DNA of 64,000 nt from a virus (Duplodnaviria; Heunggongvirae; Uroviricota; Caudoviricetes). The stretch lies in IMG/VR virus record IMGVR_UViG_3300037257_000073. The stretch is one strand, 5' to 3'. How positions within the stretch are numbered: position 1 is the first letter of the stretch; each line of letters begins with the position of its first letter. Of this stretch, positions 1 through 64,000 are shown piece by piece. A program made the position numbers and the translations under genes. The notes under the pieces are model-generated. The model saw only the letters and a list, made by a program, of their open reading frames with translations, made no database searches and was not told where the DNA came from.

Positions 1-519
1 AATTCTTGTGGTGTTATGTTATCACAATTACCACTTCTACACATGGTTAATGCTTCAACAAGAAGTTTTTCTAATACTCCCATTTTTTATAAAAATTATT
101 AATGCTAATATAGATGATAAACTAGTAATTAGTAACATCATCCGTATTGTCATTAAATTTGATGTTAATTTAAATAAAGTATTAATCCAAGTAAAACTTG
201 CAACCAATAATAAGTTAATTATTAATACTCTATGCCATAAACAAAATTTAAATATCTTTGAAAGAGAATATAATAAAATTCCCGTAATGATAGAACTTGA
301 AAATGGATAAAATATTTTTACTATATTAATTTCAAATAATGCAAAAATGAGTGAAATTATTATACAAAATGTTGAAAGAATTGGAATACATCTTACTAAA
401 TTAATACAAAACTTAAATTTATTATCCATTAATTAACAGGAGTTATTGGAGGTACTGGATTTGGATCAATATCGGTATCAGTATTTGGATTTTCTATGTT
501 TAGTTTAAAGTTTTTCATT

Positions 520-1206
520 TTATGAATTGTGTTTTTTAATTTTTCTATTTTTCATTATCTCTTTGATTTCATCCCAAGAATATGGACGAAATTCTTCCCA
601 ATCTATACCAATATCCATTCTACGATATTTAGTATTTAATTCTTTATCATCAAATCTATGATGATTGTGACCATGTAAATGATATGATCCTGTAAGATCC
701 ATCTCATACCATTCTTCAAAAGCATAGTGGGATAAGATTATAGTTTTCTTTTCAATTTTTAATTCAAGATATTTATCTACAGAAGTAAATAAATCTTGAG
801 CTCTAACAGGATTAAGTGGATCTATAAAAGTTGCATCTTCAATATAATCATTTTGTATAGTATCACACCCATCTATTTTTACAACTTTAGTAACCCAATG
901 ACAATTAGGAAGAATTTTATTTTTCTTGATATGGTCATCGTGATTTCCGAGAATTAAATGAAAATTTTTACATTTGATTCTCTTACGAAAATTCCAAATG
1001 TTTTCAATTCCTCCAAAACTTACATCACCATCGTGATACAATTCATCATCCTCCATAACATATTTGTTAATTGAGTTAACTACGGCATCCGTCATTTCTT
1101 CAAGTGTTGGAAAATCACGACAACTAATGTCTTTATCGTCCCAAGTAGAGACACCTTTTGTTATATTCTTATGATACGCATGTGTATCGCTTGTAAACCA
1201 AATCAT
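520..1206 (-). CDS. calcineurin-like metallophosphoesterase
   Basis: motifs SDTHAYH, LGNHDDH, HGHNHH in ORF translation. Confidence 0.6.
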   Translation of the reverse strand: MIWFTSDTHAYHKNITKGVSTWDDKDISCRDFPTLEEMTDAVVNSINKYVMEDDELYHDGDVSFGGIENIWNFRKRIKCKNFHLILGNHDDHIKKNKILPNCHWVTKVVKIDGCDTIQNDYIEDATFIDPLNPVRAQDLFTSVDKYLELKIEKKTIILSHYAFEEWYEMDLTGSYHLHGHNHHRFDDKELNTKYRRMDIGIDWEEFRPYSWDEIKEIMKNRKIKKHNS

Positions 1207-1216
1207 CTTATTTCTT

Positions 1217-1564
1217 TTATTTACTAATTAAATAATCGTACAATTTTTCTGCGGTAGATAAATTAATATCATCTTCTTCTCCAGTATCTTTATTCAAACA
1301 CTTAATCATTCCAGGCTGCCACTCTTTTCCGAAATCTAAATCATACATAAAATACTCAATATCTTCTTCATCAAATAATAAAATTTTTAATAAATCTGTT
1401 AATGCGCAGATTATGCCATTATTTTTAGGATATCCTTGACCATCTTCAAATATTTCTTCAAGTAATTTATTTACTTTTCGATCATGTTCAAATTGTTCAT
1501 AAATTATACTCATAATCTCAATAAATTTCTCTTTATTTAATAATATTGGATTTATTACTTTCAT
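1217..1564 (-). CDS. hypothetical protein
   Basis: 115 aa ORF. Confidence 0.4.
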   Translation of the reverse strand: MKVINPILLNKEKFIEIMSIIYEQFEHDRKVNKLLEEIFEDGQGYPKNNGIICALTDLLKILLFDEEDIEYFMYDLDFGKEWQPGMIKCLNKDTGEEDDINLSTAEKLYDYLISK

Positions 1565-1799
1565 TATTTCTCTTTTTATATAAATATTTATTACAACGTT
1601 TACAGTAATATGTATGAAATGCTTTACTATTTAATGGATTAATATAATCCTTTATATAAGTTTCAACATGTGAACAACTATTTTGAAACGCCAATCTTCT
1701 ATGTATTACTTTACTTGTAAACTGTTCATGTAATTCACAAGATTTTTTATACTCAAATTCCATTTCAATGATGTCTTGTAATTCTTTGTCTTCTTCCAT
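1533..1799 (-). CDS. hypothetical Cys-rich protein (zinc-ribbon-like)
   Basis: CxxH and CKRC pairs. Confidence 0.35.
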   Translation of the reverse strand: MEEDKELQDIIEMEFEYKKSCELHEQFTSKVIHRRLAFQNSCSHVETYIKDYINPLNSKAFHTYYCKRCNKYLYKKRNNESNKSNIIK

Positions 1800-2536
1800 T
1801 AGGCTTCGGTTTCTGGTTCTGTTACACTATCGTGTTCTAATTCAATATAAAATGGCGTATAAACAGGTTTGTAAAATTCATTTAAATGACTTACATTTAC
1901 TGCTTTCCATCCTTCATTATAAATATGATCACCACCGTGAATGTGTCCACAAATTAATAATTTATATTCTACATCAGTTATTCGTGCTCTTAACGGTTCA
2001 TTACCTAAGTGTTGAAACATTCGTTGTGAACGATGTATAGGACCTTCTAAAATAACATCAGTATCACCTACTCCAAATGCTGGATCATGTGTTATAATAA
2101 TATCAACTTTATCAGGTATTTCTTTAAATTTATCGGTCATAAATTCTTCTGTTCTCATAAATGGCCAAGTACCAAATATATGACAATAAGGTGTTCCAAA
2201 TATAGACCATAATTGACCCCAATCATCATAATAATGAGTGGTTTCATTTTTTAAGTATGTGAGTTTACCACATGCTTGAGTGAATGCTAATATATTAGCT
2301 CTACTGGCACTTTCAAAATAAGCATCATGGTTACCAGCAACCAAAAATACTCTATCAACAGGTAAAGATTTCACCCATCCTGCAAATTCAGTTTCTAACC
2401 ATACTTTCATAGCAGGTTTATTAAATTGAATTTCTAATGGTGATATATCTCCTGCAATTATTGCTATGTTTGCGGATTCTATGACTTCTGGTAAATTACC
2501 ATGCAAATCACTCATCGCCATTACTTTTAATTTCAT
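1799..2536 (-). CDS. calcineurin-like metallophosphoesterase
   Basis: motifs SDLHGN, AGDIS, GNHDAY, GHIHGG. Confidence 0.6.
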   Translation of the reverse strand: MKLKVMAMSDLHGNLPEVIESANIAIIAGDISPLEIQFNKPAMKVWLETEFAGWVKSLPVDRVFLVAGNHDAYFESASRANILAFTQACGKLTYLKNETTHYYDDWGQLWSIFGTPYCHIFGTWPFMRTEEFMTDKFKEIPDKVDIIITHDPAFGVGDTDVILEGPIHRSQRMFQHLGNEPLRARITDVEYKLLICGHIHGGDHIYNEGWKAVNVSHLNEFYKPVYTPFYIELEHDSVTEPETEA

Positions 2537-2748
2537 TTCTTTAATTTTAAAATTGATTGTCTATCAAGTGCATATTGTTTATCTTCATGAGGAGGATCAT
2601 AACATTCAGCATCATTAACAGCATCTTCAATTGCTTGATTATATGCATCTTTTTGAATTTCTTCAATTGCTTTTACATAATCATTATAAGTGTAATCTTT
2701 AGTCGATTTCACTATTTTCGTCAAAACATACTTCTCCGGATTTATCAT
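2533..2748 (-). CDS. hypothetical protein
   Basis: ORF. Confidence 0.35.
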   Translation of the reverse strand: MINPEKYVLTKIVKSTKDYTYNDYVKAIEEIQKDAYNQAIEDAVNDAECYDPPHEDKQYALDRQSILKLKK

Positions 2749-2998
2749 CTTCTAATTTTTTAATTCGTTCTTGTAAATTATGAAATCCTTGAGTTTTAGT
2801 ACTCATGTCACTCATAAATCTAAATCCCATTTCAGCATCTTTAAGACCTTGTAAATATGCATCATCTTGAATTTGTTTTATAAAGTCTGTAAATGGTAAA
2901 TAATTTCCTTTACCTTTATTAGAATTCATATAATGTTCTTCTAATTCTTCTGGTGTTTTCATATTAAGCCCAATAATGGTTAAACACTGTTCCGTCAA
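2699..2998 (-). CDS. hypothetical protein
   Basis: ORF; a small Cys-rich ORF (about 2960-3124) overlaps its start in another frame. Confidence 0.4.
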   Translation of the reverse strand: MTEQCLTIIGLNMKTPEELEEHYMNSNKGKGNYLPFTDFIKQIQDDAYLQGLKDAEMGFRFMSDMSTKTQGFHNLQERIKKLEDDKSGEVCFDENSEID

Positions 2999-3124
2999 AT
3001 TGCGGATTTCTTCTTCTCTTATTTAGTAATCGTTTTATAACTTTTTTAAGTCTACGTTTACTATGTTTATTTTTTGAATATCGACATTGTTCACAATGAC
3101 ACGATCTTACTCTACAAGGTGGCA

Positions 3125-3400
3125 TTATTCTACTTGATTAATTGTGTCTAAAATTGATTGTTTGTCAATTGATACAAATTCTTCTTGTCCAACTTCAAAT
3201 GTTTTAGATTTACATTCATTATAATGTGAACCACCAAAACCGGTTTCATATCGTTCTATATAAGCATTTTCAGCAGCTAATTCAAGGAGTTGTTTACATA
3301 CTTCTTTCATTGCTTCAATTACAACTTCATTAATAGATAATTTTTCATCACCTAATTTTTCGGATAATATGTTTTGTAAATTTATTTTTCTTTCTGACAT
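3125..3400 (-). CDS. hypothetical protein
   Basis: ORF. Confidence 0.4.
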   Translation of the reverse strand: MSERKINLQNILSEKLGDEKLSINEVVIEAMKEVCKQLLELAAENAYIERYETGFGGSHYNECKSKTFEVGQEEFVSIDKQSILDTINQVE

Positions 3401-3404
3401 AATT

Positions 3405-3755
3405 CTATTTGTTTAATAATTGAATTAATGATTCGATTAACATTTCCTTATTATCAAAATCAATTATTTCTTTATCCTTTAAATAAATTCCTCCAGAATA
3501 ATCTGAAAAATATCTTAATTCTAATTCAAAATAATCATCATTTAATAAAAGTTTTTCAATTAACCAATCAATTACTTGTTGCCAAAGAGGTGCTGAATAC
3601 CATTCTTTTTTAATATCATTAATATTATTAGTATTCCAATTCACTCCTACATTATGAATATCAAGTTCTGGACAATAAATTCCTAAACATTCTTCATCAA
3701 ATCCTAATCTTTTTAATTGCTTAGCAATCTCATATGTTACAAATTGTTTTTCCAT
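3405..3755 (-). CDS. hypothetical protein
   Basis: ORF. Confidence 0.4.
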   Translation of the reverse strand: MEKQFVTYEIAKQLKRLGFDEECLGIYCPELDIHNVGVNWNTNNINDIKKEWYSAPLWQQVIDWLIEKLLLNDDYFELELRYFSDYSGGIYLKDKEIIDFDNKEMLIESLIQLLNK

Positions 3756-3976
3756 TTTCTACATTTAGGTTTAAACATATCAATCATAGCTTTCGGGTCA
3801 CATGGTTTAAGTTTTGAATTCTTACAAAATCCAGCTTCACCATGATAATTTATAAAATTTTCACAAGAACCACAACATTTTTTAAATGCAGCTTCTTCAA
3901 TAAGTCTATCTTCTTCAGTATATTCTGGAATATTTGAAATAGGCCAACCTGTTTCATCAAAATTTAAATTATCCAT
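3737..3976 (-). CDS. hypothetical Cys-rich protein
   Basis: CCGSC...C...C motif. Confidence 0.35.
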   Translation of the reverse strand: MDNLNFDETGWPISNIPEYTEEDRLIEEAAFKKCCGSCENFINYHGEAGFCKNSKLKPCDPKAMIDMFKPKCRKWKNNL

Positions 3977-4355
3977 AATAAACTAAATTAAAACTTCCAA
4001 ATAAAATACTTAAATGTAAAAACTGATCAAATCCAATACTTACAAAGAAGTCATGTACTTGTTTGTTATTCCATAGAATTGAGTTAATTCTACTAGTTAT
4101 TGCATCAATTGCAGTATGCGTTACAAACTGAATTAAAGCAAATAATAATGATGTATACCAATACTGTGCACCGAAGTAACCTACTTCTTGTAGGATTTGC
4201 ATAGGCACATATAATATCAGCGAATAAATAGCTGCATGTGCTAATAAAGCTTTAAAACTTTTATGCTTATTTTTTGCTTGATAATCAGTTTGAAAAACAA
4301 AATCTGCTAACCAATGAAGAATAAGAATAAAGTAAATAACGATTATGTTAATCAT
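3969..4355 (-). CDS. hypothetical membrane protein
   Basis: multiple hydrophobic segments. Confidence 0.45.
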   Translation of the reverse strand: MINIIVIYFILILHWLADFVFQTDYQAKNKHKSFKALLAHAAIYSLILYVPMQILQEVGYFGAQYWYTSLLFALIQFVTHTAIDAITSRINSILWNNKQVHDFFVSIGFDQFLHLSILFGSFNLVYYG

Positions 4356-4356
4356 A

Positions 4357-4749
4357 TTAAGTTATATTATTGAATAATGACAACGCTTCAGAAAGAGCCC
4401 AAACAAAACTAGTTTTATTTCCGTAGAAACCACAATATAAACTAGCTGAATTAAGAAAGAAATATCCATCATCTTCACCTAATGTTACTACTTGAGGACG
4501 TCCGTCTATTTGAATTATTGCAACTCCACCTTGTGATGTTAAACAATAAACTCTAATAGATTCGGCATTTCTATAGACTCTACTAATTGGAAAGTTACTA
4601 TACATTCCATCTTGTCCACCTACTTCATCATTAATTGTATTGATGTCTTCACCAATAATACAATCTAGATTCATATCTCTTGCACTAGCTTGAGTATGTT
4701 TTCTATATTCTATTAATTCTTGTTGCTCTAAATATTCAGCATGTGTCAT
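4357..4749 (-). CDS. hypothetical protein
   Basis: ORF. Confidence 0.4.
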   Translation of the reverse strand: MTHAEYLEQQELIEYRKHTQASARDMNLDCIIGEDINTINDEVGGQDGMYSNFPISRVYRNAESIRVYCLTSQGGVAIIQIDGRPQVVTLGEDDGYFFLNSASLYCGFYGNKTSFVWALSEALSLFNNIT

Positions 4750-4759
4750 TATTTTAAGT

Positions 4760-5059
4760 TTAATAAGTTATGACTTGTTTTTTAAGGTCTGAAATCGGAT
4801 TATAAATTGAATAAACTACAGCATTAAAATCACTCTTTGCTTTAGTATAAGATCTTAAATCGTGAGATAGCTGGGTATACGATTCACCCCCAGTATATTT
4901 TTTATCTTTTCTTATAGTTACTATTGCTCTTAGAGCACTCTCTAATTGTAAGTAGTAACCTACGGGTTTTGATTTGTTGGTTTCTGATCCTGTTGTTGAA
5001 TACAAAACAAAATTTCCACCTTCATGTACTATTTTAAAATCCTTTTCTTCTATAATCAT
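4760..5059 (-). CDS. hypothetical protein
   Basis: ORF. Confidence 0.4.
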   Translation of the reverse strand: MIIEEKDFKIVHEGGNFVLYSTTGSETNKSKPVGYYLQLESALRAIVTIRKDKKYTGGESYTQLSHDLRSYTKAKSDFNAVVYSIYNPISDLKKQVITY

Positions 5060-5101
5060 AGTTAGTTAAAATAGAGAGAGCCTAAGCTCTCTCTGAATTT
5101 T

Positions 5102-5467
5102 TTAGACTGCAAATTTATTTGCAACCTTTTTGATAAGTTCATCTATATTCTGAACATCAATCGTAGCCAAGTGAATTTCATTTTCGATATCCTCTGTACT
5201 AAAACTAGGAGCATCTTTAAGAATAGTTTCAAAATATGCAGAACGAATTTCATTCATAGTATCGTTTGTACGATATGAACGAACCTTCCATTTATCAGAA
5301 ATCGTTTGTAACATAATACAATCTTCATTAAGTTCGAAGAAATTTTTGTATTCATCCGATTCTCTAATTGCAGCATTTGCAGCATAAATTGGATCTTGAT
5401 ACTTTTCTTTTAATTCTTTTTTAATCTTTGATGCTAAAGCACCTACTTGCGCATTTGATAATTTCAT
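5102..5467 (-). CDS. hypothetical protein
   Basis: ORF. Confidence 0.4.
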   Translation of the reverse strand: MKLSNAQVGALASKIKKELKEKYQDPIYAANAAIRESDEYKNFFELNEDCIMLQTISDKWKVRSYRTNDTMNEIRSAYFETILKDAPSFSTEDIENEIHLATIDVQNIDELIKKVANKFAV

Positions 5468-5475
5468 CTTTATTT

Positions 5476-5847
5476 CTATTTATTTGTGAATAATTTACTT
5501 ACTTGTTTACCATCATATAAACCAGCGTGATATTGTTTAAAATGTTTCATACATTCTCCAACTGAATTAAATTTATATTCATTTAGAATATCTTTAATAT
5601 CTAAATCATTTAATTGTTGTGGTAAGAATTGTTCAAGTATAACATTTTCTTCTAAGTTAGTATTACATTCAATGTTACTAGCTATCATCTTCTTAAGAAC
5701 TGAAACAACTTCCTCGTCTGTAGCAATGTAACCTGCTACTTTCTTAGGACCTTTTTCAATTCTTTCAATTTCTCCAAGAACTACTCCTAAAAGTGTTCTT
5801 GTTTCTCGGTTAGTGAGCCTATGCTCTATTATTTGCTCTTTCAGCAT
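5476..5847 (-). CDS. hypothetical protein
   Basis: ORF. Confidence 0.4.
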   Translation of the reverse strand: MLKEQIIEHRLTNRETRTLLGVVLGEIERIEKGPKKVAGYIATDEEVVSVLKKMIASNIECNTNLEENVILEQFLPQQLNDLDIKDILNEYKFNSVGECMKHFKQYHAGLYDGKQVSKLFTNK

Positions 5848-6100
5848 CTTTCATCATTTTTAATTCTGTTATTACATGTCTTAAATCATCAACTGAATAT
5901 CTTTCGATTTCTCTAATGAGTTCAAACTTTTCTTCATCAACACCCCAACTTGATACACAATTATCAGCATGTTTACTAAACAATGAAAAGAACCTACCTT
6001 TTATTGAATCACGTAATGCTCCATCAGATAATCCCATAAATGAATCTTTTTCTATAGGACCAATCATACATTTCCAATACCTTAATTCTGGATTTTCCAT
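5819..6100 (-). CDS. hypothetical protein
   Basis: ORF. Confidence 0.35.
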   Translation of the reverse strand: MENPELRYWKCMIGPIEKDSFMGLSDGALRDSIKGRFFSLFSKHADNCVSSWGVDEEKFELIREIERYSVDDLRHVITELKMMKDAERANNRA

Positions 6101-6167
6101 TAATCTTTATCAATTAAAATTGCAAATAATCCTATTAAAATAATTAATGCAATTAATATTATTTTTA

Positions 6168-6458
6168 TCATGCTTCTGCTTTTTCTAATACTTTATCGAC
6201 CATTGGTTCTTTAATGTATACTTTTTTCAATGATTTCTGTCCTGATTCAAGCATTACTAATGAATCATATAATTCTTTATTAATGAATTCACTATATAAA
6301 GTATTTGCCGAAGCTACTAATGCATCGCATTGTTCAATAAGTTTTCCAACTTGTATTTTAATTTCATCGTGTGTTAATACAACTTTTTTTTCTTCAGTAG
6401 TTTCTACTGGTTTTGCATTAACATCTTGTCCTAATTTATTCCAGGTTATATTATCCAT
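6168..6458 (-). CDS. hypothetical protein
   Basis: ORF. Confidence 0.4.
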   Translation of the reverse strand: MDNITWNKLGQDVNAKPVETTEEKKVVLTHDEIKIQVGKLIEQCDALVASANTLYSEFINKELYDSLVMLESGQKSLKKVYIKEPMVDKVLEKAEA

Positions 6459-6825
6459 CTATTTCTTCAATTAAAAATTGATTAACTTTCTTTTTAGTAT
6501 ATGTTGTATGATTAATAAAATCACATAAATCTTGATAAAATAAATCGCCAGCATCTCCAGAATGTTCATACTTATCATAATATACTTGTGCTACTAATTG
6601 TGTATAAATATGATCTCCATTACAAGAATCTATTAATTCTGGACCCCATTCAGGGTGTCTTGCTAAAGCAAAACCCATAAATTGATATGCAAATTTTTCA
6701 TGATTTATATCTCCACAATAATCTAGGAAATCTTCACCTGCTTCAACCATCCAATCATTTATACGATCAAGAGTAATATCTTGTAATAGATCTTCTTCGT
6801 TAATTATTAATATAGAATCATTCAT
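6451..6825 (-). CDS. hypothetical protein
   Basis: ORF. Confidence 0.4.
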   Translation of the reverse strand: MNDSILIINEEDLLQDITLDRINDWMVEAGEDFLDYCGDINHEKFAYQFMGFALARHPEWGPELIDSCNGDHIYTQLVAQVYYDKYEHSGDAGDLFYQDLCDFINHTTYTKKKVNQFLIEEIDG

Positions 6826-7159
6826 CTGAATCTTCTTTTACTTTTTTAGGTTTCTCTTCATTAGTAATTAATTTAGCAACTTCATCAACTACAGTTTTAT
6901 ACTTTGCAATAAATTCAGCAACAGTATAAACTCCATCTTTGTCAGCCATTTTAATTCCTACAATCTTCTGCATACATACTTCAAAAGGTAATCCGTGAGC
7001 TACTAATTTCATTTCTGTACGTTCAGTGTCCTTGCCCTCATTTACTTTTACAAGTAAACTTAAATCAAAAAATGGTCCAGTCGTATTTGACTGAACCATT
7101 TCGAATTCTTTACCTTTAATTACAATCATCTTACTTATTTGCGTAGTAGATTTCAGCAC
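6818..7159 (-). CDS. hypothetical protein
   Basis: ORF. Confidence 0.4.
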   Translation of the reverse strand: MLKSTTQISKMIVIKGKEFEMVQSNTTGPFFDLSLLVKVNEGKDTERTEMKLVAHGLPFEVCMQKIVGIKMADKDGVYTVAEFIAKYKTVVDEVAKLITNEEKPKKVKEDSDE

Positions 7160-7568
7160 GCTCCGTCATTTGTTCAAACAAGTTTGAAAGAGTGTACGGA
7201 ACTTTTTTGTAGAAACTCACACGGTTTTCAGCATCCAATGATTGAGCAATTTTTGCACGTTGAAGTGCTTTGTCTAAACCAATTGCTTTGTCAAACGTAT
7301 CACCAGGTACAGAAATAACTACAATTTCTCCAGATGTTTCAGCAACTGGAACCAATTGATCCTTTTTGTTACAAAGTGACCATCCGAATACTCCTGCACC
7401 AAGTGCAACAACTACTCCGATTCTTTCACCTTTTACTACTTCGAGGATAGCTTTTGGGCCACCTTCGCATCTATAATCAATTGCTGATTGCAATCGATCA
7501 TCTTCCTTTAAGTAAGATACTAATACCTTACCGTCAAAATCTTTAAGTGTTAAAGTTTTTTTCTGCAT
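7131..7568 (-). CDS. hypothetical protein
   Basis: ORF. Confidence 0.4.
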   Translation of the reverse strand: MQKKTLTLKDFDGKVLVSYLKEDDRLQSAIDYRCEGGPKAILEVVKGERIGVVVALGAGVFGWSLCNKKDQLVPVAETSGEIVVISVPGDTFDKAIGLDKALQRAKIAQSLDAENRVSFYKKVPYTLSNLFEQMTERAEIYYANK

Positions 7569-7576
7569 AATCTATT

Positions 7577-7882
7577 TTATTTGTGTTTATGTTTATATTC
7601 ATGAAACCATATATTGATTTCATGTGAGTCGTCATTCATATTATAAAGTTTTATACGACGATCTAAATCTCGTTCAGCATGTTGTCTAAGTTTATTTATA
7701 GATTCATCACCTGATACATGATTACATCTATTGTTTTCACATACGATTAAAGTTTTCATTTTACGAACAGAATTATTATCAAAAATTATATATTCGATAA
7801 TATAATCTTCAGATATCTTATAAGTACCTTTAATTTCTTTTTCTTCAGCTATTTCCCAATATATCCGTTTTAATTTCCTCAT
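7577..7882 (-). CDS. hypothetical protein
   Basis: ORF. Confidence 0.4.
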   Translation of the reverse strand: MRKLKRIYWEIAEEKEIKGTYKISEDYIIEYIIFDNNSVRKMKTLIVCENNRCNHVSGDESINKLRQHAERDLDRRIKLYNMNDDSHEINIWFHEYKHKHK

Positions 7883-7902
7883 AATATTTTTTAAATTAAA
7901 AA

Positions 7903-7923
7903 AGGAGACCTAATAGATCTCCT
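7903..7923 (-). terminator. rho-independent terminator downstream of the tRNA cluster
   Basis: minus-strand stem AAGGAGA/TCTCCTT followed by a T-run. Confidence 0.45.
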
Positions 7924-7929
7924 TCTAAG

Positions 7930-8003
7930 CAGCTTGTACCGGGCTCAAACCGGCGACCTCCGCCGTGACAGGGCGGCATTCTAATCAACTGAACTAACAA
8001 GCT
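7930..8003 (-). tRNA. tRNA-Asp(GTC)
   Basis: hand-folded cloverleaf; anticodon loop CTGTCAC. Confidence 0.65.
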
Positions 8004-8070
8004 ATAGTGTGGATTCCTTTTAACCCACGAAGCCAACTTAAATAAATTAAGATTTACTAGTATTTTTAAG

Positions 8071-8162
8071 TATCTAAGGTGGGGATCGAACCCACGGTGT
8101 TCACCACAAAGGGTATAAGATTTTAAGTCTTATGCGTTTCAGCCAAACTTCGCCACTTAGAC
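8071..8162 (-). tRNA. tRNA-Leu(TAA), type II
   Basis: anticodon stem ATAAGA/TCTTAT with loop CTTAAAA; long variable arm. Confidence 0.55.
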
Positions 8163-8310
8163 ATTTTACTACAGTTTATATCTGTAACAAGAACATTTAT
8201 CACAAGAAGGCATAGAAGCACATCCTGCATGTGACATACCATCTGCATCAGCAAAACAAGTCTTTTGTTTCTTTGGTTTCTTAAACCATTTAATTAATTT
8301 TTTAATCATA

Positions 8311-8664
8311 TTTTTATTAAAAAGGTAATATTATCATTAATTCTTTTCTAATTTCATAACTTAGTTTTTCAAACCAACATATAAATTCGTAATTATCTGT
8401 ATTATTAGTTAATGCAAATAATTCATGATCATAACAACATGAACCAAAACCTCTAACATATCGACCACAAACTTCAATTTGTTGACTATATATTAACTGA
8501 TGTGGTTGATCTGGATCTTGATAACCATATACACAACAAAGTCCATCGGGTTCACTTTTGTAATAACATGTCCAAAATCACCATTCTGATTGTGGTACAT
8601 CATCAAATTCTTCTTCAAGTCCAGATTCAGGATCTATATCTAAATTTACTGTTACTAATCTCAT
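8311..8664 (-). CDS. Cys-rich hypothetical protein with one in-frame TGA, paralog of 8675-8953
   Basis: 117-codon frame opens only if TGA at 8578-8580 is sense; the TGA aligns with an aromatic position of the paralog; both end in LPF. Confidence 0.45.
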
Positions 8665-8674
8665 TATTCTATTT

Positions 8675-8953
8675 TTAAAAAGGTAAATTATTTCTTATTT
8701 CATCAGGTAAGTTATTCATCCATTCTATAAATTTAGGATGATCTAAATGTTCATCAATAATAAGTAGTCCAACAGTTGCTGAACATTGTCCAGGATAACC
8801 TCTTGTTCCATTTACTTTTATCATATCACTAAAACTAAATTTATCATAGCCAATATTACCACCATAAAGACAACAACTTGCATTAGCACATTCCATAAGA
8901 CAACCTGTAAAGAAATACCATTTATACTCTGAATCTTCACCGTATTCATTCAT
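8675..8953 (-). CDS. Cys-rich hypothetical protein (paralog)
   Basis: ORF. Confidence 0.45.
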   Translation of the reverse strand: MNEYGEDSEYKWYFFTGCLMECANASCCLYGGNIGYDKFSFSDMIKVNGTRGYPGQCSATVGLLIIDEHLDHPKFIEWMNNLPDEIRNNLPF

Positions 8954-8975
8954 TATTTTATAATTTATAATTTAG

Positions 8976-9046
8976 TTGACCAACCAGGACTCGAACCTGG
9001 GCGACATCCGTCAAAGGGATGTGTGCTACCATTACACCATCGGTCA
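8976..9046 (-). tRNA. tRNA-Gln(TTG)
   Basis: cloverleaf; loop CTTTGAC. Confidence 0.65.
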
Positions 9047-9055
9047 ATATAGAAG

Positions 9056-9142
9056 CGTACACGGCAGGATTCGAACCTGCGGTGGAATATTATTCACCAG
9101 GTTAACAGCCTGGACCTGTCGACCAACTAAGGCAACGTGTAC
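9056..9142 (-). tRNA. tRNA-Asn(GTT)-like with an atypical 16-nt variable arm
   Basis: perfect acceptor GTACACG/CGTGTAC; anticodon arm CCAGG-CTGTTAA-CCTGG. Confidence 0.5.
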
Positions 9143-9143
9143 A

Positions 9144-9317
9144 TTATTCTTCTGAATGTATTTCTCTGTGACAATTAGCACAGACCATAATACATTTATC
9201 TAATTCTTCTTTAACTTTTTCTCATGCTCTAGTATATCCTTTTGCTGATATTCCAAAATCTTTTTCATTTGGATCTAAATGTTGTTTCACCATGTGTTTT
9301 ACACACTCTCATTTCAT
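9144..9317 (-). CDS. HNH endonuclease-like small protein with two in-frame TGA
   Basis: C-terminal CANCHREIH motif; frame needs TGA as sense. Confidence 0.35.
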
Positions 9318-9334
9318 CCATTTTTACTAATTTT

Positions 9335-9360
9335 TACTTGTTTACTAACCACTGAGCTAC
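9335..9360 (-). other. tRNA 5' fragment (acceptor plus D-arm only)
   Basis: GGTTCGTAGCTCAGTGGTTAG matches a tRNA 5' half; no anticodon, T-arm or 3' acceptor follows. Confidence 0.4.
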
Positions 9361-9376
9361 GAACCTTTATACCATG

Positions 9377-9742
9377 TTAAAACCAATGTTCTGTATTGGT
9401 TTCATCAATTGTACCAACTATAGAGCGACGGATTTCTCCACCTCTACGAGAATGATACACAAAAACTTTTTTATCTCGAAAGATTTGTGCTAAATGACTA
9501 AAATTATCACAATTGAAAAAATTGTGTTGATTTCCTTGAGTATCATCTAAATAAAATGATTGTCTCCTCCAACCCATTTGTCGCATTGTTTCAGGTACAA
9601 TTTCAATTACTTCTGGAATAATTGGAATAACTTCTGTATAATTACGTGTTGCTTTCACATAATCTTTTACTTTAATAAGACATAATACTTCTGAATACAA
9701 TTCACGACCATCTGAATTTCTTTTAATTGCTTTGTAATACAT
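9377..9742 (-). CDS. hypothetical protein
   Basis: ORF. Confidence 0.4.
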   Translation of the reverse strand: MYYKAIKRNSDGRELYSEVLCLIKVKDYVKATRNYTEVIPIIPEVIEIVPETMRQMGWRRQSFYLDDTQGNQHNFFNCDNFSHLAQIFRDKKVFVYHSRRGGEIRRSIVGTIDETNTEHWF

Positions 9743-9765
9743 AATTTAAAATTTAATTGTTCTTG

Positions 9766-9839
9766 TGTGACACACGGGGATCGAACCCGCAACGACCGGC
9801 ACCACAAACCAGCGCTCTACCAATTGAGCTAATGTCACC
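9766..9839 (-). tRNA. tRNA-His(GTG)
   Basis: loop TTGTGGT; an extra 5' G(-1) is encoded. Confidence 0.6.
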
Positions 9840-9846
9840 ATGTAAG

Positions 9847-9920
9847 AGCAGTAAGTGGGGTTCAAACCCACGACCCCAGGCTTGGAAGGCGAGTGCTCTG
9901 ATCAACTGAGCTATTACTGC
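9847..9920 (-). tRNA. tRNA-Gly(TCC)-like
   Basis: perfect acceptor GCAGTAA/TTACTGC, loop CTTCCAA, but the anticodon stem has two mismatches. Confidence 0.45.
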
Positions 9921-9973
9921 ATGGTACGGGTAGGATCACTGTGCACGTGCCTACCGAGACTAGATCAGTCTTC

Positions 9974-10273
9974 TTACGAAGTTTCTCCAACACTTTTATC
10001 TTTAGGATTCGACGGTTTAGTCAAATTCTTTAATTCAATTACTTCTAAAGGTTCACCTGTTCCAGGAGCTTTAAAACTCTTTACAAGTTTGGCTTCTGTT
10101 ACTATAAAACATTTACTAGAATCCCAATCAAAACCAAAATTAGTTCGAAGAATAGGTTCTGATATACGACTACCCATAGAAGGATAGTCTAAAGGAATAA
10201 CAACTTCATCATCCCAATGTTGACTATTATAAGGTAATCCTCCTAAATACTCATATAATTCTCTTACTGTCAT
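9974..10273 (-). CDS. hypothetical protein
   Basis: ORF. Confidence 0.4.
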   Translation of the reverse strand: MTVRELYEYLGGLPYNSQHWDDEVVIPLDYPSMGSRISEPILRTNFGFDWDSSKCFIVTEAKLVKSFKAPGTGEPLEVIELKNLTKPSNPKDKSVGETS

Positions 10274-10536
10274 TATTCTTTGTATTTAATGTTCATTGCC
10301 TTAGCTACTTCTATGACTTTTTCAATTTTAGCTCTTATATCAGCATCTAGAGCGTCATATTCTTCTTGTGAAAGTTTAAGAGTTGTCATATGTTCTGATA
10401 ATATATTAACTGATTGACAATACAAACATATTGAAATATCACCAGGTCCAGCTTTAGTACCATCTGTACACGCTGTATTTGCATTTAATATAGCCCCACA
10501 ATTAGGACAAATATTATCACTTTGATTTTTATCCAT
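10273..10536 (-). CDS. zinc-ribbon hypothetical protein
   Basis: CPNC...CLYC. Confidence 0.4.
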   Translation of the reverse strand: MDKNQSDNICPNCGAILNANTACTDGTKAGPGDISICLYCQSVNILSEHMTTLKLSQEEYDALDADIRAKIEKVIEVAKAMNIKYKE

Positions 10537-10538
10537 AA

Positions 10539-10919
10539 TTATAAATTAAATTTATTTAATTGTCTTACTAGTTCATAATAGTGTCTTGAATTTTTATCAG
10601 GTCTATCATTAACAATTTCTCTTGCTGTTCTAGGTTTATCAGCTTTTGTAAACCTTGAACATTCCCAATCAATAATAGCTTCTTCATAATTACAATTCGT
10701 TTTATAAAATGTAATATGATGTCTATTAATCTTACGATGTATCATTTTAATTCGATGTGTTCCTATAAAAGGAATGAATAGATACATTAACACTTTATCC
10801 AAATCATGAAACTTATACTTATAATAACCTAATAACTTCTTTTCAAGTTTTAAAAAAGCTATATAATGTTTCAATGTATATGGAATATGTTTCCAACTTT
10901 TAATAATGTTTTTAATCAT
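10539..10919 (-). CDS. hypothetical protein
   Basis: ORF trimmed to an internal Met because the annotated N-terminus overlaps tRNA-Thr. Confidence 0.4.
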   Translation of the reverse strand: MIKNIIKSWKHIPYTLKHYIAFLKLEKKLLGYYKYKFHDLDKVLMYLFIPFIGTHRIKMIHRKINRHHITFYKTNCNYEEAIIDWECSRFTKADKPRTAREIVNDRPDKNSRHYYELVRQLNKFNL

Positions 10920-10936
10920 CTCTTTATTTTTAATAG

Positions 10937-11008
10937 AGCCCAAGGTCGGGGTCAAACCGACGACAAATGGTTTACAATACCATTGCTCTATCACTGAGCT
11001 ACTCGGGC
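10937..11008 (-). tRNA. tRNA-Thr(TGT)
   Basis: anticodon arm ATGGT-ATTGTAA-ACCAT. Confidence 0.65.
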
Positions 11009-11278
11009 GTGGTGGGAGGGCTCTTTTTTAAGTAGTGCTATCCCATGTTCTACTATCGCAATTTCGGTAATGCGACCCACCAGGACATCTACTCATCGAG
11101 CAGCGTCATTTATCCAGCCCATGTTGGAAGTTGACCAAATAATAATAATATTAAAAATGTTACAAAAACAACTCCTAATGCAGCTGTTATTCTCATTTCA
11201 TTTTGTTCAGCCCATTCAGTTGCATGTCGTGGTGTTGCAAAGAACGTCCACTTTAGTTTTTTATACAGAGTCATAATT

Positions 11279-11476
11279 TTAATTTAAAATGTAAGCAATA
11301 ATTCCAAATATAGCTAATGCTAATGTTAATATTGATGTAAATCTAAGAAATACTGCAATATTATACGTTATTTTATCCTTCTCTTCTTTAACAGTAGAAA
11401 GATCTGCTAAACCTGTAATAAGTAACAATGTTCCAGGTAATGTAAGAATTGAAAGTACTAATAATAATTTATCCAT
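11279..11476 (-). CDS. small hydrophobic protein
   Basis: 65 aa, two TM-like segments. Confidence 0.3.
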   Translation of the reverse strand: MDKLLLVLSILTLPGTLLLITGLADLSTVKEEKDKITYNIAVFLRFTSILTLALAIFGIIAYILN

Positions 11477-11494
11477 TTTATTTTGTTTAGTTTG

Positions 11495-11567
11495 TCACGA
11501 TGAAGAGATTTGAACTCCTGACCCGTCCTGCATGAAAGGACTACTCTACCAACTGAGCTACATCGTG
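11495..11567 (-). tRNA. tRNA-Met(CAT) elongator type, or possibly tRNA-Ile2
   Basis: acceptor CACGATG/CATCGTG; loop TTCATGC; C1-G72 is paired. Confidence 0.6.
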
Positions 11568-11643
11568 TGAAAAGTATTATTGGTGAACGCAAGTGCCACT
11601 CCTTATTTTTATCTTGCTTATTGTCTAAAGACTAATACTTTAG

Positions 11644-11727
11644 TGGGATGTGGTGGAGTCAAACCACCCGAGTCCGAAGACACCTAAGTTACAGTCAGGC
11701 CCGCTATAAGCTACGGTATAACATCCC
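11644..11727 (-). tRNA. tRNA-Tyr(GTA), type II
   Basis: loop CTGTAAC; variable-arm hairpin GTC-TTCG-GAC. Confidence 0.6.
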
Positions 11728-11732
11728 ATTTT

Positions 11733-12677
11733 TCATACATTATGTACAATTATTTGTAAATCAGCAAATTGTGTGATTAACTTCTTATGACCATTAATAA
11801 AATCTCTAGCTGACATAACCTTTTTATTAGGTAATTGTAATGAAACAATCTGAAGACTACTTTTATTACAATTTATAAAAAGTTTATTATTTTCAACACA
11901 AATTAATTCTCCATCTAAGAAATCACCTTTAACACGTCCAGTATACATACATGCATCTTTAATTTTAACTTCAGTATTGTTATCTGGTAAATAAAAGAAT
12001 ACTCCGTGATTCGATTCATATGCCTTCATTTTTGCATATACATCATCAACATTTTTATTAAAATCAAGTAAACAATCATCTTTAGTTATTTTACAACAAT
12101 ATGTAGCTTCACTTTCTATCTGTGGTCTTAAAATAACTCCACGAGTATATTTAGTGATTGTTAGAAGAATATTTTCAGCAGCTAAGTTTGATAATTGATC
12201 AAGAAGCATAATATATCCCATTCCTACAGGTAGATACATTTTACGTTGAGTAATAATACTTCCAGCATCTACAGCAGCATTCATTTTAATAAATGTAACT
12301 CCTGTTTCAGAATCTCTATTCAAAATAGCAGCTTGAATACAAGAAGCACCTCTATACTTCGGTAATAATGAACCATGAATATTAATTGCACCATATTTAG
12401 CAGAATCAAGTATTTTCATTTTAATTATTTGTCCATAAGATGCAACAACAATTAAATCAAAATCAGTACTAATTATACGATGTTCAAGTTCATTAATATC
12501 ATTAGCAGTATATACTAAACAACCTAAAGCTTTACCAGCAATATAAATAGGTGTATTTTGTACTACTCTACCGAAACGTCGTGGTGGTGTTGTTATAACT
12601 GTAACTTGATAAATTTCATGTAATTTTTTTAATGCTGGAACTCCAAAAATTCCATTACCAATAAATAATATCTTCAT
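11733..12677 (-). CDS. fmt: methionyl-tRNA formyltransferase
   Basis: N-terminal MKILFIGNG..FGVP and the formyltransferase signature NIHGSLLPKYRGASCIQ; 314 aa with a C-terminal domain; the ORF ends on TGA. Confidence 0.8.
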   Translation of the reverse strand: MKILFIGNGIFGVPALKKLHEIYQVTVITTPPRRFGRVVQNTPIYIAGKALGCLVYTANDINELEHRIISTDFDLIVVASYGQIIKMKILDSAKYGAINIHGSLLPKYRGASCIQAAILNRDSETGVTFIKMNAAVDAGSIITQRKMYLPVGMGYIMLLDQLSNLAAENILLTITKYTRGVILRPQIESEATYCCKITKDDCLLDFNKNVDDVYAKMKAYESNHGVFFYLPDNNTEVKIKDACMYTGRVKGDFLDGELICVENNKLFINCNKSSLQIVSLQLPNKKVMSARDFINGHKKLITQFADLQIIVHNV

Positions 12678-12696
12678 CTGTTTATGTTTTAATTTG

Positions 12697-12782
12697 CGGA
12701 AATGTAGGATTCCAACTCCTATTCGCCTAAACGAACGCTTTGCTTAGCAGGCAAGCCTTACTTCTCGTAAGTTACTATTTCC
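12697..12782 (-). tRNA. tRNA-Ser(GCT)-like, type II
   Basis: loop CTGCTAA; long variable arm; atypical D-arm. Confidence 0.5.
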
Positions 12783-12795
12783 AGTTTAATTATTG

Positions 12796-12885
12796 TGGAA
12801 GAAGTGGGATTCCGACCCACGCACCGCTTTTACACGATCTAACGATTTTCAAGACCGTCCTCTTAAAGCACTTGAGTACTCTTCC
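12796..12885 (-). tRNA. tRNA-Ser(TGA), type II
   Basis: anticodon arm ACGGT-CTTGAAA-ATCGT; 3-bp D-stem; long variable arm. Confidence 0.6.
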
Positions 12886-12892
12886 ATTTAAT

Positions 12893-13093
12893 TTATTGAT
12901 TTGATTTTAAATAATTCTCATAAATAAGTTTAGATTCTTCTGTAAGAAAATTCTTATTAATCGGTTTGTGATTTAGATTAAAAGGAAATAATTTACCACA
13001 TTCGGTACACCAACTAATTCCCCAATTATTAATTCTAGGAACACATCCTAATTTTACACATTTAGCTGCCATCTTAATTGTTATTTTCGTCAA
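12893..13093 (-). CDS. zinc-ribbon hypothetical protein
   Basis: CVKLGC...CTEC. Confidence 0.35.
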   Translation of the reverse strand: MTKITIKMAAKCVKLGCVPRINNWGISWCTECGKLFPFNLNHKPINKNFLTEESKLIYENYLKSNQ

Positions 13094-13508
13094 ATATTCC
13101 TTTTAAATACCAATAATCTTCACATTTTTTAGAATATGATTTACATTCATTTTCAATATGTCTCCAATTCTTTCTTACAAAAGAAGTTTCTTCATATTTA
13201 AAATAAGTTTTACCATCTATATAACTCTCGGGTTGTAAAAATCTAAATCCTTCAACTTCTATTTCTTTACGTTCAAAATTATATTTAGGTTTATCAGGAA
13301 AAATCGGAGGAGTTATAATCTGATTCCAACTTTTAGCTGAATGTTCTTTACGTCGACCATATTGAAAAGTGTAAGGATTATAATAATTCTTACTATTCCA
13401 TCGTTTGTCATATCTTTCACATACTGAAAGTTGAATCATTGCAGTTTTATGAACATTAGGGCCATTTAATTTAACTCCTATTCTTTTTAAATAATCTAAA
13501 CATTTCAT
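13074..13508 (-). CDS. hypothetical protein
   Basis: ORF. Confidence 0.4.
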   Translation of the reverse strand: MKCLDYLKRIGVKLNGPNVHKTAMIQLSVCERYDKRWNSKNYYNPYTFQYGRRKEHSAKSWNQIITPPIFPDKPKYNFERKEIEVEGFRFLQPESYIDGKTYFKYEETSFVRKNWRHIENECKSYSKKCEDYWYLKGIFDENNN

Positions 13509-13528
13509 TTTATCTATTTTTATATTTG

Positions 13529-13611
13529 TACTCGAGGTCGGACTCGAACCGACACATCTTTCGACATATGCTCCTAAGGCATACGCGTATTAACCATTTC
13601 GCCACTCAAGC
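13529..13611 (-). tRNA. tRNA-Leu(TAG), type II
   Basis: anticodon arm TATGC-CTTAGGA-GCATA. Confidence 0.6.
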
Positions 13612-13616
13612 ATTTG

Positions 13617-13697
13617 CACATCAGGTAGGATTTGAACCCACGAACCTTTCGGATTAGTTTTGGAGACTAACTACTTTAACCGCTTGTATACTGACAT
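13617..13697 (-). tRNA. tRNA-Trp(CCA)
   Basis: anticodon arm TTAGT-CTCCAAA-ACTAA. Confidence 0.55.
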
Positions 13698-13703
13698 ATT
13701 TGC

Positions 13704-13782
13704 TCCCCCAAGGAGGACTCGAACCCACATGTCTCTCGACATATTCCGAAGAATACGCGTCTGCCAATTACGCCATTGGGGA
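13704..13782 (-). other. aberrant tRNA-like element without a decodable anticodon loop
   Basis: good acceptor, D-arm and T-arm, but the anticodon region is two tetraloop hairpins (CGTATTC-TTCG-GAATATG and ATGTC-GAGA-GACAT). Confidence 0.4.
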
Positions 13783-13788
13783 ATTTAG

Positions 13789-13877
13789 TGGGGGCGGAGG
13801 GCTTCGAACCCCCATGTCTCACGACCGCTATGGTCTAACCTATATTTAGCTGCGGCTACCAATTTCGCCACACCCCC
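13789..13877 (-). other. aberrant type-II tRNA-like element (anticodon loop ATATAGG)
   Basis: acceptor GGGGGTG/CGCCCCC, Leu-like D-arm, 4-bp anticodon stem CTAA/TTAG, ~20-nt variable arm. Confidence 0.4.
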
Positions 13878-13893
13878 GATTGTTTTTTTTTTG

Positions 13894-13966
13894 TGATCTG
13901 ACTGGGATTTGAACCCAGAACCCCCGCCTTAAAAGGGCGATGCTCTACCAGTTGAGCTATCAGATC
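13894..13966 (-). tRNA. tRNA-Lys(TTT)
   Basis: perfect acceptor GATCTGA/TCAGATC; loop CTTTTAA. Confidence 0.7.
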
Positions 13967-13975
13967 TTGTAAATA

Positions 13976-14040
13976 ACCACTTGGTTGTAGCGACACTACC
14001 AAGTGGTTTGTTGCCGAAACAACAACGGTCCTAAACCGTA
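13976..14040 (-). ncRNA. three consecutive hairpins in the tRNA-Phe/tRNA-Lys spacer
   Basis: ACCACTTGGT/ACCAAGTGGT (10 bp), TTGTTG/CAACAA (6 bp), ACGGT/ACCGT (5 bp). Confidence 0.35.
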
Positions 14041-14042
14041 AG

Positions 14043-14115
14043 TGGACTCTGTTGGTTTTGATCCAACCTCTCATGCTCTTCAGGCATACGCTTTCACCAG
14101 ATTAGCTTAGAGTCC
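14043..14115 (-). tRNA. tRNA-Phe(GAA)
   Basis: acceptor GGACTCT/AGAGTCC; loop CTGAAGA. Confidence 0.65.
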
Positions 14116-14120
14116 TTAAA

Positions 14121-14900
14121 TTATATTTTATCCCATTCATCATCAGACAAACTATTTATTTCTTTCTTTGAAGAAGGTATATTAAAATGTTTACACCATT
14201 TTCTAATAGCATTATCTGATCTATTGTATAATTTACCAATATTAATAAATGTTTCTGTGCGAACTAAAGTTTTTAAATATTCACGAGTTATACCAAGTTC
14301 ATCGTAAAAATCATTAGCTATTCGTTTAGCAGAACAACTTAAACATAAACCACTTACAGAAGAACTTGTTATAGTATTACCACAAGAATTACAATATAAT
14401 GCATCTATAACTTTATCTTTAACATTTTTACCTTTATAATTATCAGTAAAAGCATGACAGTTTGGACATAATAATTTAAGATTATTTAATTCATTATTAG
14501 TTTTAATACCATCTATGTGGTGTGTTTCTAATGGAATAGGTTCTCCCATTCATTTAGTATTATCACAACATTCACATTTATGTTCTTTTAGATTATTTTT
14601 TAATAATTTATCTCTTAACTTACTTGTTTGTGTATATGCTGAATCTTTACAAAAGATTGTATCTAAAGTGTACACATTCTTAGTTTCATTTGAAGAATTT
14701 CTTTTAAAATGAATTGTGCTAATTTGATGTTTTTTTATCTTAGTTTGAATTGTTTCATAATTACCAGCAGTTAAAGGCAACCCATAATATCTACACACAT
14801 CTGCAAAAGAATAACTTTCTTTTACAATTTTTTCTAAATTTTCTTTTGAATATTTGTTTTCCATAAATTGAACTATTATATTAATAGTACAAAGATACAA
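14121..14900 (-). CDS. HNH homing endonuclease with one in-frame TGA at 14550-14552
   Basis: two adjacent same-frame ORFs; CxxC sits upstream of the TGA and HHIDG..N..LCPNCH downstream, so the HNH motif spans the TGA. Confidence 0.6.
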
Positions 14901-14970
14901 AAAATTTTCGAAAGTGCAAAATATATTTAGTTAAATATTGTTAATAGCAGAAAGAAACCACCGAAGTGGT

Positions 14971-15507
14971 TTATTCAAATAATCCTGAAGGTGTATTATG
15001 AAATTTATTATATAAAACATCTAATGTATAGGATTCATTATCTTTATTAACAAATAATAATTCTTCATCAATTATTGTCGGAGTGTAATTCTCCTTTAAT
15101 ACTTGTAAAAATGATTTAGTTCTTGTTACTGTGCCCCCAAATCTTGGATCATCTCCATAATTAATGATATAAGTTCCTGACGATGGTGTCATACTAGCAA
15201 GAACATCATTATGAACATATTCTGATCTACCATCATGAGTTATTGTTTGACTAAATTCTTCAAGTAAACCTCTAATCATATCATTACTGATATTAAATTC
15301 ATTAGCTCCTGATATTTTATATTTATCCTCATCATTCATAGATTGACTACTCATAGTAATTGTTTGAACTTTTCCAAACAATCTACGCATGCTTTCAACA
15401 ACTCCAAAAAGAGGTCTTGGACCTCGTCCATTTAATGCATCTTCAAACCATTCTAAAGACTGCATTAATACTTTATCACCTACTTTATATCGCTCTGTAC
15501 CTCTCAT
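14971..15507 (-). CDS. tandem paralog family A, member 1
   Basis: N-terminal YKVGDKVLMQSLEWF; C-terminal NYTP..ID..YTLDVLYNKF. Confidence 0.5.
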   Translation of the reverse strand: MRGTERYKVGDKVLMQSLEWFEDALNGRGPRPLFGVVESMRRLFGKVQTITMSSQSMNDEDKYKISGANEFNISNDMIRGLLEEFSQTITHDGRSEYVHNDVLASMTPSSGTYIINYGDDPRFGGTVTRTKSFLQVLKENYTPTIIDEELLFVNKDNESYTLDVLYNKFHNTPSGLFE

Positions 15508-15862
15508 ATATTTCTTTTAAACTATATGCATCATTATTATCATTTATAAAATACAATCCACCTTCATCAATAAGTGGTGTATAATTCTTTTCTACATATT
15601 CAGGAAAAGATGAAGCTATTCCTTCAATCATATCATTACTAAAATTCCAATGACGTGGATCATCTACTAAGTGATATAAAGGTATATATGCATAACCTGC
15701 TTCATTATTTGAAATTACTTGTTCTTTACCAAAAAACTGACGCATATCATAAATTAATCCACCTTCAACAGCTACATGATTTTCCATCATTTCATCAAAC
15801 CAAGCTAATGATTTTAGTCTAACAACATCACCAATTTTATACTTCTTTAAAGAACTCATCAA
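15485..15862 (-). CDS. tandem paralog family A, member 2
   Basis: YKIGDVVRLKSLAWF ... YSLKEIYERY. Confidence 0.5.
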   Translation of the reverse strand: MMSSLKKYKIGDVVRLKSLAWFDEMMENHVAVEGGLIYDMRQFFGKEQVISNNEAGYAYIPLYHLVDDPRHWNFSNDMIEGIASSFPEYVEKNYTPLIDEGGLYFINDNNDAYSLKEIYERYRAI

Positions 15863-16295
15863 ATATTTCTTTTAAAGTAAATGAATTATTATCTTTATCA
15901 GTAAATGTTAAAGTTTCACCATCAAGAAATGGAGTATAATTCTTTTCAAGATGTTCAGGAAATTTATTTGGAGTAATAACATCCCATGAATATTGATCAG
16001 GATCAATTATATTTTCATGTCTATGTATTAATTCAGAAGTTTTTATATTATCAATCATTTGATCAGTATACGTATATTCATTATCACTACCACCACTGCA
16101 ACCTGCTAAAACATATCCACAATAATTTGTATCAACATGAGTAATAACTTGAATTGTTCCAAAATAAGGTCTCATATCACTAGCTAAACCTAATCTAACA
16201 TCACCTCTATCGTCATGTACATCAAACCAATCTTTAGATTTCAAATGTACACATTGTCCTACTTTATACTTAACTGTTGGTAGTGAATCTCTCAT
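15837..16295 (-). CDS. tandem paralog family A, member 3
   Basis: YKVGQCVHLKSKDWF ... FTLKEIFDEF. Confidence 0.5.
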   Translation of the reverse strand: MRDSLPTVKYKVGQCVHLKSKDWFDVHDDRGDVRLGLASDMRPYFGTIQVITHVDTNYCGYVLAGCSGGSDNEYTYTDQMIDNIKTSELIHRHENIIDPDQYSWDVITPNKFPEHLEKNYTPFLDGETLTFTDKDNNSFTLKEIFDEFFKEV

Positions 16296-16839
16296 ATAAC
16301 TGTGTTAAAGTAAATGAATTATTTTCATTATCTGTATAAGTTACAACTCCATCATAAGCAAATGGAACAAACTTCTCAACATATTGTATAAATGCTTTAA
16401 CGTGAATTGAAAGACTGTTTGAAAAACCTAATAATCCACTAAAATCAGTAGTACCTCTCATTCTACCTCTCAATTCTTGTAATGAAAGTTGTTCATACAT
16501 ACTTAAAGCACTTGACATACTTGAAGTACCTGAAGTTAAACTAGATCCTATGGTATTATACATACTTACTAATCTATCATATCCATTAGTTGTAATTGGC
16601 ATATCATAATACTTATCAACCATATCTATTGAGAAATACCAACCTTTAGAATCACTTTCAATATTAAATAATTCAACACCTCTTAATTGAGATCCTCCAA
16701 TTTTTACAGATTTTATAATATGTTCTTTACCAAAATATTGTTCCATATCATTAGTCAATATTGGCAAGAAATCTGCTTTTTTCTCATCATACCATTCTTT
16801 AGGTTTTAATAAAACCTTCATTCCTTGTTTTAAAATCAT
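16270..16839 (-). CDS. tandem paralog family A, member 4
   Basis: MKVLLKPKEWY ... FTLTQLYERF. Confidence 0.5.
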   Translation of the reverse strand: MILKQGMKVLLKPKEWYDEKKADFLPILTNDMEQYFGKEHIIKSVKIGGSQLRGVELFNIESDSKGWYFSIDMVDKYYDMPITTNGYDRLVSMYNTIGSSLTSGTSSMSSALSMYEQLSLQELRGRMRGTTDFSGLLGFSNSLSIHVKAFIQYVEKFVPFAYDGVVTYTDNENNSFTLTQLYERFTTNS

Positions 16840-16892
16840 TTTCCATCTTCATTTAACTTGGGTAATCATCCCAATTTTACCTAATTTATTTG

Positions 16893-16964
16893 TAAGAGCA
16901 GAGAGAATTGAACTCCCGACATCTTCCATGTAAGGGAAGCGTTCCACCACTGAACTATGCTCTC
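16893..16964 (-). tRNA. tRNA-Val(TAC)
   Basis: anticodon arm CTTCC-CTTACAT-GGAAG. Confidence 0.65.
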
Positions 16965-17022
16965 GGTTGTATTGTAGACAGTACTATCTTGTAGAACCAA
17001 TACTAATTTTATATCTACTTTG

Positions 17023-17096
17023 TGTTCACAACAGGACTTGAACCTGTGACCCCCAACTTATCAGGCTGGTGCTCTAACCAACTGAGCTACGCAAAC
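17023..17096 (-). tRNA. tRNA-Ile(GAT)
   Basis: loop CTGATAA. Confidence 0.6.
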
Positions 17097-17188
17097 AGTT
17101 AAACAGTAACTATTCTTAGACTTTCGACATCCTTAATAGCTTTCCAATGATAACTAATTGCTGTTTACCAATTAGCTTCTTCGAAGAG

Positions 17189-17262
17189 TGGAATCTGTGG
17201 GTTTCGAACCCACCACCTATTGCTTGCAAAGCAATCGCTCTAGCCAAATGAGCTAAGACCCC
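17189..17262 (-). tRNA. tRNA-Ala(TGC)
   Basis: anticodon arm ATTGC-TTTGCAA-GCAAT; G3:U70 wobble present. Confidence 0.65.
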
Positions 17263-17427
17263 GATTTAAAGTTTTTTGTGCCACGGTGATTGTATGCCAA
17301 ACTGGTAAAAACTTAATAATACCCATGCGCCAAATACGATGCGCGAGACAAGTATGCATAAACTATCAAACTTTCGTTATTAAGTTCCTAGGCCTTCTCA
17401 ATCTACGTTCAGTTGTTCCTACTGGTT

Positions 17428-17643
17428 TTATTTAATTATTTCAAGTTCTTCTGGAGAATAACCATATCTTAATTTAGAAGGTAACCATCTAACATTCCAT
17501 TCATCACCTTCACCATCAGGATATACTAAATCTTCAACTATACCTATACACTTTCCAAATTCATCAACATGATCTTTACAATCATTTGCAATTAATCCTC
17601 TTTTAAAGGATTTAGTCATTTTAACTATATCTCCTGATTTCAT
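17428..17643 (-). CDS. hypothetical protein
   Basis: ORF trimmed to avoid tRNA-Cys. Confidence 0.3.
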   Translation of the reverse strand: MKSGDIVKMTKSFKRGLIANDCKDHVDEFGKCIGIVEDLVYPDGEGDEWNVRWLPSKLRYGYSPEELEIIK

Positions 17644-17659
17644 AATTTTATTTATTTTG

Positions 17660-17731
17660 AGCCCATACCAAGATTCGAACTTGGGCGTGCGATTTTTGCA
17701 GAATCGAATGTTAACCACTTCACCATACGGG
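17660..17731 (-). tRNA. tRNA-Cys(GCA)
   Basis: anticodon arm CGATT-CTGCAAA-AATCG. Confidence 0.65.
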
Positions 17732-17732
17732 C

Positions 17733-18212
17733 TTATCTATTATTAATAATATTACTAATGGTTCCTTTACTACTAATATTATATTTTTCCATAATTTCTT
17801 TATAAGTATGCCCTAAATTTCGGTATGCTTTAATTTCTAAAACTAATTCATCAGAATATTTTTTATTAGCATTAGATGCAATTCTAATTCTTTCTTCTTT
17901 AGGTTTATCCATCATATTATCACTATATGATCCAATTTCAATATTATCCCAAGAATTATTTAATCCGTTACCATCTAAATGTCTAACTACTATATCTTCG
18001 TTAAAAATAATTTCTCCAAATTTTTGATATGCTTGTAATCTATGTACTTTAACTGGAATATGTTTTTCATTTAATCTAATATTAAATTTTTTATAATTTT
18101 TATTATAAATAGTTCCTGTTAAAATTTTTTCTTTAGGATTTAAAATATCACCATTTATAGTTATTTTATATCCTTTTTCAATTGCTAATAATTCATTTTT
18201 ACTTCTTTCCAT
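17733..18212 (-). CDS. HNH homing endonuclease with a C-terminal HTH
   Basis: VRHLDGNGLNNSWDNIEIGS plus C-terminal ...YKEIMEKYNISSKGTISNI; start moved to an internal Met to avoid the tRNA-like element. Confidence 0.6.
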   Translation of the reverse strand: MERSKNELLAIEKGYKITINGDILNPKEKILTGTIYNKNYKKFNIRLNEKHIPVKVHRLQAYQKFGEIIFNEDIVVRHLDGNGLNNSWDNIEIGSYSDNMMDKPKEERIRIASNANKKYSDELVLEIKAYRNLGHTYKEIMEKYNISSKGTISNIINNR

Positions 18213-18216
18213 ATTG

Positions 18217-18293
18217 TACCTACTCCTGGGATTGAACCAGGCTGTCACCAAATAACCTTTCAACAAGATATAAGCTTGAGGGTATAAGTAGGC
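18217..18293 (-). other. degenerate tRNA-like element
   Basis: perfect T-arm CCTGG-TTCAATC-CCAGG and acceptor GCCTACT/AGTAGGT, but no canonical D or anticodon arm. Confidence 0.35.
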
Positions 18294-19265
18294 ATAAAAA
18301 ATCTCTTTATTCACTTTAAGCAGAGTGGAATAATTATATTGACTTAGGTCATAACGAAGGCTTTTCTGCGAACACTAACCATATCATAACTACATTTACC
18401 AAAACATTCAACCACTGCTATGGTTTATAACCTACGTACTCAACTTTCGTCCTTACCCCTTATTGGGTTGGGTGTCTCCCCCTGGTTACCGTTTTGCTTC
18501 AATTAAAGAGATTTTATTTGTTCAACTTAGAGTAGTCACGGCTACCTCTGATCTCTAAGTCTAATACTAACAGTGGCAAAATGTAGCTCGACCCTAGTTA
18601 GTTTTGTTAATTGGTATGGGCAATAACTTTATAAGTTAAGACTACAACCCCATCTTTGATGGTTTATTCTATCGTAGCTAATAATAAATAAACCTAGTTG
18701 TACTCCAAGCTGGACTTGAACCAGCGACCCTCGGTTTAGAAAACCGATGCTCTATCCACTGAGCTACTGGAGCATTTTAAAAATGAGTAACGGGAGGGAC
18801 AATTACACGCATGTTATCCACGGGACTACACCTACATCTTTTCGTTAGGGATATCTGGACTTAATTCCTCATTCTAAGTCAGCATTGGGTTCCCCTCTTA
18901 CCTGACTCACCGACCATTCTCGGATGTTACTCATTTAATTTTTAAAAATATTGATGTGCTATTACGCCAAAGGGATTTCAGTCCTTACCAGTTACGGGGT
19001 GACCTCCAACTTACCTTACCACATTAAATTCCAACTTGAATTGGTTTATCAACGTAGTCTCGTCCCACTCTTTAGATGATTGCTGCTTCCAAGCCAACAT
19101 TTCAATATTTTATATTTTAAAAAAGATATACTAATTGCGATTGTATATTATAGAAACATCATCGACGATAATAAATTACCATTCTAGATATAACATTCAC
19201 CAATACTTTAAATACGGAGGAATTCCAGAGTCACTTCCCTCATATACAATTAGAGCCCTCTGGAC
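18294..19265 (-). ncRNA. large ORF-free, GC-enriched structured region, candidate GOLLD/ROOL-like RNA, with tRNA-Arg embedded
   Basis: ~950 nt with no ORF over 60 aa on either strand in a densely coding genome; many local inverted repeats; embedded tRNA. Confidence 0.35.
18701..18773 (-). tRNA. tRNA-Arg(TCT)
   Basis: anticodon arm TCGGT-TTTCTAA-ACCGA. Confidence 0.65.
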
Positions 19266-19481
19266 CTAGACTGTTTCTTCTTTTAATTTTTTATTCCATT
19301 TTAAAAATCCTCTAATATTTAAAACTGTAAATGCTAAATACATTATAACTATTGAAATCATATTCCAGAATAATATTATTCCAAGAATACTTCCAATTGC
19401 TCCAAGTATGAAGCCAATTATTCTCTTATTACTTATCAAATAATAAGCGTATAAGTTTAAAATCATTAAAATCCAATCCAT
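19266..19481 (-). CDS. small membrane protein
   Basis: two TM segments. Confidence 0.35.
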   Translation of the reverse strand: MDWILMILNLYAYYLISNKRIIGFILGAIGSILGIILFWNMISIVIMYLAFTVLNIRGFLKWNKKLKEETV

Positions 19482-19684
19482 TATCTATTTGTTTAAGTTT
19501 TAAAAAGGGTTGGGTATATAGTAGAACTTTAATCAACTTATACGTTTATGAATTACACATAATTGCTATCTACCACCCTTTATTTTAACATCCCTCTCTG
19601 CCGCAATCAAGTTTCGGCTGTCTTGTGCTTTGTTTGAACCATTATCAATTGCCGATTTATGGTCACAGAGTTGAGGATATTTAG

Positions 19685-19757
19685 TTGCGAAGGAGGGAAT
19701 TGAACCCCCGACCTCAAGGTTATGAGCCTTGCGAGCTACCACTGCTACCACTTCGCG
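19685..19757 (-). tRNA. initiator-type tRNA-fMet(CAT)
   Basis: C1:A72 mismatch; loop CTCATAA; architecture close to E. coli tRNA-fMet (CGCGAAG..CTCATAACC..TTCAATT..CTTCGCA-A). Confidence 0.55.
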
Positions 19758-19767
19758 ATATATTTTG

Positions 19768-19840
19768 TATAGATGGTGAGACTCGAACTCACGACCCCTT
19801 GCTCCCAAAGCAAGAACGCTACCAACTGCGCCACATCTAT
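19768..19840 (-). tRNA. tRNA-Pro(TGG)
   Basis: perfect acceptor ATAGATG/CATCTAT; loop TTTGGGA. Confidence 0.65.
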
Positions 19841-19843
19841 ATT

Positions 19844-20062
19844 TTAATTATTGAATATTTCACAAATTAATTCTTCAGAAATCCATTCTTCAATTACATC
19901 TTTACTATCATTTTCAGTAATAAAAAATATTTCATGATCTTCTATAGCATCTTTTAAATATCTTGAAACTTTATTAAGATCTGATATGCTTGAAGACTTA
20001 AAAATAAGTCTTGGTGTTTCACGATTACTTATTCTAAGTAAATAATATTTTTTTTCTATCAT
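19844..20062 (-). CDS. hypothetical protein
   Basis: ORF. Confidence 0.35.
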   Translation of the reverse strand: MIEKKYYLLRISNRETPRLIFKSSSISDLNKVSRYLKDAIEDHEIFFITENDSKDVIEEWISEELICEIFNN

Positions 20063-20083
20063 AATTAATTTATCAATATTTTG

Positions 20084-20155
20084 TATTCGGACGGGGAATC
20101 GAACCCCGCTTGCTGGGATGAAAACCCAGATTACTAGCCGCTATAAGACCCGAAC
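20084..20155 (-). tRNA. tRNA-Glu(TTC)
   Basis: anticodon arm CTGGG-TTTTCAT-CCCAG. Confidence 0.6.
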
Positions 20156-20274
20156 ATATATTTTTTATTGGGACTACAAAAGTACAACAATAAGAACAAT
20201 AAAAACCCATAAATTATCAATTTATGATAAAATAATGATCTAACTGTTCTTATTGTTATATCTTTCAATAAATT

Positions 20275-20661
20275 TTACTTCACATCGATATCGTATATCT
20301 TATAAAGTAGTTGTGCATCTTGGTAAGTTAATGACATATAAATATCACCATTATTTAAAATAGTAATAGTCAGTTGTCCAACTTCTTTGTGGTGATTTAT
20401 AAATTTTCCACTAAATATAGTACTTTCATTAAACTTTTTTATTTCTAATTGGTTATAACTAATATACTGAATATCAGTAGAATAAATCGTAATCTTGTCT
20501 CTAACATTATCCCATACTAGAACAACATTAGATTTTTGCCATCCACCCCATTCTCCATTTAAAACTTTAGCATTAAATAATTCAGTTTTAAACCGTTTAA
20601 TTTCTGCTGAAGCTGAACATAGTGATATCAATAAGGCAATAATTACCAAGATTCTTTTCAT
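20275..20661 (-). CDS. secreted or lipoprotein, hypothetical
   Basis: signal peptide MKRILVIIALLISLCSA. Confidence 0.4.
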   Translation of the reverse strand: MKRILVIIALLISLCSASAEIKRFKTELFNAKVLNGEWGGWQKSNVVLVWDNVRDKITIYSTDIQYISYNQLEIKKFNESTIFSGKFINHHKEVGQLTITILNNGDIYMSLTYQDAQLLYKIYDIDVK

Positions 20662-20900
20662 TACTCAACTAATTTAGTAAGATTTTCGATAAATCGAGTG
20701 TTTTGAGCCTGAATAGATGAATGATCATCAATTTCTTTCAGAATAGCAGCGCGTTTGGCTTCTTTTTCATCAATACTTGCTTTTAATTCAGCGTCGAGTT
20801 TTTGAGCATCAGATAATGCTTTTGTAAAAGTTCCCATAATTTTAGCACGTTTAGCACCAAAATCAACTGACTTGAACAAGTTTGTAATAAATTTAAACAT
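20661..20900 (-). CDS. hypothetical protein
   Basis: ORF. Confidence 0.35.
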   Translation of the reverse strand: MFKFITNLFKSVDFGAKRAKIMGTFTKALSDAQKLDAELKASIDEKEAKRAAILKEIDDHSSIQAQNTRFIENLTKLVE

Positions 20901-20925
20901 TTTGTTAAATTTTTAAAAGTTAATA

Positions 20926-21264
20926 CTATTGAACGAAGTCATACTTAACTCCGAAACCTTCATCATATCGATTGACATGAGATTTAAATCTTTGATCTTT
21001 CGACATAGATTTCCATTGAGCAGGTTTCTCCCAATGTGGACAGTCCGGTTTGTTCCATTCATTTACCACTTCTTCAGAAATTCGCACTTTACGAACGCAT
21101 TCCGAAGGATAGCGATCAGAGTGTTTGATTTTTCTGGAAATGAAATTTGGATGTTTTGCTCCAACTTCTGAGACGTCAACAGTGACAATTTGATTGTCAA
21201 CATGTTTTTGAAAACCCATAAGGTTTCCTTTAAGATTAACGGTTAATAATACACCTAAACCCAT
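20926..21264 (-). CDS. hypothetical protein
   Basis: ORF. Confidence 0.4.
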   Translation of the reverse strand: MGLGVLLTVNLKGNLMGFQKHVDNQIVTVDVSEVGAKHPNFISRKIKHSDRYPSECVRKVRISEEVVNEWNKPDCPHWEKPAQWKSMSKDQRFKSHVNRYDEGFGVKYDFVQ

Positions 21265-21661
21265 TTTGTTTTCTCATGCCCTTGAGATATTTTAATTAGT
21301 GGCCAAATTACAGTTCTTAATACTGTCAAGCACATGTGTTTTCATCTAGAGCTACTATTGTTCACTCAAACACACAAAAGATCATTTTTCAGAATCTAGA
21401 AATTCATATGGTTCAGTATGATTATTAAATACTTCAATAATTTCAGCAATAATAACTTGATCAGAACCGGTCGCAATTATTTTATATTTGCGAAAGATTT
21501 TTAAAAGTTCTTCTTCCATATTTTATATATAAAGTCTTATTTCAAATTTACCAATCGCAAACTTATATCCAATACACTGTATATTCATCATTTTTTCAAA
21601 TCTGAACCATTTACCACCAATTAGATATTTTCTATTTACTATTCGAATTCGCATAAGATTA

Positions 21662-21904
21662 TTATGGTACAAATGGTTTAAACGTTACGCTTACACATTT
21701 ACCACTTTCCCAAACAGGAATCATTTCACTTAACTCTTCTTCTGAGTCTATGTAAACTACACGCATGTCGGTAATTTCCTCAGAATCATTTATTTCAGTT
21801 AAAACATTCTCTGCATCATTTGTTACAGACATGTTTCCTAAATTTAAGTCGACAATATTAATGATACCATCGGCGTTTGTGTATACGTAATCAGCTTTTA
21901 CCAT
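21662..21904 (-). CDS. hypothetical acidic protein
   Basis: ORF. Confidence 0.35.
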   Translation of the reverse strand: MVKADYVYTNADGIINIVDLNLGNMSVTNDAENVLTEINDSEEITDMRVVYIDSEEELSEMIPVWESGKCVSVTFKPFVP

Positions 21905-21917
21905 TTTATTTTATTTG

Positions 21918-22325
21918 TTAATGAATTGTTTGTAATATACTCACACAATCAGCAGCTTCTTTTAAACCAAAACGTGATATTTCTTTAAGAATCTTTACAG
22001 CTGCAAGTTTAGAACCAGCATCAAATTCTGTTATTATTCTATCAAGTTCTTTATTATCAACACTATAACCAAAATCAGTATTGACTTTTGTGATTTCTTT
22101 TCTTAATGCAGAACGTTTTGTAATACGTAAAGATAATACAGCATCAAGACCTGCGTCAACTTCAGGTTCTGTGTTATTAGCATTATTAGCTTCAGTTAAA
22201 TCCAATGGAATTCCTGCAGCCATACCTTTAAGTAATGTGATTAATGCGGAATTAAATCCAACATCCTTATCATTCTTAGGATTCGTAATCAACGCTCCTA
22301 TTATATATTTCTCAATATCAGTCAT
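21918..22325 (-). CDS. protein with a ribosomal bL12 (L7/L12) C-terminal domain-like region
   Basis: C-terminal ...TEFDAGSKLAAVKILKEISRFGLKEAADCV resembles the bL12 CTD (..[21 protein letters not shown]). Confidence 0.35.
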   Translation of the reverse strand: MTDIEKYIIGALITNPKNDKDVGFNSALITLLKGMAAGIPLDLTEANNANNTEPEVDAGLDAVLSLRITKRSALRKEITKVNTDFGYSVDNKELDRIITEFDAGSKLAAVKILKEISRFGLKEAADCVSILQTIH

Positions 22326-22329
22326 TATT

Positions 22330-22830
22330 CTATTCTTTAGGGAATTCTAGTTCTTGTTGAACTTTTTTTGGTGGAACTTTATAGTTCATTGGCATCATTG
22401 TTATAATACCATTTCTTACATACATCTCAGCACAACGATTATCATCATCAAATGCCATAAGAATGTCATACTCTTCTTGAAGCTTCTTTAAAGTAGCTTC
22501 TTTCGATAAATATGATTTAGTATAGTCTATACCTTGTTTCATGAATAATTTATATTCATCATCATACAGAAGTCCTCCGTCTTCTAGTTTTTCAATTAAC
22601 CATGCTTCGGTTTGAGGTCTTACTCGTTCAGGTCTCCCTGTAACAAGTAAAATCATATATCCTTGCATAGCTAGTGATTGCATTAGTTCACCAACACTTT
22701 TAATAAGCACGTCACCTGATAAATCACTCCAATCAAAAGGACTTCTGTTAGTATGATACAAAGTAGTAAGATCTAAATCAAAGATTACTGCTTTTTCTTT
22801 TTCCATAAGTTTTTTAAACTTGGTTTCCAT
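22330..22830 (-). CDS. HAD-superfamily phosphatase
   Basis: VIFDLDLTT ... LLVTGRPE ... AFDDDN. Confidence 0.5.
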   Translation of the reverse strand: METKFKKLMEKEKAVIFDLDLTTLYHTNRSPFDWSDLSGDVLIKSVGELMQSLAMQGYMILLVTGRPERVRPQTEAWLIEKLEDGGLLYDDEYKLFMKQGIDYTKSYLSKEATLKKLQEEYDILMAFDDDNRCAEMYVRNGIITMMPMNYKVPPKKVQQELEFPKE

Positions 22831-23012
22831 TTAAATATTTTTGATATTGTAATAATGTAATAAATACTAAAAATTACAACAATCCAACTCATGAAAGCCC
22901 AGGCAACTTCACATTTTTCATAATCATGATCACACAAATCATTAACAAATGATAACATGAATATTGATAATATTACTCCGATAAAATACCAGATTAAAAA
23001 TGTTATAAACAT
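22785..23012 (-). CDS. small membrane protein
   Basis: hydrophobic. Confidence 0.3.
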   Translation of the reverse strand: MFITFLIWYFIGVILSIFMLSFVNDLCDHDYEKCEVAWAFMSWIVVIFSIYYIITISKIFKWKPSLKNLWKKKKQ

Positions 23013-23061
23013 AATGTTAGTATAAAAATTACACTGGGAAATTAATCCCAGTGTAATTTAG

Positions 23062-24492
23062 TTATTTACTTGTTTTTAAATCGGCTTCAAGATAACTCTT
23101 AGCAATAGTGCGAATTTCTGTCCAATGTTGATCTCTCATTAATTTACCATTACGATAAACTATTTCAAGTTCATCAGCATATCCATTATTAATACCATAT
23201 TGTTCTTTAGAACTTTCGATAGTAATGAATTCTGATCCGGCTTTATGAAGTTTCAAAATACCAGCTTTTGAAGCTTTAGTCATATCTCCTTTAGGAGATT
23301 TACGAATATCTTTTGATTCTCCATCAATTACAGCGAAACAGCATTTTACTGCCCAACGATCTGTATCTCTGGTCAATCCTTCAACAAGCAAACCACCACC
23401 TGAACCAACCGCAAAGTTTTCACAAGACCAACCAGTTTTAATGTATTCTGAATAAATATCAACGATTGAATTTTCATTCATACCATCTCCTTGAATTAAG
23501 CCTACATTATGATTAATTACTCTGTAATCTACTTCATTTAAGTGATATCCAAAAATATTACCAAGCATTTCAGAATACTTAATCATATTTGTTAACGGAA
23601 CACCAGAATCCGGACGTAAAATAGTTCTACCTGGACGTGCGATAATACGTTGTTTGATTGCTTCTGAACCAATAACATTTTTAATGAAATTAGTATCATC
23701 ATAAGAATCAATAACAATTGATACCATAGCATCGTCACCAGCGCGATCAAATTGAGCATTGACATAATCAAATTCTCCCTGACCAGGACCAAATACAGTT
23801 GCTACTGAGTGTTCAGTTGCCCATACAGATTTTCCTACGGTTGCATCTCCGTAATAGTCTTCAATAAATTCCATTGCTGGAACATTATCAGAACCATCAG
23901 AAAAGATTAAAGCAGCAGAACCACCTAAACAAGCAGTTTCATGACCTTGAGCACCTCTTAATCCAAAATCATTAACTACATAATCCAACATAGCGTTGTT
24001 AGTAGAGATTTTGAATGATGGAGTAATACCTTTATGAATATTATACATACGAGTAGCAACGGCAACTGGATACCAATTCCACATTAACCAAGGTTCGAAG
24101 TGACTAACCATTGGTGCAAACCACTCTTCAGTAGCTTCAATTGTATAACAAACATTACCAGTTGGAACAACAGTTCCTTCTTTTACAGCTTTGATTTCTA
24201 AAGGATAATATCCTAAATCGCGAACTTTTTCCCAAATTTCTTGAGGGAAATAACCAGGGTTACCAAAAGTATTTAAACTTCTACGAGCACCACGTTCAAT
24301 ATCTTCATTAGTGACAACAGTCATAAAATATTCTTTTATGAAATATTGTATACCATAGAAAACAATATGAGAGTGTTGACCTCCTACACGAGGTTCTCCA
24401 TAAGACATAAGTCTTGTCAATCCCGAAGGACGTTGCGTCCAATGCACAAATTTATATGCATCAGTTGCGGTTGTTGGATGAAATTTTGGCAT
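23062..24492 (-). CDS. nadV: nicotinamide phosphoribosyltransferase (NadV/NAMPT)
   Basis: N-terminal FHPTTATDAYKFVHWTQ matches the NAMPT N-terminus (NILLATDSYKVTHYKQ); 476 aa. Confidence 0.8.
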   Translation of the reverse strand: MPKFHPTTATDAYKFVHWTQRPSGLTRLMSYGEPRVGGQHSHIVFYGIQYFIKEYFMTVVTNEDIERGARRSLNTFGNPGYFPQEIWEKVRDLGYYPLEIKAVKEGTVVPTGNVCYTIEATEEWFAPMVSHFEPWLMWNWYPVAVATRMYNIHKGITPSFKISTNNAMLDYVVNDFGLRGAQGHETACLGGSAALIFSDGSDNVPAMEFIEDYYGDATVGKSVWATEHSVATVFGPGQGEFDYVNAQFDRAGDDAMVSIVIDSYDDTNFIKNVIGSEAIKQRIIARPGRTILRPDSGVPLTNMIKYSEMLGNIFGYHLNEVDYRVINHNVGLIQGDGMNENSIVDIYSEYIKTGWSCENFAVGSGGGLLVEGLTRDTDRWAVKCCFAVIDGESKDIRKSPKGDMTKASKAGILKLHKAGSEFITIESSKEQYGINNGYADELEIVYRNGKLMRDQHWTEIRTIAKSYLEADLKTSK

Positions 24493-24939
24493 TTATTTAA
24501 ATTTATTTTTAAATTCTTCAATACTATTGTATAAAGGAATATTATATTTAGAACATACAATTTCTATATTACCTTTTCTCCAAAATCCTTCAGGACAAAT
24601 TACATGTAACTTTTTAGAAGTTGCATATAAACCTAATTCTAATAAACTAATTGGAGACATAGTTTTAGGATCAAAATACATAATAATTATATCAGAAAAA
24701 TCTAATGCGTGTAATTCCCAAGAAACTTGTTGAAAAAATTCAGGATTATCAAAAGATTGAACCCAAGAACTATCCCAATTATCTCTACGAGGATTAAATA
24801 TATTAAAATCTTTTTCAAAATATTTTGTCATAGTATCTTGCCAATTTTCAGCTTGACCCATTTCAATACTACCTGCTAAAAACATAGAAGGTTTATGTAT
24901 ATCTCGTTGATTTATATTATTTGGAGCTTTAATTACCAT
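24493..24939 (-). CDS. nucleoside 2-deoxyribosyltransferase-like protein
   Basis: SMFLAGSIEMG..W motif and size. Confidence 0.4.
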   Translation of the reverse strand: MVIKAPNNINQRDIHKPSMFLAGSIEMGQAENWQDTMTKYFEKDFNIFNPRRDNWDSSWVQSFDNPEFFQQVSWELHALDFSDIIIMYFDPKTMSPISLLELGLYATSKKLHVICPEGFWRKGNIEIVCSKYNIPLYNSIEEFKNKFK

Positions 24940-25067
24940 TGTTTAAATATGATCGTTAATGTTTTTAATGAATGTACCTAATACAATTATTACAACGATA
25001 CAAATACCTGTAAAAATTATACCTTCTTGTAAATTCATTGTAGTAATTGCGTTAAAGTACGTTTCCA

Positions 25068-25406
25068 TTATAGTTTTATTAATTTAATAAATTTTGAAGT
25101 GTCTTGTTTAATAACATCGTGTTGAAATCTTTCATAAAATTTAATATCAACTGCTTCAAATTCATGAACAAACCATCCAAATTTTTGAAGTTTAATAATA
25201 TCTGCTTTAGGAAACCATTGATATAAACCCTCTAATGATTCAGTAACTGATAACCAGCCTACTAATTTAGGATCAAAATCCATTTCAAGTTTTGAATTTA
25301 AACAAAAATTAAAATCATTATGAATTAATCCTGTAAAAATACCTTTATAATCATACCATAAACCTTGATGGGTATTTATGTTACATACTCTGTAGTATTT
25401 TTTCAT
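25068..25406 (-). CDS. hypothetical protein
   Basis: ORF; ATGA start/stop overlap with the upstream gene. Confidence 0.4.
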   Translation of the reverse strand: MKKYYRVCNINTHQGLWYDYKGIFTGLIHNDFNFCLNSKLEMDFDPKLVGWLSVTESLEGLYQWFPKADIIKLQKFGWFVHEFEAVDIKFYERFQHDVIKQDTSKFIKLIKL

Positions 25407-26302
25407 TTTTCAGTATTTTTTAATAAGTCAACTAATAACTTTTTATGTTCTCCAACCAAGATTTTGTCTAGCTCAGGACCGTATGGGAACCATTTTAAGG
25501 CAGCAATATCATCTTGAGGTTGTGGACTACCAAAAGTATATTTACATTTGTATAAATGCGTCATAATTTTAGCATCATGTGAATTCTTATATCGCCAATC
25601 TTCTACACGTTTTGAACAAACGAATTCAAAGTCAGCAAGTTCAAGACCTGTTTCTTCTCTACCTTCACGACGAGCAGCAGCTTCATCGGATTCATCAGTA
25701 ACATCAACAAATCCTCCAACAAAACACCATTCTTTTTCATCAGGTTTTTGACCTAATAGAATTTCACCTTTTTCATTAAAGATTGCAACATCAACTGTTG
25801 AAAATGAGCGGGGATATTGTGAAAAAACCGAATAAATTATACCAGCTCTGAAATCAGATGATGCTAATATACGTCCGGCAACTTTCTTTCTAATATCTGT
25901 TGCAGATATATAGACTTCTGGTTCAAGTACAGTTGTTTTCCAATTTCCAGTATAATATGGAATAAACGAATCTTTACCTCCATAAAGAGTAACTGTTCCA
26001 GATGGAAAAATATCTCTTACTTTAGTACGAATTTGAGTAGACCATACTTCATTGGATTTACAATCAGCAAGTGGTACAATTGAAGATATTCTATTTCTAA
26101 AATGTGCTTCGATCATAGCTTTACGGGTAATAAAATCCAATGGATTTCTTTGAGTACCCATTGCAGATGTAGTTCCTAAGAATAAAATTACCTTTTCGTG
26201 GTTTGCAAGAACATGTTCAATTAACTTGATATGTTCAGTATGCAATTCGTGTAGCTGAAATCTCCCGATAACAACTCCAATTTCTGTTTGAGTTTCGTTC
26301 AT
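25403..26302 (-). CDS. bifunctional NMN adenylyltransferase / Nudix hydrolase (NadM-Nudix, NatV-like)
   Basis: N-terminal GVVIGRFQ nucleotidyltransferase motif; Nudix box GGFVDVTDESDEAAARREGREETGLEL; ends on TGA. Confidence 0.75.
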   Translation of the reverse strand: MNETQTEIGVVIGRFQLHELHTEHIKLIEHVLANHEKVILFLGTTSAMGTQRNPLDFITRKAMIEAHFRNRISSIVPLADCKSNEVWSTQIRTKVRDIFPSGTVTLYGGKDSFIPYYTGNWKTTVLEPEVYISATDIRKKVAGRILASSDFRAGIIYSVFSQYPRSFSTVDVAIFNEKGEILLGQKPDEKEWCFVGGFVDVTDESDEAAARREGREETGLELADFEFVCSKRVEDWRYKNSHDAKIMTHLYKCKYTFGSPQPQDDIAALKWFPYGPELDKILVGEHKKLLVDLLKNTEK

Positions 26303-26670
26303 TATGGATTTAAAAATTGTTTTAGCAATTCATCATTTAATATTGTGTCTGAATTATTTGCATAAAATTCCGCAAAATCAAACATTTGTTGTTTAGTAAA
26401 TTTAGGAATATTAATAAAATATAATTCTTTAAATTGTTCAAAAGTAATTTCTTCTCCTCTAAGTTGATCAAATATACCTTGTACAATATCTGATCCAGAT
26501 CTCGCCTCAAGATTATTTACTACAATAGAAATATCATTACTATCTGAATGTTCTTTAATGTTAGTTGTGTGTGATCCTACCCATGAACAATTATTTTTAA
26601 ATATTATTTCTTGAACAAATTTAAATTGATCCCTAGTAAGATGATGTATTTTAAAATTTTCGATTATCAT
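26302..26670 (-). CDS. tandem paralog family B, member 1
   Basis: MIIENFKIHHL..FKFVQEIIF ... FKELY. Confidence 0.5.
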   Translation of the reverse strand: MIIENFKIHHLTRDQFKFVQEIIFKNNCSWVGSHTTNIKEHSDSNDISIVVNNLEARSGSDIVQGIFDQLRGEEITFEQFKELYFINIPKFTKQQMFDFAEFYANNSDTILNDELLKQFLNP

Positions 26671-27038
26671 AATTTTAAGAAGTCAGTTAATACATCATCT
26701 GGAGATGATGCGCCAACTATATTGTTAGTGTAATATTCAGCAAATGCAAGGATTTTCTCTCTAGATATACGTAAAGTATTAGCATATTTTTCTTTAAATT
26801 GATCATATGTTAATTCTTCTCCTTCAAGACCATCAAATGTACTTTGGGTAACTACTACACCGGATCTTAACATACCTTTAGATGTCATACATAAAGTAAT
26901 AGTATTACTAGGACTAAACATTCTTAAATCTTTATCTAAGCTGCTTCCCCATCCACCACCATCGCGAAATACCATATTTTGAACAATTTTAGATTGTTCA
27001 TTATCAAGATGATATATTTTAAAAGGTTTTATTTCCAT
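26667..27038 (-). CDS. tandem paralog family B, member 2
   Basis: MEIKPFKIYHL..SKIVQNMVF. Confidence 0.5.
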   Translation of the reverse strand: MEIKPFKIYHLDNEQSKIVQNMVFRDGGGWGSSLDKDLRMFSPSNTITLCMTSKGMLRSGVVVTQSTFDGLEGEELTYDQFKEKYANTLRISREKILAFAEYYTNNIVGASSPDDVLTDFLKL

Positions 27039-27411
27039 TTTTTGGTTTTATAAAGTTATCAAATAATTGTTCTATTGTTAATTCATCATTTAAATGATCC
27101 ATACAATATTTAGCAAAATCAATACAAGTTTGTCTACTTGTTTCACCTTTACCAAAATATCTAATTTTAAATTCTTCTAATGTTATTTCAGGATTATCAT
27201 GATTATGAAAATATCCTCCAATAGTTGCATCACCAGTTATAGTATTATTTAAATAATGATATAACCCTTTCCACGAACTACCTTGGCTATCAACAAGATT
27301 AACTTCTGATTTACCATTTCTCCATTTTGAACCATTTTGAAATAATAGTTTTTGAACAAATATGGACTCTTCTGGATTATTTACTCTTATTTTAAAATTC
27401 TCATTTATCAT
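27019..27411 (-). CDS. tandem paralog family B, member 3
   Basis: MINENFKIRV..SIFVQKLLF. Confidence 0.5.
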   Translation of the reverse strand: MINENFKIRVNNPEESIFVQKLLFQNGSKWRNGKSEVNLVDSQGSSWKGLYHYLNNTITGDATIGGYFHNHDNPEITLEEFKIRYFGKGETSRQTCIDFAKYCMDHLNDELTIEQLFDNFIKPKNGNKTF

Positions 27412-27862
27412 TTTTCAGATTTAATATATATTCATCATATAATTCTTCAAATGTTTTTTCATCATTTAAATGGTTCATACAATATTGTACAAACAAAACA
27501 TATTTATTTTTTTCTGAATGAATAGAGTCAGTTACATATTTACTACAAAAATCTGCAAATGATATTTCATTTTTATCATGTCTATTAAACGATGATGTAG
27601 AAGTTATATCAGTAAATCCTCCAATTTTTTTAGTTACAGAATTATATTCAAGTCCATTCCAATTTATATTTGGATTAGGTCCAAATAAAACTGTTTCTTG
27701 ACCTTCTCTCCATTTAGCTCCATTAGAAAACAAAGTTTCTTGAACTATTTTATGTTCTCTTTCATCTGCAATTTTAATTTTAAAACTTTCAATCATTTTT
27801 CCAATCTTTAAATAGTTCTTGTGGCGTTTTTTCATCATTAAGGTGATCCATGTAATATTCAA
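27401..27862 (-). CDS. tandem paralog family B, member 4
   Basis: ..IESFKIKI..HKIVQETLF. Confidence 0.5.
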   Translation of the reverse strand: MNITWITLMMKKRHKNYLKIGKMIESFKIKIADEREHKIVQETLFSNGAKWREGQETVLFGPNPNINWNGLEYNSVTKKIGGFTDITSTSSFNRHDKNEISFADFCSKYVTDSIHSEKNKYVLFVQYCMNHLNDEKTFEELYDEYILNLKNDK

Positions 27863-28157
27863 TGAATTTAAACATGATATCAGTAGTAATTATAACATTT
27901 TTAGTTGAAACATTAAAAATATCATATTTTTCAATAAATTCATCATAAGTAATTTCTTTATGCTCATGATCATCAAAATGTACATTAGTATTTCCAAAAC
28001 CAGTCATTTGTTTTGAATGATATCTATAACAAATTCCTTCATAATAAAATGAAGATAAAAATTTCTCTAATAAACCCATACTACTTAATATTCTCTGAAC
28101 AGTTTTTATTTGATCAGGATTACTAACTTTCATCTTAAAATTTTCTACTATTTCCAT
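27789..28157 (-). CDS. tandem paralog family B, member 5
   Basis: MEIVENFKMKV..IKTVQRIL. Confidence 0.5.
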   Translation of the reverse strand: MEIVENFKMKVSNPDQIKTVQRILSSMGLLEKFLSSFYYEGICYRYHSKQMTGFGNTNVHFDDHEHKEITYDEFIEKYDIFNVSTKNVIITTDIMFKFIEYYMDHLNDEKTPQELFKDWKND

Positions 28158-28172
28158 TTAATTTCAATTTAA

Positions 28173-28579
<407 letters not shown>

Positions 28580-28600
28580 GAGTATTTTAAAAAGAACAAC

Positions 28601-28873
28601 CTATCGGTTGTTCTCTCTATGTGCTAATTCTAATTCAAAAAAATCTTGAAGACTTTTATCACATTTAATATCACCACGTTGCATTGCTGCAATAATGTTA
28701 CTAACGTGTTTATCGTCTAAATCAGGAACTTTAACTTTTTTACCAGCTTTAGTTATCCAATTCATACGATCTCTATCTTCTAGACTATAAGGTCCAACAG
28801 TACTAGCTGTTGCTACACCTTCGAGTAATATAATTTCTTTACTCATGTTCTTTGGATATGGTAATAGTTTCAA
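28601..28873 (-). CDS. hypothetical protein
   Basis: ORF. Confidence 0.35.
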   Translation of the reverse strand: MKLLPYPKNMSKEIILLEGVATASTVGPYSLEDRDRMNWITKAGKKVKVPDLDDKHVSNIIAAMQRGDIKCDKSLQDFFELELAHRENNR

Positions 28874-29126
28874 TAGGTTTCTCTTTATTTACTTGTTTTA
28901 CAAGTTCAATAGTATCATCGGAACCTTTTTTGTAACCTTCTTTATATCCTTTAAGATTCTCATTAACACCTAAAATAGCTAGTGCAATAGAAAGTACTAT
29001 CCATCCGATTACATTTAACCAGTTTGGTGCAGAAACACTAAAAGGTTTAAATGATATTTTTAATTCAGACATTAATACTAATGCTGCAACTGCTAAAATA
29101 ATTGTAATAATTGTTCCCATTTTCAT
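28839..29126 (-). CDS. membrane protein
   Basis: two TM segments. Confidence 0.35.
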   Translation of the reverse strand: MKMGTIITIILAVAALVLMSELKISFKPFSVSAPNWLNVIGWIVLSIALAILGVNENLKGYKEGYKKGSDDTIELVKQVNKEKPIETITISKEHE

Positions 29127-29127
29127 T

Positions 29128-29445
29128 TTAATGAAGTTTTAATTTAAGTGTATCCTTTTGTAATTTTAACGTCTTGATTAATTCTTTATGACGTTGAATA
29201 TTATCCCAAAGATCTTGGGATTCTCCATCACCCCAATAATACTGACGTTTAATTTTACATATGTATATTTTTGCTTTAACGTATTTTTTCAACAATTCAC
29301 AATAATCACAGTCGCAAAATTCATTGTGAGCATCTATCATTTTCAGATAGACGCCCACAATTATTTCTTGTGACGATTTTTTAACGATAGCATCTACTTT
29401 TCGTTGTAAAGTCGCCAGTTTCATACTACTTTGATGCTTCCGCAA
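29128..29445 (-). CDS. hypothetical protein
   Basis: ORF. Confidence 0.35.
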   Translation of the reverse strand: MRKHQSSMKLATLQRKVDAIVKKSSQEIIVGVYLKMIDAHNEFCDCDYCELLKKYVKAKIYICKIKRQYYWGDGESQDLWDNIQRHKELIKTLKLQKDTLKLKLH

Positions 29446-29902
29446 GTTTGTTGTACGAGTCAGCTGTGTTAGCTGCTAAAGCAATTTCAATAGCTTTAGT
29501 AAGTTTTTCCAAACTTTCTTTAGCTTTTTTGATTTCTTTATAACGAGCTTCTGACATTTTAGTCTTTGGCTCGCCATCAACATATTCAGTAATATCATCA
29601 TAATTGATTTTACTTAATGCGGCTTTAGCAGCATCTTGTTTTTCAATTGATTTAAACAAAATATCAACACGTTTGTTAATTTCAGTATTAGCCATTTTGT
29701 CTATTACTGCGGCTGAGATAGTATCGTTACTTCCAGCAATTTTTTCTGCTACTTTTTCTTGAATAGTCATCTTTTTTTGTTTTGATTTTTTAGAATGATA
29801 ATGCGTAAGAACTTTTTGAAAGTTTAATTTCAACACCTTCAGCATATTTACAAACAACCACACCATCAATAATAGAATATGGTCGTTCGAATAATTTAAC
29901 AC
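29426..29902 (-). CDS. hypothetical protein (non-ATG start likely)
   Basis: ORF; first codon is GTG. Confidence 0.3.
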   Translation of the reverse strand: MLNYSNDHILLLMVWLFVNMLKVLKLNFQKVLTHYHSKKSKQKKMTIQEKVAEKIAGSNDTISAAVIDKMANTEINKRVDILFKSIEKQDAAKAALSKINYDDITEYVDGEPKTKMSEARYKEIKKAKESLEKLTKAIEIALAANTADSYNKLAEASK

Positions 29903-30809
29903 TGGTATAATCCGGCAATAATTTTGTCAATTCTTTTGGATAACCAGATTGATAATATGCAATAATTACAGGGTTCTTACGATAATTTACAAATTGACCA
30001 TCACATTTATAATCAGTTCCTTTATAAGTAACTGTAATATTGAAATATTCAGGTTCAGCGGTCAAGTTAAGGAACTTGGCGCATTCAAGAGCAGATTCAT
30101 CAAATAAATTTACTTCCCGGATAATAGATGTAAGTACATCCATTGTCAACATATCAACAGTTTCAACAAATTTGTCAACTGAATCACGATATGCAGGTTT
30201 TTTAAGTAAATCATCAACAATTTCAGCAACTGTAGCGGCATCAAGTTTACTGTAAATTTTGTGATATTTAACACGATTCAAACGATTTTTCAATTTGTTA
30301 TTAATTGAAGAAGGATCGTTTGCAGTTAATAAGAAAATCAATTTAGTATGATACATACCATCCATTAATGTCAATAATGAATTTGATTCTTCATCACGAC
30401 GATATACTTTCTCAAATTCATCAATAAAGATAATAGAATCAGAAAAGTGTGGATCAGAAATGAATGCTTCAAAACCGGGACCATTGTATGCTTCAGTGAT
30501 AAAAATAACAGGTTTGTTCATTCTTTGACAGAATAACTGAGCAGCTACTGTTTTACCTGTTCCTTTTGTACCAGATAATAAAATACCAAGATTTTTAGCA
30601 CTATTGTGTTCGTAAGATTTAATCCAACGATCAATAAAGTTGAAATCACCATAAAGTTTTGAAGGTAATTTAAAATCAATTTGTTGAGTAAGGAAAAATT
30701 GTTCATTACTTTCATTAAATTGTAAGGCATAATTACCAACGGGTAATTTATCGTGAGAACCAGTAATATTGCCTATAGTATAGACTTTATTATTTTGAAT
30801 AATTGGCAT
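29790..30809 (-). CDS. AAA+ ATPase
   Basis: Walker A GTKGTGKT; Walker B IIFIDEFE; sensor-1 LLTAN. Confidence 0.6.
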   Translation of the reverse strand: MPIIQNNKVYTIGNITGSHDKLPVGNYALQFNESNEQFFLTQQIDFKLPSKLYGDFNFIDRWIKSYEHNSAKNLGILLSGTKGTGKTVAAQLFCQRMNKPVIFITEAYNGPGFEAFISDPHFSDSIIFIDEFEKVYRRDEESNSLLTLMDGMYHTKLIFLLTANDPSSINNKLKNRLNRVKYHKIYSKLDAATVAEIVDDLLKKPAYRDSVDKFVETVDMLTMDVLTSIIREVNLFDESALECAKFLNLTAEPEYFNITVTYKGTDYKCDGQFVNYRKNPVIIAYYQSGYPKELTKLLPDYTSVKLFERPYSIIDGVVVCKYAEGVEIKLSKSSYALSF

Positions 30810-30900
30810 ATCTAATATTTTATTTGTTTTTGTTTTTGATTTAAAAAAGATCCGCTCTCACACATAGGAGAGCAGATCTTTACAATTTTTCAATTTATTA

Positions 30901-31776
30901 TTACTTCATTTGCATCATGAAGCTATTACCGGCAGCACCAGTAACATAAGTAGGAACGTGTGAACCACCTTCTTGCCATGCTTCAATCCAACGCATTTGA
31001 ACCAACAACGGAGTTAAAGTAGAATTCTTAAGTTTATTAGCTTCAGCTTCTGCACGTGCATTAGTAAGCATAGCTTCAGCATCACCTTGTGCTTTAGCTA
31101 CTTTAATTTTAGCTTCTGCTTCGGCTTTAACAACCTCATTTTGCGCACGTTGCGCATCTTGTGTCATCTGAACTTTAGAATTCAACGCATCTTTAATAGA
31201 TTGAGGTATACGTACTGATCCAATTAAAGATAGACGATCTACTACAATTCCATTAGGAGCGAGTTGAGCTTTAACAAGTTTTGATACTGTGTCAATTAGT
31301 AAACCTTTACCGTTACCATAAACAGATTCAACCGGCATATTACCAGCTACTCTATTCAAAGCATCACGAATGGCATTACGAACTACAGTACCACGAATTT
31401 CTTCTACGCCTTTACGATAAGTTGTATACATTTTCGGCAATTTATCCATATCAAAGTGCATAGCAAGACCTAAATCTACTCCACATTACATACCTTCTTT
31501 GGTTTGAAATGTAAATTCTTCATTAGTGTCAGAGCCTTCAGATTTGTCATGAGTAAATGTCCAGTTTACTTGGAAAGTAGGAAAATCGAAATAATCCTGA
31601 CCAAAACCAGAGTAATAAGTACCGGGGCCTACTGGAACTGGTTGAACACCTTTGTCTGAACCATAACGTTCATTAATTACAGAGGCATAACCCGGATCAG
31701 TTGTGTGCATACAAGAAGTTAAAGACATTGAGAGAACAGCAATTACGCAAATTGCTAAAAACTTGAAGTTTTTCAT
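30901..31776 (-). pseudogene. SPFH/band-7 family lipoprotein split by one in-frame TAA
   Basis: lipoprotein signal LTSC plus SPFH N-terminal half (31486-31776) and C-terminal half (30901-31461) in the same frame, separated by a single TAA. Confidence 0.4.
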
Positions 31777-31787
31777 TTTTTGTTGTT

Positions 31788-32000
31788 TTAATTAAGAAAT
31801 TGTTTAGAGAATTTTTGAATTGTTCTGATAATAGAATATAGCCAAAAAAACATTACTGCGATTGTGCCGATAAAACCGACAGCTACCAAAGTATTGCTTG
31901 GATAACTCACAAGAAAAGGTGCGACAATGCCGAACCACGCAAATAAAATAAGGAGATACCCTATAATTTTTGCTACGAAAATAAAAATTAATTTTACCAT
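31788..32000 (-). CDS. small membrane protein
   Basis: hydrophobic. Confidence 0.35.
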   Translation of the reverse strand: MVKLIFIFVAKIIGYLLILFAWFGIVAPFLVSYPSNTLVAVGFIGTIAVMFFWLYSIIRTIQKFSKQFLN

Positions 32001-32332
32001 TTTTTGTTTAAAAATTTAAGGATTCGACCTGGCTTGTAATAGATTTCTTCATCAAGTAATAACCTTATCAGCATATACATGAAAAAACATACTCCAAGAG
32101 TATTTATAATAGGAATAAATGTAATCACCATTCCTAATGCATAAAATCCTATTGTACCTTGAACTTTTTCAAGATAATTAGGATCTTCATAAAGTTTTAC
32201 TTTTACGATATACATTATATATATCATTAAAAGAATTGAAATAAAATAAATTAACCACATATAATTAAATTTAGTTTGAATTTGAAGTTCCGTTTGGATT
32301 AATAAGATCGTCCATACGTTTAAGATCATCAA
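31994..32332 (-). CDS. membrane protein
   Basis: hydrophobic. Confidence 0.35.
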   Translation of the reverse strand: MMILNVWTILLIQTELQIQTKFNYMWLIYFISILLMIYIMYIVKVKLYEDPNYLEKVQGTIGFYALGMVITFIPIINTLGVCFFMYMLIRLLLDEEIYYKPGRILKFLNKKW

Positions 32333-32546
32333 TCTTTTTAGTCATTAATACAGCAGTTTCTGGATTAGGTGCAATGTTTTTAGCCATGACTAATGAACAT
32401 ACTACTTCTAATCTTTTATAAGCTTGTGCTTTATCGGTTGCTGTTTTATACCCATTTAGAGCACCATCAAGCAATTCAATAATTTTTTCTACAGACATAG
32501 TTGATGCTACCATCAATATTGTCTTTCCGTTATCGTTATTCGTCAT
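32271..32546 (-). CDS. hypothetical protein
   Basis: ORF. Confidence 0.35.
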   Translation of the reverse strand: MTNNDNGKTILMVASTMSVEKIIELLDGALNGYKTATDKAQAYKRLEVVCSLVMAKNIAPNPETAVLMTKKIDDLKRMDDLINPNGTSNSN

Positions 32547-32883
32547 CTTTTTCTTTAATTACTTTATAAATTTCTTTTAATACTTTCTGTAATTCAATTA
32601 ATTGTTTTTTAGAACTAACTACTAAGTATGCTAATTCTCTTTTGTTAAAGATAGATTCAATCAACTCTGTTTCTTCTGACAATGTTGAACAATCTATATC
32701 TTTTAATTTTGCAAACTTATCAGGTGATGGTTTTTCAACTCCACACCCTCTCAATGAACTATCTTCTTCATGATTATAAGGCTTGCTGTTTGCAATAAAA
32801 TTTTCTAATGCTGTAATTAAATCATTATCAGTTGCTGATTGATTATCTAAAATTACATCAATTAATTTAATTCTGTTTAACAC
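32536..32883 (-). CDS. dispersed paralog family C member
   Basis: shares the KRELAY motif and layout with 36493-36960 and 37387-37749. Confidence 0.4.
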   Translation of the reverse strand: MLNRIKLIDVILDNQSATDNDLITALENFIANSKPYNHEEDSSLRGCGVEKPSPDKFAKLKDIDCSTLSEETELIESIFNKRELAYLVVSSKKQLIELQKVLKEIYKVIKEKDDE

Positions 32884-32988
32884 GTATTACGCTCTTTAAT
32901 ATTTTTTTCATCTTTATCTATGTGTTTTTTAATTATTTTTGTTCCGCACCGTATTTCTACGGATTGGAATCAAAAACAAAATGAAATG

Positions 32989-33047
32989 GAGGGATAGAGA
33001 GATTCAAACTCCCGACCCTAGGCTCTTTTCGGCTGAGCTATATCCCT
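32989..33047 (-). other. truncated 59-nt tRNA-like element lacking an anticodon arm
   Basis: acceptor AGGGATA/TATCCCT, D-arm GCTC-AGCCGAAAA-GAGC, T-arm GGGAG-TTTGAAT-CTCTC, only 8 nt between D- and T-arms. Confidence 0.4.
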
Positions 33048-33364
33048 CTTTTTAATTGATTCACTAATGCATCAAAAGCACTAATACGTGGTTTAGCATT
33101 ATGTACATCCCACCAATAAGTGATAGTTATTAACTGACACTTAGGTTCTTCGAAATTATACTGTGATGCTAATTTACACACGTTTTCATAAGTAAATGTT
33201 GGAAGAAAATCATCTATCTCAAAAATTGAGGATTTATAACCCTTATCTTTAAGAGTGATATTCAAACTCCAACACATACTACAGAAATTCAAAGCATTCT
33301 GATAGATTAAATACCTAGCTTTAGCTTCTTCAAATATTGCTATTTGATCATTTACGGGAATCAT
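33038..33364 (-). CDS. hypothetical protein
   Basis: ORF. Confidence 0.35.
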   Translation of the reverse strand: MIPVNDQIAIFEEAKARYLIYQNALNFCSMCWSLNITLKDKGYKSSIFEIDDFLPTFTYENVCKLASQYNFEEPKCQLITITYWWDVHNAKPRISAFDALVNQLKRGI

Positions 33365-33695
33365 TCTTTTTTGGTTTAACGAGTTCTTTGTTTAAAAACT
33401 TACCAATAGGAGTAAATATAGTCGGTTTATCAAATTTACCAAATACTTCACTCCAACCTTCTAATGATATTTGTACAGCCAACCAAATTAATGAAACGAA
33501 TATACAAGCAACATTGGCAAAAGGTATAATTGATATGCTTACAATTAACATTAATGTCCAAACTTTTAAACCTATAGGTTTAAATTCATCTGGACTATAA
33601 TAATCAAAATCATCTGCAACTTTGGGTACTCTTACGTACCAAATAAAATAAATAAGTGCGATAAACGGAAATCCAAATAACATAAATACTCCCAT
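33348..33695 (-). CDS. membrane protein
   Basis: hydrophobic. Confidence 0.35.
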   Translation of the reverse strand: MGVFMLFGFPFIALIYFIWYVRVPKVADDFDYYSPDEFKPIGLKVWTLMLIVSISIIPFANVACIFVSLIWLAVQISLEGWSEVFGKFDKPTIFTPIGKFLNKELVKPKKNDSRK

Positions 33696-33708
33696 AACTT
33701 TTTAAATT

Positions 33709-34134
33709 TTAAAAACGTTCTTTTTTACGCACATTAAAACGTTCACCATCAGTAGACGCTAACGTGTGTTGAGCTTCTGCAGCAGTGTTATCTGATGCAT
33801 CACCTTCACTACTGTCGTCATAAGGATCTCCCCCATTCAGACCTTCTAATTGTTCACGCGCTTCTTGAATTTTCCTCAAGAATTCTGACATATCGCCAAC
33901 TCCACCTTTACCTGTACCTTCACCTTCTCCATCACCTTGTCCGTCTCCTTCCTCAGGTAAATGAATATAGTCTCTTGTAATTGTAATTTTACGGGGGATA
34001 ATAGCAATAACTTCTTCTACTTGTTCTTCAACAACATCTTCACTTTCAGATAAAGCAATTCCATCATCTTGAACTATGACAGCAGGAAACGTATCAAACG
34101 TTTCAACTGCGTCATATACAACTTCTTCTTCCAT
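33709..34134 (-). CDS. acidic protein (Asp/Glu/Gly-rich)
   Basis: composition. Confidence 0.4.
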   Translation of the reverse strand: MEEEVVYDAVETFDTFPAVIVQDDGIALSESEDVVEEQVEEVIAIIPRKITITRDYIHLPEEGDGQGDGEGEGTGKGGVGDMSEFLRKIQEAREQLEGLNGGDPYDDSSEGDASDNTAAEAQHTLASTDGERFNVRKKERF

Positions 34135-34146
34135 AATTTTTACTTG

Positions 34147-34971
34147 TTAACGGAGCATGCCGATTTTTAATATTTTACTTACTAAAGGTGATCCTTCTTG
34201 ATGTCCAGCTTGATCTAACAAGATATTTCCACCAATAACATCATACATAGTACCTAAATCTCTGATAATTCTACTTTGATCTAGGAATGTTCCAATACGT
34301 CTTTGATCTCCAGATGCCGAATATCCATTGAATAATGTCATTCTGAAGAATTCTCTATGAGATGCTGCTAAGATCTCCCGAAAGTTTAATTTTTCAGAAG
34401 ATTTAGCAACATTTACCATAACGTAAGAAGCTTTGTTACCAATTGCTTGTGTATCTGAATCAAACATATCAATGTTAACACTTATGTTCATTGCTTGACA
34501 CATAAGAATGGTTTTCAAAATCTTAGTAAACGAACCACTATAGTTACCTCCAACGAAGGTACCTACTTGGAATGCCATATTAAGAGTTTGTTTTTTAGCT
34601 CCAGGCATAGATTTCTTAAAAATCTTATCACAATTAGAAGCATAATGAGACATTGACAAATTACCACTAAATTTATTTAAGTCGAACTTACGTTTCTGAC
34701 TCTTACCTTTATAAACAAGTTCAAGAAATTCCTTGTCAATAGACAATTCTTTCTGAGCCTTATTTACAAGAGCTATTTTACTTTTAGTAAATGTCGCACG
34801 TTCTTCAAAATATCTCCTTGCCGATTCTGGTTCTTCTCTGACTGTACTCATACCTAAACCTCTAGGGTTTGTAGTAATATCGTCAAATTCAAAGATAGCT
34901 TGTAAAGATTCAAATCTTACAAAGTTAGCTCCAGATGGAAGTACTTTTGATACAAACTTTGGCGTACTCAT
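34147..34971 (-). CDS. hypothetical protein, partner of the MoxR-like ATPase
   Basis: ORF immediately downstream of the AAA gene. Confidence 0.4.
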   Translation of the reverse strand: MSTPKFVSKVLPSGANFVRFESLQAIFEFDDITTNPRGLGMSTVREEPESARRYFEERATFTKSKIALVNKAQKELSIDKEFLELVYKGKSQKRKFDLNKFSGNLSMSHYASNCDKIFKKSMPGAKKQTLNMAFQVGTFVGGNYSGSFTKILKTILMCQAMNISVNIDMFDSDTQAIGNKASYVMVNVAKSSEKLNFREILAASHREFFRMTLFNGYSASGDQRRIGTFLDQSRIIRDLGTMYDVIGGNILLDQAGHQEGSPLVSKILKIGMLR

Positions 34972-36227
34972 TATGCTACAACTTGCATTTCACGGTTAAC
35001 AGCTTTTGCACCTTCTTCATCCATATCTTCCAATACCATCTTCAAAATAGTTTGAGTTGTTACACCCGCTCTAATTAAGTTAGACATATCTTCAATATTT
35101 CTGGTAGATAAATAACTACCGGTCTTTTCTAATGATGCTCTCAATTTAGTTGCGAAATTATGATGAGGTCCCATTAATTCTTTTTCAAGACTTAAGTGAT
35201 ACCCAACATGATGACGACAAAAACGGAACCTGTCCATTAATGCTAAATCTTGAAAGTCACGACCAGAATACTCGATAGACCCTTTACCCCAGGTATTACC
35301 ACACATTACAAGATGGAAGTCTTTGTGTTTCTGTGCAATAGGTTTGTCATCGCGGTGAGGAATAGAAATAAACTTTGATGAATCTGCGATACCATTAAAG
35401 AATAAGGCCATATCACCTGACATTGCATCATACTCATCCACCAAGAAAATACCTCCATTTTCATAAGCTTTCAAGAACGTAGTTTCCAAATATGTTTCAG
35501 ATCTTGGTTGTTTATAACCAATCAAATCATGCACAGATGAATCTCTCGAACAAGAATACTTGTAAAAATCTAAGCCCATTCTATCGGATAAAGATGCAAT
35601 CATATAAGTTTTACCAGTACCTGCAGGACCAACTAACATAGCTTTGTGGTGTAGGTTAAGTGACTTAACTACATCAGCTAATACAGGGTGATCTGAATGC
35701 TGGATACTAACATCAACCATACCAGGCATAGTAATAGTGGTGTGACCACGTCTTACTTCAGCAAGTAAACTTGTTCTGATATCACGGAAAATAAGATCTA
35801 CTTGATTCTTATATTCCTTTACTCGTTGTTCAGTGACTGTGTTTAAGTTAGTTGTTAACTCAACATATTTTTGGTCCGTTTCATCCAAACGTTCCGCAAA
35901 CATTTCATCAATCTCTTTAGACAAGCGTTGTAAATCAAATTCAGGAACAGGGATAGATTCAATAGGACCTCTCACAGGTATATTCTGCCGTGCAGGTGGT
36001 CTTGATGAAACTTCTTCACCAACATAATACTTAGGTGTGATGGTCCAAGAGTCAAATCTAAAAGATTGTCCTTGTTCACAAGACGTAATAAACGCACCAT
36101 CAATGGTTTTACCCAATAAATAGTTCATTTTCTTTTGTCCATTCCATCCCACGGGAGTACCAGTTGTTGTTGCCCACAATCCTTCTCTCGTAAATTCTTC
36201 CTCTGTTTTAAATCTCCACTTTTTCAT
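34971..36227 (-). CDS. MoxR/CobS-like AAA+ ATPase
   Basis: Walker A GPAGTGKT; Walker B IFLVDEYD; 418 aa. Confidence 0.6.
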   Translation of the reverse strand: MKKWRFKTEEEFTREGLWATTTGTPVGWNGQKKMNYLLGKTIDGAFITSCEQGQSFRFDSWTITPKYYVGEEVSSRPPARQNIPVRGPIESIPVPEFDLQRLSKEIDEMFAERLDETDQKYVELTTNLNTVTEQRVKEYKNQVDLIFRDIRTSLLAEVRRGHTTITMPGMVDVSIQHSDHPVLADVVKSLNLHHKAMLVGPAGTGKTYMIASLSDRMGLDFYKYSCSRDSSVHDLIGYKQPRSETYLETTFLKAYENGGIFLVDEYDAMSGDMALFFNGIADSSKFISIPHRDDKPIAQKHKDFHLVMCGNTWGKGSIEYSGRDFQDLALMDRFRFCRHHVGYHLSLEKELMGPHHNFATKLRASLEKTGSYLSTRNIEDMSNLIRAGVTTQTILKMVLEDMDEEGAKAVNREMQVVA

Positions 36228-36278
36228 TAATCTTCTTTCTTTTATTTATAATCATTATTTTTTCTGTTCATGTGATAA

Positions 36279-36491
36279 TCAGTCACATGTAATATTTGAT
36301 GGGGGCATAAACCACCCTTTATACCTAAATCCTCCGAAACGTATATCATACTCAATAGTATCATCAATAAGTTGTCCTATTAATGGATTCATAAGTTTTC
36401 TAATGTTCCAGTGTAAGGGAGTTTCATATTCATAGTTCCATAAACAATCTCGTATGAATTCCTCTTTAGTTTTAATTCTTATTATACTCAT
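36279..36491 (-). CDS. small protein similar to the N-terminal domain of the 34971-36227 ATPase
   Basis: IRIKTKEEFIRDCLW..HWNIRKLMNPLIG versus WRFKTEEEFTREGLW..GWNGQKKMNYLLG. Confidence 0.4.
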   Translation of the reverse strand: MSIIRIKTKEEFIRDCLWNYEYETPLHWNIRKLMNPLIGQLIDDTIEYDIRFGGFRYKGWFMPPSNITCD

Positions 36492-36492
36492 T

Positions 36493-36960
36493 TTAATTCA
36501 AATTGAAACCTTTAAATTTTGTACAAGTTGGTTTCTTTCTGCATTTCCAGCATTCAGAATCATCTTCTTCTTTACAGTCAGATGAAGAATTACGCGGTGT
36601 TCCAAACATTTTATCTTTACCTTCTCTTGAATTCATGATTTCAGATAAAAGTTGTTTTAGTTCTTCAGGCATATCATCTTCGTCAACTACAACTTTACAG
36701 TGTTCTTTTGCGATACAAAGTGCAAGTTCACGTTTGGTAAGAGTTTTTTCAATTTCTTCAATTGCATGTGTAATAGAACCTCTTGTTTCTAATTTAAGAA
36801 TAATAGGTTCGTGTAATCCACATGACTCAAATCCAGGTTTATCACTATTGTGATCAAAAGGTCTAACTTTAGCTAATTCAGCTTCAATAGCCACAACTAG
36901 ATCTTTACCTTCTAAACTTGAATTACATAGTTCGATAATTTTTTGTTTTTCTTTTGACAT
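36493..36960 (-). CDS. dispersed paralog family C member
   Basis: KRELAL motif. Confidence 0.4.
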   Translation of the reverse strand: MSKEKQKIIELCNSSLEGKDLVVAIEAELAKVRPFDHNSDKPGFESCGLHEPIILKLETRGSITHAIEEIEKTLTKRELALCIAKEHCKVVVDEDDMPEELKQLLSEIMNSREGKDKMFGTPRNSSSDCKEEDDSECWKCRKKPTCTKFKGFNLN

Positions 36961-37325
36961 TATAATAATGTTTTAAGTTTATTATTTGGTGTGAAATCAT
37001 ATTTGTCTAATTCAACAATCATATCTTTAAGTATTTCAGAAGTTAAAGGTTCAGAACCAATAACTTCTACAATACCTGCTTCTGCAGTATCAAACATAAT
37101 ATGCAGTTTTATTTTTAATTGTTGACTATGAACATACTTAGCAATCATATTGTTTTTCTTAGTATATCCACAGAAATATAAACTTCCCATTATGATATAA
37201 AACGAACAACAGTTTTGGACACTTGTAAAACAAAAACAGCACCAAAGAAAGCAACCAATAAGATTGGATATTTTTCTGGATGACATGCTGCAAATACAGT
37301 AATTAAGCCCATTAATAATGACCAA
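36960..37325 (-). CDS. hypothetical protein
   Basis: ORF; N-terminus hydrophobic and Cys-rich, start uncertain. Confidence 0.25.
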   Translation of the reverse strand: MVIINGLNYCICSMSSRKISNLIGCFLWCCFCFTSVQNCCSFYIIMGSLYFCGYTKKNNMIAKYVHSQQLKIKLHIMFDTAEAGIVEVIGSEPLTSEILKDMIVELDKYDFTPNNKLKTLL

Positions 37326-37386
37326 AATACTTCGATAATTTTAATTTTTGTTGTTGACATTTGTTTTATATTTAAAAAGTTAAATA

Positions 37387-37749
37387 CTATTCATCTCTAA
37401 AATCTTCACCATCTTCTTGTTGTGATTTCATAATCATTTTAACAAGTGGATGTTGTGATATTTTTGTTATTTGTGCAATTGAACAAACTAATGCATACGC
37501 AGTTTCACGTTTGGTCATTGTTTTTTCAATTTGTTCAACGGCAACTGAAAGTTTACCGGCAAATTCACCTTGTGGTAAAACATTACGTAAATCACGAATA
37601 CCTAATGCTTCTTCTGATTTTCGTTCTTCATGTTTAATTGGGTGAAGTTTTGTTAATTCTTTTTCAACTAATAATGTGAATTCATCAATTGGGGTTTCAC
37701 ATTCATGGGCTAATTTAATAACCTCTACTAAATTTGTTACATCATACAT
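37387..37749 (-). CDS. dispersed paralog family C member
   Basis: KRETAYAL motif. Confidence 0.4.
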   Translation of the reverse strand: MYDVTNLVEVIKLAHECETPIDEFTLLVEKELTKLHPIKHEERKSEEALGIRDLRNVLPQGEFAGKLSVAVEQIEKTMTKRETAYALVCSIAQITKISQHPLVKMIMKSQQEDGEDFRDE

Positions 37750-37879
37750 TTCTTTTTATCATTTTGTGTTTAACCTACACGAATTGTGTAACGCACTAAG
37801 CTTAATAACTTTATACTCCCTTAGTGGAGTTAAAACGAGGATGCTATAGAATCGTGATCCCATAGCATCCCTATTCTAT

Positions 37880-40033
37880 TTAGATAATTGTTGAGATTTT
37901 CAACAACTTTTTCTTCTTATCAATACTTTTAAAAGCATTAGGTGATAACATTTCACAAGTTGTTCTATATAAACCACCTACTTTACGTAATTTCTCTAAT
38001 TGAACTTTTAATTCTTCAGTAGATAAAACTGTGGTTGGCTCAAAAAAAGGTTTAATGTGCTTAACTTCTTGTTTTTCATACTCATCTTTATTAATAAAGA
38101 AAGTTTGATTTCCAACAGATACTGGAATAGAATCTAAAGTTCTAGCAAAAGCTTCTGCTTCTCCTAAAGTTTTAAACCATTTTAATCCAATAGAATCTTT
38201 ATTTCCAGACCAATTCACACCTTTAAGATGAATTGCTTTAGGAGAATCAAATTTAAAACATGATTCACTAATACCAATTCCAATATCACCTTTTTTCATA
38301 ATAGATACACCTACAGGATCATTATCAATTGCAACAAAATAACCAAATTCACTAAGTTTTTCAATAATGATTTTATCAGGATGTTCTTTAGGAAGATATT
38401 GTTGAATTTCAGATAAATCAGTAATTAAAACTGGAGTATAATCTTTTAAACTTAAATATCCTTTTTTATCATGAAATTTAGAATCTGTATTTATATTTTC
38501 ACCCCAAAACTGATAAGAATTTTCTAAATGTGAAAATTTACTAATCCAAACACCTAATTTATACCATTTACCAACTTCAAATCTAGATACTTCTTTAGCC
38601 CAAACACCGTTATTAAATATCCTTGCACTAGCATTAGCACGTACAGGATTTGGATCAACAGGAATATAAATTTGAGTACTTTTATTATTGAAACTAAGAT
38701 TATAATTCTTAATATCAAAATCTAAAGTATTACGTAAATCAGTAAATCTTTTAAGAGGATATCTCTTTAGTATTTCTGTTTTAAATAACTCATGAGAATC
38801 ATATTCAGAAGTTGGAATTAAACCTTCTTCAGAAAATCCTTCAGATTCAAACCATTGTCCTTTATGAAATCCCCAAACAGAGTTTCTATGATACAAATGA
38901 ACGATGTAATCTTTCTTTTTATACCATTGCCCCCAAGGTAAATCTTTTTTAATAGGTTCAACAAATGGAGTAGTATCTTCAGGAATTTTTTCAGCCCATT
39001 TACCAGTATAAGCATTATAAATAATACCATTAGTGCCATTATCTTTAGTACCGATATTTCCACTACTATTAAATTTAGGAATATCTTTAACACATATACC
39101 TGTAATTGAAACTAAACCTGAAGTTGCAGAATTAAATTTAGTACCAATAGGATATTCTTTAATGGCACGTTCTAATAATGCAATTTTTGGATCTATAGGT
39201 TTTTCATCAGTTAAACGAGAAACTAATTCAAATTCCTCAAAAAATGTAGATGAATCACCAGCAAAACTAATTTTTTTACATTTTGAAAAATCAATATCAA
39301 TTGTAAGAATTTCTCCAATTTTACGAGAAACATATCCATTTACATTACCAATACATTTTACTTTATCACCAATTTTAAGAGTTTCATACCATTTAGGTTT
39401 ATTGACTGAATAATTATTCTCTTTACACCAAACTTCAAATGATAAAATTTCATAAGAACTAGCTTTATTAGAAGTACTAAAAAATGAATTATTAGGAGAA
39501 TTAATATCAATAATATCACCACACTCTCTATAACCAACTTTATCAATTCTTTTGAGCTTTGAAGCAGCAAAATCCCATTGTTGTTGATTAGCACAGTGAA
39601 CACCTTTAGGTTTATCAATAAATTCAGTAAGTTTACACATTTGTTCATAATTCATATCAAATTCAAACGTGTTGACACAAACTGCACCAATTCTTGTTTT
39701 ATTACAAATACGAACATTAATTTGTTCCATTTTTATAAAAACAAACTCTCTTTTAAGATAATTGATAATAACAATTGTTTTTTTGCTTTTTTCTTTTTCC
39801 CATTTTTTGATTGCTTTGTATTGTCCACGTCCAACAGTTATTCTTGGAATAACATCACAACCTTCTGGTGGAATAATATATAGCAGATCACAGCCCAACA
39901 TCTGCTCATTAGGATCAGCAGGATCATATTCAAATACGAGACATCCTCTTTTTTTAAGAATGTCTCGTATAATTTGAACATTAATCGGATTAGCAGATTT
40001 GGATGCTGAAAGAAATACTTTCAACTGTCCCAT
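37880..40033 (-). CDS. giant multi-repeat protein with a TIR-like or NDT-like N-terminal domain
   Basis: N-terminal KVFLSASKS...LLYIIPPEG; repeated KxGDxV/Trp-rich modules; C-terminal KWFKTLGEAEAFARTL shared with the 885-aa protein. Confidence 0.45.
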   Translation of the reverse strand: MGQLKVFLSASKSANPINVQIIRDILKKRGCLVFEYDPADPNEQMLGCDLLYIIPPEGCDVIPRITVGRGQYKAIKKWEKEKSKKTIVIINYLKREFVFIKMEQINVRICNKTRIGAVCVNTFEFDMNYEQMCKLTEFIDKPKGVHCANQQQWDFAASKLKRIDKVGYRECGDIIDINSPNNSFFSTSNKASSYEILSFEVWCKENNYSVNKPKWYETLKIGDKVKCIGNVNGYVSRKIGEILTIDIDFSKCKKISFAGDSSTFFEEFELVSRLTDEKPIDPKIALLERAIKEYPIGTKFNSATSGLVSITGICVKDIPKFNSSGNIGTKDNGTNGIIYNAYTGKWAEKIPEDTTPFVEPIKKDLPWGQWYKKKDYIVHLYHRNSVWGFHKGQWFESEGFSEEGLIPTSEYDSHELFKTEILKRYPLKRFTDLRNTLDFDIKNYNLSFNNKSTQIYIPVDPNPVRANASARIFNNGVWAKEVSRFEVGKWYKLGVWISKFSHLENSYQFWGENINTDSKFHDKKGYLSLKDYTPVLITDLSEIQQYLPKEHPDKIIIEKLSEFGYFVAIDNDPVGVSIMKKGDIGIGISESCFKFDSPKAIHLKGVNWSGNKDSIGLKWFKTLGEAEAFARTLDSIPVSVGNQTFFINKDEYEKQEVKHIKPFFEPTTVLSTEELKVQLEKLRKVGGLYRTTCEMLSPNAFKSIDKKKKLLKISTII

Positions 40034-40035
40034 AA

Positions 40036-40383
40036 CTACTCAGCTTTAGGTGCTTTTTCTTTACCTTCTGAAAACCAATTTGTATAAGTTTTCTTAGCGA
40101 CTTTCAAGTCAACTTCAGCGGCAAGTAATTCCACTTCAAGATCGTGAAGTTCAGCAGCCCATTTTTCTGCGTTGAAACCTGGTTTTACAACTTGTAGAGA
40201 TAAAGTTGTTTCCGGTGATAAATCAGATAATTGAGTAATTTGACGTTTGATGTCACGAACTTTCTTTTCGTTGGCACGTACGATTTCTTCAGTAGCGATT
40301 TTACAATCTTCTGCTACGTCTTTGGCTCTTTGAGCTTGAATTGCTTCTGGCTTACCAGCCAACATTGCTTCAAATTTATTCAT
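40036..40383 (-). CDS. coiled-coil protein
   Basis: ORF. Confidence 0.35.
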   Translation of the reverse strand: MNKFEAMLAGKPEAIQAQRAKDVAEDCKIATEEIVRANEKKVRDIKRQITQLSDLSPETTLSLQVVKPGFNAEKWAAELHDLEVELLAAEVDLKVAKKTYTNWFSEGKEKAPKAE

Positions 40384-40392
40384 TGTTTTTAA

Positions 40393-41325
40393 TTATTTAA
40401 GAGAATTAATAATGTTTTCTTTTTTCGATTTAAACACTTGTTCTGTGTGATCAGATGTAAATCCGTATTCAGCAACTAAGTGAGGACATTTCATAACCTT
40501 ATTATACAAATTGTTAGGAAATGTATCTAACATAATATTGTTAGCTGCGGCAATAGTTTGACATTCTTTTTCAAGATTAAAATAGCCTTCACGTTGAGAT
40601 TCAATAAAGTTACTTAGGTCTACATAGAATCGAGTAAATTGATCATAAGGAATTTGTTGATTTTCTTGCATCCATTTCCAGGTTACATTTTGACCATCTT
40701 TACGATTTTCCATAATGATTTTAGTTACTTGAATGAACATATCTTTGTCCATACCGGTAATCTTTTCTTTAGTTGAATAAGTTTTCCACATTTTATCAAA
40801 AAAACCTTTCTTTTCTTTAACCTTTTGGTCAAGAGCGTGTGTATAAGTTACATTTTGATTATAAACAACGGATGCTTTTTCAAAGTGACCATAAGCGATA
40901 GTACCAATCCAATATAGACCAAATATAATCACTAAACCAATAAAGTATTTCTTAACTGAAAACTTTTTATCGGGAACATCATCATCATCATCTTCAATTA
41001 TATTATCTGTAAACGGTCCATCTTCACCTGTTCCATTACAGATCAGTTGAATTACATACAACATACAAGCAACACCTGAGAAGATGTACCAAACGATGTT
41101 AAACATGATATGAAATGCCCCAAAGGAACCATTTAAATCATGAGGGAATTCCATGTAATAAGTTAAACACGAAATAAAAAGAATCACTGAACATATCAAT
41201 CCACCTAATAAGGCAAATTGACCTTTTGTAAATTTTGTTTTCATTGTTTTTGTTTTGTTTTGTTTTGATTTAAAAATTGAAATGCATTCCATAGCCTTAC
41301 ATAGTGGCAGTATAAAGAGTTTCAC
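40393..41325 (-). CDS. membrane protein with an acidic patch
   Basis: TM segments, DDDDD run. Confidence 0.4.
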   Translation of the reverse strand: MKLFILPLCKAMECISIFKSKQNKTKTMKTKFTKGQFALLGGLICSVILFISCLTYYMEFPHDLNGSFGAFHIMFNIVWYIFSGVACMLYVIQLICNGTGEDGPFTDNIIEDDDDDVPDKKFSVKKYFIGLVIIFGLYWIGTIAYGHFEKASVVYNQNVTYTHALDQKVKEKKGFFDKMWKTYSTKEKITGMDKDMFIQVTKIIMENRKDGQNVTWKWMQENQQIPYDQFTRFYVDLSNFIESQREGYFNLEKECQTIAAANNIMLDTFPNNLYNKVMKCPHLVAEYGFTSDHTEQVFKSKKENIINSLK

Positions 41326-41395
41326 CTATATACCAAACCATCCACTATTCAGAGGGTTCCTATATGCTAACCGAGAGTTACGCGCTTCCTTTCAA

Positions 41396-42138
41396 TTAAA
41401 TTTCGACAGCTAAATACATATTAAGTAAGGATTGATGTCCATTACCTAATGATCCAACTGGTCGTGTATTATTTTGTAAATCAATATACGAGAATTTACC
41501 GGATGTTTCATCATATAATAATGATACAATGTTTAATCCATCTTCTTTAAGTTTTTCAGTTAATCCTGCTGAAAGATCTTTAACAGTCATTGCAAAATTC
41601 TGAATAGTAAGACAATGAAGTAAATCAAATAACATACAATGTTTAAGAATTTCACCTTTTGGTAATACTTTAAATAATGTAAGAATTGATTCCATTGCAG
41701 TAAATAATCGAGTTGTGGTTGACATGTATTTTGGATAGGTGCCCTCTTTAACATCAGCATTATATGTTACAAGAAGTTCTTTAACTTTGCCTTCTACAAT
41801 ACGACAACTAAATGTTCCATTTTCAAAAACACAGTCATTTTACCTGATATTTCTTCAGGATTAATAAACGTATGATTGAATATAAATTGACACAAATCTT
41901 CACCAGTTTCACCAATATAACCTAAGTCAGCAAACATTCCTGAATACTTACCTAAATCAATAAATGTAAACATTGAAGAAAAATATACAATTTTATTAAT
42001 CATTGTTTTACCTGAACCATTTTCACCACACATTAAAGACAATGATCTTAATTCCATTGTACTTATATGCATTTTTAATGGTTGATCAAGCTCGCATTCA
42101 ATGTTACGAGCTTGACCTAATGCTGTTTTGTCAACCAT
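41396..42138 (-). pseudogene. ABC/AAA_21-like ATPase split by a -1 frameshift
   Basis: Walker A GENGSGKT in the 41794-42138 frame; signature-like LSAGL and Walker B LLYDETS in the 41396-41725 frame; frames overlap around GGTAAAATG. Confidence 0.4.
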
Positions 42139-42512
42139 TACTTACGTAATTTTTCCAATTCTTCAATTGAAAGACCTTCACGAGCTTCACCTTGTTTCTT
42201 AGCAATAAGGGCATCGATTTCAGCATTATGTTTTTTGACATCAGCAGCAGTTTTACGTGCTTCTTGTTCTGCAACAAGGGTATCAAGAACATCGCTTACA
42301 ATAGCTAATTTCAATTTTAAAATTTCAGTATCTTTTGATTTAACTTGAGTAGCTCTACGAGAGGTCTTTTCAAGTTTTGATACTTCTTCTTGAAGTAATT
42401 CTTCTGTGTTAATAAGGTCATTAACATTAGCAGACCATAACTGCTCAACTGATAATAAACCTACGCCAATAACGGCGATACGTAATTTTGCTTTACTCGC
42501 TTGTTTGTACAT
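42138..42512 (-). CDS. coiled-coil protein with an N-terminal hydrophobic segment
   Basis: ORF. Confidence 0.35.
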   Translation of the reverse strand: MYKQASKAKLRIAVIGVGLLSVEQLWSANVNDLINTEELLQEEVSKLEKTSRRATQVKSKDTEILKLKLAIVSDVLDTLVAEQEARKTAADVKKHNAEIDALIAKKQGEAREGLSIEELEKLRK

Positions 42513-42701
42513 AAGCTTTTTTGTTTTAATTAATAATTGTGTATTTTAAAAAATGGTGTGTATTTTCACTCACATCTAATATAACCCTAAGAAGATTACT
42601 AAGTTAATGTGTGAGTATCGATCAATTGTTTCCAATTGGCTGAATCCAGCAGCGACGTCTTCCCGTTTTATACACATACGCGTTTTTACCATTTTATTTT
42701 G

Positions 42702-42787
42702 TATGGATAAAAGGATTTGAACCTCCGACCTCCGGCTAATGTTTTTGTCTTGCTGCCGACGCTCTAACCAGGCTGAGCTATATCCAA
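42702..42787 (-). other. aberrant tRNA-like element with an 18-nt anticodon loop
   Basis: normal D-arm GCTC/GAGC and T-arm GGAGG-TTCAAAT-CCTTT; stem TCGGC/GCCGG encloses AGCAAGACAAAAACATTA. Confidence 0.4.
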
Positions 42788-42956
42788 AGGGTTTTTATGC
42801 TTCAGAGTACTTCTTACCCATTTGTACCATAAGTACGCAATCGGTATTAGTTACTCCATTAGCAATCGCGTGAGCGGATACATTAGATCCTGATGCAACA
42901 TATGCATTGTAAAAATCAACTAATTGTTTTTTCATTTGTTTGAATTATTTTAGAAT

Positions 42957-43247
42957 TTAATTTTTAAGTTCACTATATGTTGCAACTCCATCTTTAATGG
43001 TTACTACAACTTTAATATCAATTCCTCTTACTCCTTCTTCAGTAGTAAGTTCGTAATTTTTGCCATTGAATTTAATATCAATAACATAACCACCCCAAGT
43101 TCCACTATAAATTCCATCAGGAAGTGTTACTTCCTGTGGAACTTTTACTGTTATTTTTGTGATTTTTCCCATCTTAAAACTTAATTTTAAGCATACGTTT
43201 AAATGAACCTTGTACTTTGACAATAAGTTCATCACGAACAGTTGCAT
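42957..43247 (-). CDS. hypothetical protein
   Basis: ORF. Confidence 0.35.
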   Translation of the reverse strand: MQLFVMNLLSKYKVHLNVCLKLSFKMGKITKITVKVPQEVTLPDGIYSGTWGGYVIDIKFNGKNYELTTEEGVRGIDIKVVVTIKDGVATYSELKN

Positions 43248-45330
43248 TGAAACCTAAACCAGATAACTGCTTATCTGCCGGTGCTATCATAGTGGTGTTA
43301 CCCAATACTTCAAGTACTTTACGATGTTCTGCTAATTCAGGTATTAAGTTCTCTGCGTGGAAACTACGAATAGAAGATGGAGATTTACATTTGTCTAACA
43401 TGAAGAAGTAATGTTTGTTTCCAACATTATTATCTCCCCAATGATTCGGACTCAAGCAAACTAAGTTTACTTTATGAAATTCATTGGTTTGTATATTGTA
43501 AAGTTCTCTTGAACCATTAACTGGTTCAATTTTATGATCAATAGTAAATTTACCATTTTTCAATGTAACTTCAGCAATAGTAACCCATTGATGACATTTA
43601 GTTGCAGGATATTCATATTGAAAGATTTCTCCATCAAATTCAATTTCTGCTTTACCACGACCACCTGTTGTTCTAAAATTCCAATTATGAATTTTACAAA
43701 TATACTTACCTTCTGGCATTTTGTTAATGTCAGGAAAAGTAATATTCTCAACAGGAATATATCCTGCTGGGGCTGCTGAAGTATAATCAACATCTTGAAC
43801 GCCACCAGATTGACTATCAGTACGATTATTCCAACCAACACGTCGTCCAGAACCATATGTATTATGAACAATATCATCGGCACGATGAGAATTACCAGGC
43901 ATGAATACATGTAAATCCATTAATGATTGATTAGGTTCTAGTTCATTCCAAGAATGACTAAAACGAAATACACCATCAACACGACCACCTGATGCAGAAA
44001 CTGCTTCACGTAACTGAGATTTACCAGCTAAATTACCATTGAACGTCCAACTATAGTTGTTATCCCATTTAAATATTGACTTAGAATCCGGATTATTAGC
44101 AGTAGTTAATGACACCATATTACCACCGTGATTGTTTGCTAAGAAAGCTTCAACTGATATACAAGCAGGAAGGATATCCTTCATAAATGATTCAATAGAT
44201 ACTTCTTTAACATCATCAAACTCGCTACGTTTGTGACGAGTTGACACAGCCGGTTTAACAGAATCAAAAATTGATACAGATGGAATACTACCATCACCTA
44301 CATTACTATGGAGAATTTCAGCAACTTTGATGTCGTCGAGAATTGCAAAACGTCGATTAAACGATTCAGTGTATCCGTTATTTTCCACAAACTTTTGAGC
44401 TTCCTCAATTTGTTTCTTAGTAATAGGTGCGACAGCTTTCATATAGTTAGCCGGATCAACACGTTTGTTCCAAGATTGGACAGCAGCATTTAACTCTTTA
44501 CCTTCTGATAACTCCGAGCATAACACTCCAAGTAACTCATTTCTGAATTTTGCAATAGGTAAATTGTAAGATTTTATCCAACACCATGCAGCACGTTTGT
44601 TAGCAGCAAGAGCATCATATTCTTTTTTCAAAGGTATGAATTGCTCAACTTTATACAAATGTGTTTGACCATCAAGTAATGAACCTTGAATAATCAAATC
44701 TTTTACAAGATTCAATGTATCAATGTGAATTTCTTGCATGGCGCGTTCAAATACTTCTTTCGAAGATCTGAAATCAGCCATAATTGTTGCACTTGACTTA
44801 CCAGTCTTATCAACATACATAGCTGGAATATCCAGGTGCATATGATTGAATGTAACTACTTCGTTAGGTTTAACAACACCGAATTTTTCAGCTTCTTCTC
44901 TGGTATAACGTTTATCGTTTTTGTCAATACCTAAACGAAACTTAGTAAGAGTTTTCTTACATTGTTCATAAGGTAATGAATTCAATTCATCATACGTTTC
45001 CGTGAAAATGTTTGCTATTGGAGCTTTACTTAAAGCAGCAGACAACGCGATTGTTACAGGTAAGAATTCACCAGGGCCTTCAAAATCAAATAATGAAAGA
45101 ATTCCATTAGCTGGTGTGATTGCTACGATATTACCGTAACGACGAAGGAAATTCTTACACAAATTACAATTGTGTTCAGAACTTTCCGGATCTCTAAACA
45201 TAGGATCATCTTCAAATGATTTGAGATATAAATCCCACACTTGATCACCCGTCATTTCAGACCTGAAAAGTTTACCCACTTCACACATTAGTGCAAGTTG
45301 GGCTTGAAGTTGTTTGTTAAAATTTAACAT
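43174..45330 (-). CDS. large hypothetical protein (718 aa)
   Basis: uninterrupted ORF; every Trp is TGG. Confidence 0.5.
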   Translation of the reverse strand: MLNFNKQLQAQLALMCEVGKLFRSEMTGDQVWDLYLKSFEDDPMFRDPESSEHNCNLCKNFLRRYGNIVAITPANGILSLFDFEGPGEFLPVTIALSAALSKAPIANIFTETYDELNSLPYEQCKKTLTKFRLGIDKNDKRYTREEAEKFGVVKPNEVVTFNHMHLDIPAMYVDKTGKSSATIMADFRSSKEVFERAMQEIHIDTLNLVKDLIIQGSLLDGQTHLYKVEQFIPLKKEYDALAANKRAAWCWIKSYNLPIAKFRNELLGVLCSELSEGKELNAAVQSWNKRVDPANYMKAVAPITKKQIEEAQKFVENNGYTESFNRRFAILDDIKVAEILHSNVGDGSIPSVSIFDSVKPAVSTRHKRSEFDDVKEVSIESFMKDILPACISVEAFLANNHGGNMVSLTTANNPDSKSIFKWDNNYSWTFNGNLAGKSQLREAVSASGGRVDGVFRFSHSWNELEPNQSLMDLHVFMPGNSHRADDIVHNTYGSGRRVGWNNRTDSQSGGVQDVDYTSAAPAGYIPVENITFPDINKMPEGKYICKIHNWNFRTTGGRGKAEIEFDGEIFQYEYPATKCHQWVTIAEVTLKNGKFTIDHKIEPVNGSRELYNIQTNEFHKVNLVCLSPNHWGDNNVGNKHYFFMLDKCKSPSSIRSFHAENLIPELAEHRKVLEVLGNTTMIAPADKQLSGLGFNATVRDELIVKVQGSFKRMLKIKF

Positions 45331-45334
45331 GATT

Positions 45335-45541
45335 TTACTTGTTACGAGTTAATCGATTTTTTAACGTTTCAAGTTCTTTTTGAATACGTGCACGATCAGC
45401 ATCAGTAAGTGGTACAATACCAGCAGTTTTAGTTTGCTTAGTACCAGCTTTTAACTGTGTTTCCAATCTTTCGATTACTGATTTGCGACGTATAATTACT
45501 TTCAACTCCATTGAGTGGTTAACTCCATTCTTCTTCTTCAT
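45335..45541 (-). CDS. small basic protein
   Basis: ORF. Confidence 0.35.
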   Translation of the reverse strand: MKKKNGVNHSMELKVIIRRKSVIERLETQLKAGTKQTKTAGIVPLTDADRARIQKELETLKNRLTRNK

Positions 45542-45629
45542 AAGAACTTCTTTGTTAATTTATTAATAATATTGATTTGTTTTGAAAAAACCTATTAGCA
45601 CAAAGTCCTTTCGGTATCTCTGACTTCAA

Positions 45630-45655
45630 AGACAGGCTAGGACTCGAACCTATAT
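45630..45655 (-). other. tRNA 3' fragment (T-arm plus 3' acceptor strand)
   Basis: ATAGG-TTCGAGT-CCTAG then CCTGTCT; no matching 5' half. Confidence 0.3.
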
Positions 45656-45923
45656 CTCACTTTCATGTATGCTATTGTAGCGACTCTACAGCTACTCCAT
45701 TTACTTAACCACATGCCCAACTAATAAGTTTAAAAAAAGAATTGTCAATCCTTTCCAAAGAGATTGAAATTATATTAACCATAAAAATAATATATCTATA
45801 ACTCTAATATTTGATCTATGGAATTAATGAACTCATACCATTTCAAGTATAATGCTAAGGTGAGGACTTTGGTTTCTCACAATATTTATTCACGATCAAC
45901 TAATTAGCAATTCTCTTATTTGT

Positions 45924-47030
45924 TTACTGAATGATATGAGGTACAAAATACGACATGTTGTCAGTAATTCTTGACGATGTTTCACGGATACCAAAACCAC
46001 AAGACTCTCCACCAATAACCCACGATCCTAAGATCGGATACATTCCATCAAAAGACGGTATATCAACAAGTTCTTGGAAGATAAATCCTTCTTCTCCATA
46101 TTCACCTTCAGTTTCTTCAAGAACTTCACCATTTTTTACAAGGGTTACGTTAGCACCTTCTCTTGAGAATATTGGTTTTTTACAATAGTTACCAGGAAGC
46201 GGTTGATCAGAAGCTTTTAATACGTATGGAGAATTAGGAAACAATTTGGCTACAATAGTAAGTAAATACTTGTTGCTCATAACGGCTTTCCAAAGAGGTT
46301 CGATGAATGTTGTTGCACATACAGGAATAGTTTTTCCAAACTCTTCGTTGAACATCCATTCATATGGATACAATTTAAAAAGAACATCAAGGTTATTACC
46401 ATCAGCGTCAGTAAACAATTCATCATTCGAATGAATTTCTTCAACATCCATCAACGTTACATTCAATCCAGCTTCAGCAGCAGTTGATAGTATGTATGCA
46501 GTGGTAGTATGATCTTCAAGATTTTCTTTACCACATGCAAAATAATACATATCCGATTGATATTGTGTATGAATGTCTTTCCAACTTTGAATAAGGGCTT
46601 CATGAATTGAATTGAACTGATCATTACCAGGATATACTTCTTCTTTCCACATCCATTGTACAATGGCTGCTTCAAATAGAGATGTCGGGGTATCAGCATT
46701 AAATTCAAGACATTTTGGAACACCATTGATAAATGCAAAATCAAAGCGACCATACAGTGACAATTCATCACTATTCCACGAGTCAACGATTACTGGAATC
46801 ATTTCAGCGGGGATATGTAATTTGTCCCAAAGATTATTATCAATAACATGTTGTACGGCAGCACAATACATTTGATAACATTCAACAGTTGCTTTTTCAA
46901 TTTCTTCAATTTCTTTTGATGAAAAAGAATACACGGCATTTTCGAGCCAATAGTTTTCATTGAATTCGAAACCTAAATCAGATAATTTTTGTTTATAATC
47001 TGATCTAGGATTTATTTTAAGTCTAATCAT
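45924..47030 (-). CDS. glutathionylspermidine synthase-like ATP-grasp protein
   Basis: YGRFDFAF and GSWVIGGESCGFGIRE motifs. Confidence 0.55.
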   Translation of the reverse strand: MIRLKINPRSDYKQKLSDLGFEFNENYWLENAVYSFSSKEIEEIEKATVECYQMYCAAVQHVIDNNLWDKLHIPAEMIPVIVDSWNSDELSLYGRFDFAFINGVPKCLEFNADTPTSLFEAAIVQWMWKEEVYPGNDQFNSIHEALIQSWKDIHTQYQSDMYYFACGKENLEDHTTTAYILSTAAEAGLNVTLMDVEEIHSNDELFTDADGNNLDVLFKLYPYEWMFNEEFGKTIPVCATTFIEPLWKAVMSNKYLLTIVAKLFPNSPYVLKASDQPLPGNYCKKPIFSREGANVTLVKNGEVLEETEGEYGEEGFIFQELVDIPSFDGMYPILGSWVIGGESCGFGIRETSSRITDNMSYFVPHIIQ

Positions 47031-47106
47031 TTTATGTTTTGTAAATGTTTTTGTTAAATAATTGAGGGATTTAACAATGTAAATCCCTCATTTTCTTTAT
47101 CGAAAA

Positions 47107-47517
47107 TCAACCACCGAAACCGTGACCACCACCGAAGCTATGACCTGATGATCCAAATCCACCTGAGCGAGATGATGAACCAGTACTATGTGAACCACTG
47201 AACATTGATGAACGAGTTGGTGCTGCAGTACGGAAAGCCGGTACAGATGACGGACGAGTAATTACATGATTTGCAGAATTACGATAAGTTCCAGAAGAAG
47301 GATAATAATGGGTTACACCTGAAGGACGACCGTTCATAGATGAATAAATCATCCAATAACCAGCGCTATTCCATACAGAGCGATTACCACTTTCATCATA
47401 GTATTCTTGCCCCGCTGTTGGTGACATAGGATACCCTGAATTTCTTCTACAAGAAGTTGCGCTTCCTGCTACCGCTAAAGCTACTAAAGCGGCAAAAATT
47501 GCATGCGTTTTTTTCAT
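47107..47517 (-). CDS. lipoprotein with a Gly/Ser-rich tail
   Basis: signal plus lipobox ..AGSATSC. Confidence 0.45.
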   Translation of the reverse strand: MKKTHAIFAALVALAVAGSATSCRRNSGYPMSPTAGQEYYDESGNRSVWNSAGYWMIYSSMNGRPSGVTHYYPSSGTYRNSANHVITRPSSVPAFRTAAPTRSSMFSGSHSTGSSSRSGGFGSSGHSFGGGHGFGG

Positions 47518-47548
47518 AAAAACTTTATTTAATTAAACTTAGAATTTT

Positions 47549-48685
47549 TTATTTAATAATGAAAAGATCACATCGTCTATTAGGACGATATTTCATTTTT
47601 GGATCATTAAGTTTACCACGTCCATCAGTACAAATCCTTTTAGGATCTATTCTCCAGATTTCAACCAACTCTTTTTTAACACGAGCAACACGTTTGTCAC
47701 TTAGTTTAAAATTGTAAGGTTCGTTACCAATATAATCACAATAACCTAAAATATCAACTTTAAATTTAGGATTATCTTGTAGAATTTCTGCAAATTTAGA
47801 TATAGTAATAAGAGCCCAATCATCAAGATCAGCTTTATCAAAATCAAAATATACTGCGGGAATGTCTTCAACAAGAATATTAGTATCTTTGATACAAGTA
47901 TTTTCTGTCCGGTTTAACACATAAGAAGTTAAAGTATCCAATTTATCCGATTGTTTTTTAACCTTTTTATTAAGATCATAAACACGTGCAGATACTTTTG
48001 ATAATTCTAATTGTAATGTATTATCTTTAACAGGATAACGTTTAGGGTTAAATTTATATGAAATAAATATAGTTCCTAAACCTACTCGGTCATTAGTAAC
48101 ACCTTTCCATCCATGTAATCCTTCTAAGTTATCTTTATTAAAACATATATAAGATACCTTAGCGCCAACATCAATCCGATCTGAAGCATTATACTTCAGA
48201 GAAATTGATGTTGGCATGGTAACGGCATTGCCGTATGAATCAGGTAATGAATGAAATCCATATTTATAATATGCATAACCAATTCCTATAGACCCATTAA
48301 CAGTCCATTTAGTTTTAGTATATGGAAACATTAAATGTGTAAAATCAACAGTACCATTAATAGCTATTGTAGATATTTTAGTTGTAACATTAATCAAAGA
48401 ACTTTGAGCTAATGGTATAATATAATATTGAGTATTAGCATTAATAGGTACATAATATCCATTTAAACTTAAACCATATACTGGAGTTAGTTTATATTCA
48501 ATATTACCACCAATTGTAGGATTCCAATTTGAGGTTGGAAATGTGTTTACAAGAGCTTGATTGATGTCACCATCAAAACGATTAACACCAGCTTCTACTG
48601 TTGCAGTCCATTTGGAATACATTGGTTTAAAAGCGAACATACTCATACTTAATGAGAGTAATACAATGATTAAAACTTTTTTCAT
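47549..48685 (-). CDS. OmpA-family outer-membrane protein (beta-barrel plus OmpA C-terminal domain)
   Basis: signal peptide; alternating beta-strand N-terminal half; C-terminal LSDKRVARVK...NRRCDLFI OmpA-like peptidoglycan-binding motif. Confidence 0.55.
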   Translation of the reverse strand: MKKVLIIVLLSLSMSMFAFKPMYSKWTATVEAGVNRFDGDINQALVNTFPTSNWNPTIGGNIEYKLTPVYGLSLNGYYVPINANTQYYIIPLAQSSLINVTTKISTIAINGTVDFTHLMFPYTKTKWTVNGSIGIGYAYYKYGFHSLPDSYGNAVTMPTSISLKYNASDRIDVGAKVSYICFNKDNLEGLHGWKGVTNDRVGLGTIFISYKFNPKRYPVKDNTLQLELSKVSARVYDLNKKVKKQSDKLDTLTSYVLNRTENTCIKDTNILVEDIPAVYFDFDKADLDDWALITISKFAEILQDNPKFKVDILGYCDYIGNEPYNFKLSDKRVARVKKELVEIWRIDPKRICTDGRGKLNDPKMKYRPNRRCDLFIIK

Positions 48686-48964
48686 TTATTTTGTATTTTT
48701 AGGCCAAGTTAAGGCTGTTAGAATTGCTTTTAATTTTTCTTCGGTTAATAAACCATCATGATCAAAATTATGAATACAAATTAAATCTGTAATCTTTTTA
48801 GGATCTTTATGATCAGAAGAACAAATCCATATCATTTCATTTGCTTCACCAACACATCCTAATGACAGATGCCTATCACGACCTAAGTCATAGATTAAAG
48901 CACCTGTTATTGTAAAATGTGGGAGTGGATTAAATCCTAAAGCTATTGCTTCGTCTTTAGTCAT
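48686..48964 (-). CDS. hypothetical protein
   Basis: ORF. Confidence 0.35.
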   Translation of the reverse strand: MTKDEAIALGFNPLPHFTITGALIYDLGRDRHLSLGCVGEANEMIWICSSDHKDPKKITDLICIHNFDHDGLLTEEKLKAILTALTWPKNTK

Positions 48965-48966
48965 TA

Positions 48967-49191
48967 TTAAGAAAATTTATATTGTTTATTAAGAAAATTA
49001 TTTAAATCATTTAAAGAAATATTATTATCTTTATAAGGAAATGCTAAACCTTGTCTTTCATCTTCAATATAATAATTTCCTAACCAAAGAATTCCATTAA
49101 TCCATTTATATTGAACATAAGTTTGTTCAACAATTCCTGTTTCAATTGCTTCAATTTCTTTTAAAGCAAGTATTACTTCATCTTTGGACAT
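48967..49191 (-). CDS. hypothetical protein
   Basis: ORF. Confidence 0.35.
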   Translation of the reverse strand: MSKDEVILALKEIEAIETGIVEQTYVQYKWINGILWLGNYYIEDERQGLAFPYKDNNISLNDLNNFLNKQYKFS

Positions 49192-49955
49192 AATTTAAAA
49201 TTTTTGAATAAAACATATATCATAGCTAAAGCTACTAGTATGAAAATACCATCACCAACAGGTACACCTGGAGGACAATCTTCATAAACATATTCCCAAT
49301 ATCCATCAACCCAATGTTTACCTTGACATCCCCACCAATAACTCCAATAACCTTCATGCCAAACCCAACGACCACAATCTTGTGAATGATCGTTACATCT
49401 TTGAGCTATGTTCAATGCTTCTACTTTATCTTCAGATTTAGTTTCTGATAAAGATACAGCTGATTCAGTAGGAGTAGATTGTGACATAGATTGACTATGT
49501 GAAGTATTAGTTAATAAGGGAATATTTGGATAATTTGGAGATGTTACAGAAGTATTTTCATGACTATAGTTTGAAACACTTTGTTGTTGTGTTGAAACTT
49601 GTGATGAAGTAGAATTCATATGTGAAGTTATATTAGATACATTCACATTAGATGTTTGAATAGGTTCAGCTTGATATTCTACAGTAGTACTAGCTTTATA
49701 ATTTAAACCAGCACTTGAGGGCAATGCTTCATACTTTGGAGTATGATAAGTAATCGTATGAGAATCCGATTGGTAATTCGAAGGACTACCAATTGGTGAG
49801 TATAATATTACAAGTAAAATAATACTTAATAAAATACCTAAAATAGTTAAGAGTTTTTTCATATTATTTTGTATCAGGTTCGTAATAAACTTTGTCTGGA
49901 GTTGATGGTCCACTAAAGATTTTAACCGCAGCAAAGCCAAATACAAGTGCACCAA
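49173..49955 (-). CDS. Ser/Thr-rich membrane-anchored protein
   Basis: TM segment MKKLLTILGILLSIILLVIL (likely the true start near 49862); Ser/Thr-rich region; Trp-rich C-terminus. Confidence 0.4.
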   Translation of the reverse strand: MVHLYLALLRLKSLVDHQLQTKFITNLIQNNMKKLLTILGILLSIILLVILYSPIGSPSNYQSDSHTITYHTPKYEALPSSAGLNYKASTTVEYQAEPIQTSNVNVSNITSHMNSTSSQVSTQQQSVSNYSHENTSVTSPNYPNIPLLTNTSHSQSMSQSTPTESAVSLSETKSEDKVEALNIAQRCNDHSQDCGRWVWHEGYWSYWWGCQGKHWVDGYWEYVYEDCPPGVPVGDGIFILVALAMIYVLFKNFKLCPKMK

Positions 49956-50039
49956 GTGCTACTAATACTATAAACAGAAAAGAGTAAACAGATTTCTTTT
50001 TAAATTTTGTCATGATTAATTAGTTTTAAAAGTAAAACG

Positions 50040-50100
50040 GGGTGAAGATTTTATTGCCATTGTTATTTAATTCATTCAATGCATGGACTTATATCTTCAC
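50040..50100 (-). terminator. long hairpin followed by a T-run (candidate terminator)
   Basis: GGGGTGAAGAT...ATCTTCACCCC 11-bp stem, then GTTTTACTTTT on the minus strand. Confidence 0.35.
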
Positions 50101-50362
50101 CCCTCAATAGTTTAATAAACAACCTACGCTTAGGTTGAGTGAACTTCAAAGCTACCAACTTTTTTATATTCAAATAATGTCTTTACTCTTAAAGACCAAT
50201 TTCTGAACTTTTTAGCACCCTTTTCATTAGCTACATACTTTATCAGTGTACTGCTTATGAAGTTAGGGTCTTGCTGAGAACTTCCAATAGTTTAATAGTT
50301 GCATATCTCATACAGCAACATCTATTCTTTATATTACTATAAAGTTTCTAATCAGGATTTAG

Positions 50363-50773
50363 TTATTTATATCGAGGTAAATCTTGTTTAATTTTACTAT
50401 ATTCATTTCCTCCAATCATTAATCCATTTTTGTAAGCATGAATTTTATTTTCAGAATCAGTACACCATTCAAGATTTACTAATGAATTATTTAATTTATT
50501 TCCATCTATATGATTTACTTGTAAATTTTCAAAGATTGGTCTAAATGTTAACATTACTATTCTATGAACATGTAATGTTTTTATTCCATTTCTATTTTCA
50601 GCAGTAAATCTTAAATATCCAAATTTATTAGGAGATAATTTTAATATTTTCCCTTTTAATTTTCTTCCAATTTTAGATATTCTATTTAAACTTCTTATTC
50701 TTCCTAAATTAGAAACTTGATATATTTCTTCATATTCAGGAATGTCTTTTCAGATTTCTTCTATTTCTTGCAT
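50363..50773 (-). CDS. HNH homing endonuclease (NUMOD4-type N-terminus) with an in-frame TGA at 50750-50752
   Basis: MQEIEEI-TGA-KDIPEYEEIYQVSNLGRIRS; the TGA lies where the Trp of the conserved WKDIPGYEGLYQVSNLGRVRS motif sits; HNH VNHIDGNKLNNSLVNLEW. Confidence 0.6.
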
Positions 50774-50980
50774 AATTATTATTTCAGGAGGTATCCTGTA
50801 TGTTTTATTTAAATGTATAAGCAGTATCCTTGTGCAAAGGGCTGGTGATATACATCGAGAATATATTAACGACATGCCTTATGGCGGAATCGAATATACT
50901 ATCTCATATAGCTTCATACGCTATACTACCTATTTATACACTGTATGAACGAGTATTTATCAGGATTTTTTGTTGTATTT

Positions 50981-51439
50981 TTAAACTAATTCGCTAATTT
51001 TAGCGATCCGGGCTTCATACTTAGCGATTTTTTCTTGACGATTTTTCAATTCTTCGTCATAAGCTTCTTGTTTAGCTTTCATGGTTTCTTTCAAAGCTGT
51101 AATATCATCTTCTTTCGATTTGATATTATTCCAATAAATATCGGAAAATGCTTTGATCGCATCATTCGAACTGATTTCATCCGGCTTAATAGCAAGATAA
51201 GCTTCTTCCAATGCTTCTTCAGCATCTTCTAAAGCATCGGCATGTTTGTCGGTAATTAGCGCGAATTGAGTTTTGGCAGATGACATGTTTTGTTCAACTG
51301 CTTTGATTTTGTCGCGGAACATTTTGATTTGTTTATCAAAGAACTTGTCAACACGACCACTGTCGTCTAACTTCAAAAATGCCATTACTTTGGCTACTAC
51401 TTTTTTCAATACTGGAGCTGATTCTTGTTGTTCACTCAT
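50981..51439 (-). CDS. coiled-coil protein
   Basis: ORF. Confidence 0.4.
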   Translation of the reverse strand: MSEQQESAPVLKKVVAKVMAFLKLDDSGRVDKFFDKQIKMFRDKIKAVEQNMSSAKTQFALITDKHADALEDAEEALEEAYLAIKPDEISSNDAIKAFSDIYWNNIKSKEDDITALKETMKAKQEAYDEELKNRQEKIAKYEARIAKISELV

Positions 51440-51489
51440 AACTTTAATTTTTAAAAATTTAATTGATTTATTTTAATTATTTTTATTTG

Positions 51490-54147
51490 TTAATCTTCTG
51501 AAAGATAAATAAAATCGATTTCATCATCAAAATTCTTTGATGCTATAACAGAATGTTCTGATGCAAATTTATAAGGAATATTCAATAATTTATTCATTTC
51601 ATTGTGGATTAAATTACCAATCTCTTCAGATGTAGCTTTACGAACGCAACTATTTTTAAGCATGTGATCTAAAGACCAACCACCATCACCAGCTTCAATA
51701 TGACAATCGAAACCGTCTATTTTAATTCTAGTAATTTTTGCTGTAAATGGATATGATACTTTAGTAAGTAGATTTTTACGATTACAACGACTTGACCACA
51801 ATTTAGGTTCTCTAGTAATTGTAATATAATCACCAACAGTATAACCTTCATATAATTTTGATTTAGGTTCAGTTCGTGAAATATGATCATTAATAATCTT
51901 ATTAACAACTTCCATATCAGCTAAATGCGGAGTATCCCAATAAGTATGTGCTGAATCTTTTTTCCATACTCCACGATTAATACATTCATCATATTCAAAA
52001 TGATCTGTATGAACCTTAAAACATTTACGAAAATTCTTAGCATTTCCACTAGCATCTTGCGAATACCATTTACTTACTTCGAATTTTGATGGTGTTTCAG
52101 ATTTTGGTTGAGTATATATCTTACAATACAATTCAGAATAATCACGTTTTACTGTTTCAAATGGAACTCGTTCACATACAGTTATATCTTTTAAATAAAT
52201 AAATCCACCGTTCTCAAGACATTTTTTATTACAACAATCATAATAAATTATTGTATCTATTCTTTCTTTTTCTAATTTTGCATCAGTAAATAGAAAGATA
52301 TAACTATACTTTGATAAAGTTACCCTATAAAATTCATTATGTTGAAAATTCAAATTAGGTGATGTACTTTCTGGTTTATAATCCTTTGGTAACACTTCAA
52401 AATCAGATGAAGTAGAATTGTTTGTTGTATAAGTCCAACCTTTTTCAATTTGATAAGAAACAAGTGAAAATTGATCAAGAATTTTAATAATATCACCTTT
52501 TTTTAATGATGTACTTTGTGGATGATCCACAGTTGCTCTTAAATATCGACCGGTTAAATCGTCTTCTGTTGACATAGGTTCTTCAAATTGAGTTTTTGCA
52601 AATGCTTCAGCTTCAGATTTAGTAGCAAACCATTTAGCTTCACTAGCTTTAGATAAATTACAATAATCAGTTCCATTATAAGGAAGTGATACTTTAACAG
52701 TTACTGGACCATTATCTCTTATTATTTTATCAATAGTTCCTTTAGGATGTCCACCATAATCTTTTAAAAGCACAACATAAGTGCCAACAGACCATTTTTC
52801 AGGTTGAGTTTCTTTAACAATTTCTGCCCAAGTATTTTTATCAAAGTCAAATAATGTAACTTTTTTGTCACCATCTGTTATAACTCTTTTATTTTCTTTA
52901 AAAAATGCAGGAGTTTTTAAAACAGTATATTTATCATTTGAAACCACAGGAGACATAACAATAGTACCAATAGGATAACGACGAATTGCTTCGTCTAAAA
53001 CTTCTTGAGTATCACGTTCATTCCAATCTTTTTTCGCTAATTCAACTATTTCAGCCCATTTACCACAAAGAAATACATGACATTGTCTAGCTTCATCACA
53101 TACATTATTTCTTGGATCAATTGTTAATTTAGATCCTAATGTATATATTGATCCAGTTGGTTTATTTCTGTATTTAGTTCCAATAGGATACCTTTTATTA
53201 GCTTCAGCAAGAAGTTCTTCTTTAGAAACTTTAGTCCAATCCTTTTCTGTATTAGTTGAAGTTTCTTTCAAAACATATTGTTTGAATTGAGTAAAAGTTA
53301 TTTCTTCATATTCACTAAGCTTATCAGTATTTTTTGACAAACTATTAAACTTACCAGGACTTATACATAACCAATAATTTTGTACATTACTGTTAGTCCA
53401 CCCTTTTGATTTAAATAATTCATTAGCATAAGGAATAAGAAGTTTACCTTCAGCTTCAGAAGTAGCTATAACACGCCATTTTAATGGTAATGTGAATTCT
53501 TTAGGTTTAAATACCCATTTTTTAAACTGATCCATTGTGAGTTCAGGAACTTCTAAATGATTTATATTATTCCAAGCACCATCTTCAAATAAATAACCGG
53601 CAGTTCCTCTATATTCATCATCATAACGAGATGTTTTTTTTCGCCATTCACTAATCAATTCAAAATCAGGCATAAGTTTATTAACAGCAATACACCATTT
53701 TTTAGGTAATGAAGTTAATTCAGAATTCCATAAATCATAAAGAATTTGAGCTCTTTCTTTAGGATTACTTCCTTTTAATTTTAAATAAACTTCTTCATAT
53801 GGACAAGTTGCACCTAATGAAATATGATTTTCTAATCCGTATAAAGAAAATGATCTTTCTTTGGTTTCTTTAAGCCACCTTTCTAATAAATCATCAGAAA
53901 CAAATGGATCATAACCTAAAAGTTCTTGAATAGTTATTTCTGTTTTATTATTACTATTATGTCTTGAATAAAATTCTTTTTCTCTAGTATTAACTATATA
54001 AGGCCATGTTCCTCCACTAAATTGACGATATAAAGTATCTTTAGGAACAGAAGTATTCCATCCTTGACCTATTAATTTATCATATACTTTTTCAAATATT
54101 TCAAAAGTAATAGACGGATTATATTTTAAATATTTATTCTTTAACAT
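51490..54147 (-). CDS. giant multi-repeat protein (885 aa), paralog of 37880-40033
   Basis: shared motifs GKWAEIV and KWFATKSEAEAFAKTQ; every Trp is TGG. Confidence 0.5.
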   Translation of the reverse strand: MLKNKYLKYNPSITFEIFEKVYDKLIGQGWNTSVPKDTLYRQFSGGTWPYIVNTREKEFYSRHNSNNKTEITIQELLGYDPFVSDDLLERWLKETKERSFSLYGLENHISLGATCPYEEVYLKLKGSNPKERAQILYDLWNSELTSLPKKWCIAVNKLMPDFELISEWRKKTSRYDDEYRGTAGYLFEDGAWNNINHLEVPELTMDQFKKWVFKPKEFTLPLKWRVIATSEAEGKLLIPYANELFKSKGWTNSNVQNYWLCISPGKFNSLSKNTDKLSEYEEITFTQFKQYVLKETSTNTEKDWTKVSKEELLAEANKRYPIGTKYRNKPTGSIYTLGSKLTIDPRNNVCDEARQCHVFLCGKWAEIVELAKKDWNERDTQEVLDEAIRRYPIGTIVMSPVVSNDKYTVLKTPAFFKENKRVITDGDKKVTLFDFDKNTWAEIVKETQPEKWSVGTYVVLLKDYGGHPKGTIDKIIRDNGPVTVKVSLPYNGTDYCNLSKASEAKWFATKSEAEAFAKTQFEEPMSTEDDLTGRYLRATVDHPQSTSLKKGDIIKILDQFSLVSYQIEKGWTYTTNNSTSSDFEVLPKDYKPESTSPNLNFQHNEFYRVTLSKYSYIFLFTDAKLEKERIDTIIYYDCCNKKCLENGGFIYLKDITVCERVPFETVKRDYSELYCKIYTQPKSETPSKFEVSKWYSQDASGNAKNFRKCFKVHTDHFEYDECINRGVWKKDSAHTYWDTPHLADMEVVNKIINDHISRTEPKSKLYEGYTVGDYITITREPKLWSSRCNRKNLLTKVSYPFTAKITRIKIDGFDCHIEAGDGGWSLDHMLKNSCVRKATSEEIGNLIHNEMNKLLNIPYKFASEHSVIASKNFDDEIDFIYLSED

Positions 54148-54386
54148 GTCTTTTTAGATTTAATTAATAACTCTGGTACATAATACCGTTGAATACACGC
54201 ATGAAATTGATTTCTACTATTAGATACTCGAGCAAGATCAGCTTCATTACAATTAAATTGCAACATAACATAATCAGGCAAAAGTTCTAAGTTCTGTAAC
54301 TGACGACACACTATTTGGGATAACGGAGCAACAGCTTCGTCAGTCCAAATAGCATTAGTGTCATTAAATGTTATGAGTTTTATCAT
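54141..54386 (-). CDS. hypothetical protein
   Basis: ORF. Confidence 0.35.
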   Translation of the reverse strand: MIKLITFNDTNAIWTDEAVAPLSQIVCRQLQNLELLPDYVMLQFNCNEADLARVSNSRNQFHACIQRYYVPELLIKSKKTC

Positions 54387-54388
54387 AT

Positions 54389-54805
54389 TTAAAAATTATC
54401 GTACCACCATTTTTTGGTGAACACATGACTACCACAAATTAACCACAATAAAGTTATTCCAAATAAAAGTATAGATGATATAATACCACATATATAAGAA
54501 CATTTAAAAATAATTGGAAGTTCTATCTCTTTGGTTTTATTACCAATATATGAATCTTTAAGTTTTATTTTATTAAATTCTTTACGAGGAACATCAATAA
54601 ATTCACCAAAATCATCTTTATATGTAACAAAAATTTGTAAATCATTGTCACCAAGATCCCACATTCCAGTAACAGTACCTTTTTGATGAATAATCGTACC
54701 TTGATAACTTGGATTATAACAAAAATATCCAAATGAAAAACACATAAAAAAGAATATTGCAATAAATATTCCTTGTCTTACGTAATCTAATATTTTAATT
54801 ATCAT
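54389..54805 (-). CDS. membrane protein
   Basis: TM segments. Confidence 0.4.
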   Translation of the reverse strand: MIIKILDYVRQGIFIAIFFFMCFSFGYFCYNPSYQGTIIHQKGTVTGMWDLGDNDLQIFVTYKDDFGEFIDVPRKEFNKIKLKDSYIGNKTKEIELPIIFKCSYICGIISSILLFGITLLWLICGSHVFTKKWWYDNF

Positions 54806-54885
54806 ACTATCTAGATTTAATGATGTTAGTTATCATCACTGCAGCTATCGCTACAATGATGATGATTCCTAAGGATAATTGCATG

Positions 54886-55206
54886 TTACAATTTATTAAT
54901 GAATTTGTAATAAGAATCAAAATTAGAATTACCTCGATCAGGAGACATATATTCACATTCCCAACCAGCTTTGTGATAAAGAGATTCGAAATCTAAATAT
55001 TTTTTATCATATAAATGTCTTTCAAATGATGAACGATTTTCATATTCAGTTTGATCCGGATGATTAAAAGCTTTAGTAATGATTTCTTTCTTTGTAATTG
55101 TAAAAGACCCACCATTATATCTTTCTTCAATCAATTGATTCACTGAATCAATGATATAATCAGGTAAAATACGTTTAACCTGATTTGGTCTAATTGGTTC
55201 AATCAT
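54886..55206 (-). CDS. hypothetical protein
   Basis: ORF. Confidence 0.4.
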   Translation of the reverse strand: MIEPIRPNQVKRILPDYIIDSVNQLIEERYNGGSFTITKKEIITKAFNHPDQTEYENRSSFERHLYDKKYLDFESLYHKAGWECEYMSPDRGNSNFDSYYKFINKL

Positions 55207-55354
55207 TTTACTTGTAAGATATTAAAGTATCAGACTTTGCATTCCATGCTTTACGCATAATTTGCTTTTCATTTTGAGATGAGGTTAATATTTTACCTGC
55301 TTTAACCTTTTTGTGTTTAGTAACCACTTCGGATAATACAATAGTTTTTTCCAT
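55205..55354 (-). CDS. small basic protein (49 aa)
   Basis: ORF MEKTIVLSEVVTKHKK..., sits directly downstream of repeat R1. Confidence 0.3.
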
Positions 55355-55361
55355 TTTTAAT

Positions 55362-55435
55362 TTGTTTTGAGTTTATACATAATGTGTTTCGTCCAGCCTC
55401 TTCAGTAAACTTTTTAGCCTCTTCTGGATGAGGTG
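55362..55435. promoter_or_regulatory. conserved intergenic repeat R1
   Basis: TTTTGAGTTT + variable hairpin + TTTCGTCCAG + CCAG..CTGG hairpin. Confidence 0.45.
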
Positions 55436-55559
55436 AATAAAAACGCAGCGGACGTTATAACCGCTGCGTTTAAATCAAATAATAATACTAATATACTTCA
55501 CATTTCACAATGTTCTGTATAAATCCAATAAAAATTTACAAATACTAACTATGGCTTAA

Positions 55560-56048
55560 TTATTTTAAGAGAATTTTAGCAAATGATGTATCATTCTTCA
55601 TTTTCTCAATGAGTTCTTTAGAAGACATTTTCTTGGCTTCATCAAGTAATTTATTTTGTTGATCGACAACACCTAAGCTTGTTTTAGCATCCGCAGACAT
55701 TGCTTTTAATTCGGATATAACAAATGTACTTAGTTCTTTAGGAATTTGTTTACATGTTGAATCAGTTGTAACATAATTCATAGCAGTTCCACCACCAATG
55801 ATTAACAACGTATCTTTTTTACTTGGTATGAATGCATGAGCAAGTAAACAAATTGAGAATATTGGAATTATCCAACGTAAAGGTTTACTACAACGATCAT
55901 TTAAATCTTCATCACTTTCGATAAATGAAACCAGCTTCAATATAACATTGAGTGCTAAAAGAATTCCGAAGATAATTAATACTCCTAAAAGTACATGTTT
56001 GAAACCATCGACTACTGTGAGCCAATAAAAGAGTTTAATATAATCCAT
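55560..56048 (-). CDS. membrane protein
   Basis: TM segments. Confidence 0.4.
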   Translation of the reverse strand: MDYIKLFYWLTVVDGFKHVLLGVLIIFGILLALNVILKLVSFIESDEDLNDRCSKPLRWIIPIFSICLLAHAFIPSKKDTLLIIGGGTAMNYVTTDSTCKQIPKELSTFVISELKAMSADAKTSLGVVDQQNKLLDEAKKMSSKELIEKMKNDTSFAKILLK

Positions 56049-56055
56049 TTTGTTT

Positions 56056-56364
56056 TTATTTATTTAATAATTTATTCATATATAAATCAAAATTTTCTTT
56101 ACATGAAGTGAGAACTCCAACTTGATATGGTAATTCATTAGAAATATGAATATTATAATTTTTATCTTCTATTTTTAATAGTTCAGAATTTATAAATTCA
56201 GCAATACCTTTTGGAAGCCAAGCAGATGCTCTAATATGAGGTTTATCTTTAAATAAAACTTCACCTACAATTTGATCACTTTCAGGTACATTTGGATTTT
56301 GTGATTCATATACTCTAATTAATATATCACATTCATAACTTTTATTTAATGTAATTTTATTCAT
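56056..56364 (-). CDS. hypothetical protein
   Basis: ORF. Confidence 0.4.
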   Translation of the reverse strand: MNKITLNKSYECDILIRVYESQNPNVPESDQIVGEVLFKDKPHIRASAWLPKGIAEFINSELLKIEDKNYNIHISNELPYQVGVLTSCKENFDLYMNKLLNK

Positions 56365-56513
56365 ATTTTAAGTTTTGAAATAAGTGTGAAAGGTTGCACC
56401 TTTTATAAGAATTACCAACTGTAGCGCGTACACCTAATGTACCTATCTTACACACTAATTAGATTAAAAGAGTTTCCTCCCCATATTTCTATGGTTTGGA
56501 AACTCGAAAGAGT

Positions 56514-56708
56514 TTACTTTAAATAAAGACCGGTTAACATAGCAAATACAAACATTACTTCACAAAAATGAAATAATCCTATAAATATTACGAAAATCTC
56601 GAATTCTTTAAGTACGACACGATGTAACCAATTAAATAAATGGGTTATTATTGTATGAGCGATAACAATCAACAATACTCCAAATGCGGGTTCGAATGTG
56701 ATATGCAT
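56514..56708 (-). CDS. small membrane protein
   Basis: hydrophobic. Confidence 0.3.
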   Translation of the reverse strand: MHITFEPAFGVLLIVIAHTIITHLFNWLHRVVLKEFEIFVIFIGLFHFCEVMFVFAMLTGLYLK

Positions 56709-56784
56709 TATTTAAATAGTGTTAAGATAAATAATCCAACTGACACACACATTATTACAATAGCAATAGCTTTAAATAGTTTCA

Positions 56785-56961
56785 TTACTTACAAGTTTTA
56801 GTACGATAAATTGCACATGTTTTACCTAACATATCAAAGTTTTCTTCGGATGTAGCAAGCTCTCTTCTTTGATAAGCTGCTTGTCTTGGAGTTAAACCTG
56901 ATATTATTTCTACTTTTACATTGTTACCTGTTATGGCGATGATTGATTTAGTTTTTGACAT
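56785..56961 (-). CDS. small protein (58 aa)
   Basis: ORF trimmed to MSKTKSII..., immediately downstream of R2. Confidence 0.35.
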   Translation of the reverse strand: MSKTKSIIAITGNNVKVEIISGLTPRQAAYQRRELATSEENFDMLGKTCAIYRTKTCK

Positions 56962-56971
56962 AATCTTATTT

Positions 56972-57046
56972 GTTTTTGAGTTTGATATGTTTAAACATAT
57001 TTCGTCCAGTCTCATCAGAAACTATTTTATACTCTACTGGTTGAGT
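56972..57046. promoter_or_regulatory. conserved intergenic repeat R2
   Basis: TTTTGAGTTTG + palindrome ATATGTTTAAACATAT + TTTCGTCCAG + hairpin CCAGT..ACTGG. Confidence 0.45.
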
Positions 57047-58036
57047 TAATAAAAAAGAGAGTACACACTATATGTCCAAATGCGACGATGTGTACTCCCT
57101 TAGTGTTTGTTATCAAAATTAATATGATAACCATTGTTTACTTCGCGGTACATCACCGATAAAATCGGTGAATCTAACCGGGAAGCATTCTTTCGTAATA
57201 AAGAGCTTCACCCTTTTGCTCCCATAGCCAGTTTCAGGACGATATTACGTTGGCTTGTTTTTGACACCAGCAATTAGCACGGCATCGGTTTTAGTATACC
57301 TATCTTTTATTAATTTGTCTTCAAGGATTGACAGAATGGATGCTATTTGTACATATAGCCGTTATACCTTACACTCGGAAGTTCCACACTTTCATCGGAG
57401 GATTGCGCACAGGTTTTCATTATACTTATTTGCAGTTAGTATTATACTGTTTAAAGGCATCAAACCACCATACTGAATCTCTTCTTGATTAGTTATTCAG
57501 ATATGCTTCTTATATAAGAGATTATATTATTTATAACGTTATTATATAGAGAATATACATATCCAACCGTTTATCTGATGAAAGTTGCTTGATGCTAAGA
57601 GTTTAAAGTATATTTACAATAATTGCAGCTAATAAAAATCCAGCTGCGGCAGCATATAAATGCGACATAATATGATTTTCTTTATCAAAACATATTAATC
57701 CCATAAATATATCAAATGCTAAACATAGACTGAGTATAATTACCATTAGCTTATGTATTTAAACATTAATATTCCACAATCAATAAGTAAAGAAAGCATT
57801 ACATATCCCATTCGTGATTCTTCTTGCCATTTGATAATATTGAATTGTAGTCCAATAAATGAACCTAACAAGTAAAAGATAATCCATGGTGCAATGTATA
57901 ATAGAGTTTTTTCAGTTTTAGTCATGTTTTTTGATTTTACATTCTATTGATATAAACATTGCACACAATTCTACAAATAAATAGAAGATTAAGAACGGTG
58001 ATAAACAAATTACTATTGCTTGAGTTTTAGTTAACA

Positions 58037-58330
58037 TTATAGATCTTCATTTTTAAATTTGGTGATGAAATTATCTAACCATTTAAATCGGATATTAAAG
58101 CGAACTCTTTTTATGAGTTTATCGCATAACATACAGATAAAAACAATTAATAATAATCCAATCATAAATATCACTATTAATGTATTTATTCCAGGAATAA
58201 ACCACATAAAATCACATTCAGCTTCATATTTACTAAATATATCTAAATACTTCGGAGATGCAATTCTATATAAGACACTACACAGAACAATGGATAATAA
58301 ATATCCAACAATTAATAAGAATAGTACCAT
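58037..58330 (-). CDS. small membrane protein
   Basis: hydrophobic. Confidence 0.3.
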   Translation of the reverse strand: MVLFLLIVGYLLSIVLCSVLYRIASPKYLDIFSKYEAECDFMWFIPGINTLIVIFMIGLLLIVFICMLCDKLIKRVRFNIRFKWLDNFITKFKNEDL

Positions 58331-58502
58331 GATTATTGTAATGGAATGTGAAACTTAATACACAACATAAGTACAATCCCACACATTATAAATCCACACG
58401 CAAAACCTCCAAGTAATACACCTGTAAGATCTTTTTCAATATAATATTTTCTTGTTAGAAATATATCGAAACATAATAAAAGTAATAATAATATTATCAT
58501 GA

Positions 58503-58775
58503 TTATTTGATTTTAAATTTATCAATTGGATACTCGTACGATGTTATATCATCATCATACACATAAACCTTGATTTTATCCCGAGATTTAATGTGTGTGA
58601 TGTAATATGTGTAAACCAATTTATGTTTTGGTTTAGTTATTGATTCAACTTGTGTAGCAATTGTGGGTTTTGTAGCTTGATGCATATGCCCACTTCTTGC
58701 TTCACAAGATGTTAATACTCGTAAAAGAATAATAACCAAAACTATTACAATAATATTAACAATAATTTTAATCAT
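58503..58775 (-). CDS. small membrane-anchored protein
   Basis: N-terminal TM. Confidence 0.3.
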   Translation of the reverse strand: MIKIIVNIIVIVLVIILLRVLTSCEARSGHMHQATKPTIATQVESITKPKHKLVYTYYITHIKSRDKIKVYVYDDDITSYEYPIDKFKIK

Positions 58776-59044
58776 TATTCTTTAGGTCTAATTGAGTTAA
58801 CACTAATACTATCGAATCCAACAAACGTTTGTTCTTTAAGTATTTGTACAGCTTCAATTGGAGTACGAGCACTAATGAATGTAGAACGTTTTAGAAACTT
58901 ACCAGAAAGATATCCTTTGTAAGTTATTGTGTAAGTTTTTGATAATACTGGAGCATGTCTTCTTGATTGAGAATTACATGCAGTAAAAGAAACAATTAAT
59001 ACTATTGCTACAACAATATTAATAATAAAGATTTTTAATTTCAT
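58775..59044 (-). CDS. small membrane-anchored protein
   Basis: N-terminal TM. Confidence 0.3.
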   Translation of the reverse strand: MKLKIFIINIVVAIVLIVSFTACNSQSRRHAPVLSKTYTITYKGYLSGKFLKRSTFISARTPIEAVQILKEQTFVGFDSISVNSIRPKE

Positions 59045-59045
59045 T

Positions 59046-59267
59046 TTAAACTGATTTTTCTAAATGAATAGCAATGTTAACAATTAATAATAGTATTATA
59101 ATACCATATAATATACATATCTTTGGTAATTTAAAGTATGTAAATACATCAACTATAAGAGCTACTAAAATTGCAACCATTACCACTATTAAAATGATAA
59201 CGATTGTAATTAATATTATGTTTAGCATTTGATTAATTTTTATGAATATTAGATGCAATATGATCAA
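59046..59267 (-). CDS. small membrane protein
   Basis: hydrophobic. Confidence 0.3.
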   Translation of the reverse strand: MIILHLIFIKINQMLNIILITIVIILIVVMVAILVALIVDVFTYFKLPKICILYGIIILLLIVNIAIHLEKSV

Positions 59268-59306
59268 ATAAAAATATTGCCATTATTATTAAACCTATTG
59301 GTCAAA

Positions 59307-59444
59307 TTAATGATGTTGTAAAAATGCTCCGATATTTTGACCGTTATTTAAATACATACTACCAGGAAAATTATATTCTAATACAAGTAATAATATTGGA
59401 CATAATATTAATCCAATAATATAAATAATGATTAATGTTATCAT
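59307..59444 (-). CDS. small membrane peptide (45 aa)
   Basis: MITLIIIYIIGLILCPILLLVL..., downstream of R3. Confidence 0.3.
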   Translation of the reverse strand: MITLIIIYIIGLILCPILLLVLEYNFPGSMYLNNGQNIGAFLQHH

Positions 59445-59454
59445 AATAAATAAG

Positions 59455-59540
59455 TTTTTGAGTTTGACGGGAGTGATGAGCTCCCCGTTTCGTCCTAGTC
59501 TCTTCAGAAACTGATGTTATACTCTCCTAGGCTGAGTCAT
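59455..59540. promoter_or_regulatory. conserved intergenic repeat R3
   Basis: TTTTGAGTTTG + hairpin ACGGGAG..CTCCCCGT + TTTCGTCCTAG + hairpin CCTAG..CTAGG. Confidence 0.45.
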
Positions 59541-59811
59541 ATTGTTCTTACATCACTGTAATACTAAATATAGTTGGGATAGAAATAATGATAATTAGAA
59601 AGAAATACAGACTGATGAGGAATGTATATTGTAAAAAAGACTCATGATAGGCTCCGGACTATTATGCACCGTATGCAACACCGTCGGACGACGGTTAATC
59701 AAATCATAAGTCTTTTATGAAAGTAAACATAATTGAACCCGGGATATCTGTACCGTACTAAAAACCATCAGATCTAATGATTTTTTCAATTATGTTTATG
59801 AGAGAGTATTG

Positions 59812-60039
59812 CTACTTTTTATGTTTATCTATAGTATTTATCATTTGATAAAACTTATAATAGATTATACCTATTGATGCAACAAATAATACAAATGGCC
59901 AAAATAATGACATCATTCCATAACCCAATGCATAATCAGCAGGATCATCACATTCTAAAACATTTGGAAAGAACTTTGTGAAAAGCATAATAATGAATGG
60001 GAATAACGGAATTCCAATGAGATAAATTGTTATTATCAT
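59812..60039 (-). CDS. small membrane protein
   Basis: hydrophobic. Confidence 0.3.
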   Translation of the reverse strand: MIITIYLIGIPLFPFIIMLFTKFFPNVLECDDPADYALGYGMMSLFWPFVLFVASIGIIYYKFYQMINTIDKHKK

Positions 60040-60103
60040 AATTTAATAAGTTTAATAAATCTCCTAATCACCTTACGGCTTTCGGAGACTCAAAAGTGTG
60101 TGA

Positions 60104-60433
60104 TTAAATACCTAATTCTTTTAGTTTACGATAAACTGTTCGTTCACTTAATCCAAGTTTTTCAGCAATTACTTTATTTGTATAATAACCTAGACTCTTA
60201 AGAATTATAATATTCTCAGATTCAGTTCTAACACCTGTAATTTCAAGCTTATTTATTGAACTAATTATTGTAAAACTTGAAAGATCAACAGCATTTGTAA
60301 TAGCTAATAACTCTTTTACAGTTATATTAGATATAATCTCTAAAGTTTGTGATTTGAAATCAACCTTAATTTTTTCCATTATTACCTGGTTTATAAGATT
60401 TATAAACTTTGTGTAATGTGTGACGTGCATCAC
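60104..60433 (-). CDS. HTH DNA-binding protein (sigma region-4 / Fis-like HTH)
   Basis: C-terminal VIAEKLGLSERTVYRKLKELGI. Confidence 0.45.
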   Translation of the reverse strand: MMHVTHYTKFINLINQVIMEKIKVDFKSQTLEIISNITVKELLAITNAVDLSSFTIISSINKLEITGVRTESENIIILKSLGYYTNKVIAEKLGLSERTVYRKLKELGI

Positions 60434-60474
60434 TAGATGATGCTAAATATACAGTTTTATTCATTGTGATATGT

Positions 60475-60570
60475 GTTTTGAGTTTTACGAGAGTTTTAGA
60501 GTTTCCTCTTATTCTCTCGTTTCGTCTAGATCTCATCGGAAACCAATGTTATACTCTCTCTAGCTGAGTT
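60475..60570. promoter_or_regulatory. conserved intergenic repeat R4
   Basis: TTTTGAGTTTT + hairpin ACGAGAG..CTCTCGT + TTTCGTCTAG + hairpin CTAGA..TCTAG. Confidence 0.45.
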
Positions 60571-60638
60571 GTATGTTATCATTTTACAATGACTAATACC
60601 AACGTTCAAAATTACTTAAATGAATAATATATATTGTT

Positions 60639-60932
60639 TTATTTTTTAGAATTATGATTATAAACTTGTTGCATTTTCATAGCTTTATCAAGTTCTTTTT
60701 GAATAATTCCATAATATATTGGTTGAGTTGTAGTAAATATATATTTACCTCGTGATATATTTGTGATTAATTCACAAGATTTGAGAAGATTAAATATACT
60801 TGACGAATAAGGACATTTAGTTTCTTTTAAAATTTTTGTTAATTCAATTTTACTAAAAGAATCAATTTCTTTTGATATGATATTATTAACACATGATATA
60901 ACTAATTTAGCATTTTCTTCAGATGTTTTCAT
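60639..60932 (-). CDS. hypothetical protein
   Basis: ORF trimmed to MKTSEEN..., 8 nt downstream of partial repeat R5 (60940-60966). Confidence 0.35.
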   Translation of the reverse strand: MKTSEENAKLVISCVNNIISKEIDSFSKIELTKILKETKCPYSSSIFNLLKSCELITNISRGKYIFTTTQPIYYGIIQKELDKAMKMQQVYNHNSKK

Positions 60933-61190
60933 TATGATGTTTTTGAGTTTGAGCATCGCGTAGGACCTAAACTTATACCAATTGTATAAATCTATTGTAA
61001 CTGAATTGTTACAATATGCACTCTGTTAATAATATTACATAATCAATCCAAATATGTTTTGTCATATGTAGGGTTTTCAATGTAAAATTTGGTTGGAATG
61101 ATTATTGGGATTATTTTTGGAGTGGTTGAGAGTCGTTGTCAGTGCTCGTTTACTCTCAATCAACCCAAATATTTTTTTAAATAATCATCT

Positions 61191-61460
61191 CTATCTTAAT
61201 ACCACATTAGTTATGATATCATTTCGTGTTTGGATATAGCATTCTATGGGGAAAAATGGCTCATATTCTTCTAATCTCATCTTGTATGGATATACTTTAT
61301 GTTCATGTCCAAAGACATCTTCGAACTTATTGCATGATATCCAAGTGCCTTTCATACATTTCCATGTGCTCACAATTATACTCAATATTTGGTAATACAT
61401 AATTATACTAAGTTGAATACTATAATATATAATTACGTAGTAAAAAAAAGAGAAGTACAA
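61191..61460 (-). CDS. small membrane protein
   Basis: ORF. Confidence 0.3.
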   Translation of the reverse strand: MYFSFFYYVIIYYSIQLSIIMYYQILSIIVSTWKCMKGTWISCNKFEDVFGHEHKVYPYKMRLEEYEPFFPIECYIQTRNDIITNVVLR

Positions 61461-61492
61461 AAATGTACTTCTCTTATAACATTGTTAAAATG

Positions 61493-61990
61493 TTATTTCT
61501 TTTTGGCTGGTTTAGCCGTATCAACTGTAACATCCTCAGTATCAACTGATTCGTTAACAAGTTCAAAGATAGGCATATTTTTTGCAACCTCTTTGATTTC
61601 TTTACCCTCGGCGATTTCGTCAGCAGTACGGAAAGCATTAACAGTTACAGTTTCGTGGTCTACAACTTTGATAGTTTTACCTAACAAGTCCTTAACACTC
61701 AAATTTAAACCGTTGTCAATCACGGCACGTTTTGATTGTTCGCCACTTGTGAAATAAATTCCCATTAACGTATTAGCACCAACCACGGCAACTGAACCGT
61801 TAACAAGTGCAGAGATACCGAGCCACGGTTTTCCACCCTGTGAAATAGCTTCCATTTCAACAACGGCGTCCAATTCAATTACAGTATCTTTCGCATAAGT
61901 ATCGCCACCAATTGAGGCAAAACGAGCAGGAATTTCTGAGGTTGTTAAAATACGTTTACAACCTGGAATTTGTCTTTTTTCAATATTCAT
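61493..61990 (-). CDS. hypothetical protein
   Basis: 165 aa ORF. Confidence 0.4.
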   Translation of the reverse strand: MNIEKRQIPGCKRILTTSEIPARFASIGGDTYAKDTVIELDAVVEMEAISQGGKPWLGISALVNGSVAVVGANTLMGIYFTSGEQSKRAVIDNGLNLSVKDLLGKTIKVVDHETVTVNAFRTADEIAEGKEIKEVAKNMPIFELVNESVDTEDVTVDTAKPAKKK

Positions 61991-62199
61991 AATGATAGAG
62001 TTTTGTTTGTTAGTAGTTTACTTTCCATTCAAGACCTGCTGGGGGTAGAAGAGATGACTGTCCACCCACTCGATTCATAAAAATAAAAAAATTTTTTCAA
62101 AAAAAATTATTCAGAACTTCCTAAAAATTATTTTCAATACTTTTTATATCTTCTACCTTTTAATAAAATTAATTTTACTACGCGCGCGTTCGTATATAT

Positions 62200-62460
62200 A
62201 GTAAACTTTTGCGTTTGATACAACAAATTTTGCGTATCAATATGTAAAGTTTTACGGACAGCCACATTAAGTATAGAATTATTAAGTATATATTAAGTAT
62301 ATGGAAACCTTGTAATTCACTGTGTCACAATAACTTAACCGTTTTCATACAAACTCGAGCGTATCATTTGAAAATTCCGACGTATCATTTGAGATTTTTT
62401 GCGTATCATTTGGAGTTATCTTATTGACTATTAACCGATTACAAATGATATGCTCGAAGT
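62200..62460. promoter_or_regulatory. iteron-like direct repeats at the strand switch (candidate origin or operator)
   Basis: GTATCATTTG three times in direct orientation at ~62358, 62381, 62404 (23-bp spacing) plus an inverted copy at ~62445; related TTTTGCGT(A/T)T boxes at 62209 and 62231; AT-rich tract and CGCGCGCG upstream. Confidence 0.45.
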
Positions 62461-62530
62461 AATTGTATATCAGTGACTTAACATTTTTTAACTATGTGTA
62501 TAGTATTTTTGTCACACAAATTTCTTATCT

Positions 62531-63325
62531 TTGTGTATCAAATTTAATACGATGAGTGAAGAAAAAGAAAAGAAAACAAATAGACACGTCCAAGTGCCAA
62601 ACTCTGTCGCTAACAATGTAGACAGTGATAAGAAATCTAAATACAAAAAGCACTATACTGATGTCTTAGTTTATGGTTTTCTTCGAAAAAATATGGACGG
62701 AAAAACAATGGTGGCATTTATATCCTTAAAAATTATAGCAGACTCGATTGACATGTCGGTCGGTGGTGTATCAGCTGCAATTAAAAGATTAGAAGAAGCA
62801 GGAGATGTAACAAAAATTAAAATGGAAGGTGGACGAAATCAAAATGGATATAAATTTAATCCACATTCCGACAAGTTTGAAATGTATGATTTAAGTTTCC
62901 TCGAAAATAAAGAACTTAATAGTTTACAGAAATCATATTATATGATTATGCAACCTTATTTATATATTGATAAAGAAACTGGAATAGGTAAAACTACTTA
63001 TAGTGATATTGAAATTTCAGAAATAACAGGTATATCTAAAACAGTAGCACAAGAACGTAGACGAGAATTAGAATCACTTGGTTTTATAAACAGAAGAACA
63101 ACTACAGATATGGAAGGTAACTCTTGTGAAGCACTTGAATTTAATCTTCCTAAGTTTGGACAATTTGTTATGTGTAAAATTAAAGAACACGATGTTGCAA
63201 TAACTGATTTAAATATAAAAGTAAATCAATTAGAACAAGAACTAAATCATCTAAGAAAACAAATGAAACTTAAAGGAGAATATACTCCTTACGAAGAAAA
63301 CACTAATAACGAAATAACATTATAA
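62531..63325 (+). CDS. HTH DNA-binding protein, candidate replication initiator or regulator
   Basis: two HTH-like segments (ISLKIIADSIDMSVGGVSAAIKRLEEAG; ISEITGISKTVAQERRRELESLGFI); directly downstream of the iterons; no Trp. Confidence 0.4.
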   Translation: MCIKFNTMSEEKEKKTNRHVQVPNSVANNVDSDKKSKYKKHYTDVLVYGFLRKNMDGKTMVAFISLKIIADSIDMSVGGVSAAIKRLEEAGDVTKIKMEGGRNQNGYKFNPHSDKFEMYDLSFLENKELNSLQKSYYMIMQPYLYIDKETGIGKTTYSDIEISEITGISKTVAQERRRELESLGFINRRTTTDMEGNSCEALEFNLPKFGQFVMCKIKEHDVAITDLNIKVNQLEQELNHLRKQMKLKGEYTPYEENTNNEITL

Positions 63326-63636
63326 TGTCTGGAAAAGAATTAACAATAGAAATAATAAATAAATTAAATAATATTCAAACTAAATATAATCCAACTAATT
63401 ATAAATTTGAATTGAAAGAATATAATGATACAGATAAAAAGCAAATATATGCAAAAATAGTTCATTATAATCACGATGAAGAAATCATTGTTGTAAATGC
63501 ATTAATATATTATAAAGAGTATGATGATACTGTACATAAACTTTTATATGAGGAATTAAATTCAAGTTTATTTAATAAATTATTATTTACAAATATATTT
63601 AAAAATACTATAGCAACTATAGATTTATTAAAATAA
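63325..63636 (+). CDS. hypothetical protein
   Basis: 103 aa ORF; no Trp. Confidence 0.35.
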   Translation: MSGKELTIEIINKLNNIQTKYNPTNYKFELKEYNDTDKKQIYAKIVHYNHDEEIIVVNALIYYKEYDDTVHKLLYEELNSSLFNKLLFTNIFKNTIATIDLLK

Positions 63637-64000
63637 ATGGAAGTAATACAACACTTCGTTCGTAATGACGACCATGATGAATTATACATTATGGAAATTG
63701 AAGGGAAAGCTTATGCTAGGATGTATTGATTCCATGATGATCCAAAATCAGTTTACTTAAACTCTTTAAGTGTTGAGAATAACGAAAGAGAACAAGGACT
63801 TGGAACTAAAATGCAGGAACTAAGAGAGAAAATAGGAATAGAACTCGGAGCTACACAATCCTTTTTATGAGTTAAACGGGATAGTTGAATGTATGAATGA
63901 TATACCCGAAGAGGTTATAACGATTTCTCAGATTACACAGATGATGATAGTATGATATGAATGATTAAAATGTTAAATGATAACAATACTAAATACAAAG
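63637..64000 (+). CDS. GNAT-family N-acetyltransferase with five in-frame TGA (partial at window end)
   Basis: frame open from ATG 63637 to the window end if TGA at 63727, 63868, 63886, 63898 and 63958 code Trp; GNAT motifs REQGLGTK and EWYTRRGYNDF; all Trp are TGA, none TGG. Confidence 0.5.

Follow-up and report, generated by a model that had tools for sequence, protein, structure and literature searches.

Several described systems resemble the repeats reported here. In hammerhead ribozymes the 2'-OH of H17 attacks its own 3' phosphate, with G12 as the general base and the 2'-OH of G8 as the general acid, and the products are an upstream RNA with a 2',3'-cyclic phosphate and a downstream RNA with a 5'-OH. 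The closest relative is the phage-associated pseudoknot hammerhead (RAGATH-1 hammerhead, Rfam RF03152), which was discovered by the Breaker group, is catalytically active, cleaves fast and has a solved crystal structure (Zhan et al. 2024, PMC11300833). An unannotated example occurs in the crAss-like phage cr131_1 as well. The classical type I, II and III hammerheads (RF00163, RF02276 and RF00008) share core, three-way junction logic, chemistry and products with the copies described below, but in the latter helix II has shrunk to a single base pair, a pseudoknot together with an additional 5' hairpin substitutes for it, and helices I and II make no loop-loop contact. The pistol ribozyme (RF02679) likewise cleaves just 5' of the 3' strand of its outer helix, but it has other core nucleotides and its general acid is a metal-bound water instead of the G8 2'-OH; our four copies have the hammerhead core.

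Two further groups are comparable in layout. RiboJ, attributed to Lou and colleagues in 2012, is reportedly an engineered ribozyme insulator. Hammerheads in the 5'-UTRs of fungal and plant RNA viruses are required for translation (10.1101/2024.05.16.594327). As would be the case here, a self-cleaving ribozyme lies in both between upstream sequence and the translation start, where variable 5' context is removed and a defined short leader is left; those cases are synthetic or eukaryotic-viral, whereas ours is a DNA phage and the role is inferred from layout. In T4-type phages, promoter-early stem-loop cassettes are said to flank small early genes (an observation credited to Arbiol, Comeau and Krisch in 2010). 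There too, short repeated modules with a stem-loop bound small novel open reading frames (ORFs) in a hyperplastic region, with gene swaps and indels at the repeats. In contrast, the module in our phage is a predicted catalytic RNA with its leader and not a promoter, and a role in recombination is only putative.

We analyzed a 64,000-nucleotide (64 kb) stretch of an uncultivated phage, hereafter the window. All repeat sequences quoted in an earlier note were found where it placed them, yet the correct reading of the repeat is on the minus (gene) strand. Judged from sequence, the four full repeats (c1 to c4) are pseudoknot-type hammerhead ribozymes of RF03152 on that strand; a fifth proposed copy at 60940-60966 (c5) shares only a 12-nt leader with them. 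The class is already described and the window copies are further members; only the common leader and the terminator-adjacent layout are possibly new. In an Rfam cmscan, 2 of the 4 copies (c2 and c3) passed the curated RF03152 threshold of 56.3 bits, c1 and c4 scored below it, and helix III of c4 was misaligned (Table 1). None of the classical hammerhead models scored above the RF03152 matches here. Our own covariance model, applied to the whole window without filters, returned 4 matches (E = 1e-7 to 1e-16), with the next best match at only E = 0.1.

Table 1. Ribozymes, leaders and associated elements in the 64-kb window
Feature	Position	Strand	Score	Details
c1 ribozyme	55371..55434	-	own model 51.7 bits, E = 3.3e-9; Rfam 50.0 bits (55371-55434)	helix IV CCUC/GAGG; linker CUAAAAA; helix I GUUUA/UAAAC; core CUGAAGA; pseudoknot CCAG/CUGG; helix III 3 bp; H17 = A at 55376; predicted cleavage 55376/55375
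c1 leader after predicted cleavage	55355..55375	-		UAAACUCAAAACAAAUUAAAA, 21 nt; ATG at 55354, 48-aa ORF
Terminator-like hairpin	55436..55471	-	MFE -20.1 kcal/mol, z = -5.9	11 bp, GC-rich, followed by UUUUUAUU; ends 1-2 nt before c1
c2 ribozyme	56979..57047	-	own model 85.4 bits, E = 1.6e-16; Rfam 67.6 bits	helix IV ACUC/GAGU; linker AUAAAAU; helix I AGUUU/AAACU; core CUGAUGA; pseudoknot CCAGU/ACUGG; helix III AUAUGU/ACAUAU; H17 = C at 56984; predicted cleavage 56984/56983
c2 leader after predicted cleavage	56962..56983	-		AAACUCAAAAACAAAUAAGAUU, 22 nt; ATG at 56961, 58-aa ORF
Terminator-like hairpin	57049..57101	-	MFE -20.5 kcal/mol, z = -5.6	14 bp, followed by UUUUUUAUU; ends 1-2 nt before c2
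c3 ribozyme	59461..59538	-	own model 65.7 bits, E = 2.9e-12; Rfam 59.4 bits	core CUGAAGA; pseudoknot CCUAG/CUAGG; helix III ACGGGGAG/CUCCCGU; H17 = C at 59466; predicted cleavage 59466/59465
c3 leader after predicted cleavage	59445..59465	-		AAACUCAAAAACUUAUUUAUU, 21 nt; ATG at 59444, 45-aa membrane ORF
c4 ribozyme	60481..60570	-	own model 45.0 bits, E = 9.1e-8 (helix III correct); Rfam 36.2 bits (60500-60570)	core CCGAUGA (U4 to C); pseudoknot CUAGA/UCUAG; helix III long, ACGAGAG...CUCUCGU, with inner GAG-GAAA-CUC hairpin; H17 = A at 60486; predicted cleavage 60486/60485
c4 leader after predicted cleavage	60465..60485	-		AAACUCAAAACACAUAUCACA, 21 nt; ATG at 60464, 32-aa ORF
c5 element	60933..61000	-		same leader, AAACUCAAAAAC, at 60941-60952, 18 nt before ATG at 60932
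Pistol ribozyme	37769..37830	-	Rfam RF02679 41.6 bits (threshold 34.5)	predicted G/U cleavage leaves UUAAACACAAAA...; 120-aa ORF starts at 37749
Hairpin and U-run	37831-37878		MFE -24.4 kcal/mol, z = -7.3	directly 5' of pistol ribozyme

From 5' to 3' the element consists of helix IV (a 4-bp hairpin), a linker of the AUAAAAU type, the 5' strand of helix I, the core C-U-G-A-N-G-A, G10.1 and C11.1 enclosing a 5-7-nt loop that forms with the helix IV loop the pseudoknot replacing helix II, G-A-A, the helix III hairpin closed by A15.1-U16.1, H17 (C or A) and the 3' strand of helix I, AAACU. Together, this strand and the conserved leader make up TTTTGAGTTT. The two-hairpin model proposed earlier does not survive: its first hairpin is indeed helix III, read on the minus strand, but the stem of the second is the pseudoknot in the place of helix II, and helix IV, the AUA4 linker, the 5' strand of helix I and the core CUGAnGA all fall within what was taken for a conserved loop. 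Compared with RF03152, connectivity and conserved nucleotides are the same and nothing differs in kind. Every core position is present in c1-c3; the deviations are U4C in c4 and the CUAAAAA linker and 3-bp helix III in c1, of which a variant in L211 has a longer helix III through an A-to-G change. Helix I is frozen in this lineage as (A/G)GUUU/AAACU, running into the conserved leader (c4 has GGUUU/AAACU, G-U pair included), and varies freely with covariation in other phages.

The proposed selection on base pairing was confirmed in the wider family. Among 87 aligned members from other phage and metagenome contigs, which are related so that the statistics are not from independent sequences, helix IV was paired in 99%, helix III in 93% and helix I in 86%. 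The pseudoknot, although absent from the search model, was paired in 97% with both-sided changes at 5/5 pairs. The compensatory series CCAG/CUGG, CCUAG/CUAGG and CUAGA/UCUAG noticed earlier in the window is real. Overall, 17 of 20 pairs changed on both sides and every helix covaried; the covariation score was matched by 0 of 500 shuffles, and slid controls were paired in 22-38%. The repeat is real and under structural selection, and compensatory changes between copies and lineages around an intact core indicate that this selection acts on the folded RNA. The helices also contain G-U pairs, which fit the sense (minus-strand) transcript only. An action as RNA, within the 5' leaders of the genes that follow, is supported.

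All four ribozymes are intergenic and oriented like the genes, with the predicted cleavage site 21-22 nt before an ATG. The copies themselves end 7-10 nt from the start codon and not 7-40 nt as first described, and only 1 of the 5 immediately downstream genes, which had been called often membrane, encodes an obvious membrane protein. These genes show no homology to one another; the one behind c3 opens a run of about 9 small ORFs, most of them for membrane proteins, and the 32-aa ORF behind c4 overlaps the gene of a 91-aa helix-turn-helix (HTH) protein. Among distinct family members, 23 of 47 lie 20-31 nt before an ATG-ORF. The 10-mer AAACTCAAAA occurs exactly 5 times in the 64 kb window, always on the minus strand and within 55365-60950, and the pattern ACGAAA-N10-36-AAACTCAAAAM-N9-17-ATG was found 4 times against 0.00 expected from 100 shuffles; one-mismatch leader variants were about as frequent in the window as expected (25 found, 22 expected). 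AAACUCAAAA is identical at 5 sites in the window, 4 in the relative L231 and 2 in L240, while helix III, the pseudoknot and the remaining leader vary. Two other phages with paired ribozymes have their own leader motif common to each pair. Of 93 ORFs, just 2 are preceded by a Shine-Dalgarno-like 4-mer. A is most frequent from -14 to -10, the interval in which the A-run of the leader falls. Conservation and position suggest that the leader may serve as a standard start context.

Taken together, the repeats are very probably cis-acting, self-cleaving pseudoknot hammerheads, co-transcribed with the minus-strand genes. After cleavage the downstream mRNAs would start with (U)AAACUCAAAA(A)C, carrying a 5'-OH and a 21-22-nt leader before AUG that is A-rich, G-poor and predicted to be unstructured, and the upstream RNA would keep a compact structured 3' end. 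The ribozymes could thereby act as junction modules that separate and insulate small-gene cassettes, each freeing its downstream cistron from whatever RNA precedes it, be it read-through from a terminator, structured non-coding RNA or a leader with a 5' triphosphate. All cassettes would then share one short leader, which would suit initiation independent of Shine-Dalgarno sites. From the layout, we infer that separating and insulating cassettes and defining their leaders is the likely role, in a host that makes no use of Shine-Dalgarno sequences and is probably a member of Bacteroidota.

The earlier note had left the choice between promoter/operator and RNA open, and the evidence now favors an RNA in the 5' leader, as the four full copies match a self-cleaving class of solved structure. 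DNA-level promoter or operator repeats, with the paired segments as protein-binding palindromes for a phage or host protein, have hardly any credence left, even though HTH proteins are encoded nearby (60104-60379 and 62531-63325). The paired segments are not palindromes but distant complementary strands of a three-way junction and pseudoknot, enclosing an exact hammerhead core and tolerating G-U pairs on one strand only. Promoter scans of the window stayed at chance level, both for sigma-70 (67 found, 65 expected) and for the paired Bacteroidetes -33/-7 pattern suggested for comparison (6 found, 4.5 expected, none at a copy). Two Bacteroidota-type -7 boxes (TAnnTTTG), one 37 nt 5' of c4 and the other immediately upstream of the c2 hairpin, speak for such a function but occur at near-chance frequency. 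The candidate for it is c5 alone, where our covariance model found no ribozyme. Upstream of its leader lie an invariant GCTC, the motif GTTTAGGTC and the inverted repeat TTATAC-N5-GTATAA. L231 and L240 have kept the element, and its inverted repeat shows 4 compensatory pairs; this repeat and GTTTAGGTC persist across three diverged lineages. c5 thus may be a promoter/operator-like head of the leftward gene block, at which the same leader would be supplied by a promoter-like element and not by a ribozyme.

Comparison with L231 revealed mosaic breakpoints at or beside ribozyme and leader edges: a different gene stands between the c5 leader and c4, the c3 leader is directly followed by an insertion of two genes, and an indel lies at the 5' edge of c2. 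Such breakpoints, the minimal helix III of c1 and the non-consensus core of c4 would fit decayed or inactive relics, kept as recombination junctions for cassette shuffling with cleavage irrelevant. We consider this unlikely, since helices and pseudoknot change by compensatory substitutions around an intact core and a recombination role is compatible with an active ribozyme. The CCGAUGA core itself is kept in the diverged L231, with a remodelled helix III, and occurs independently in the unrelated L181; a literature search for activity data on U4C found none.

Terminator-like hairpins directly adjoin c1 and c2, and the same folding check found none at c3 or c4. In the family, the 50 nt upstream formed more stable folds than control windows, with a median of -9.9 kcal/mol against -5.4 kcal/mol (P = 3e-8, from related sequences). 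A 5' cleavage product of terminator hairpin and ribozyme could persist as a small RNA, and a compact, stable fold immediately 5' of start codons might also work uncleaved, as a structured leader, as an element that binds protein or controls translation, or as a small RNA. That the element functions without cleavage is nonetheless very improbable: all catalytic-core nucleotides are conserved, which a mere scaffold would not need, and the class was shown to cleave fast (PMC11300833). Moreover, the same phage has at an equivalent position a pistol ribozyme, with another core and the same cleavage topology, which suggests that cleavage is the selected property. The pistol copy follows the genomic layout of the hammerheads, with a hairpin and U-run first, then the ribozyme, an A-rich leader and the ATG, and its predicted cleavage would leave a comparable 5' end, UUAAACACAAAA.

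The repeat described in the earlier note as a two-hairpin element is real and was rightly flagged as structured, and the sequence strings and coordinates quoted for it were correct on checking, but it belongs to a known ribozyme class. Along the minus strand, on which nearly all window genes are encoded, the unit consists of a hairpin, AUAAAAU, 5 nt, CUGAnGAG, 5-6 nt, ACGAAA, a variable hairpin, U-H, AAACUCAAAA(A)C, 9-11 nt and AUG. Exactly five occurrences of the 10-mer AAACTCAAAA were counted in the 64 kb, always at the repeat locus and on the minus strand, and its one-mismatch variants are not enriched in the window (25 vs 22 expected); the signal is one of five sites and not a general motif. 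Searching for core end, gap, leader and ATG in combination gave four matches in the window and none in 100 shuffles.

Rfam assigned the four full copies (c1-c4) to RF03152 only, the pseudoknot (PK) hammerhead ribozyme. Copies c2 and c3 score above the gathering threshold of 56.3 bits and c1 and c4 below it, the lowest score (c4) being due to misalignment of a long helix III. All four were significant with our own covariance model, R1, built from 12 family members and run on the window with filters off. R1 matched exactly these four (next best E = 0.1) and found no ribozyme at the fifth site (c5), previously described as a partial copy. At the level of sequence, c1-c4 are established as PK hammerheads placed in 5' leaders and under selection for the catalytic fold. 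Assignment to the pistol class (RF02679) was rejected for these copies, since they carry the hammerhead core and the sole true pistol match lies elsewhere in the window. Coordinates, scores and predicted cleavage sites are collected in the table.

Ribozymes, leaders and other features located in the window
Feature	Coordinates	Strand	Rfam match	R1 E-value	Predicted cleavage	Leader (nt)	Remarks
c1, PK hammerhead	55371-55434	minus	RF03152, 50.0 bits	3.3e-9	55376/55375	21	48-aa gene follows
c2, PK hammerhead	56979-57047	minus	RF03152, 67.6 bits	1.6e-16	56984/56983	22	58-aa gene follows
c3, PK hammerhead	59461-59538	minus	RF03152, 59.4 bits	2.9e-12	59466/59465	21	45-aa gene follows
c4, PK hammerhead	60481-60570 (Rfam: 60500-60570)	minus	RF03152, 36.2 bits	9.1e-8	60486/60485	21	32-aa gene follows
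c5, leader copy	60941-60952	minus					AAACUCAAAAAC, 18 nt before ATG
Element upstream of c5	60953-61000	minus					
Pistol ribozyme	37769-37830 (with hairpin: 37769-37878)	minus	RF02679, 41.6 bits		G|U (37774/37773)		120-aa ORF start at 37749, 24 nt downstream
Mini-ORF near pistol	start at 37762	minus					6 codons
Mechanical ORF	56785-57015	minus					start most likely 56961
Mechanical ORF	60366-60536	minus					start most likely 60464
Gene-free stretch	57096-57602	minus	RAGATH-7, 19.6 bits, E = 0.5 (non-significant)				507 nt, between small ORF and c2 hairpin; z = -2.3
Gene-free stretch	59590-59811	minus					long hairpins, z = -2.7
Gene-free stretch	56365-56513	minus					long hairpins, z = -3.0
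Two small genes	59046-59444						directly after c3 leader
tRNA genes and tmRNA	7930-20155, 28173-28579, 42702-42787	minus					
HNH endonuclease ORF	17733-18314						among tRNA genes
Auxiliary gene regions	520-2536, 11733-12677, 22330-26302, 45924-48685						

The crystal structure and kinetics of the PK hammerhead were published in 2024 (PMC11300833). In this class a pseudoknot takes the place of helix II, joining the helix II loop to that of an additional 5' hairpin (helix IV), and an AUA4 linker sits in the helix IV minor groove as a minor-groove triplex (PMC11300833). Under R1, helices I and III are formed in all four copies. Helix II is reduced to G10.1-C11.1, which closes the loop that pairs with the helix IV loop. 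The pseudoknot reads CCAG/CUGG in c1 and c2, CCUAG/CUAGG in c3 and CUAGA/UCUAG in c4; helix IV is CCUC/GAGG in c1 and ACUC/GAGU in c2-c4, and helix III differs in every copy. The A-rich linker of AUA4 type is AUAAAAU in c2, AUAACAUC in c3, AUAACAUU in c4 and CUAAAAA in c1. Of the two hairpins originally proposed, the first is indeed a hairpin and corresponds to helix III. The stem of the second is the pseudoknot, and what had been taken for its conserved loop is the helix IV 3' strand, the linker, the helix I 5' strand and the catalytic core. Likewise, the conserved strings TTTCGTC(C/T)AG and TTTTGAGTTT are the complements of the 3' pseudoknot strand plus AC-GAAA and of the helix I 3' strand (AAACU) plus CAAAA, respectively. 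Two other pairings were rejected: a local helix II hairpin, whose loop would have only 2-3 nt, and pairing of the U-run with the AUAAAAU linker, which is inconsistent in register and lacks the U-run in many members.

Core identity was scored at C3-U4-G5-A6-N7-G8-A9, at G12-A13-A14, at the A15.1-U16.1 pair and at H17 (not G). Copies c2 (CUGAUGA, H17 = C) and c3 (CUGAAGA, H17 = C) are canonical in sequence. Copy c1 has CUGAAGA...GAA, the A15.1-U16.1 pair and H17 = A; its helix III has 3 bp, extended to 4 bp by an A-to-G change in a near-identical contig (L211). Copy c4 (CCGAUGA, H17 = A) agrees at every tested position except U4, which is C. The same U4C variant recurs with intact helices at 4253-4326 (minus) of L231, a diverged relative that keeps CCGAUGA with a remodelled helix III, and at 9820-9897 of the unrelated contig L181, which argues that it is tolerated. 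The recurring CCGAUGA core poses a cheap biochemical question on core tolerance in a fast pseudoknot scaffold.

We next turn to the wider family. Scanning IMG/VR for the pattern turned up 68 loci of the same architecture, and a metagenome scan added relatives of the window phage. As helix III could not be aligned across members by MAFFT, the model was made from the better alignment (A2) and the family was then re-aligned with it, yielding 87 matches, 77 of them distinct. The named structure including the pseudoknot was 93.8% paired vs 66.6% in shuffles, with both-sided changes at 17 of 20 pairs; the observed score was reached in 0 of 500 shuffles, and slid partners were 22-38% paired. Helix IV was paired in 99% of cells (3/4 pairs covarying) and the pseudoknot in 97% (5/5). 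Values for helix I (86%, 5/5) and helix III (93%, 4/5) are underestimates of pairing because some rows with a long helix III, c4 included, were misaligned at the 3' end (alignment A4). G10.1-C11.1 is invariant in 77/77 distinct sequences, so that covariation does not apply to it. The pseudoknot was added by hand for this test and the alignment was fitted to the other helices; because it was absent from the search model, its support is independent of the alignment method. The structural selection suspected earlier from base-pair covariation is therefore borne out across the 87 aligned matches, for helices and pseudoknot alike. These compensatory changes argue for a folded RNA, and speak against the copies being inactive relics kept as recombination junctions, a reading that we regard as very improbable, if slightly less so for c1 and c4.

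The helices of the family alignment contain G-U pairs that fit the minus strand alone, and we therefore read the element as part of the sense transcript. This bears on the promoter/operator option that the earlier note had offered, in which c1-c4 would be DNA-level repeats. Such a role is not supported for the four full copies, given their catalytic core, non-palindromic topology and strand-specific G-U pairs and promoter scans at chance level. A sigma-70 scan of the window stayed at chance, and a promoter of this type inside the copies was rejected on that ground. The suggested comparison with the Bacteroidota consensus (-33 TTTG / -7 TAnnTTTG) gave no paired match at any copy and 6 in the window vs 4.5 expected; isolated -7 boxes were located at 60614 and 57121, against a background of 58 per strand.

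Folding of the upstream sequence revealed a hairpin and U-run within 1-2 nt 5' of c1 and c2 (-20 kcal/mol, z about -5.7) and none adjacent to c3 or c4. The pistol ribozyme has the same layout, with a hairpin and U-run directly 5' (z = -7.3). Compared with an intrinsic (Rho-independent) terminator, a GC-rich hairpin with a U-run behind it, all three hairpins (z = -5.6 to -7.3) appear terminator-like; they were overlooked by a terminator consensus scanner because of their loop length. Predicted cleavage of the pistol would leave the 5' end UUAAACACAAAA. A structured leader that does not cleave is an unlikely account of the copies, considering that the core is conserved and that a second ribozyme class occupies the same layout. 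PK hammerhead and pistol share essentially the same secondary structure (PMC11300833); the likeness of their 5' modules was dropped as a novelty, being already published there. Two gene-free stretches, 59590-59811 and 56365-56513, also fold into long hairpins; in the former, a U-run comes after the second hairpin, some 60 nt 5' of c3. Across the family, the 50 nt upstream of 47 members with distinct upstream sequence had a median of -9.9 vs -5.4 kcal/mol in random windows of the same loci (Mann-Whitney P = 3e-8), 28% of members vs 3% of windows reached -15 kcal/mol or lower, and 23 of the 47 lay 20-31 nt before the ATG of an ORF of at least 30 codons; these figures are descriptive, as member sequences are related and controls include coding DNA.

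The genes directly after c1-c4 are mutually unrelated, and PHROGs matches to the genes directly downstream were limited to an HTH regulator and a single family with no assigned function. They are small, as first described, and c3 heads about nine small, mostly membrane ORFs, although "often membrane" overstates the case for the adjoining genes, with a clear membrane protein only at c3. Gene callers had drawn spurious ORFs into the ribozymes: two mechanical ORFs, for instance, extend into them from upstream ATGs and most likely start further downstream.

Across three lineages, AAACUCAAAA is the same at each of 5 + 4 + 2 sites, in contrast to helix III, the pseudoknot and the remaining leader, which vary. 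Elsewhere among phages, the 3' strand of helix I has other sequences and covaries with its partner; the constraint in the window lineage therefore comes from the leader, to which helix I has adapted. A Shine-Dalgarno-like 4-mer precedes only 2 of 93 window ORFs, and the sequence ahead of the ORFs is rich in A and poor in G, with A peaking at -14 to -10, the position of the leader's A-run. Leader and SD-poor starts would fit SD-independent initiation as in Bacteroidota, and we infer a host from this phylum; the PK hammerhead class is also found in a Crassvirales genome. A Shine-Dalgarno or anti-SD function of the leader was rejected (no complementarity, SD-less genome).

At c5, which heads the leftward block of genes near the strand switch, the same leader occurs without a ribozyme. 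Its upstream element is conserved in three diverged lineages (window, L231 and L240), with four compensatory pairs in an inverted repeat (TTATAC/GTATAA vs CTTATC/GATAAG), an invariant GTTTAGGTC and GCTC directly before the leader. This is probably a promoter/operator region, with near-matches only to the Bacteroidota -33/-7 consensus.

The PK hammerhead class cleaves in cis 3' of H17, leaving a 2',3'-cyclic phosphate and a 5'-OH, with G12 as general base and the G8 2'-OH as general acid, and is more than 10 times faster than extended hammerheads (PMC11300833). Reviews call the function of bacterial and phage ribozymes unresolved, the main proposal being processing of polycistronic mRNAs (PMC6765202). 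In the window, cleavage would detach the mRNA of each cassette from upstream RNA and give it a uniform short A-rich leader, while the upstream fragment would keep a structured 3' end. The 5'-OH may also slow 5'-end-dependent mRNA decay, which proceeds through RNase E/J and RppH pathways. Such a role would resemble engineered ribozyme insulators and the 5'-UTR hammerheads on which translation depends in certain RNA viruses. We tentatively propose, as a possible though doubtful reading, that two ribozyme classes of one topology act as interchangeable cistron-start modules giving a common functional leader in the window lineage and, more loosely, in further large phages whose hosts are probably Bacteroidota. 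Placed directly after a terminator-like hairpin, the modules would let every downstream mRNA start with the lineage-specific 5'-OH leader AAAC(U/A)CAAAA, 21-24 nt before AUG; the promoter-like element at the gene-block head would give the same leader, and cleavage would supply it to internal cistrons as a signal for translation, stability or a phage factor. If true, this would assign a concrete role to phage ribozymes. The common leader of this lineage, its fixed AUG spacing, the frequent upstream terminator-like hairpin and the recurrent U4C may be new. Five unannotated ribozymes of self-cleaving classes (four PK hammerheads and one pistol) are hereby placed on the phage with predicted cleavage sites, and the locus is an unusually clean natural layout for studying their role: two classes with nearly the same 5' end, a constant start-codon distance of 21-24 nt, a promoter copy of the leader that lacks a ribozyme and serves as internal control, and relatives with genes swapped between modules.

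Those relatives came from a metagenome scan for hammerhead plus leader (61 loci, of which L211, L231 and L240 were useful); in IMG/VR and GTDB genomes the same pattern yielded only chance coding matches, and the first collection scan, GACGAAA-N-AAACTCAAAA, was too loose (about 119 chance loci). Megablast of 50000-64000 against phage records returned only a 60-nt HNH match, the AAA ATPase search distant matches only, and the neighbouring 885-aa protein no relative by related-locus search in IMG/VR and no tblastn match; by sequence comparison, the phage is without a close cultured relative. Relative to L231, a different gene occupies the interval from the c5 leader to c4 with both flanks kept at 87-89% identity, the two small genes after the c3 leader are present in the window and absent from L231, and L231 has an insertion of about 130 nt at the 5' edge of c2. 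With swaps and indels at their edges, the ribozyme-leader units thus behave like junctions between cassettes. The gene-free stretch 57096-57602 is 96.8% identical in L231 vs 84-87% for neighbouring segments, is moderately structured and may be a non-coding RNA.

Paired ribozymes were seen on two unrelated contigs, L161 (804-1230) and L181 (9820-10240), each with two adjacent PK hammerheads that have in common a phage-specific motif of 9-10 nt directly downstream of helix I: TAAACTAAAA for L161 and AACCAATAA for L181, the latter occurring only at those two places in 11 kb. An IMG/VR subfamily (L140, L143, L158, L171, L177, L178, L183 and L186) has ACGAAA followed by AUAUAUUCC...CUGAAU, a tiny palindromic helix III, and then a conserved terminator, AAUCCACUUGCUUGUGAAAGUAGGUGGAUUUUUU, in place of an ORF. 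Unannotated PK hammerheads also lie just upstream of tRNA genes, in L122 and at 788-841 of crAss-like phage cr131_1 (NC_055902.1, L251), where the adjoining gene encodes tRNA-Gln and not a protein.

The window itself carries about 24 tRNA genes and a tmRNA with tag peptide GNKTISFARTAFMAAA. Its auxiliary genes encode two calcineurin-like phosphoesterases, a methionyl-tRNA formyltransferase-like protein, glutathionylspermidine synthase, an OmpA-domain protein and a Nudix protein. A PNKP-type HAD phosphatase, with no kinase or ligase partner found nearby, adjoins NAMPT and might act on RNA ends.

Follow-up and report, generated by a model that had tools for sequence, protein, structure and literature searches.

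The intergenic region at positions 61991-62551 of the stretch of phage DNA analysed here (64 kb in full length, hereafter the window), together with the adjoining gene at 62552-63325, on balance appears to comprise a replication origin of the iteron type and the gene for the initiator that serves it; the phage is large and uncultured, and its host probably belongs to the Bacteroidota. The region, about 560 bases long, separates two diverging gene blocks: minus-strand ORFs occupying about 62 kb end at 61990 and plus-strand ORFs begin at 62552, as the first-pass annotation of this DNA had proposed in placing the start of divergent transcription here. Its suggestion that the layout resembles an iteron-type origin or a regulatory hub was supported, since the repeats recur in relatives and the homology of the encoded protein extends beyond repressors. 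We infer that the protein binds the repeats, that the DNA melts at a neighbouring tandem of 11-mers and that replication starts here. The features of the region are collected in Table 1.

Table 1. Features of the intergenic region and its flanking genes (positions in the window), with the array types of the related clades.
Feature	Position	Strand	Basis
Divergent neighbour gene, 165 aa, monocistronic	61493-61990	-	ORF; terminator-like hairpin 61448-61475
GC-rich element conserved across clades	62021-62072		alignment of relatives; unique in window
A/T tract, alternating A and T runs, low helical stability	62073-62176		stability scan
Alternating purine-pyrimidine tract CGCGCGCGTTCGTATATATAG	62181-62201		sequence
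Window-specific insert with two inverted GTATCAA half-sites (the TTTTGCGT boxes)	62203-62252		inverted repeat; missing in L012 and L009
Invariant 11-mer TATTAAGTATA tandem, copies at 62266, 62281 and 62292	62265-62301	+	only three matches in window
Three iteron-like direct repeats (G/A)CGTATCATTTG, 21-bp spacing	62359-62412	+	repeat search, phased-repeat scan
Inverted iteron copy, one mismatch (CATATCATTTG)	about 62442-62453	-	29 bp past third direct copy
Conserved TTAACATTTTTTAAC box upstream of promoter	62478-62492	+	(nearly) invariant in clades A, B and C
Two -7 promoter boxes TAnnTTTG, Bacteroidota-type	62504-62533	+	motif scan
Initiator-like protein, 257 aa	62552-63325	+	Pfam, PHROG, AlphaFold, Foldseek
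Clade A array, GTATCATTTGA, three copies			
Clade B array, TGTATCATC(G/T)A, two copies			
Clade C array, (C/T)ACTAAATYTGAC, four copies			
Clade D array, TATCAAATTTGKC, three copies			

The array consists of three exact copies of CGTATCATTTG (62360-62370, 62381-62391 and 62402-62412), which lie 21 and 21 bp apart from start to start and are thus phased by two helical turns. Three direct copies at 62358-62414 had been reported earlier with a period of 23 bp; the copies stand, and the period is corrected to 21 bp. The single inverted copy that had been placed at about 62445 was recovered on the minus strand at 62442-62452 with one mismatch. With up to one mismatch allowed, CGTATCATTTG has 5 matches in the 64-kb window against 1.3 expected, a number reached by 0 of 100 shuffles, and four of the five cluster within one stretch of 93 bp. 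In a scan of the 64 kb for phased 11-mers (at most one mismatch, spacing 19-24, windows of 330 bp), a phased pair was present in 8.6% of the windows as background, and the only three-copy phased run was that at 62359-62361. Plasmid iterons are found in 2-7 copies of 17-22 bp, and half-turn offsets abolish their cooperativity (PMC4980987). With three copies at 21 bp, the array described here falls within the class of 2-7 phased direct repeats of about 17-22 bp.

The same site could instead serve as an early regulatory hub, a possibility that we consider real though rather unlikely. The protein would then be a transcription factor that regulates itself and uses the phased repeats, as an activating or silencing array located upstream, to control its short early operon, the hypervariable gene on the opposite strand or both; TATTAAGTATA would in that case be bound by another factor or act as part of a promoter. 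No regulon is visible: the search for further copies of the iteron motif in about 74 kb of this phage genome found none outside the site, which counts against a regulator with many targets. The geometry also differs from that of winged-helix regulators, whose operators are normally palindromes overlapping the promoter, whereas here three direct repeats (two to four in relatives) with two-turn phasing are located about 110-170 bp upstream of the -7 box and do not overlap it.

The repeats are not peculiar to the window. An array was present at the same position in each of the 17 related metagenomic loci whose upstream sequence was long enough, as two to four direct repeats spaced by 20-22 bp (the second copy being degenerate in L019), and the order of A/T tract, one to three copies of TATTAAGTATA, phased array, -7 box and gene was likewise maintained in 17 of 17 loci. 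The sequence of the array varies with the protein clade, forming four types (Table 1); as revealed by the alignments, the repeat cores are invariant within a clade and the spacers drift. An equivalent of the inverted copy occurs in L002 and clade B; in the L009 group its place is taken by a fourth direct copy. Remote relatives contribute three more array types, bringing the total to seven, to be compared with the 8.6% of 330-bp windows in which a phased pair occurs as background; L031, for example, carries TTAACATTTTATACA three times at 20 bp. One remote relative, L029, counts against an origin, as it lacks an array and its gene is not divergently placed. In L027, each of two tandem paralogs is preceded by its own 22-bp array, an arrangement that fits autoregulators as well as two origins. 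The comparative evidence, namely that the repeat sequence follows the protein clade and that the L027 paralogs have arrays of their own, suggests that protein and repeats may be specific to each other.

The first plus-strand gene had been described as encoding a two-HTH protein, and two winged-helix (WH) domains were recognized both by Pfam, with HTH_24 in two stretches and HTH_36 above cut-off, and in the AlphaFold model (pLDDT 80). A conserved N-terminal HVQVPNS motif is followed by WH1 (~37-113), WH2 (~124-198) and a long C-terminal helix (206-240); no similarity indicating internal duplication was detectable between WH1 and WH2. The real start is ATG 62552 and not TTG 62531, because homologues begin at this ATG and the -7 box overlaps the TTG. 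The top 29 Foldseek matches in the PDB were RepE54 or RepE-iteron-DUE complexes (E 2e-5 to 5e-4), with alignments of about 225 columns across both domains and modest TM-scores of 0.38-0.49, and the pi-iteron complex 2nra came next (E 2e-3). The model and these matches to RepE and pi thus agree on the tandem WH1-WH2 fold of initiators. Tandem-WH regulators are not among the full-length fold matches, SarS being aligned with E 2e-3 and a TM-score of 0.23, which speaks against the regulatory hub.

In keeping with the structural matches, the PHROG O-like and DnaD-like replication-initiation families were matched by all 22 family members tested, and a further PHROG replication-initiation family by 20 of the 22 (best E 1e-12 to 1e-13). 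Full-length matches in BFVD bear the names 'Replication initiator protein' and 'Replication protein O', the PHROG and BFVD names being automatic annotations. With PHROG initiator families in 22 of 22 members and RepE followed by pi in Foldseek, the homology of the protein is not to repressors only. At the sequence level, similarity is restricted to generic winged-helix domains. Pfam returned no Rep_3 match at E up to 1, Phage_rep_O reached E 0.28 (12.2 bits, below the cut-off of 28.7), and all MarR-type scores were below cut-off (MarR 19.1 bits vs 24.6, MarR_2 19.5 vs 27), a further point against a regulator. Among NCBIfam models there was no Rep match and nothing near the cut-offs, only weak matches of MarR, Lrp or Lrs14 type, and the PDB sequence profile search yielded MarR only (E 2e-4). 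Outside phage libraries, MarR, Lrp or TrmB-type regulators are the nearest sequence-level likeness of the individual WH domains. Unlike these regulators, the protein described here combines two non-identical WH domains per chain with a long helix and stays below their Pfam cut-offs, and its DNA sites are phased direct repeats instead of the palindromic promoter operators of the MarR/Lrp type. The combination of an N-terminal WH with a C-terminal DnaD/DnaB_2 domain that characterizes the DnaD class was not found. The family comprises 824 representatives of 50%-identity clusters, nearly all of 220-280 aa; no homologues were detected in 50,697 deposited phage records queried with three family members or in 72,556 plasmids, and the region had no DNA match to phages.

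The tandem of TATTAAGTATA is a candidate unwinding element. Its 1-3 exact copies keep a constant orientation and position in 17 of 17 loci, down to 31% protein identity, and it is invariant in the footprinting alignments of relatives. The tandem adjoins the array and represents a local minimum of duplex stability, within the least stable 0.4% of 40-bp windows. The AT-rich tract that had been noted upstream was confirmed at about 62073-62176 and is the ninth least stable 100-bp stretch in 64 kb, with equivalent tracts in every relative; by the helical-stability scan, tract and tandem are not the least stable DNA of this AT-rich window. Both recognition helices of the protein differ between clades, so that neither WH1 nor WH2 can be assigned to the iteron or to the 11-mer, and the 11-mer stays unchanged at 31% identity, which speaks against its being read by the recognition helices. 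Plasmid unwinding elements contain comparable repeats, 13-mers to which Rep proteins bind in single-stranded form as well (PMC4980987; PMC10602881). The first-pass annotation had overlooked the element ATTAAGTATA, which occurs three times, at 62266, 62281 and 62292, and is absent elsewhere in the window.

Of two boxes matching TAnnTTTG, which we take to be the Bacteroidota -7 consensus, TATTTTTG occupies 62504-62511 and TATCTTTG 62526-62533, the latter 19 nt before the ATG. Among 11 loci, 10 have such a box 18-28 nt ahead of the ATG, seven of them at 19 nt; no TAnnTTTG box was found for the minus-strand gene. The element GTGTATCAAA at 62532-62541 was considered as a general autoregulatory operator with the iteron core and rejected, being confined to the window's clade. 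The gene directly downstream (103 aa) has no significant Pfam or PHROG family, and those that follow comprise small unknowns, genes of GNAT-like and HNH type, a 771-aa ORF and PhoH; where the 771-aa ORF lies, L001 has a ribonucleotide-reductase large-subunit domain at the equivalent place. In relatives the short operon includes accessory or anti-defence-like genes, e.g., Tad2-like (L002) and thioredoxin (L004). On the other side, the divergent neighbour has no Pfam or PHROG match, and its position is hypervariable among relatives (163-192 aa, alignable only in part). The closest cultured relatives of one window gene are Cellulophaga phages, and the genes present, many of them auxiliary, are those of a large phage of lytic type.

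Several of these observations speak for a regulatory hub: the gene is the first in a short operon under a host-type promoter, with accessory or anti-defence-like genes in relatives and a GNAT-like gene here, the site lies between two divergent transcription units, and replication genes are not adjacent, no helicase, loader, primase or polymerase gene being found next to it. If this alternative is true, the region would govern the earliest operon of the phage together with a hypervariable gene under apparent arms-race pressure. Iteron initiators autoregulate too, and regulation therefore does not exclude origin function.

A role in packaging or as a genome end appears highly unlikely; the protein, of a winged-helix, small-terminase-like kind, would then recognise a pac or cos-like site or the boundary of a terminal repeat. 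The model is lambda, where Nu1 binds the cosB R sites beside its own gene, and the repeats and 11-mer tandem are indeed unique in the 64-kb window, with a winged-helix protein that has a C-terminal oligomerisation helix (in the AlphaFold model) encoded directly downstream. Several metagenomic contigs also end 0.3-2 kb from the region, but these ends are scattered, many of them in the hypervariable neighbour gene or in repeats, as assembly breaks would be. Moreover, terminase families are absent from the PHROG matches of 22 of 22 members, no large-terminase gene follows in any locus, and the gene has an early host-type promoter. Phased direct-repeat arrays next to a binding-protein gene are also typical of plasmid centromeres, as in parC and tubC, and the array might be the centromere of a plasmid-like phage, bound by a segregation adaptor. 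We regard this as extremely improbable: no motor gene of ParA, ParM or TubZ type was found within 10 kb on either side, and the genes point to a large lytic-type phage rich in auxiliary genes.

The locus most closely resembles plasmid iteron theta origins that work with RepE, pi or RepA-class initiators (mini-F ori2, R6K gamma ori, pSC101, pPS10, P1 oriR), in which an A/T-rich unwinding region with short repeats is followed by phased repeats of about 20 bp, a promoter and the initiator gene. In pSC101 there are likewise three iterons and then inverted repeats. The initiators RepE and pi, the best full-length PDB matches, also consist of two winged-helix domains, and here, too, the repeat sequence may, judged from the sequences, be specific to the adjoining protein. 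There are also differences from the plasmid class. The protein described here does not belong to Pfam Rep_3 and carries, in addition, about 35 residues of C-terminal helix and the conserved N-terminal HVQVPNS; the putative unwinding repeat is an 11-mer that is invariant across clades with differing iterons; and the replicon is a phage, with contigs up to 213 kb. DnaA boxes, carried by many members of the plasmid class though not all, are lacking, no TTATCCACA within one mismatch being present in 61991-62551.

By analogy with these systems, transcription of the initiator gene would begin early, with host RNA polymerase recognising the TAnnTTTG promoter 19 nt ahead of the start codon. The product, its two winged-helix domains being arranged as in RepE and pi according to the model and its dimer probably formed through the C-terminal helix, would bind the three phased GTATCATTTG repeats cooperatively on a single helix face. 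The nucleoprotein complex would strain and melt the TATTAAGTATA tandem and the A/T tract beyond, and a helicase of phage or host would then be loaded onto the melted DNA. Autoregulation as in pSC101 and mini-F would be possible through the inverted copy and perhaps also through GTGTATCAAA near the promoter.

Phage systems offer further parallels. Like lambda ori with the O protein in lambdoid or Stx phages, the locus would pair a phage winged-helix initiator with phased repeats beside an A/T-rich region (about four repeats of ~19 bp in lambda), and among phage families the protein is matched best by those that PHROG names 'replication initiation O-like'. Lambdoid iterons co-vary with the initiator DNA-binding domain among relatives, and the covariation observed here is comparable. 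In lambda, however, the iterons lie inside the O gene, whereas the present array is located about 140-190 bp upstream of the gene; no lambda-type loader gene (P or DnaC-like) follows here, and lambda O has one winged-helix domain in place of two. T4 oriE has iterons together with repEA/repEB. The PLE of Vibrio satellites has a RepA/iteron origin (PMC7145576). Both set a precedent, in a large lytic phage or its satellite, for origins that contain iterons and are served by an early protein of their own.

A broader proposal, which we put forward only tentatively, is that an entirely uncultured group of large phages shares a modular origin and initiator, made up of a universal 11-mer, lineage-specific iterons and a RepE-like protein with a gained C-terminal helix. 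The TATTAAGTATA element would serve in unwinding or helicase loading and perhaps be read by the HVQVPNS motif or a host factor, the gained helix is possibly a coiled coil, and some phages would have two initiator-origin pairs. For large uncultured phages, the origin is hardly ever known. If the reading as an origin is right, it would supply a concrete, testable origin-initiator pair for widespread phages, the relatives of which are found on contigs of 160-213 kb, and a natural series of at least seven matched protein/iteron specificities for studying the co-evolution of DNA recognition. The conserved 11-mer, possibly an unwinding element, would be separable from the variable recognition repeats, and the locus could yield possible parts for replicating vectors in Bacteroidota.

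GC-skew analysis had been proposed as a means of locating the origin. The cumulative GC-skew minimum does coincide with the strand switch. In five relatives the skew reverts wherever genes return to the minus strand. If anything, the skew is more negative in the minus-strand blocks right of the site than in those left of it. Because its flips track gene orientation, the skew reflects the coding strand only; it provides no replication signal and was discarded as origin evidence.

The remaining elements of the intergenic region are of uneven conservation. The GC-rich element has the minus-strand consensus GGCCTGTTTCCnnATTTACCCCCAGCCTTAAAGGGCGAGAAAG, from which the window copy has diverged, and could serve the minus-strand gene as a leader or as a promoter specific to the phage. 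Its reading as a conserved RNA fold was dropped because RNAalifold gave zero consensus pairs, and Rfam (E up to 1) returned no credible RNA family for 61400-62700. The CGCGCGCG run that had been pointed out upstream of the repeats was confirmed at 62181-62188. The purine-pyrimidine tract occurs in clades A and B and is probably dispensable, since it is missing from L001, L002 and clade C. As to the related TTTTGCGT boxes that the first-pass annotation had reported upstream, three are present, at 62207, 62228 and 62397, and the third proved to be part of the array itself, consisting of iteron 3 plus its flank. The boxes at 62207 and 62228 sit in a segment of about 45 bp that is peculiar to the window, the two closest relatives, L012 and L009, both being without 62203-62252.

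The intergenic region between the minus-strand gene and the plus-strand helix-turn-helix (HTH) gene carries a direct repeat, CGTATCATTTG, in three exact copies with a period of 21 bp, equal to two helical turns, and an inverted copy with one mismatch (table below). The first-pass annotation had correctly reported three direct copies and one inverted copy, and its period of 23 bp has to be replaced by the measured value. With up to one mismatch allowed, CGTATCATTTG gave five matches in the window versus 1.3 expected, a number reached in none of 100 shuffles, and four of the five fall within the intergenic region. Phased pairs of 11-mers are present in 8.6% of 330-bp background windows, and the CGTATCATTTG array is the sole three-copy phased 11-mer run in 64 kb. 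The repeats reported are real and far from random. The TTTTGCGT boxes, the A/T tract and the CGCGCGCG run of the same annotation were also recovered, the first two TTTTGCGT boxes lying in a segment of about 45 bp that is absent from the nearest relatives. Overlooked at that stage was ATTAAGTATA, found in three copies here and nowhere else in the window. Duplex stability has a local minimum at the TATTAAGTATA tandem, which ranks among the 0.4% least stable 40-bp windows; less stable DNA is present at other places in the window.

Coordinates of features in the window and in related loci
Feature	Position	Remark
Nicotinamide phosphoribosyltransferase and NUDIX-domain genes	23062-24492 and 25403-26302	close together
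718-aa protein gene	43174-45330	
Second small HTH gene	60104-60433 (-)	109 aa
Terminator-like hairpin	61448-61475	strong
Minus-strand gene	61493-61990	monocistronic
GTATCAACTG x2	61517-61549	23 bp apart, inside 3' end of the 165-aa gene
GC-rich element	62021-62072	minus-strand consensus GGCCTGTTTCCnnATTTACCCCCAGCCTTAAAGGGCGAGAAAG
A/T tract	62073-62176	
CGCGCGCG run	62181-62188	
Alternating purine-pyrimidine tract	62181-62201	CGCGCGCG..CGTATATATAG
TTTTGCGT boxes	62207, 62228	
ATTAAGTATA x3	62266, 62281, 62292	
CGTATCATTTG x3, direct	starts 62360, 62381, 62402	
CGTATCATTTG, inverted	62442-62452	
TAnnTTTG box	62526-62533	TATCTTTG
HTH gene, true start	ATG 62552	plus strand
GNAT-like gene	63637-64000	on to 64008 in L024
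PhoH gene	69842-70648	L024-extended coordinates
Tad2-like (anti-Thoeris family) gene	L002 2247-2504	
Thioredoxin gene	L004 6488-6757	
GIY-YIG gene	L013 1371-2009	
22-bp array entering 100-N scaffold gap	L027 3856-3955	before second paralog
Second paralog	L027 4001-4798	

Out of 23 related loci fetched, the 17 with sufficient upstream sequence were used for comparison. In all of them the HTH gene is first in a plus-strand operon, opposite a divergent minus-strand gene encoding 163-192 aa, and the intergenic parts follow one order: a GC-rich element beside the minus-strand gene, A/T tracts, TATTAAGTATA in one to three exact copies, a direct-repeat array with 20-22 bp spacing, a TTAACATTTTTTAAC box, and a TAnnTTTG box followed by the ATG. 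The array sequence varies by protein clade. Clade A, comprising the window and proteins at least 73% identical to its own, carries GTATCATTTGA in three copies plus one inverted or fourth direct copy; clade B (about 47-52% identity to the window protein) carries two copies of TGTATCATC(G/T)A and an inverted one; clade C (about 46-49%) has (C/T)ACTAAATYTGAC four times and clade D (31%) TATCAAATTTGKC three times. In footprinting alignments A3 and A4, members of one clade have drifting spacers and invariant repeat cores, 11-mer tandem, TTAACA box and -7 box. Sequence and orientation of the 11-mer TATTAAGTATA are the same throughout the four clades, and its frequency over the remainder of some 200 kb of retrieved DNA is that expected by chance. 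Among remote members, a 190-kb contig (L027) encodes two paralogs in tandem, with a separate 22-bp array before each (ATTTTTGCACACYS in four copies for one, TACCACTTTTTTTACATACCCC in four or more up to an assembly gap for the other), a 177-kb contig (L031) carries TTAACATTTTATACA three times at 20 bp, and L029 has no array. Seven array types accompanying one protein family cannot be due to chance, and, judged from sequence, the pattern is as expected of a protein with its own, candidate, binding sites.

Several features of these regions were observed in addition. Beyond the four copies seen, the second-paralog array of L027 probably continues, and it breaks assemblies. The alternating tract, of a type prone to Z-DNA, is kept in clades A and B and missing in L001, L002 and clade C. 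The GTATCAACTG pair has the core GTATCA in common with the iterons; it matches a repeated VDT peptide and may be a coincidence. Homing-endonuclease traffic at this locus is seen in the GIY-YIG gene inserted into the L013 intergenic region, with the A/T tract on one side and the 11-mer tandem on the other, and in the N-terminal group-I-intron-endonuclease domain (TIGR01453, E 2e-15) of P0115, a remote family member of 350 aa.

The HTH protein matched the Pfam models HTH_24 (two stretches) and HTH_36 over cut-off, and scores for MarR-type models were under theirs. Its AlphaFold model, built on a 22-sequence alignment (pLDDT 80), contains winged-helix domains at approximately residues 37-113 (WH1) and 124-198 (WH2), without detectable sequence similarity to each other, and a long C-terminal helix (206-240). 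In a Foldseek search of the whole PDB the top 29 matches were all to the mini-F initiator RepE54, including the RepE-iteron-DUE complexes 8aan and 8ac8 (PMC10602881), with both domains aligned over about 225 columns at E 2e-5 to 5e-4 and modest TM values of 0.38-0.49; the pi-iteron complex 2nra ranked next (E 2e-3). Among predicted viral structures, two family members were followed by full-length matches named 'Replication initiator protein' and 'Replication protein O'. The PHROG families 'replication initiation O-like' and 'DnaD-like helicase loader' were matched by all 22 aligned members and a further initiator family by 20, and a MarR family by only seven; the PHROG and viral-structure names were assigned automatically, and the similarity does not extend beyond the winged-helix domains. 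These matches to replication initiators are supportive, short of proof. Clustering at 50% identity gives 824 representatives of the family (353 at E < 1e-10), nearly all of them 220-280 aa long. Its members lie on contigs of 160-213 kb and bear no functional names; neither the 50,697 deposited phage records nor the 72,556 plasmids searched contained one. Another small HTH protein is encoded 1.5 kb left of the intergenic region (HTH_36, 25.1 bits, at cut-off), and the other loci had no recognisable equivalent.

The first-pass annotation had held that absence of the repeats from relatives, or homology of the HTH protein to repressors only, would refute its origin reading. Arrays were present in all 17 loci with sufficient upstream sequence, and the protein has RepE/pi fold matches and 22/22 PHROG replication-initiation matches. 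With this comparative and structural support, we infer, with slight preference, an iteron-type origin with its cognate initiator. The order of A/T-rich region with short repeats, phased iterons, inverted copy, promoter and tandem winged-helix protein gene is shared with mini-F ori2, pSC101, pPS10 and P1 oriR. The candidate module, iteron-type in architecture and with a protein RepE-like by fold and unlike by sequence, belongs to uncultured phages that form a large group. In their number, length and phasing the iterons agree with the summary in PMC4980987, as do the unwinding-element repeats. The early-made protein would bind the three phased repeats cooperatively, and the complex would strain and then melt the adjoining TATTAAGTATA tandem, onto which a helicase could load; the inverted copy would permit autoregulation. 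In RepE, the face opposite to the one that contacts the iterons binds the unwinding element in single-stranded form (PMC10602881). Speculatively, by analogy, the invariant N-terminal HVQVPNS motif and the WH2 wing might take a comparable role, which would account for a constant 11-mer alongside changing iterons.

Against an origin stand the lack of DnaA boxes in the intergenic region and of helicase, primase or polymerase genes adjacent to the site, the failed memberships in Phage_rep_O (12 bits versus a cut-off of 28.7) and Rep_3 (no Pfam match), the modest TM values and the less stable DNA elsewhere. GC skew, proposed for locating the origin, carries no replication signal, since it flips with gene orientation in five relatives. 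The main alternative, conceivable if rather doubtful, is that the protein is an early transcription factor acting from an upstream binding array on its own operon, on the hypervariable divergent gene or on the two together; accessory or anti-defence-like operon content in relatives and MarR/Lrp-type sequence matches favor this, whereas the direct repeats far from the promoter, the absence of another site in about 74 kb and the fold matches to RepE and pi do not. The two readings can overlap, since iteron initiators autoregulate too. A packaging or genome-end site is very unlikely and a partition site extremely so, the needed partner genes of each being missing.

A distance of 18-28 nt separates the TAnnTTTG box, the Bacteroidota -7 consensus, from the ATG downstream of it in 10 of 11 loci; in seven of these it is exactly 19 nt. 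The box fits early host-polymerase transcription and a Bacteroidota host. The window array is located about 110-170 bp upstream of it, without overlap; no such box was found for the minus-strand gene. The GC-rich element just upstream of that gene is unique in the window and kept across all clades; it has no conserved RNA fold or Rfam match and may be a phage-specific promoter or leader. The slot opposite the HTH gene is hypervariable, its proteins in relatives being only partly alignable, falling into at least three groups and having no family match, and it resembles a gene under arms-race pressure. In relatives, two HTH-led short operons contain a Tad2-like and a thioredoxin gene, respectively, content that fits an early or anti-defence operon.

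The window is AT-rich (GC 26-35% in 2-kb bins over 64 kb), and about 62 kb of it is filled with minus-strand genes. Besides many small ORFs, these include genes for nicotinamide phosphoribosyltransferase, a NUDIX protein, glutathionylspermidine synthase, AAA ATPases and HNH endonucleases. Because the 718-aa protein shares 59% and 50% identity with proteins of Cellulophaga phages phi17:2 and phi4:1 and 63% with a protein of an uncultured 462-kb phage, 40 contigs (longest 213,486 bp) carry one window-encoded protein unchanged, and L024, the same genome (1 mismatch in 12.4 kb), adds 9.4 kb rightward, the window is a piece of a large phage, probably with a host in Bacteroidota. The nicotinamide phosphoribosyltransferase and NUDIX genes, lying near each other, suggest a phage NAD-salvage module.

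Plus-strand genes right of the HTH gene, where TAA ends every ORF, carry in-frame TGA codons (GNAT-like five, PhoH one, another ORF three). With TGA read as Trp, the GNAT-like product matches Pfam GNAT (Acetyltransf_1, E 1.7e-4, just above cut-off) and the PhoH product matches PhoH over its full length (E 2e-57). Since TGG predominates in the 62-kb minus-strand block (234 versus at most 36 candidate TGA), the recoding seems partial or limited to one gene set. The second paralog of L027 has an in-frame TAG where its sister has Gln (LAII*QYM versus LAMIQQYM), which suggests that TAG is read as Gln in that phage.

Follow-up and report, generated by a model that had tools for sequence, protein, structure and literature searches.

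At the right-hand end of a 64,000-nucleotide stretch of viral DNA (the window), a plus-strand frame runs up to the last nucleotide with several TGA codons and no TGG, whereas other genes in the same stretch use TGG and can stop at TGA. The locus raises three questions: whether the frame is a gene, whether TGA encodes Trp within it, and how one phage might use the same codon in two ways.

The window is phage-like, has a GC content of ~30%, and comes from a phage genome of at least 175 kb. We stitched together 102.5 kb from the window, a 175-kb ENA contig (1 mismatch in 10,676 nt of overlap), and identical IMG/VR fragments found by exact-protein look-ups. Positions beyond the window are given as window-equivalent coordinates.

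A GNAT-type frame at the end of the window

Translation of the window sequence agreed with the original prediction. From the ATG at 63637 to 64000 on the plus strand, the frame contains five TGA codons and no TGG, TAA, or TAG. It reads MEVIQHFVRNDDHDELYIMEIEGKAYARMY*FHDD...SFL*VKRDS*MYE*YTRRGYNDF...MI*MIKML..., where each asterisk is a TGA. In the source contig the gene has 123 codons and ends at a TAA (window-equivalent 64006-64008), and the window stops 8 bases short of the gene end. The features of the gene are as follows.

63637..64000, plus strand: GNAT acetyltransferase gene (372 nt, of which the 5' 364 nt are in the window); TGA at all five Trp positions
63727..63729, plus strand: TGA codon 31; TGG in the 60%-identical ortholog L004
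63868..63870, plus strand: TGA codon 78; TGA in three of three orthologs with DNA read
63886..63888, plus strand: TGA codon 84; TGA in three of three orthologs with DNA read
63898..63900, plus strand: TGA codon 88; TGA in three of three orthologs with DNA read
63958..63960, plus strand: TGA codon 108; TGA in three of three orthologs with DNA read

The pattern alone is within chance. Opposite real genes, several antisense frames likewise extend for more than 100 codons free of TAA and TAG, with several TGAs and no TGG. Because such TGA-rich, TGG-free frames of ~120 codons are not rare, the case for the GNAT gene rests on homology, on conservation, and on the fact that no other gene competes for the locus.

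Homology of the readthrough product to GNAT proteins, which the original prediction had proposed, was found at a marginal level. With TGA read as Trp, Pfam Acetyltransf_1 (PF00583) matched residues 11-94 at 22.4 bits against a cut-off of 20.7 (E = 1.6e-4), and the match covers four of the five TGAs. One ortholog (P0004) carries PF13508/PF00583. By reading the sequence, we placed acetyl-CoA motif A (Q/R-x-x-G-x-G/A) at residues 51-56, where it takes the form R-x-x-G-x-G (REQGLG); among five orthologs R51 is invariant and G54 and G56 are variable. Codon 88 is the hydrophobic or aromatic position preceding the C-terminal GNAT motif Y-x-x-x-G-[FY], which was placed in the same way. A PHROGs profile search with the GNAT protein gave no match, and no relatives of it were found beyond this phage clade.

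Structure prediction also points to a GNAT fold. For the ortholog P0001, which is 89% identical, the best AlphaFold model had a pLDDT of 76.6, and one of five models was confident. When this model was compared with the PDB by Foldseek, the best 50 matches listed were GNAT-type acetyltransferases or complexes containing one (PaiA, RimI, and others). The matches had a probability of 1.00, query TM-scores of 0.54-0.65, and 10-21% identity to solved GNATs; no close characterised relative was found among the solved structures matched.

Four orthologs from metagenomes are 60-89% identical to the GNAT protein, and the DNA was read for two of them (L004 and L005). None of the five TGAs is lost in L005. 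In L004 (60% identity), codon 31 is TGG, codons 78, 84, 88, and 108 are TGA, and there are extra TGA and TGG codons elsewhere. Against these two orthologs dN/dS was 0.24-0.35 at a dS of 0.65-1.35 (Nei-Gojobori), and three of three orthologs with DNA read lack TAA and TAG. The dN/dS values place the frame under purifying selection straight through its TGAs. They also argue, with the absence of TAA and TAG, against a decayed pseudogene or non-coding stretch, a reading that might be suggested by the ENA gene calls (standard code), in which the GNAT gene is reduced to a 30-aa stub. Therefore, by sequence and model, 63637-64008 is a real GNAT-superfamily gene under purifying selection, with a predicted role as an acetyltransferase.

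Gene classes in the two arms

The genome has two arms that diverge at ~62.0-62.5 kb. The minus-strand arm makes up nearly the whole window and contains 24 tRNAs, a tmRNA, fmt, NAD-salvage genes, and ribozymes. The plus-strand arm begins with the initiator-like gene listed below, followed by a 103-aa ORF, GNAT, small ORFs, a tRNA, HNH, RNR, PhoH, and a PD-(D/E)XK nuclease. It continues with GroEL/ES, GIY-YIG genes, the large terminase (TerL), the portal, and large structural genes.

62359..62453, no strand: iteron-like repeats between the arms; three direct GCGTATCATTTG copies at 21-nt spacing and one inverted copy
62552..63325, plus strand: winged-helix replication-initiator-O-like gene, first of the plus arm and two genes upstream of GNAT; no Trp codon
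63325..63636, plus strand: 103-aa ORF; no Trp codon; its TAA stop directly abuts the GNAT ATG

The iteron-like repeats coincide with the cumulative GC-skew minimum. The divergent intergenic region in which they lie (62204-62453) also has triple ATTAAGTATA repeats and adjoins the replication-initiator-O-like gene. This region is probably the arm boundary and a putative origin of replication. As originally noted, the two plus-strand ORFs upstream of GNAT (257/264 aa and 103 aa) have neither TGG nor TGA.

Several other features of the minus arm were seen along the way. Auxiliary metabolism genes on this strand encode a nicotinamide phosphoribosyltransferase (23062-24492), a NadM-Nudix-like protein (25403-26302), and a glutathionylspermidine-synthase-like protein (45924-47030). 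Two RAGATH-1 hammerhead ribozymes (56979-57047 and 59461-59538) and a pistol ribozyme (37769-37830), all on the minus strand, scored above the Rfam gathering thresholds, and both hammerheads lie within a 3.7-kb stretch (56.4-60.1 kb) that holds small ORFs only. The tmRNA (28171-28579, minus strand; Rfam, 107 bits) has the predicted tag GNKTISFARTAFMAAA. A tie between the phage tmRNA and TGA readthrough is only speculation.

We counted TGG and in-frame TGA codons per gene with a simple codon-score gene model over the stitched 102.5 kb.

Minus arm, 141 genes: TGG 286; in-frame TGA at most 9, some of them in doubtful calls; stops TAA 108, TAG 19, TGA 13
Plus arm, 39 genes: TGG 61; in-frame TGA 56, in 18 genes
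Plus arm beyond 75 kb (packaging, structure), 17 genes: TGG 27; in-frame TGA 45
51490..54147, minus strand: 885-aa gene of the TGA-free class; 23 TGG, 0 TGA
43174-45330, minus strand: 718-aa gene of the TGA-free class; 11 TGG
37880-40033, minus strand: 717-aa gene of the TGA-free class; 15 TGG

TGA was not distributed uniformly, and the arms differed strongly (Fisher p = 9e-27). This fits the earlier proposal of two gene classes with different Trp and stop usage, and the 885-, 718-, and 717-aa minus-strand ORFs on which it drew have no in-frame TGA. The share of in-frame TGA is highest in the terminase, the portal, and the downstream structural genes; no lysis genes were located. The proposal had also set plus-strand against minus-strand genes. 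The classes do differ gene by gene, but they are not defined by strand, because both arms contain exceptions. On the plus strand, RNR (14 TGG and 0 TGA), the PD-(D/E)XK nuclease (4 and 0), and GroEL (1 and 0) are TGG-only. On the minus strand, two homing endonuclease genes carry TGA.

50363..50773, minus strand: NUMOD4/HNH homing endonuclease; TGA 50750-50752 at residue 8, inside the NUMOD4 motif (Pfam E = 2.2e-17)
14121..14864, minus strand: HNH endonuclease; TGA 14550-14552 in C-x-x-C...W...HHIDG; Pfam HNH match weak

A plus-strand HNH paralog has TGG at the place matching TGA 14550-14552. Standard-code ORF calling splits or shortens both TGA-carrying homing endonucleases of the minus arm. 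A GIY-YIG/NUMOD1 homing endonuclease at window-equivalent 77703-78536 (plus strand) has an in-frame TGA too.

The original prediction had offered a horizontally acquired code-4 module as one explanation of the contrast. A recent acquisition of GNAT from a code-4 organism or phage would account for its position, as no other gene within the opening 2.5 kb of the plus arm carries TGA (in GNAT, five of five Trp codons) and the small neighbors of GNAT use TGG. However, its coding score per codon is similar to those of neighboring genes, which points to native codon usage, and the order of wHTH (Rep-like) gene, small ORF, and GNAT is the same in the 60%-identical relative. Its TGAs have been kept over a dS of ~1, no source outside the phage clade came to light, and TerL, portal, and PhoH, which are native genes, also use TGA. 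We therefore set the acquired module aside and consider it extremely unlikely.

Code 4 might instead apply throughout the genome and in the host, so that TGA would never be a stop and its scarcity in the minus arm would be due to chance. The JGI calls on identical contigs take TGA as sense, and extensions beyond the minus-arm TGA stops are mostly short, as this reading would predict. Against it, 286 TGG and at most nine TGA codons in 141 AT-rich genes are the opposite of what code-4 genomes have. The stops themselves also look genuine. As originally described, fmt ends at TGA 11733-11735 (minus strand). Its Formyl_trans_C domain is complete just before this codon and a tRNA-Tyr gene starts 5 nt downstream, so that readthrough would enter the tRNA. 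NadM-Nudix likewise ends at TGA 25403-25405 (minus strand), in an ATGA overlap with the start codon of the next gene, and an A comes directly before 10 of the 13 TGA stops (ATGA). The segments downstream of the minus-arm TGA stops score as non-coding.

Two further comparisons were null. Back-up stops were not significantly closer after the minus-arm TGA stops (median of 5 codons to the next TAA or TAG versus 8 in controls; one-sided Mann-Whitney p = 0.052), and the nucleotide after TGA showed no usable difference between sense codons (T16/A16/G14/C5) and stops (T7/A5/G1).

The terminase bears on the same question. The closest GenBank terminases are from crAss-like or other Bacteroidota phages, at 27-44% identity (27-30% to named Crassvirales and 44% to an unclassified gut contig). 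By sequence, the large terminase of this phage is distantly crAss-like. Bacteroidota use the standard code, which argues against a code-4 host, and in such a host the tRNA(UCA) that the phage encodes (see below) would be superfluous. Genome-wide code 4 is therefore very unlikely.

tRNA(UCA) and the reading of TGA

To which amino acid does TGA correspond? In PhoH, TerL, portal, and two other genes aligned with those of eight related phages, the codons opposite this genome's TGAs were TGA (44), TGG (32), Tyr (15), Phe (9), and other (7), and none was Gly (0). An earlier, more redundant tally of aligned codons gave the same picture. At PhoH residue 112, for example, the codon is TGA here, TGA in the relative L022, and TGG in L027. 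Matches spanning TGAs were found for PhoH (Pfam, 194 bits), TerL (phrog_6681, 1.8e-70), and portal (phrog_6547, 4.1e-51). By these alignments TGA is Trp in the recoded genes of this phage, and readthrough itself is predicted.

The original prediction had pointed to a phage-encoded suppressor tRNA as something to look for elsewhere in the genome. ARAGORN found one, tRNA(UCA), outside the window on the same contig. It lies 2.65 kb past the window end, on the same strand as GNAT and apart from the array of 24 tRNAs in which the TGG-reading tRNA-Trp is located.

Window-equivalent 66652-66725 (L001:13328-13401), plus strand: tRNA(UCA), TGA-reading; 74 nt; Rfam tRNA, 62.9 bits
13616..13697, minus strand: tRNA-Trp(CCA), reads TGG; in the 24-tRNA array of the standard-code arm; long variable arm

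The anticodon loop of tRNA(UCA), CUUCAAA, is normal. Its acceptor stem is 7 bp long, with A1-U72 and G73, its variable loop is short, and the tRNA is conserved in the relatives L012 and L014. In bacterial tRNA-Trp, A1-U72 and G73 serve as identity elements.

Two other meanings of TGA were considered. Code 25 (Gly) was rejected because there is no GGN opposite the TGAs and because A1-U72/G73 of tRNA(UCA) is not Gly identity. ARAGORN labels the tRNA 'SeC(tca)', which would favor selenocysteine, but its 74-nt length, 7-bp acceptor stem, and short variable loop do not fit the shape of tRNA-Sec, and the aligned codons are Trp, Tyr, or Phe. That the GNAT frame is a decayed pseudogene or non-coding, or that its TGAs encode Gly or selenocysteine, is a prospect that we regard as negligible.

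The tRNA array (7929-20155, minus strand) covers all 20 amino acids with a tRNA for each; the wobble nucleotide is mostly U, and fmt (11733-12677) and small ORFs lie among the tRNA genes. The array includes four tandem long-variable-arm tRNA-like genes with 4-nt spacers (13528-13877, minus strand): Leu(UAG), 'Trp(CCA)', a Leu-like copy, and 'Tyr(AUA)'. The Leu-like copy (13702-13783) has a UUCG tetraloop in place of the anticodon loop, and it and 'Tyr(AUA)' (13788-13877) were detected by ARAGORN only. A further tRNA at 42702-42787 (minus strand; Rfam, 47.5 bits) was missed by ARAGORN, and its anticodon stem encloses an 18-nt loop, which is ~11 nt too long. These odd tRNAs (the UUCG-tetraloop copy, 'Tyr(AUA)', and the 18-nt-loop tRNA) were considered as hidden suppressors and rejected, as none has a UCA anticodon.

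GNAT belongs to the first unit of the plus strand, together with the replication-initiator-like gene and tRNA(UCA). The zero gap between the TAA of the 103-aa ORF and the GNAT ATG makes co-transcription probable. No plus-strand terminator-like site was found between GNAT and tRNA(UCA), and the first strong plus-strand terminator, the single strong one in the scan of the plus-arm start, is at window-equivalent 67565-67591. GNAT therefore probably shares a transcript with the initiator-like gene and tRNA(UCA). A sigma-70 promoter scan of the plus-arm start was uninformative (42 sites versus 42 expected).

We propose that this phage uses two codes side by side and that its own tRNA(UCA) allows TGA to be translated as Trp in some genes, GNAT included. 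We put the probability of this reading at roughly 87%. tRNA(UCA) would act as an opal suppressor in a subset of phage genes. Most other genes encode Trp by TGG only and can stop at TGA, so that their translation requires no modification of a standard-code host. The host would use the standard code, and its TrpRS would charge tRNA(UCA). The GNAT message would yield a 30-residue peptide without the suppressor and the full 123-aa protein with it. Genes containing TGA could then be delayed or gated until the suppressor builds up, as in the Borges/Yutin model (10.1101/2021.08.26.457843; PMC7886860).

A crude motif search of six-frame code-4 translations of the 102.5 kb found nothing convincing for RF1/RF2 (GGQ) or TrpRS (HIGH/KMSKS). 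Nor did TerL have a relative when searched against one genome per GTDB species, which gave no host or prophage clue. Megablast of the last 4 kb against GenBank phages gave no match, indicating that there is no close cultured relative.

Stage-specific recoding had been put forward originally as the other explanation of the contrast. Its recoding part is upheld by tRNA(UCA) and by the TGA-rich terminase, portal, and structural genes; the 'stage-specific' part would be a further step. Because GNAT probably shares its transcript with the initiator-like gene and tRNA(UCA), any gating of it would be translational and possibly early to middle, not strictly late. GNAT may be translated fairly early, which is a poor fit to a simple 'late genes only' scheme. 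PhoH and the homing endonucleases also carry TGA, and recoding thus extends beyond structural and lytic genes. It is conceivable that TGA is a gene-by-gene translational lock instead of a block-wise 'late code', with GNAT, PhoH, and the HNH/GIY-YIG homing endonucleases gated and the tmRNA and full tRNA set helping the infected cell to cope with TGA readthrough across the genome. The lock would then apply to a GNAT in the origin-side first operon, the one that includes the suppressor tRNA, and to homing endonucleases within the standard-code arm. We consider this doubtful. If true, a gene-by-gene lock would widen the model, now one of timing for lysis and structural genes, to the fine control of genes that are selfish or potentially toxic.

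The dual-code reading is also compatible with a less purposeful origin of the TGAs. Once an efficient suppressor existed, AT-biased mutation might have turned TGG into TGA wherever this was harmless, so that TGA would have no positive regulatory role in GNAT and the gene pattern would merely mark genes needed before the suppressor is present. Such tolerated drift is a tentative reading, which we think less likely than not. It fits the ~30% GC genome, the mixture of TGA and TGG within TerL, portal, and the L004 GNAT gene, and the apparent placement of GNAT and its suppressor in one transcription unit. It also fits variation of the code state among close relatives. In two relatives with TerL 42-62% identical (L011 and L027), the TGA/TGG counts of terminase and portal were 0/5, 0/5 and 2/11, 0/5; closer relatives have 5-10 TGAs in TerL. 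L011 and L027 are thus nearly TGA-free, and the code state differs within the phage clade.

Two observations do not sit easily with drift. Four of the GNAT TGAs have been kept in three lineages at the dS given above, although shared ancestry weakens this point. In addition, the PD-(D/E)XK nuclease and GroEL are strictly TGG-only in every relative that has them, whereas TerL and portal are recoded in most, which shows that selection acts on the choice between TGA and TGG. The drift and timer views are not mutually exclusive. Both the gene mosaic and the homing endonucleases with TGA offer useful test cases for deciding between a timer and tolerated drift.

The dual-code reading has consequences for gene annotation and for the study of recoding. 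Standard-code gene callers fragment the GNAT, PhoH, terminase, portal, and structural genes of this lineage, as seen in the ENA calls. The identical sequence has been called in two ways: ENA, with the standard code, splits GNAT, PhoH, and several others, and in the JGI calls TGA is a sense codon. As a result, the public protein sets disagree for this phage. The phage is also an internally controlled case, because a suppressor tRNA and TGG-only, TGA-stop, and TGA-as-Trp genes occur within ~100 kb and relatives exist in different code states.

Comparison with known recoded systems

Partial phage recoding has been published since 2014-2022. This phage is clearly a further case of the established dual-code phages and not a new phenomenon, and since the phenomenon has been described before, the present case serves as confirmation and extension.

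In the code 4 of Mollicutes, recoding is genome-wide, with a tRNA-Trp that has a UCA anticodon, no RF2, and TGA never a stop. The phage resembles Mollicutes in that a tRNA with a UCA anticodon would read UGA as Trp. It differs in that TGA stops 13 genes and is avoided in ~140 genes.

In crAss-like and other phages, the partial recoding of TGA to Trp by means of phage suppressor tRNAs is established. A survey covers jumbo phages (PMC13037316), and reassignment of TGA to Trp in part of the genome has been described in crAss-like phages (Yutin et al. 2021, PMC7886860). Like the crAss-like phages, this phage has a two-arm genome and phage tRNA arrays that include suppressors, and its code state switches across short phylogenetic distances (PMC7886860). 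Unlike that set, it comes from JGI and ENA environmental metagenomes and not from gut sets. It is also at least 175 kb, with a tmRNA, fmt, and a tRNA set of one per amino acid, and its likeness to crAss-like phages rests on TerL.

Block-wise dual-coded phages handled by Mgcod (bioRxiv 10.1101/2022.06.29.495998) share with this phage the need for two translation tables and a switch at the change of strand and arm. In contrast to those blocks, the pattern here is a gene mosaic, with TGG-only RNR, nuclease, and GroEL genes in the 'code-4' arm and TGA-containing HNH genes in the 'code-11' arm.

The same dual-code architecture has been described in gut phages (Borges et al., bioRxiv 10.1101/2021.08.26.457843). 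As in the Jade, Sapphire, Agate, and other phages of that study, TGA is reassigned to Trp, a TGA suppressor tRNA is present, and structural genes are heavily recoded. The remainder is compatible with the standard code, GC content is low, and close relatives use the standard code. This phage differs from those gut phages (10.1101/2021.08.26.457843) in that the crude motif search of the 102.5 kb gave no sign of a TrpRS/RF1 'code-change module' and the recoded set includes the GNAT beside the putative origin, PhoH, and homing endonucleases in the standard-code arm. What is mildly new here is an origin-proximal GNAT gene in which all five Trp codons are TGA, together with recoded homing endonucleases inside a standard-code arm.
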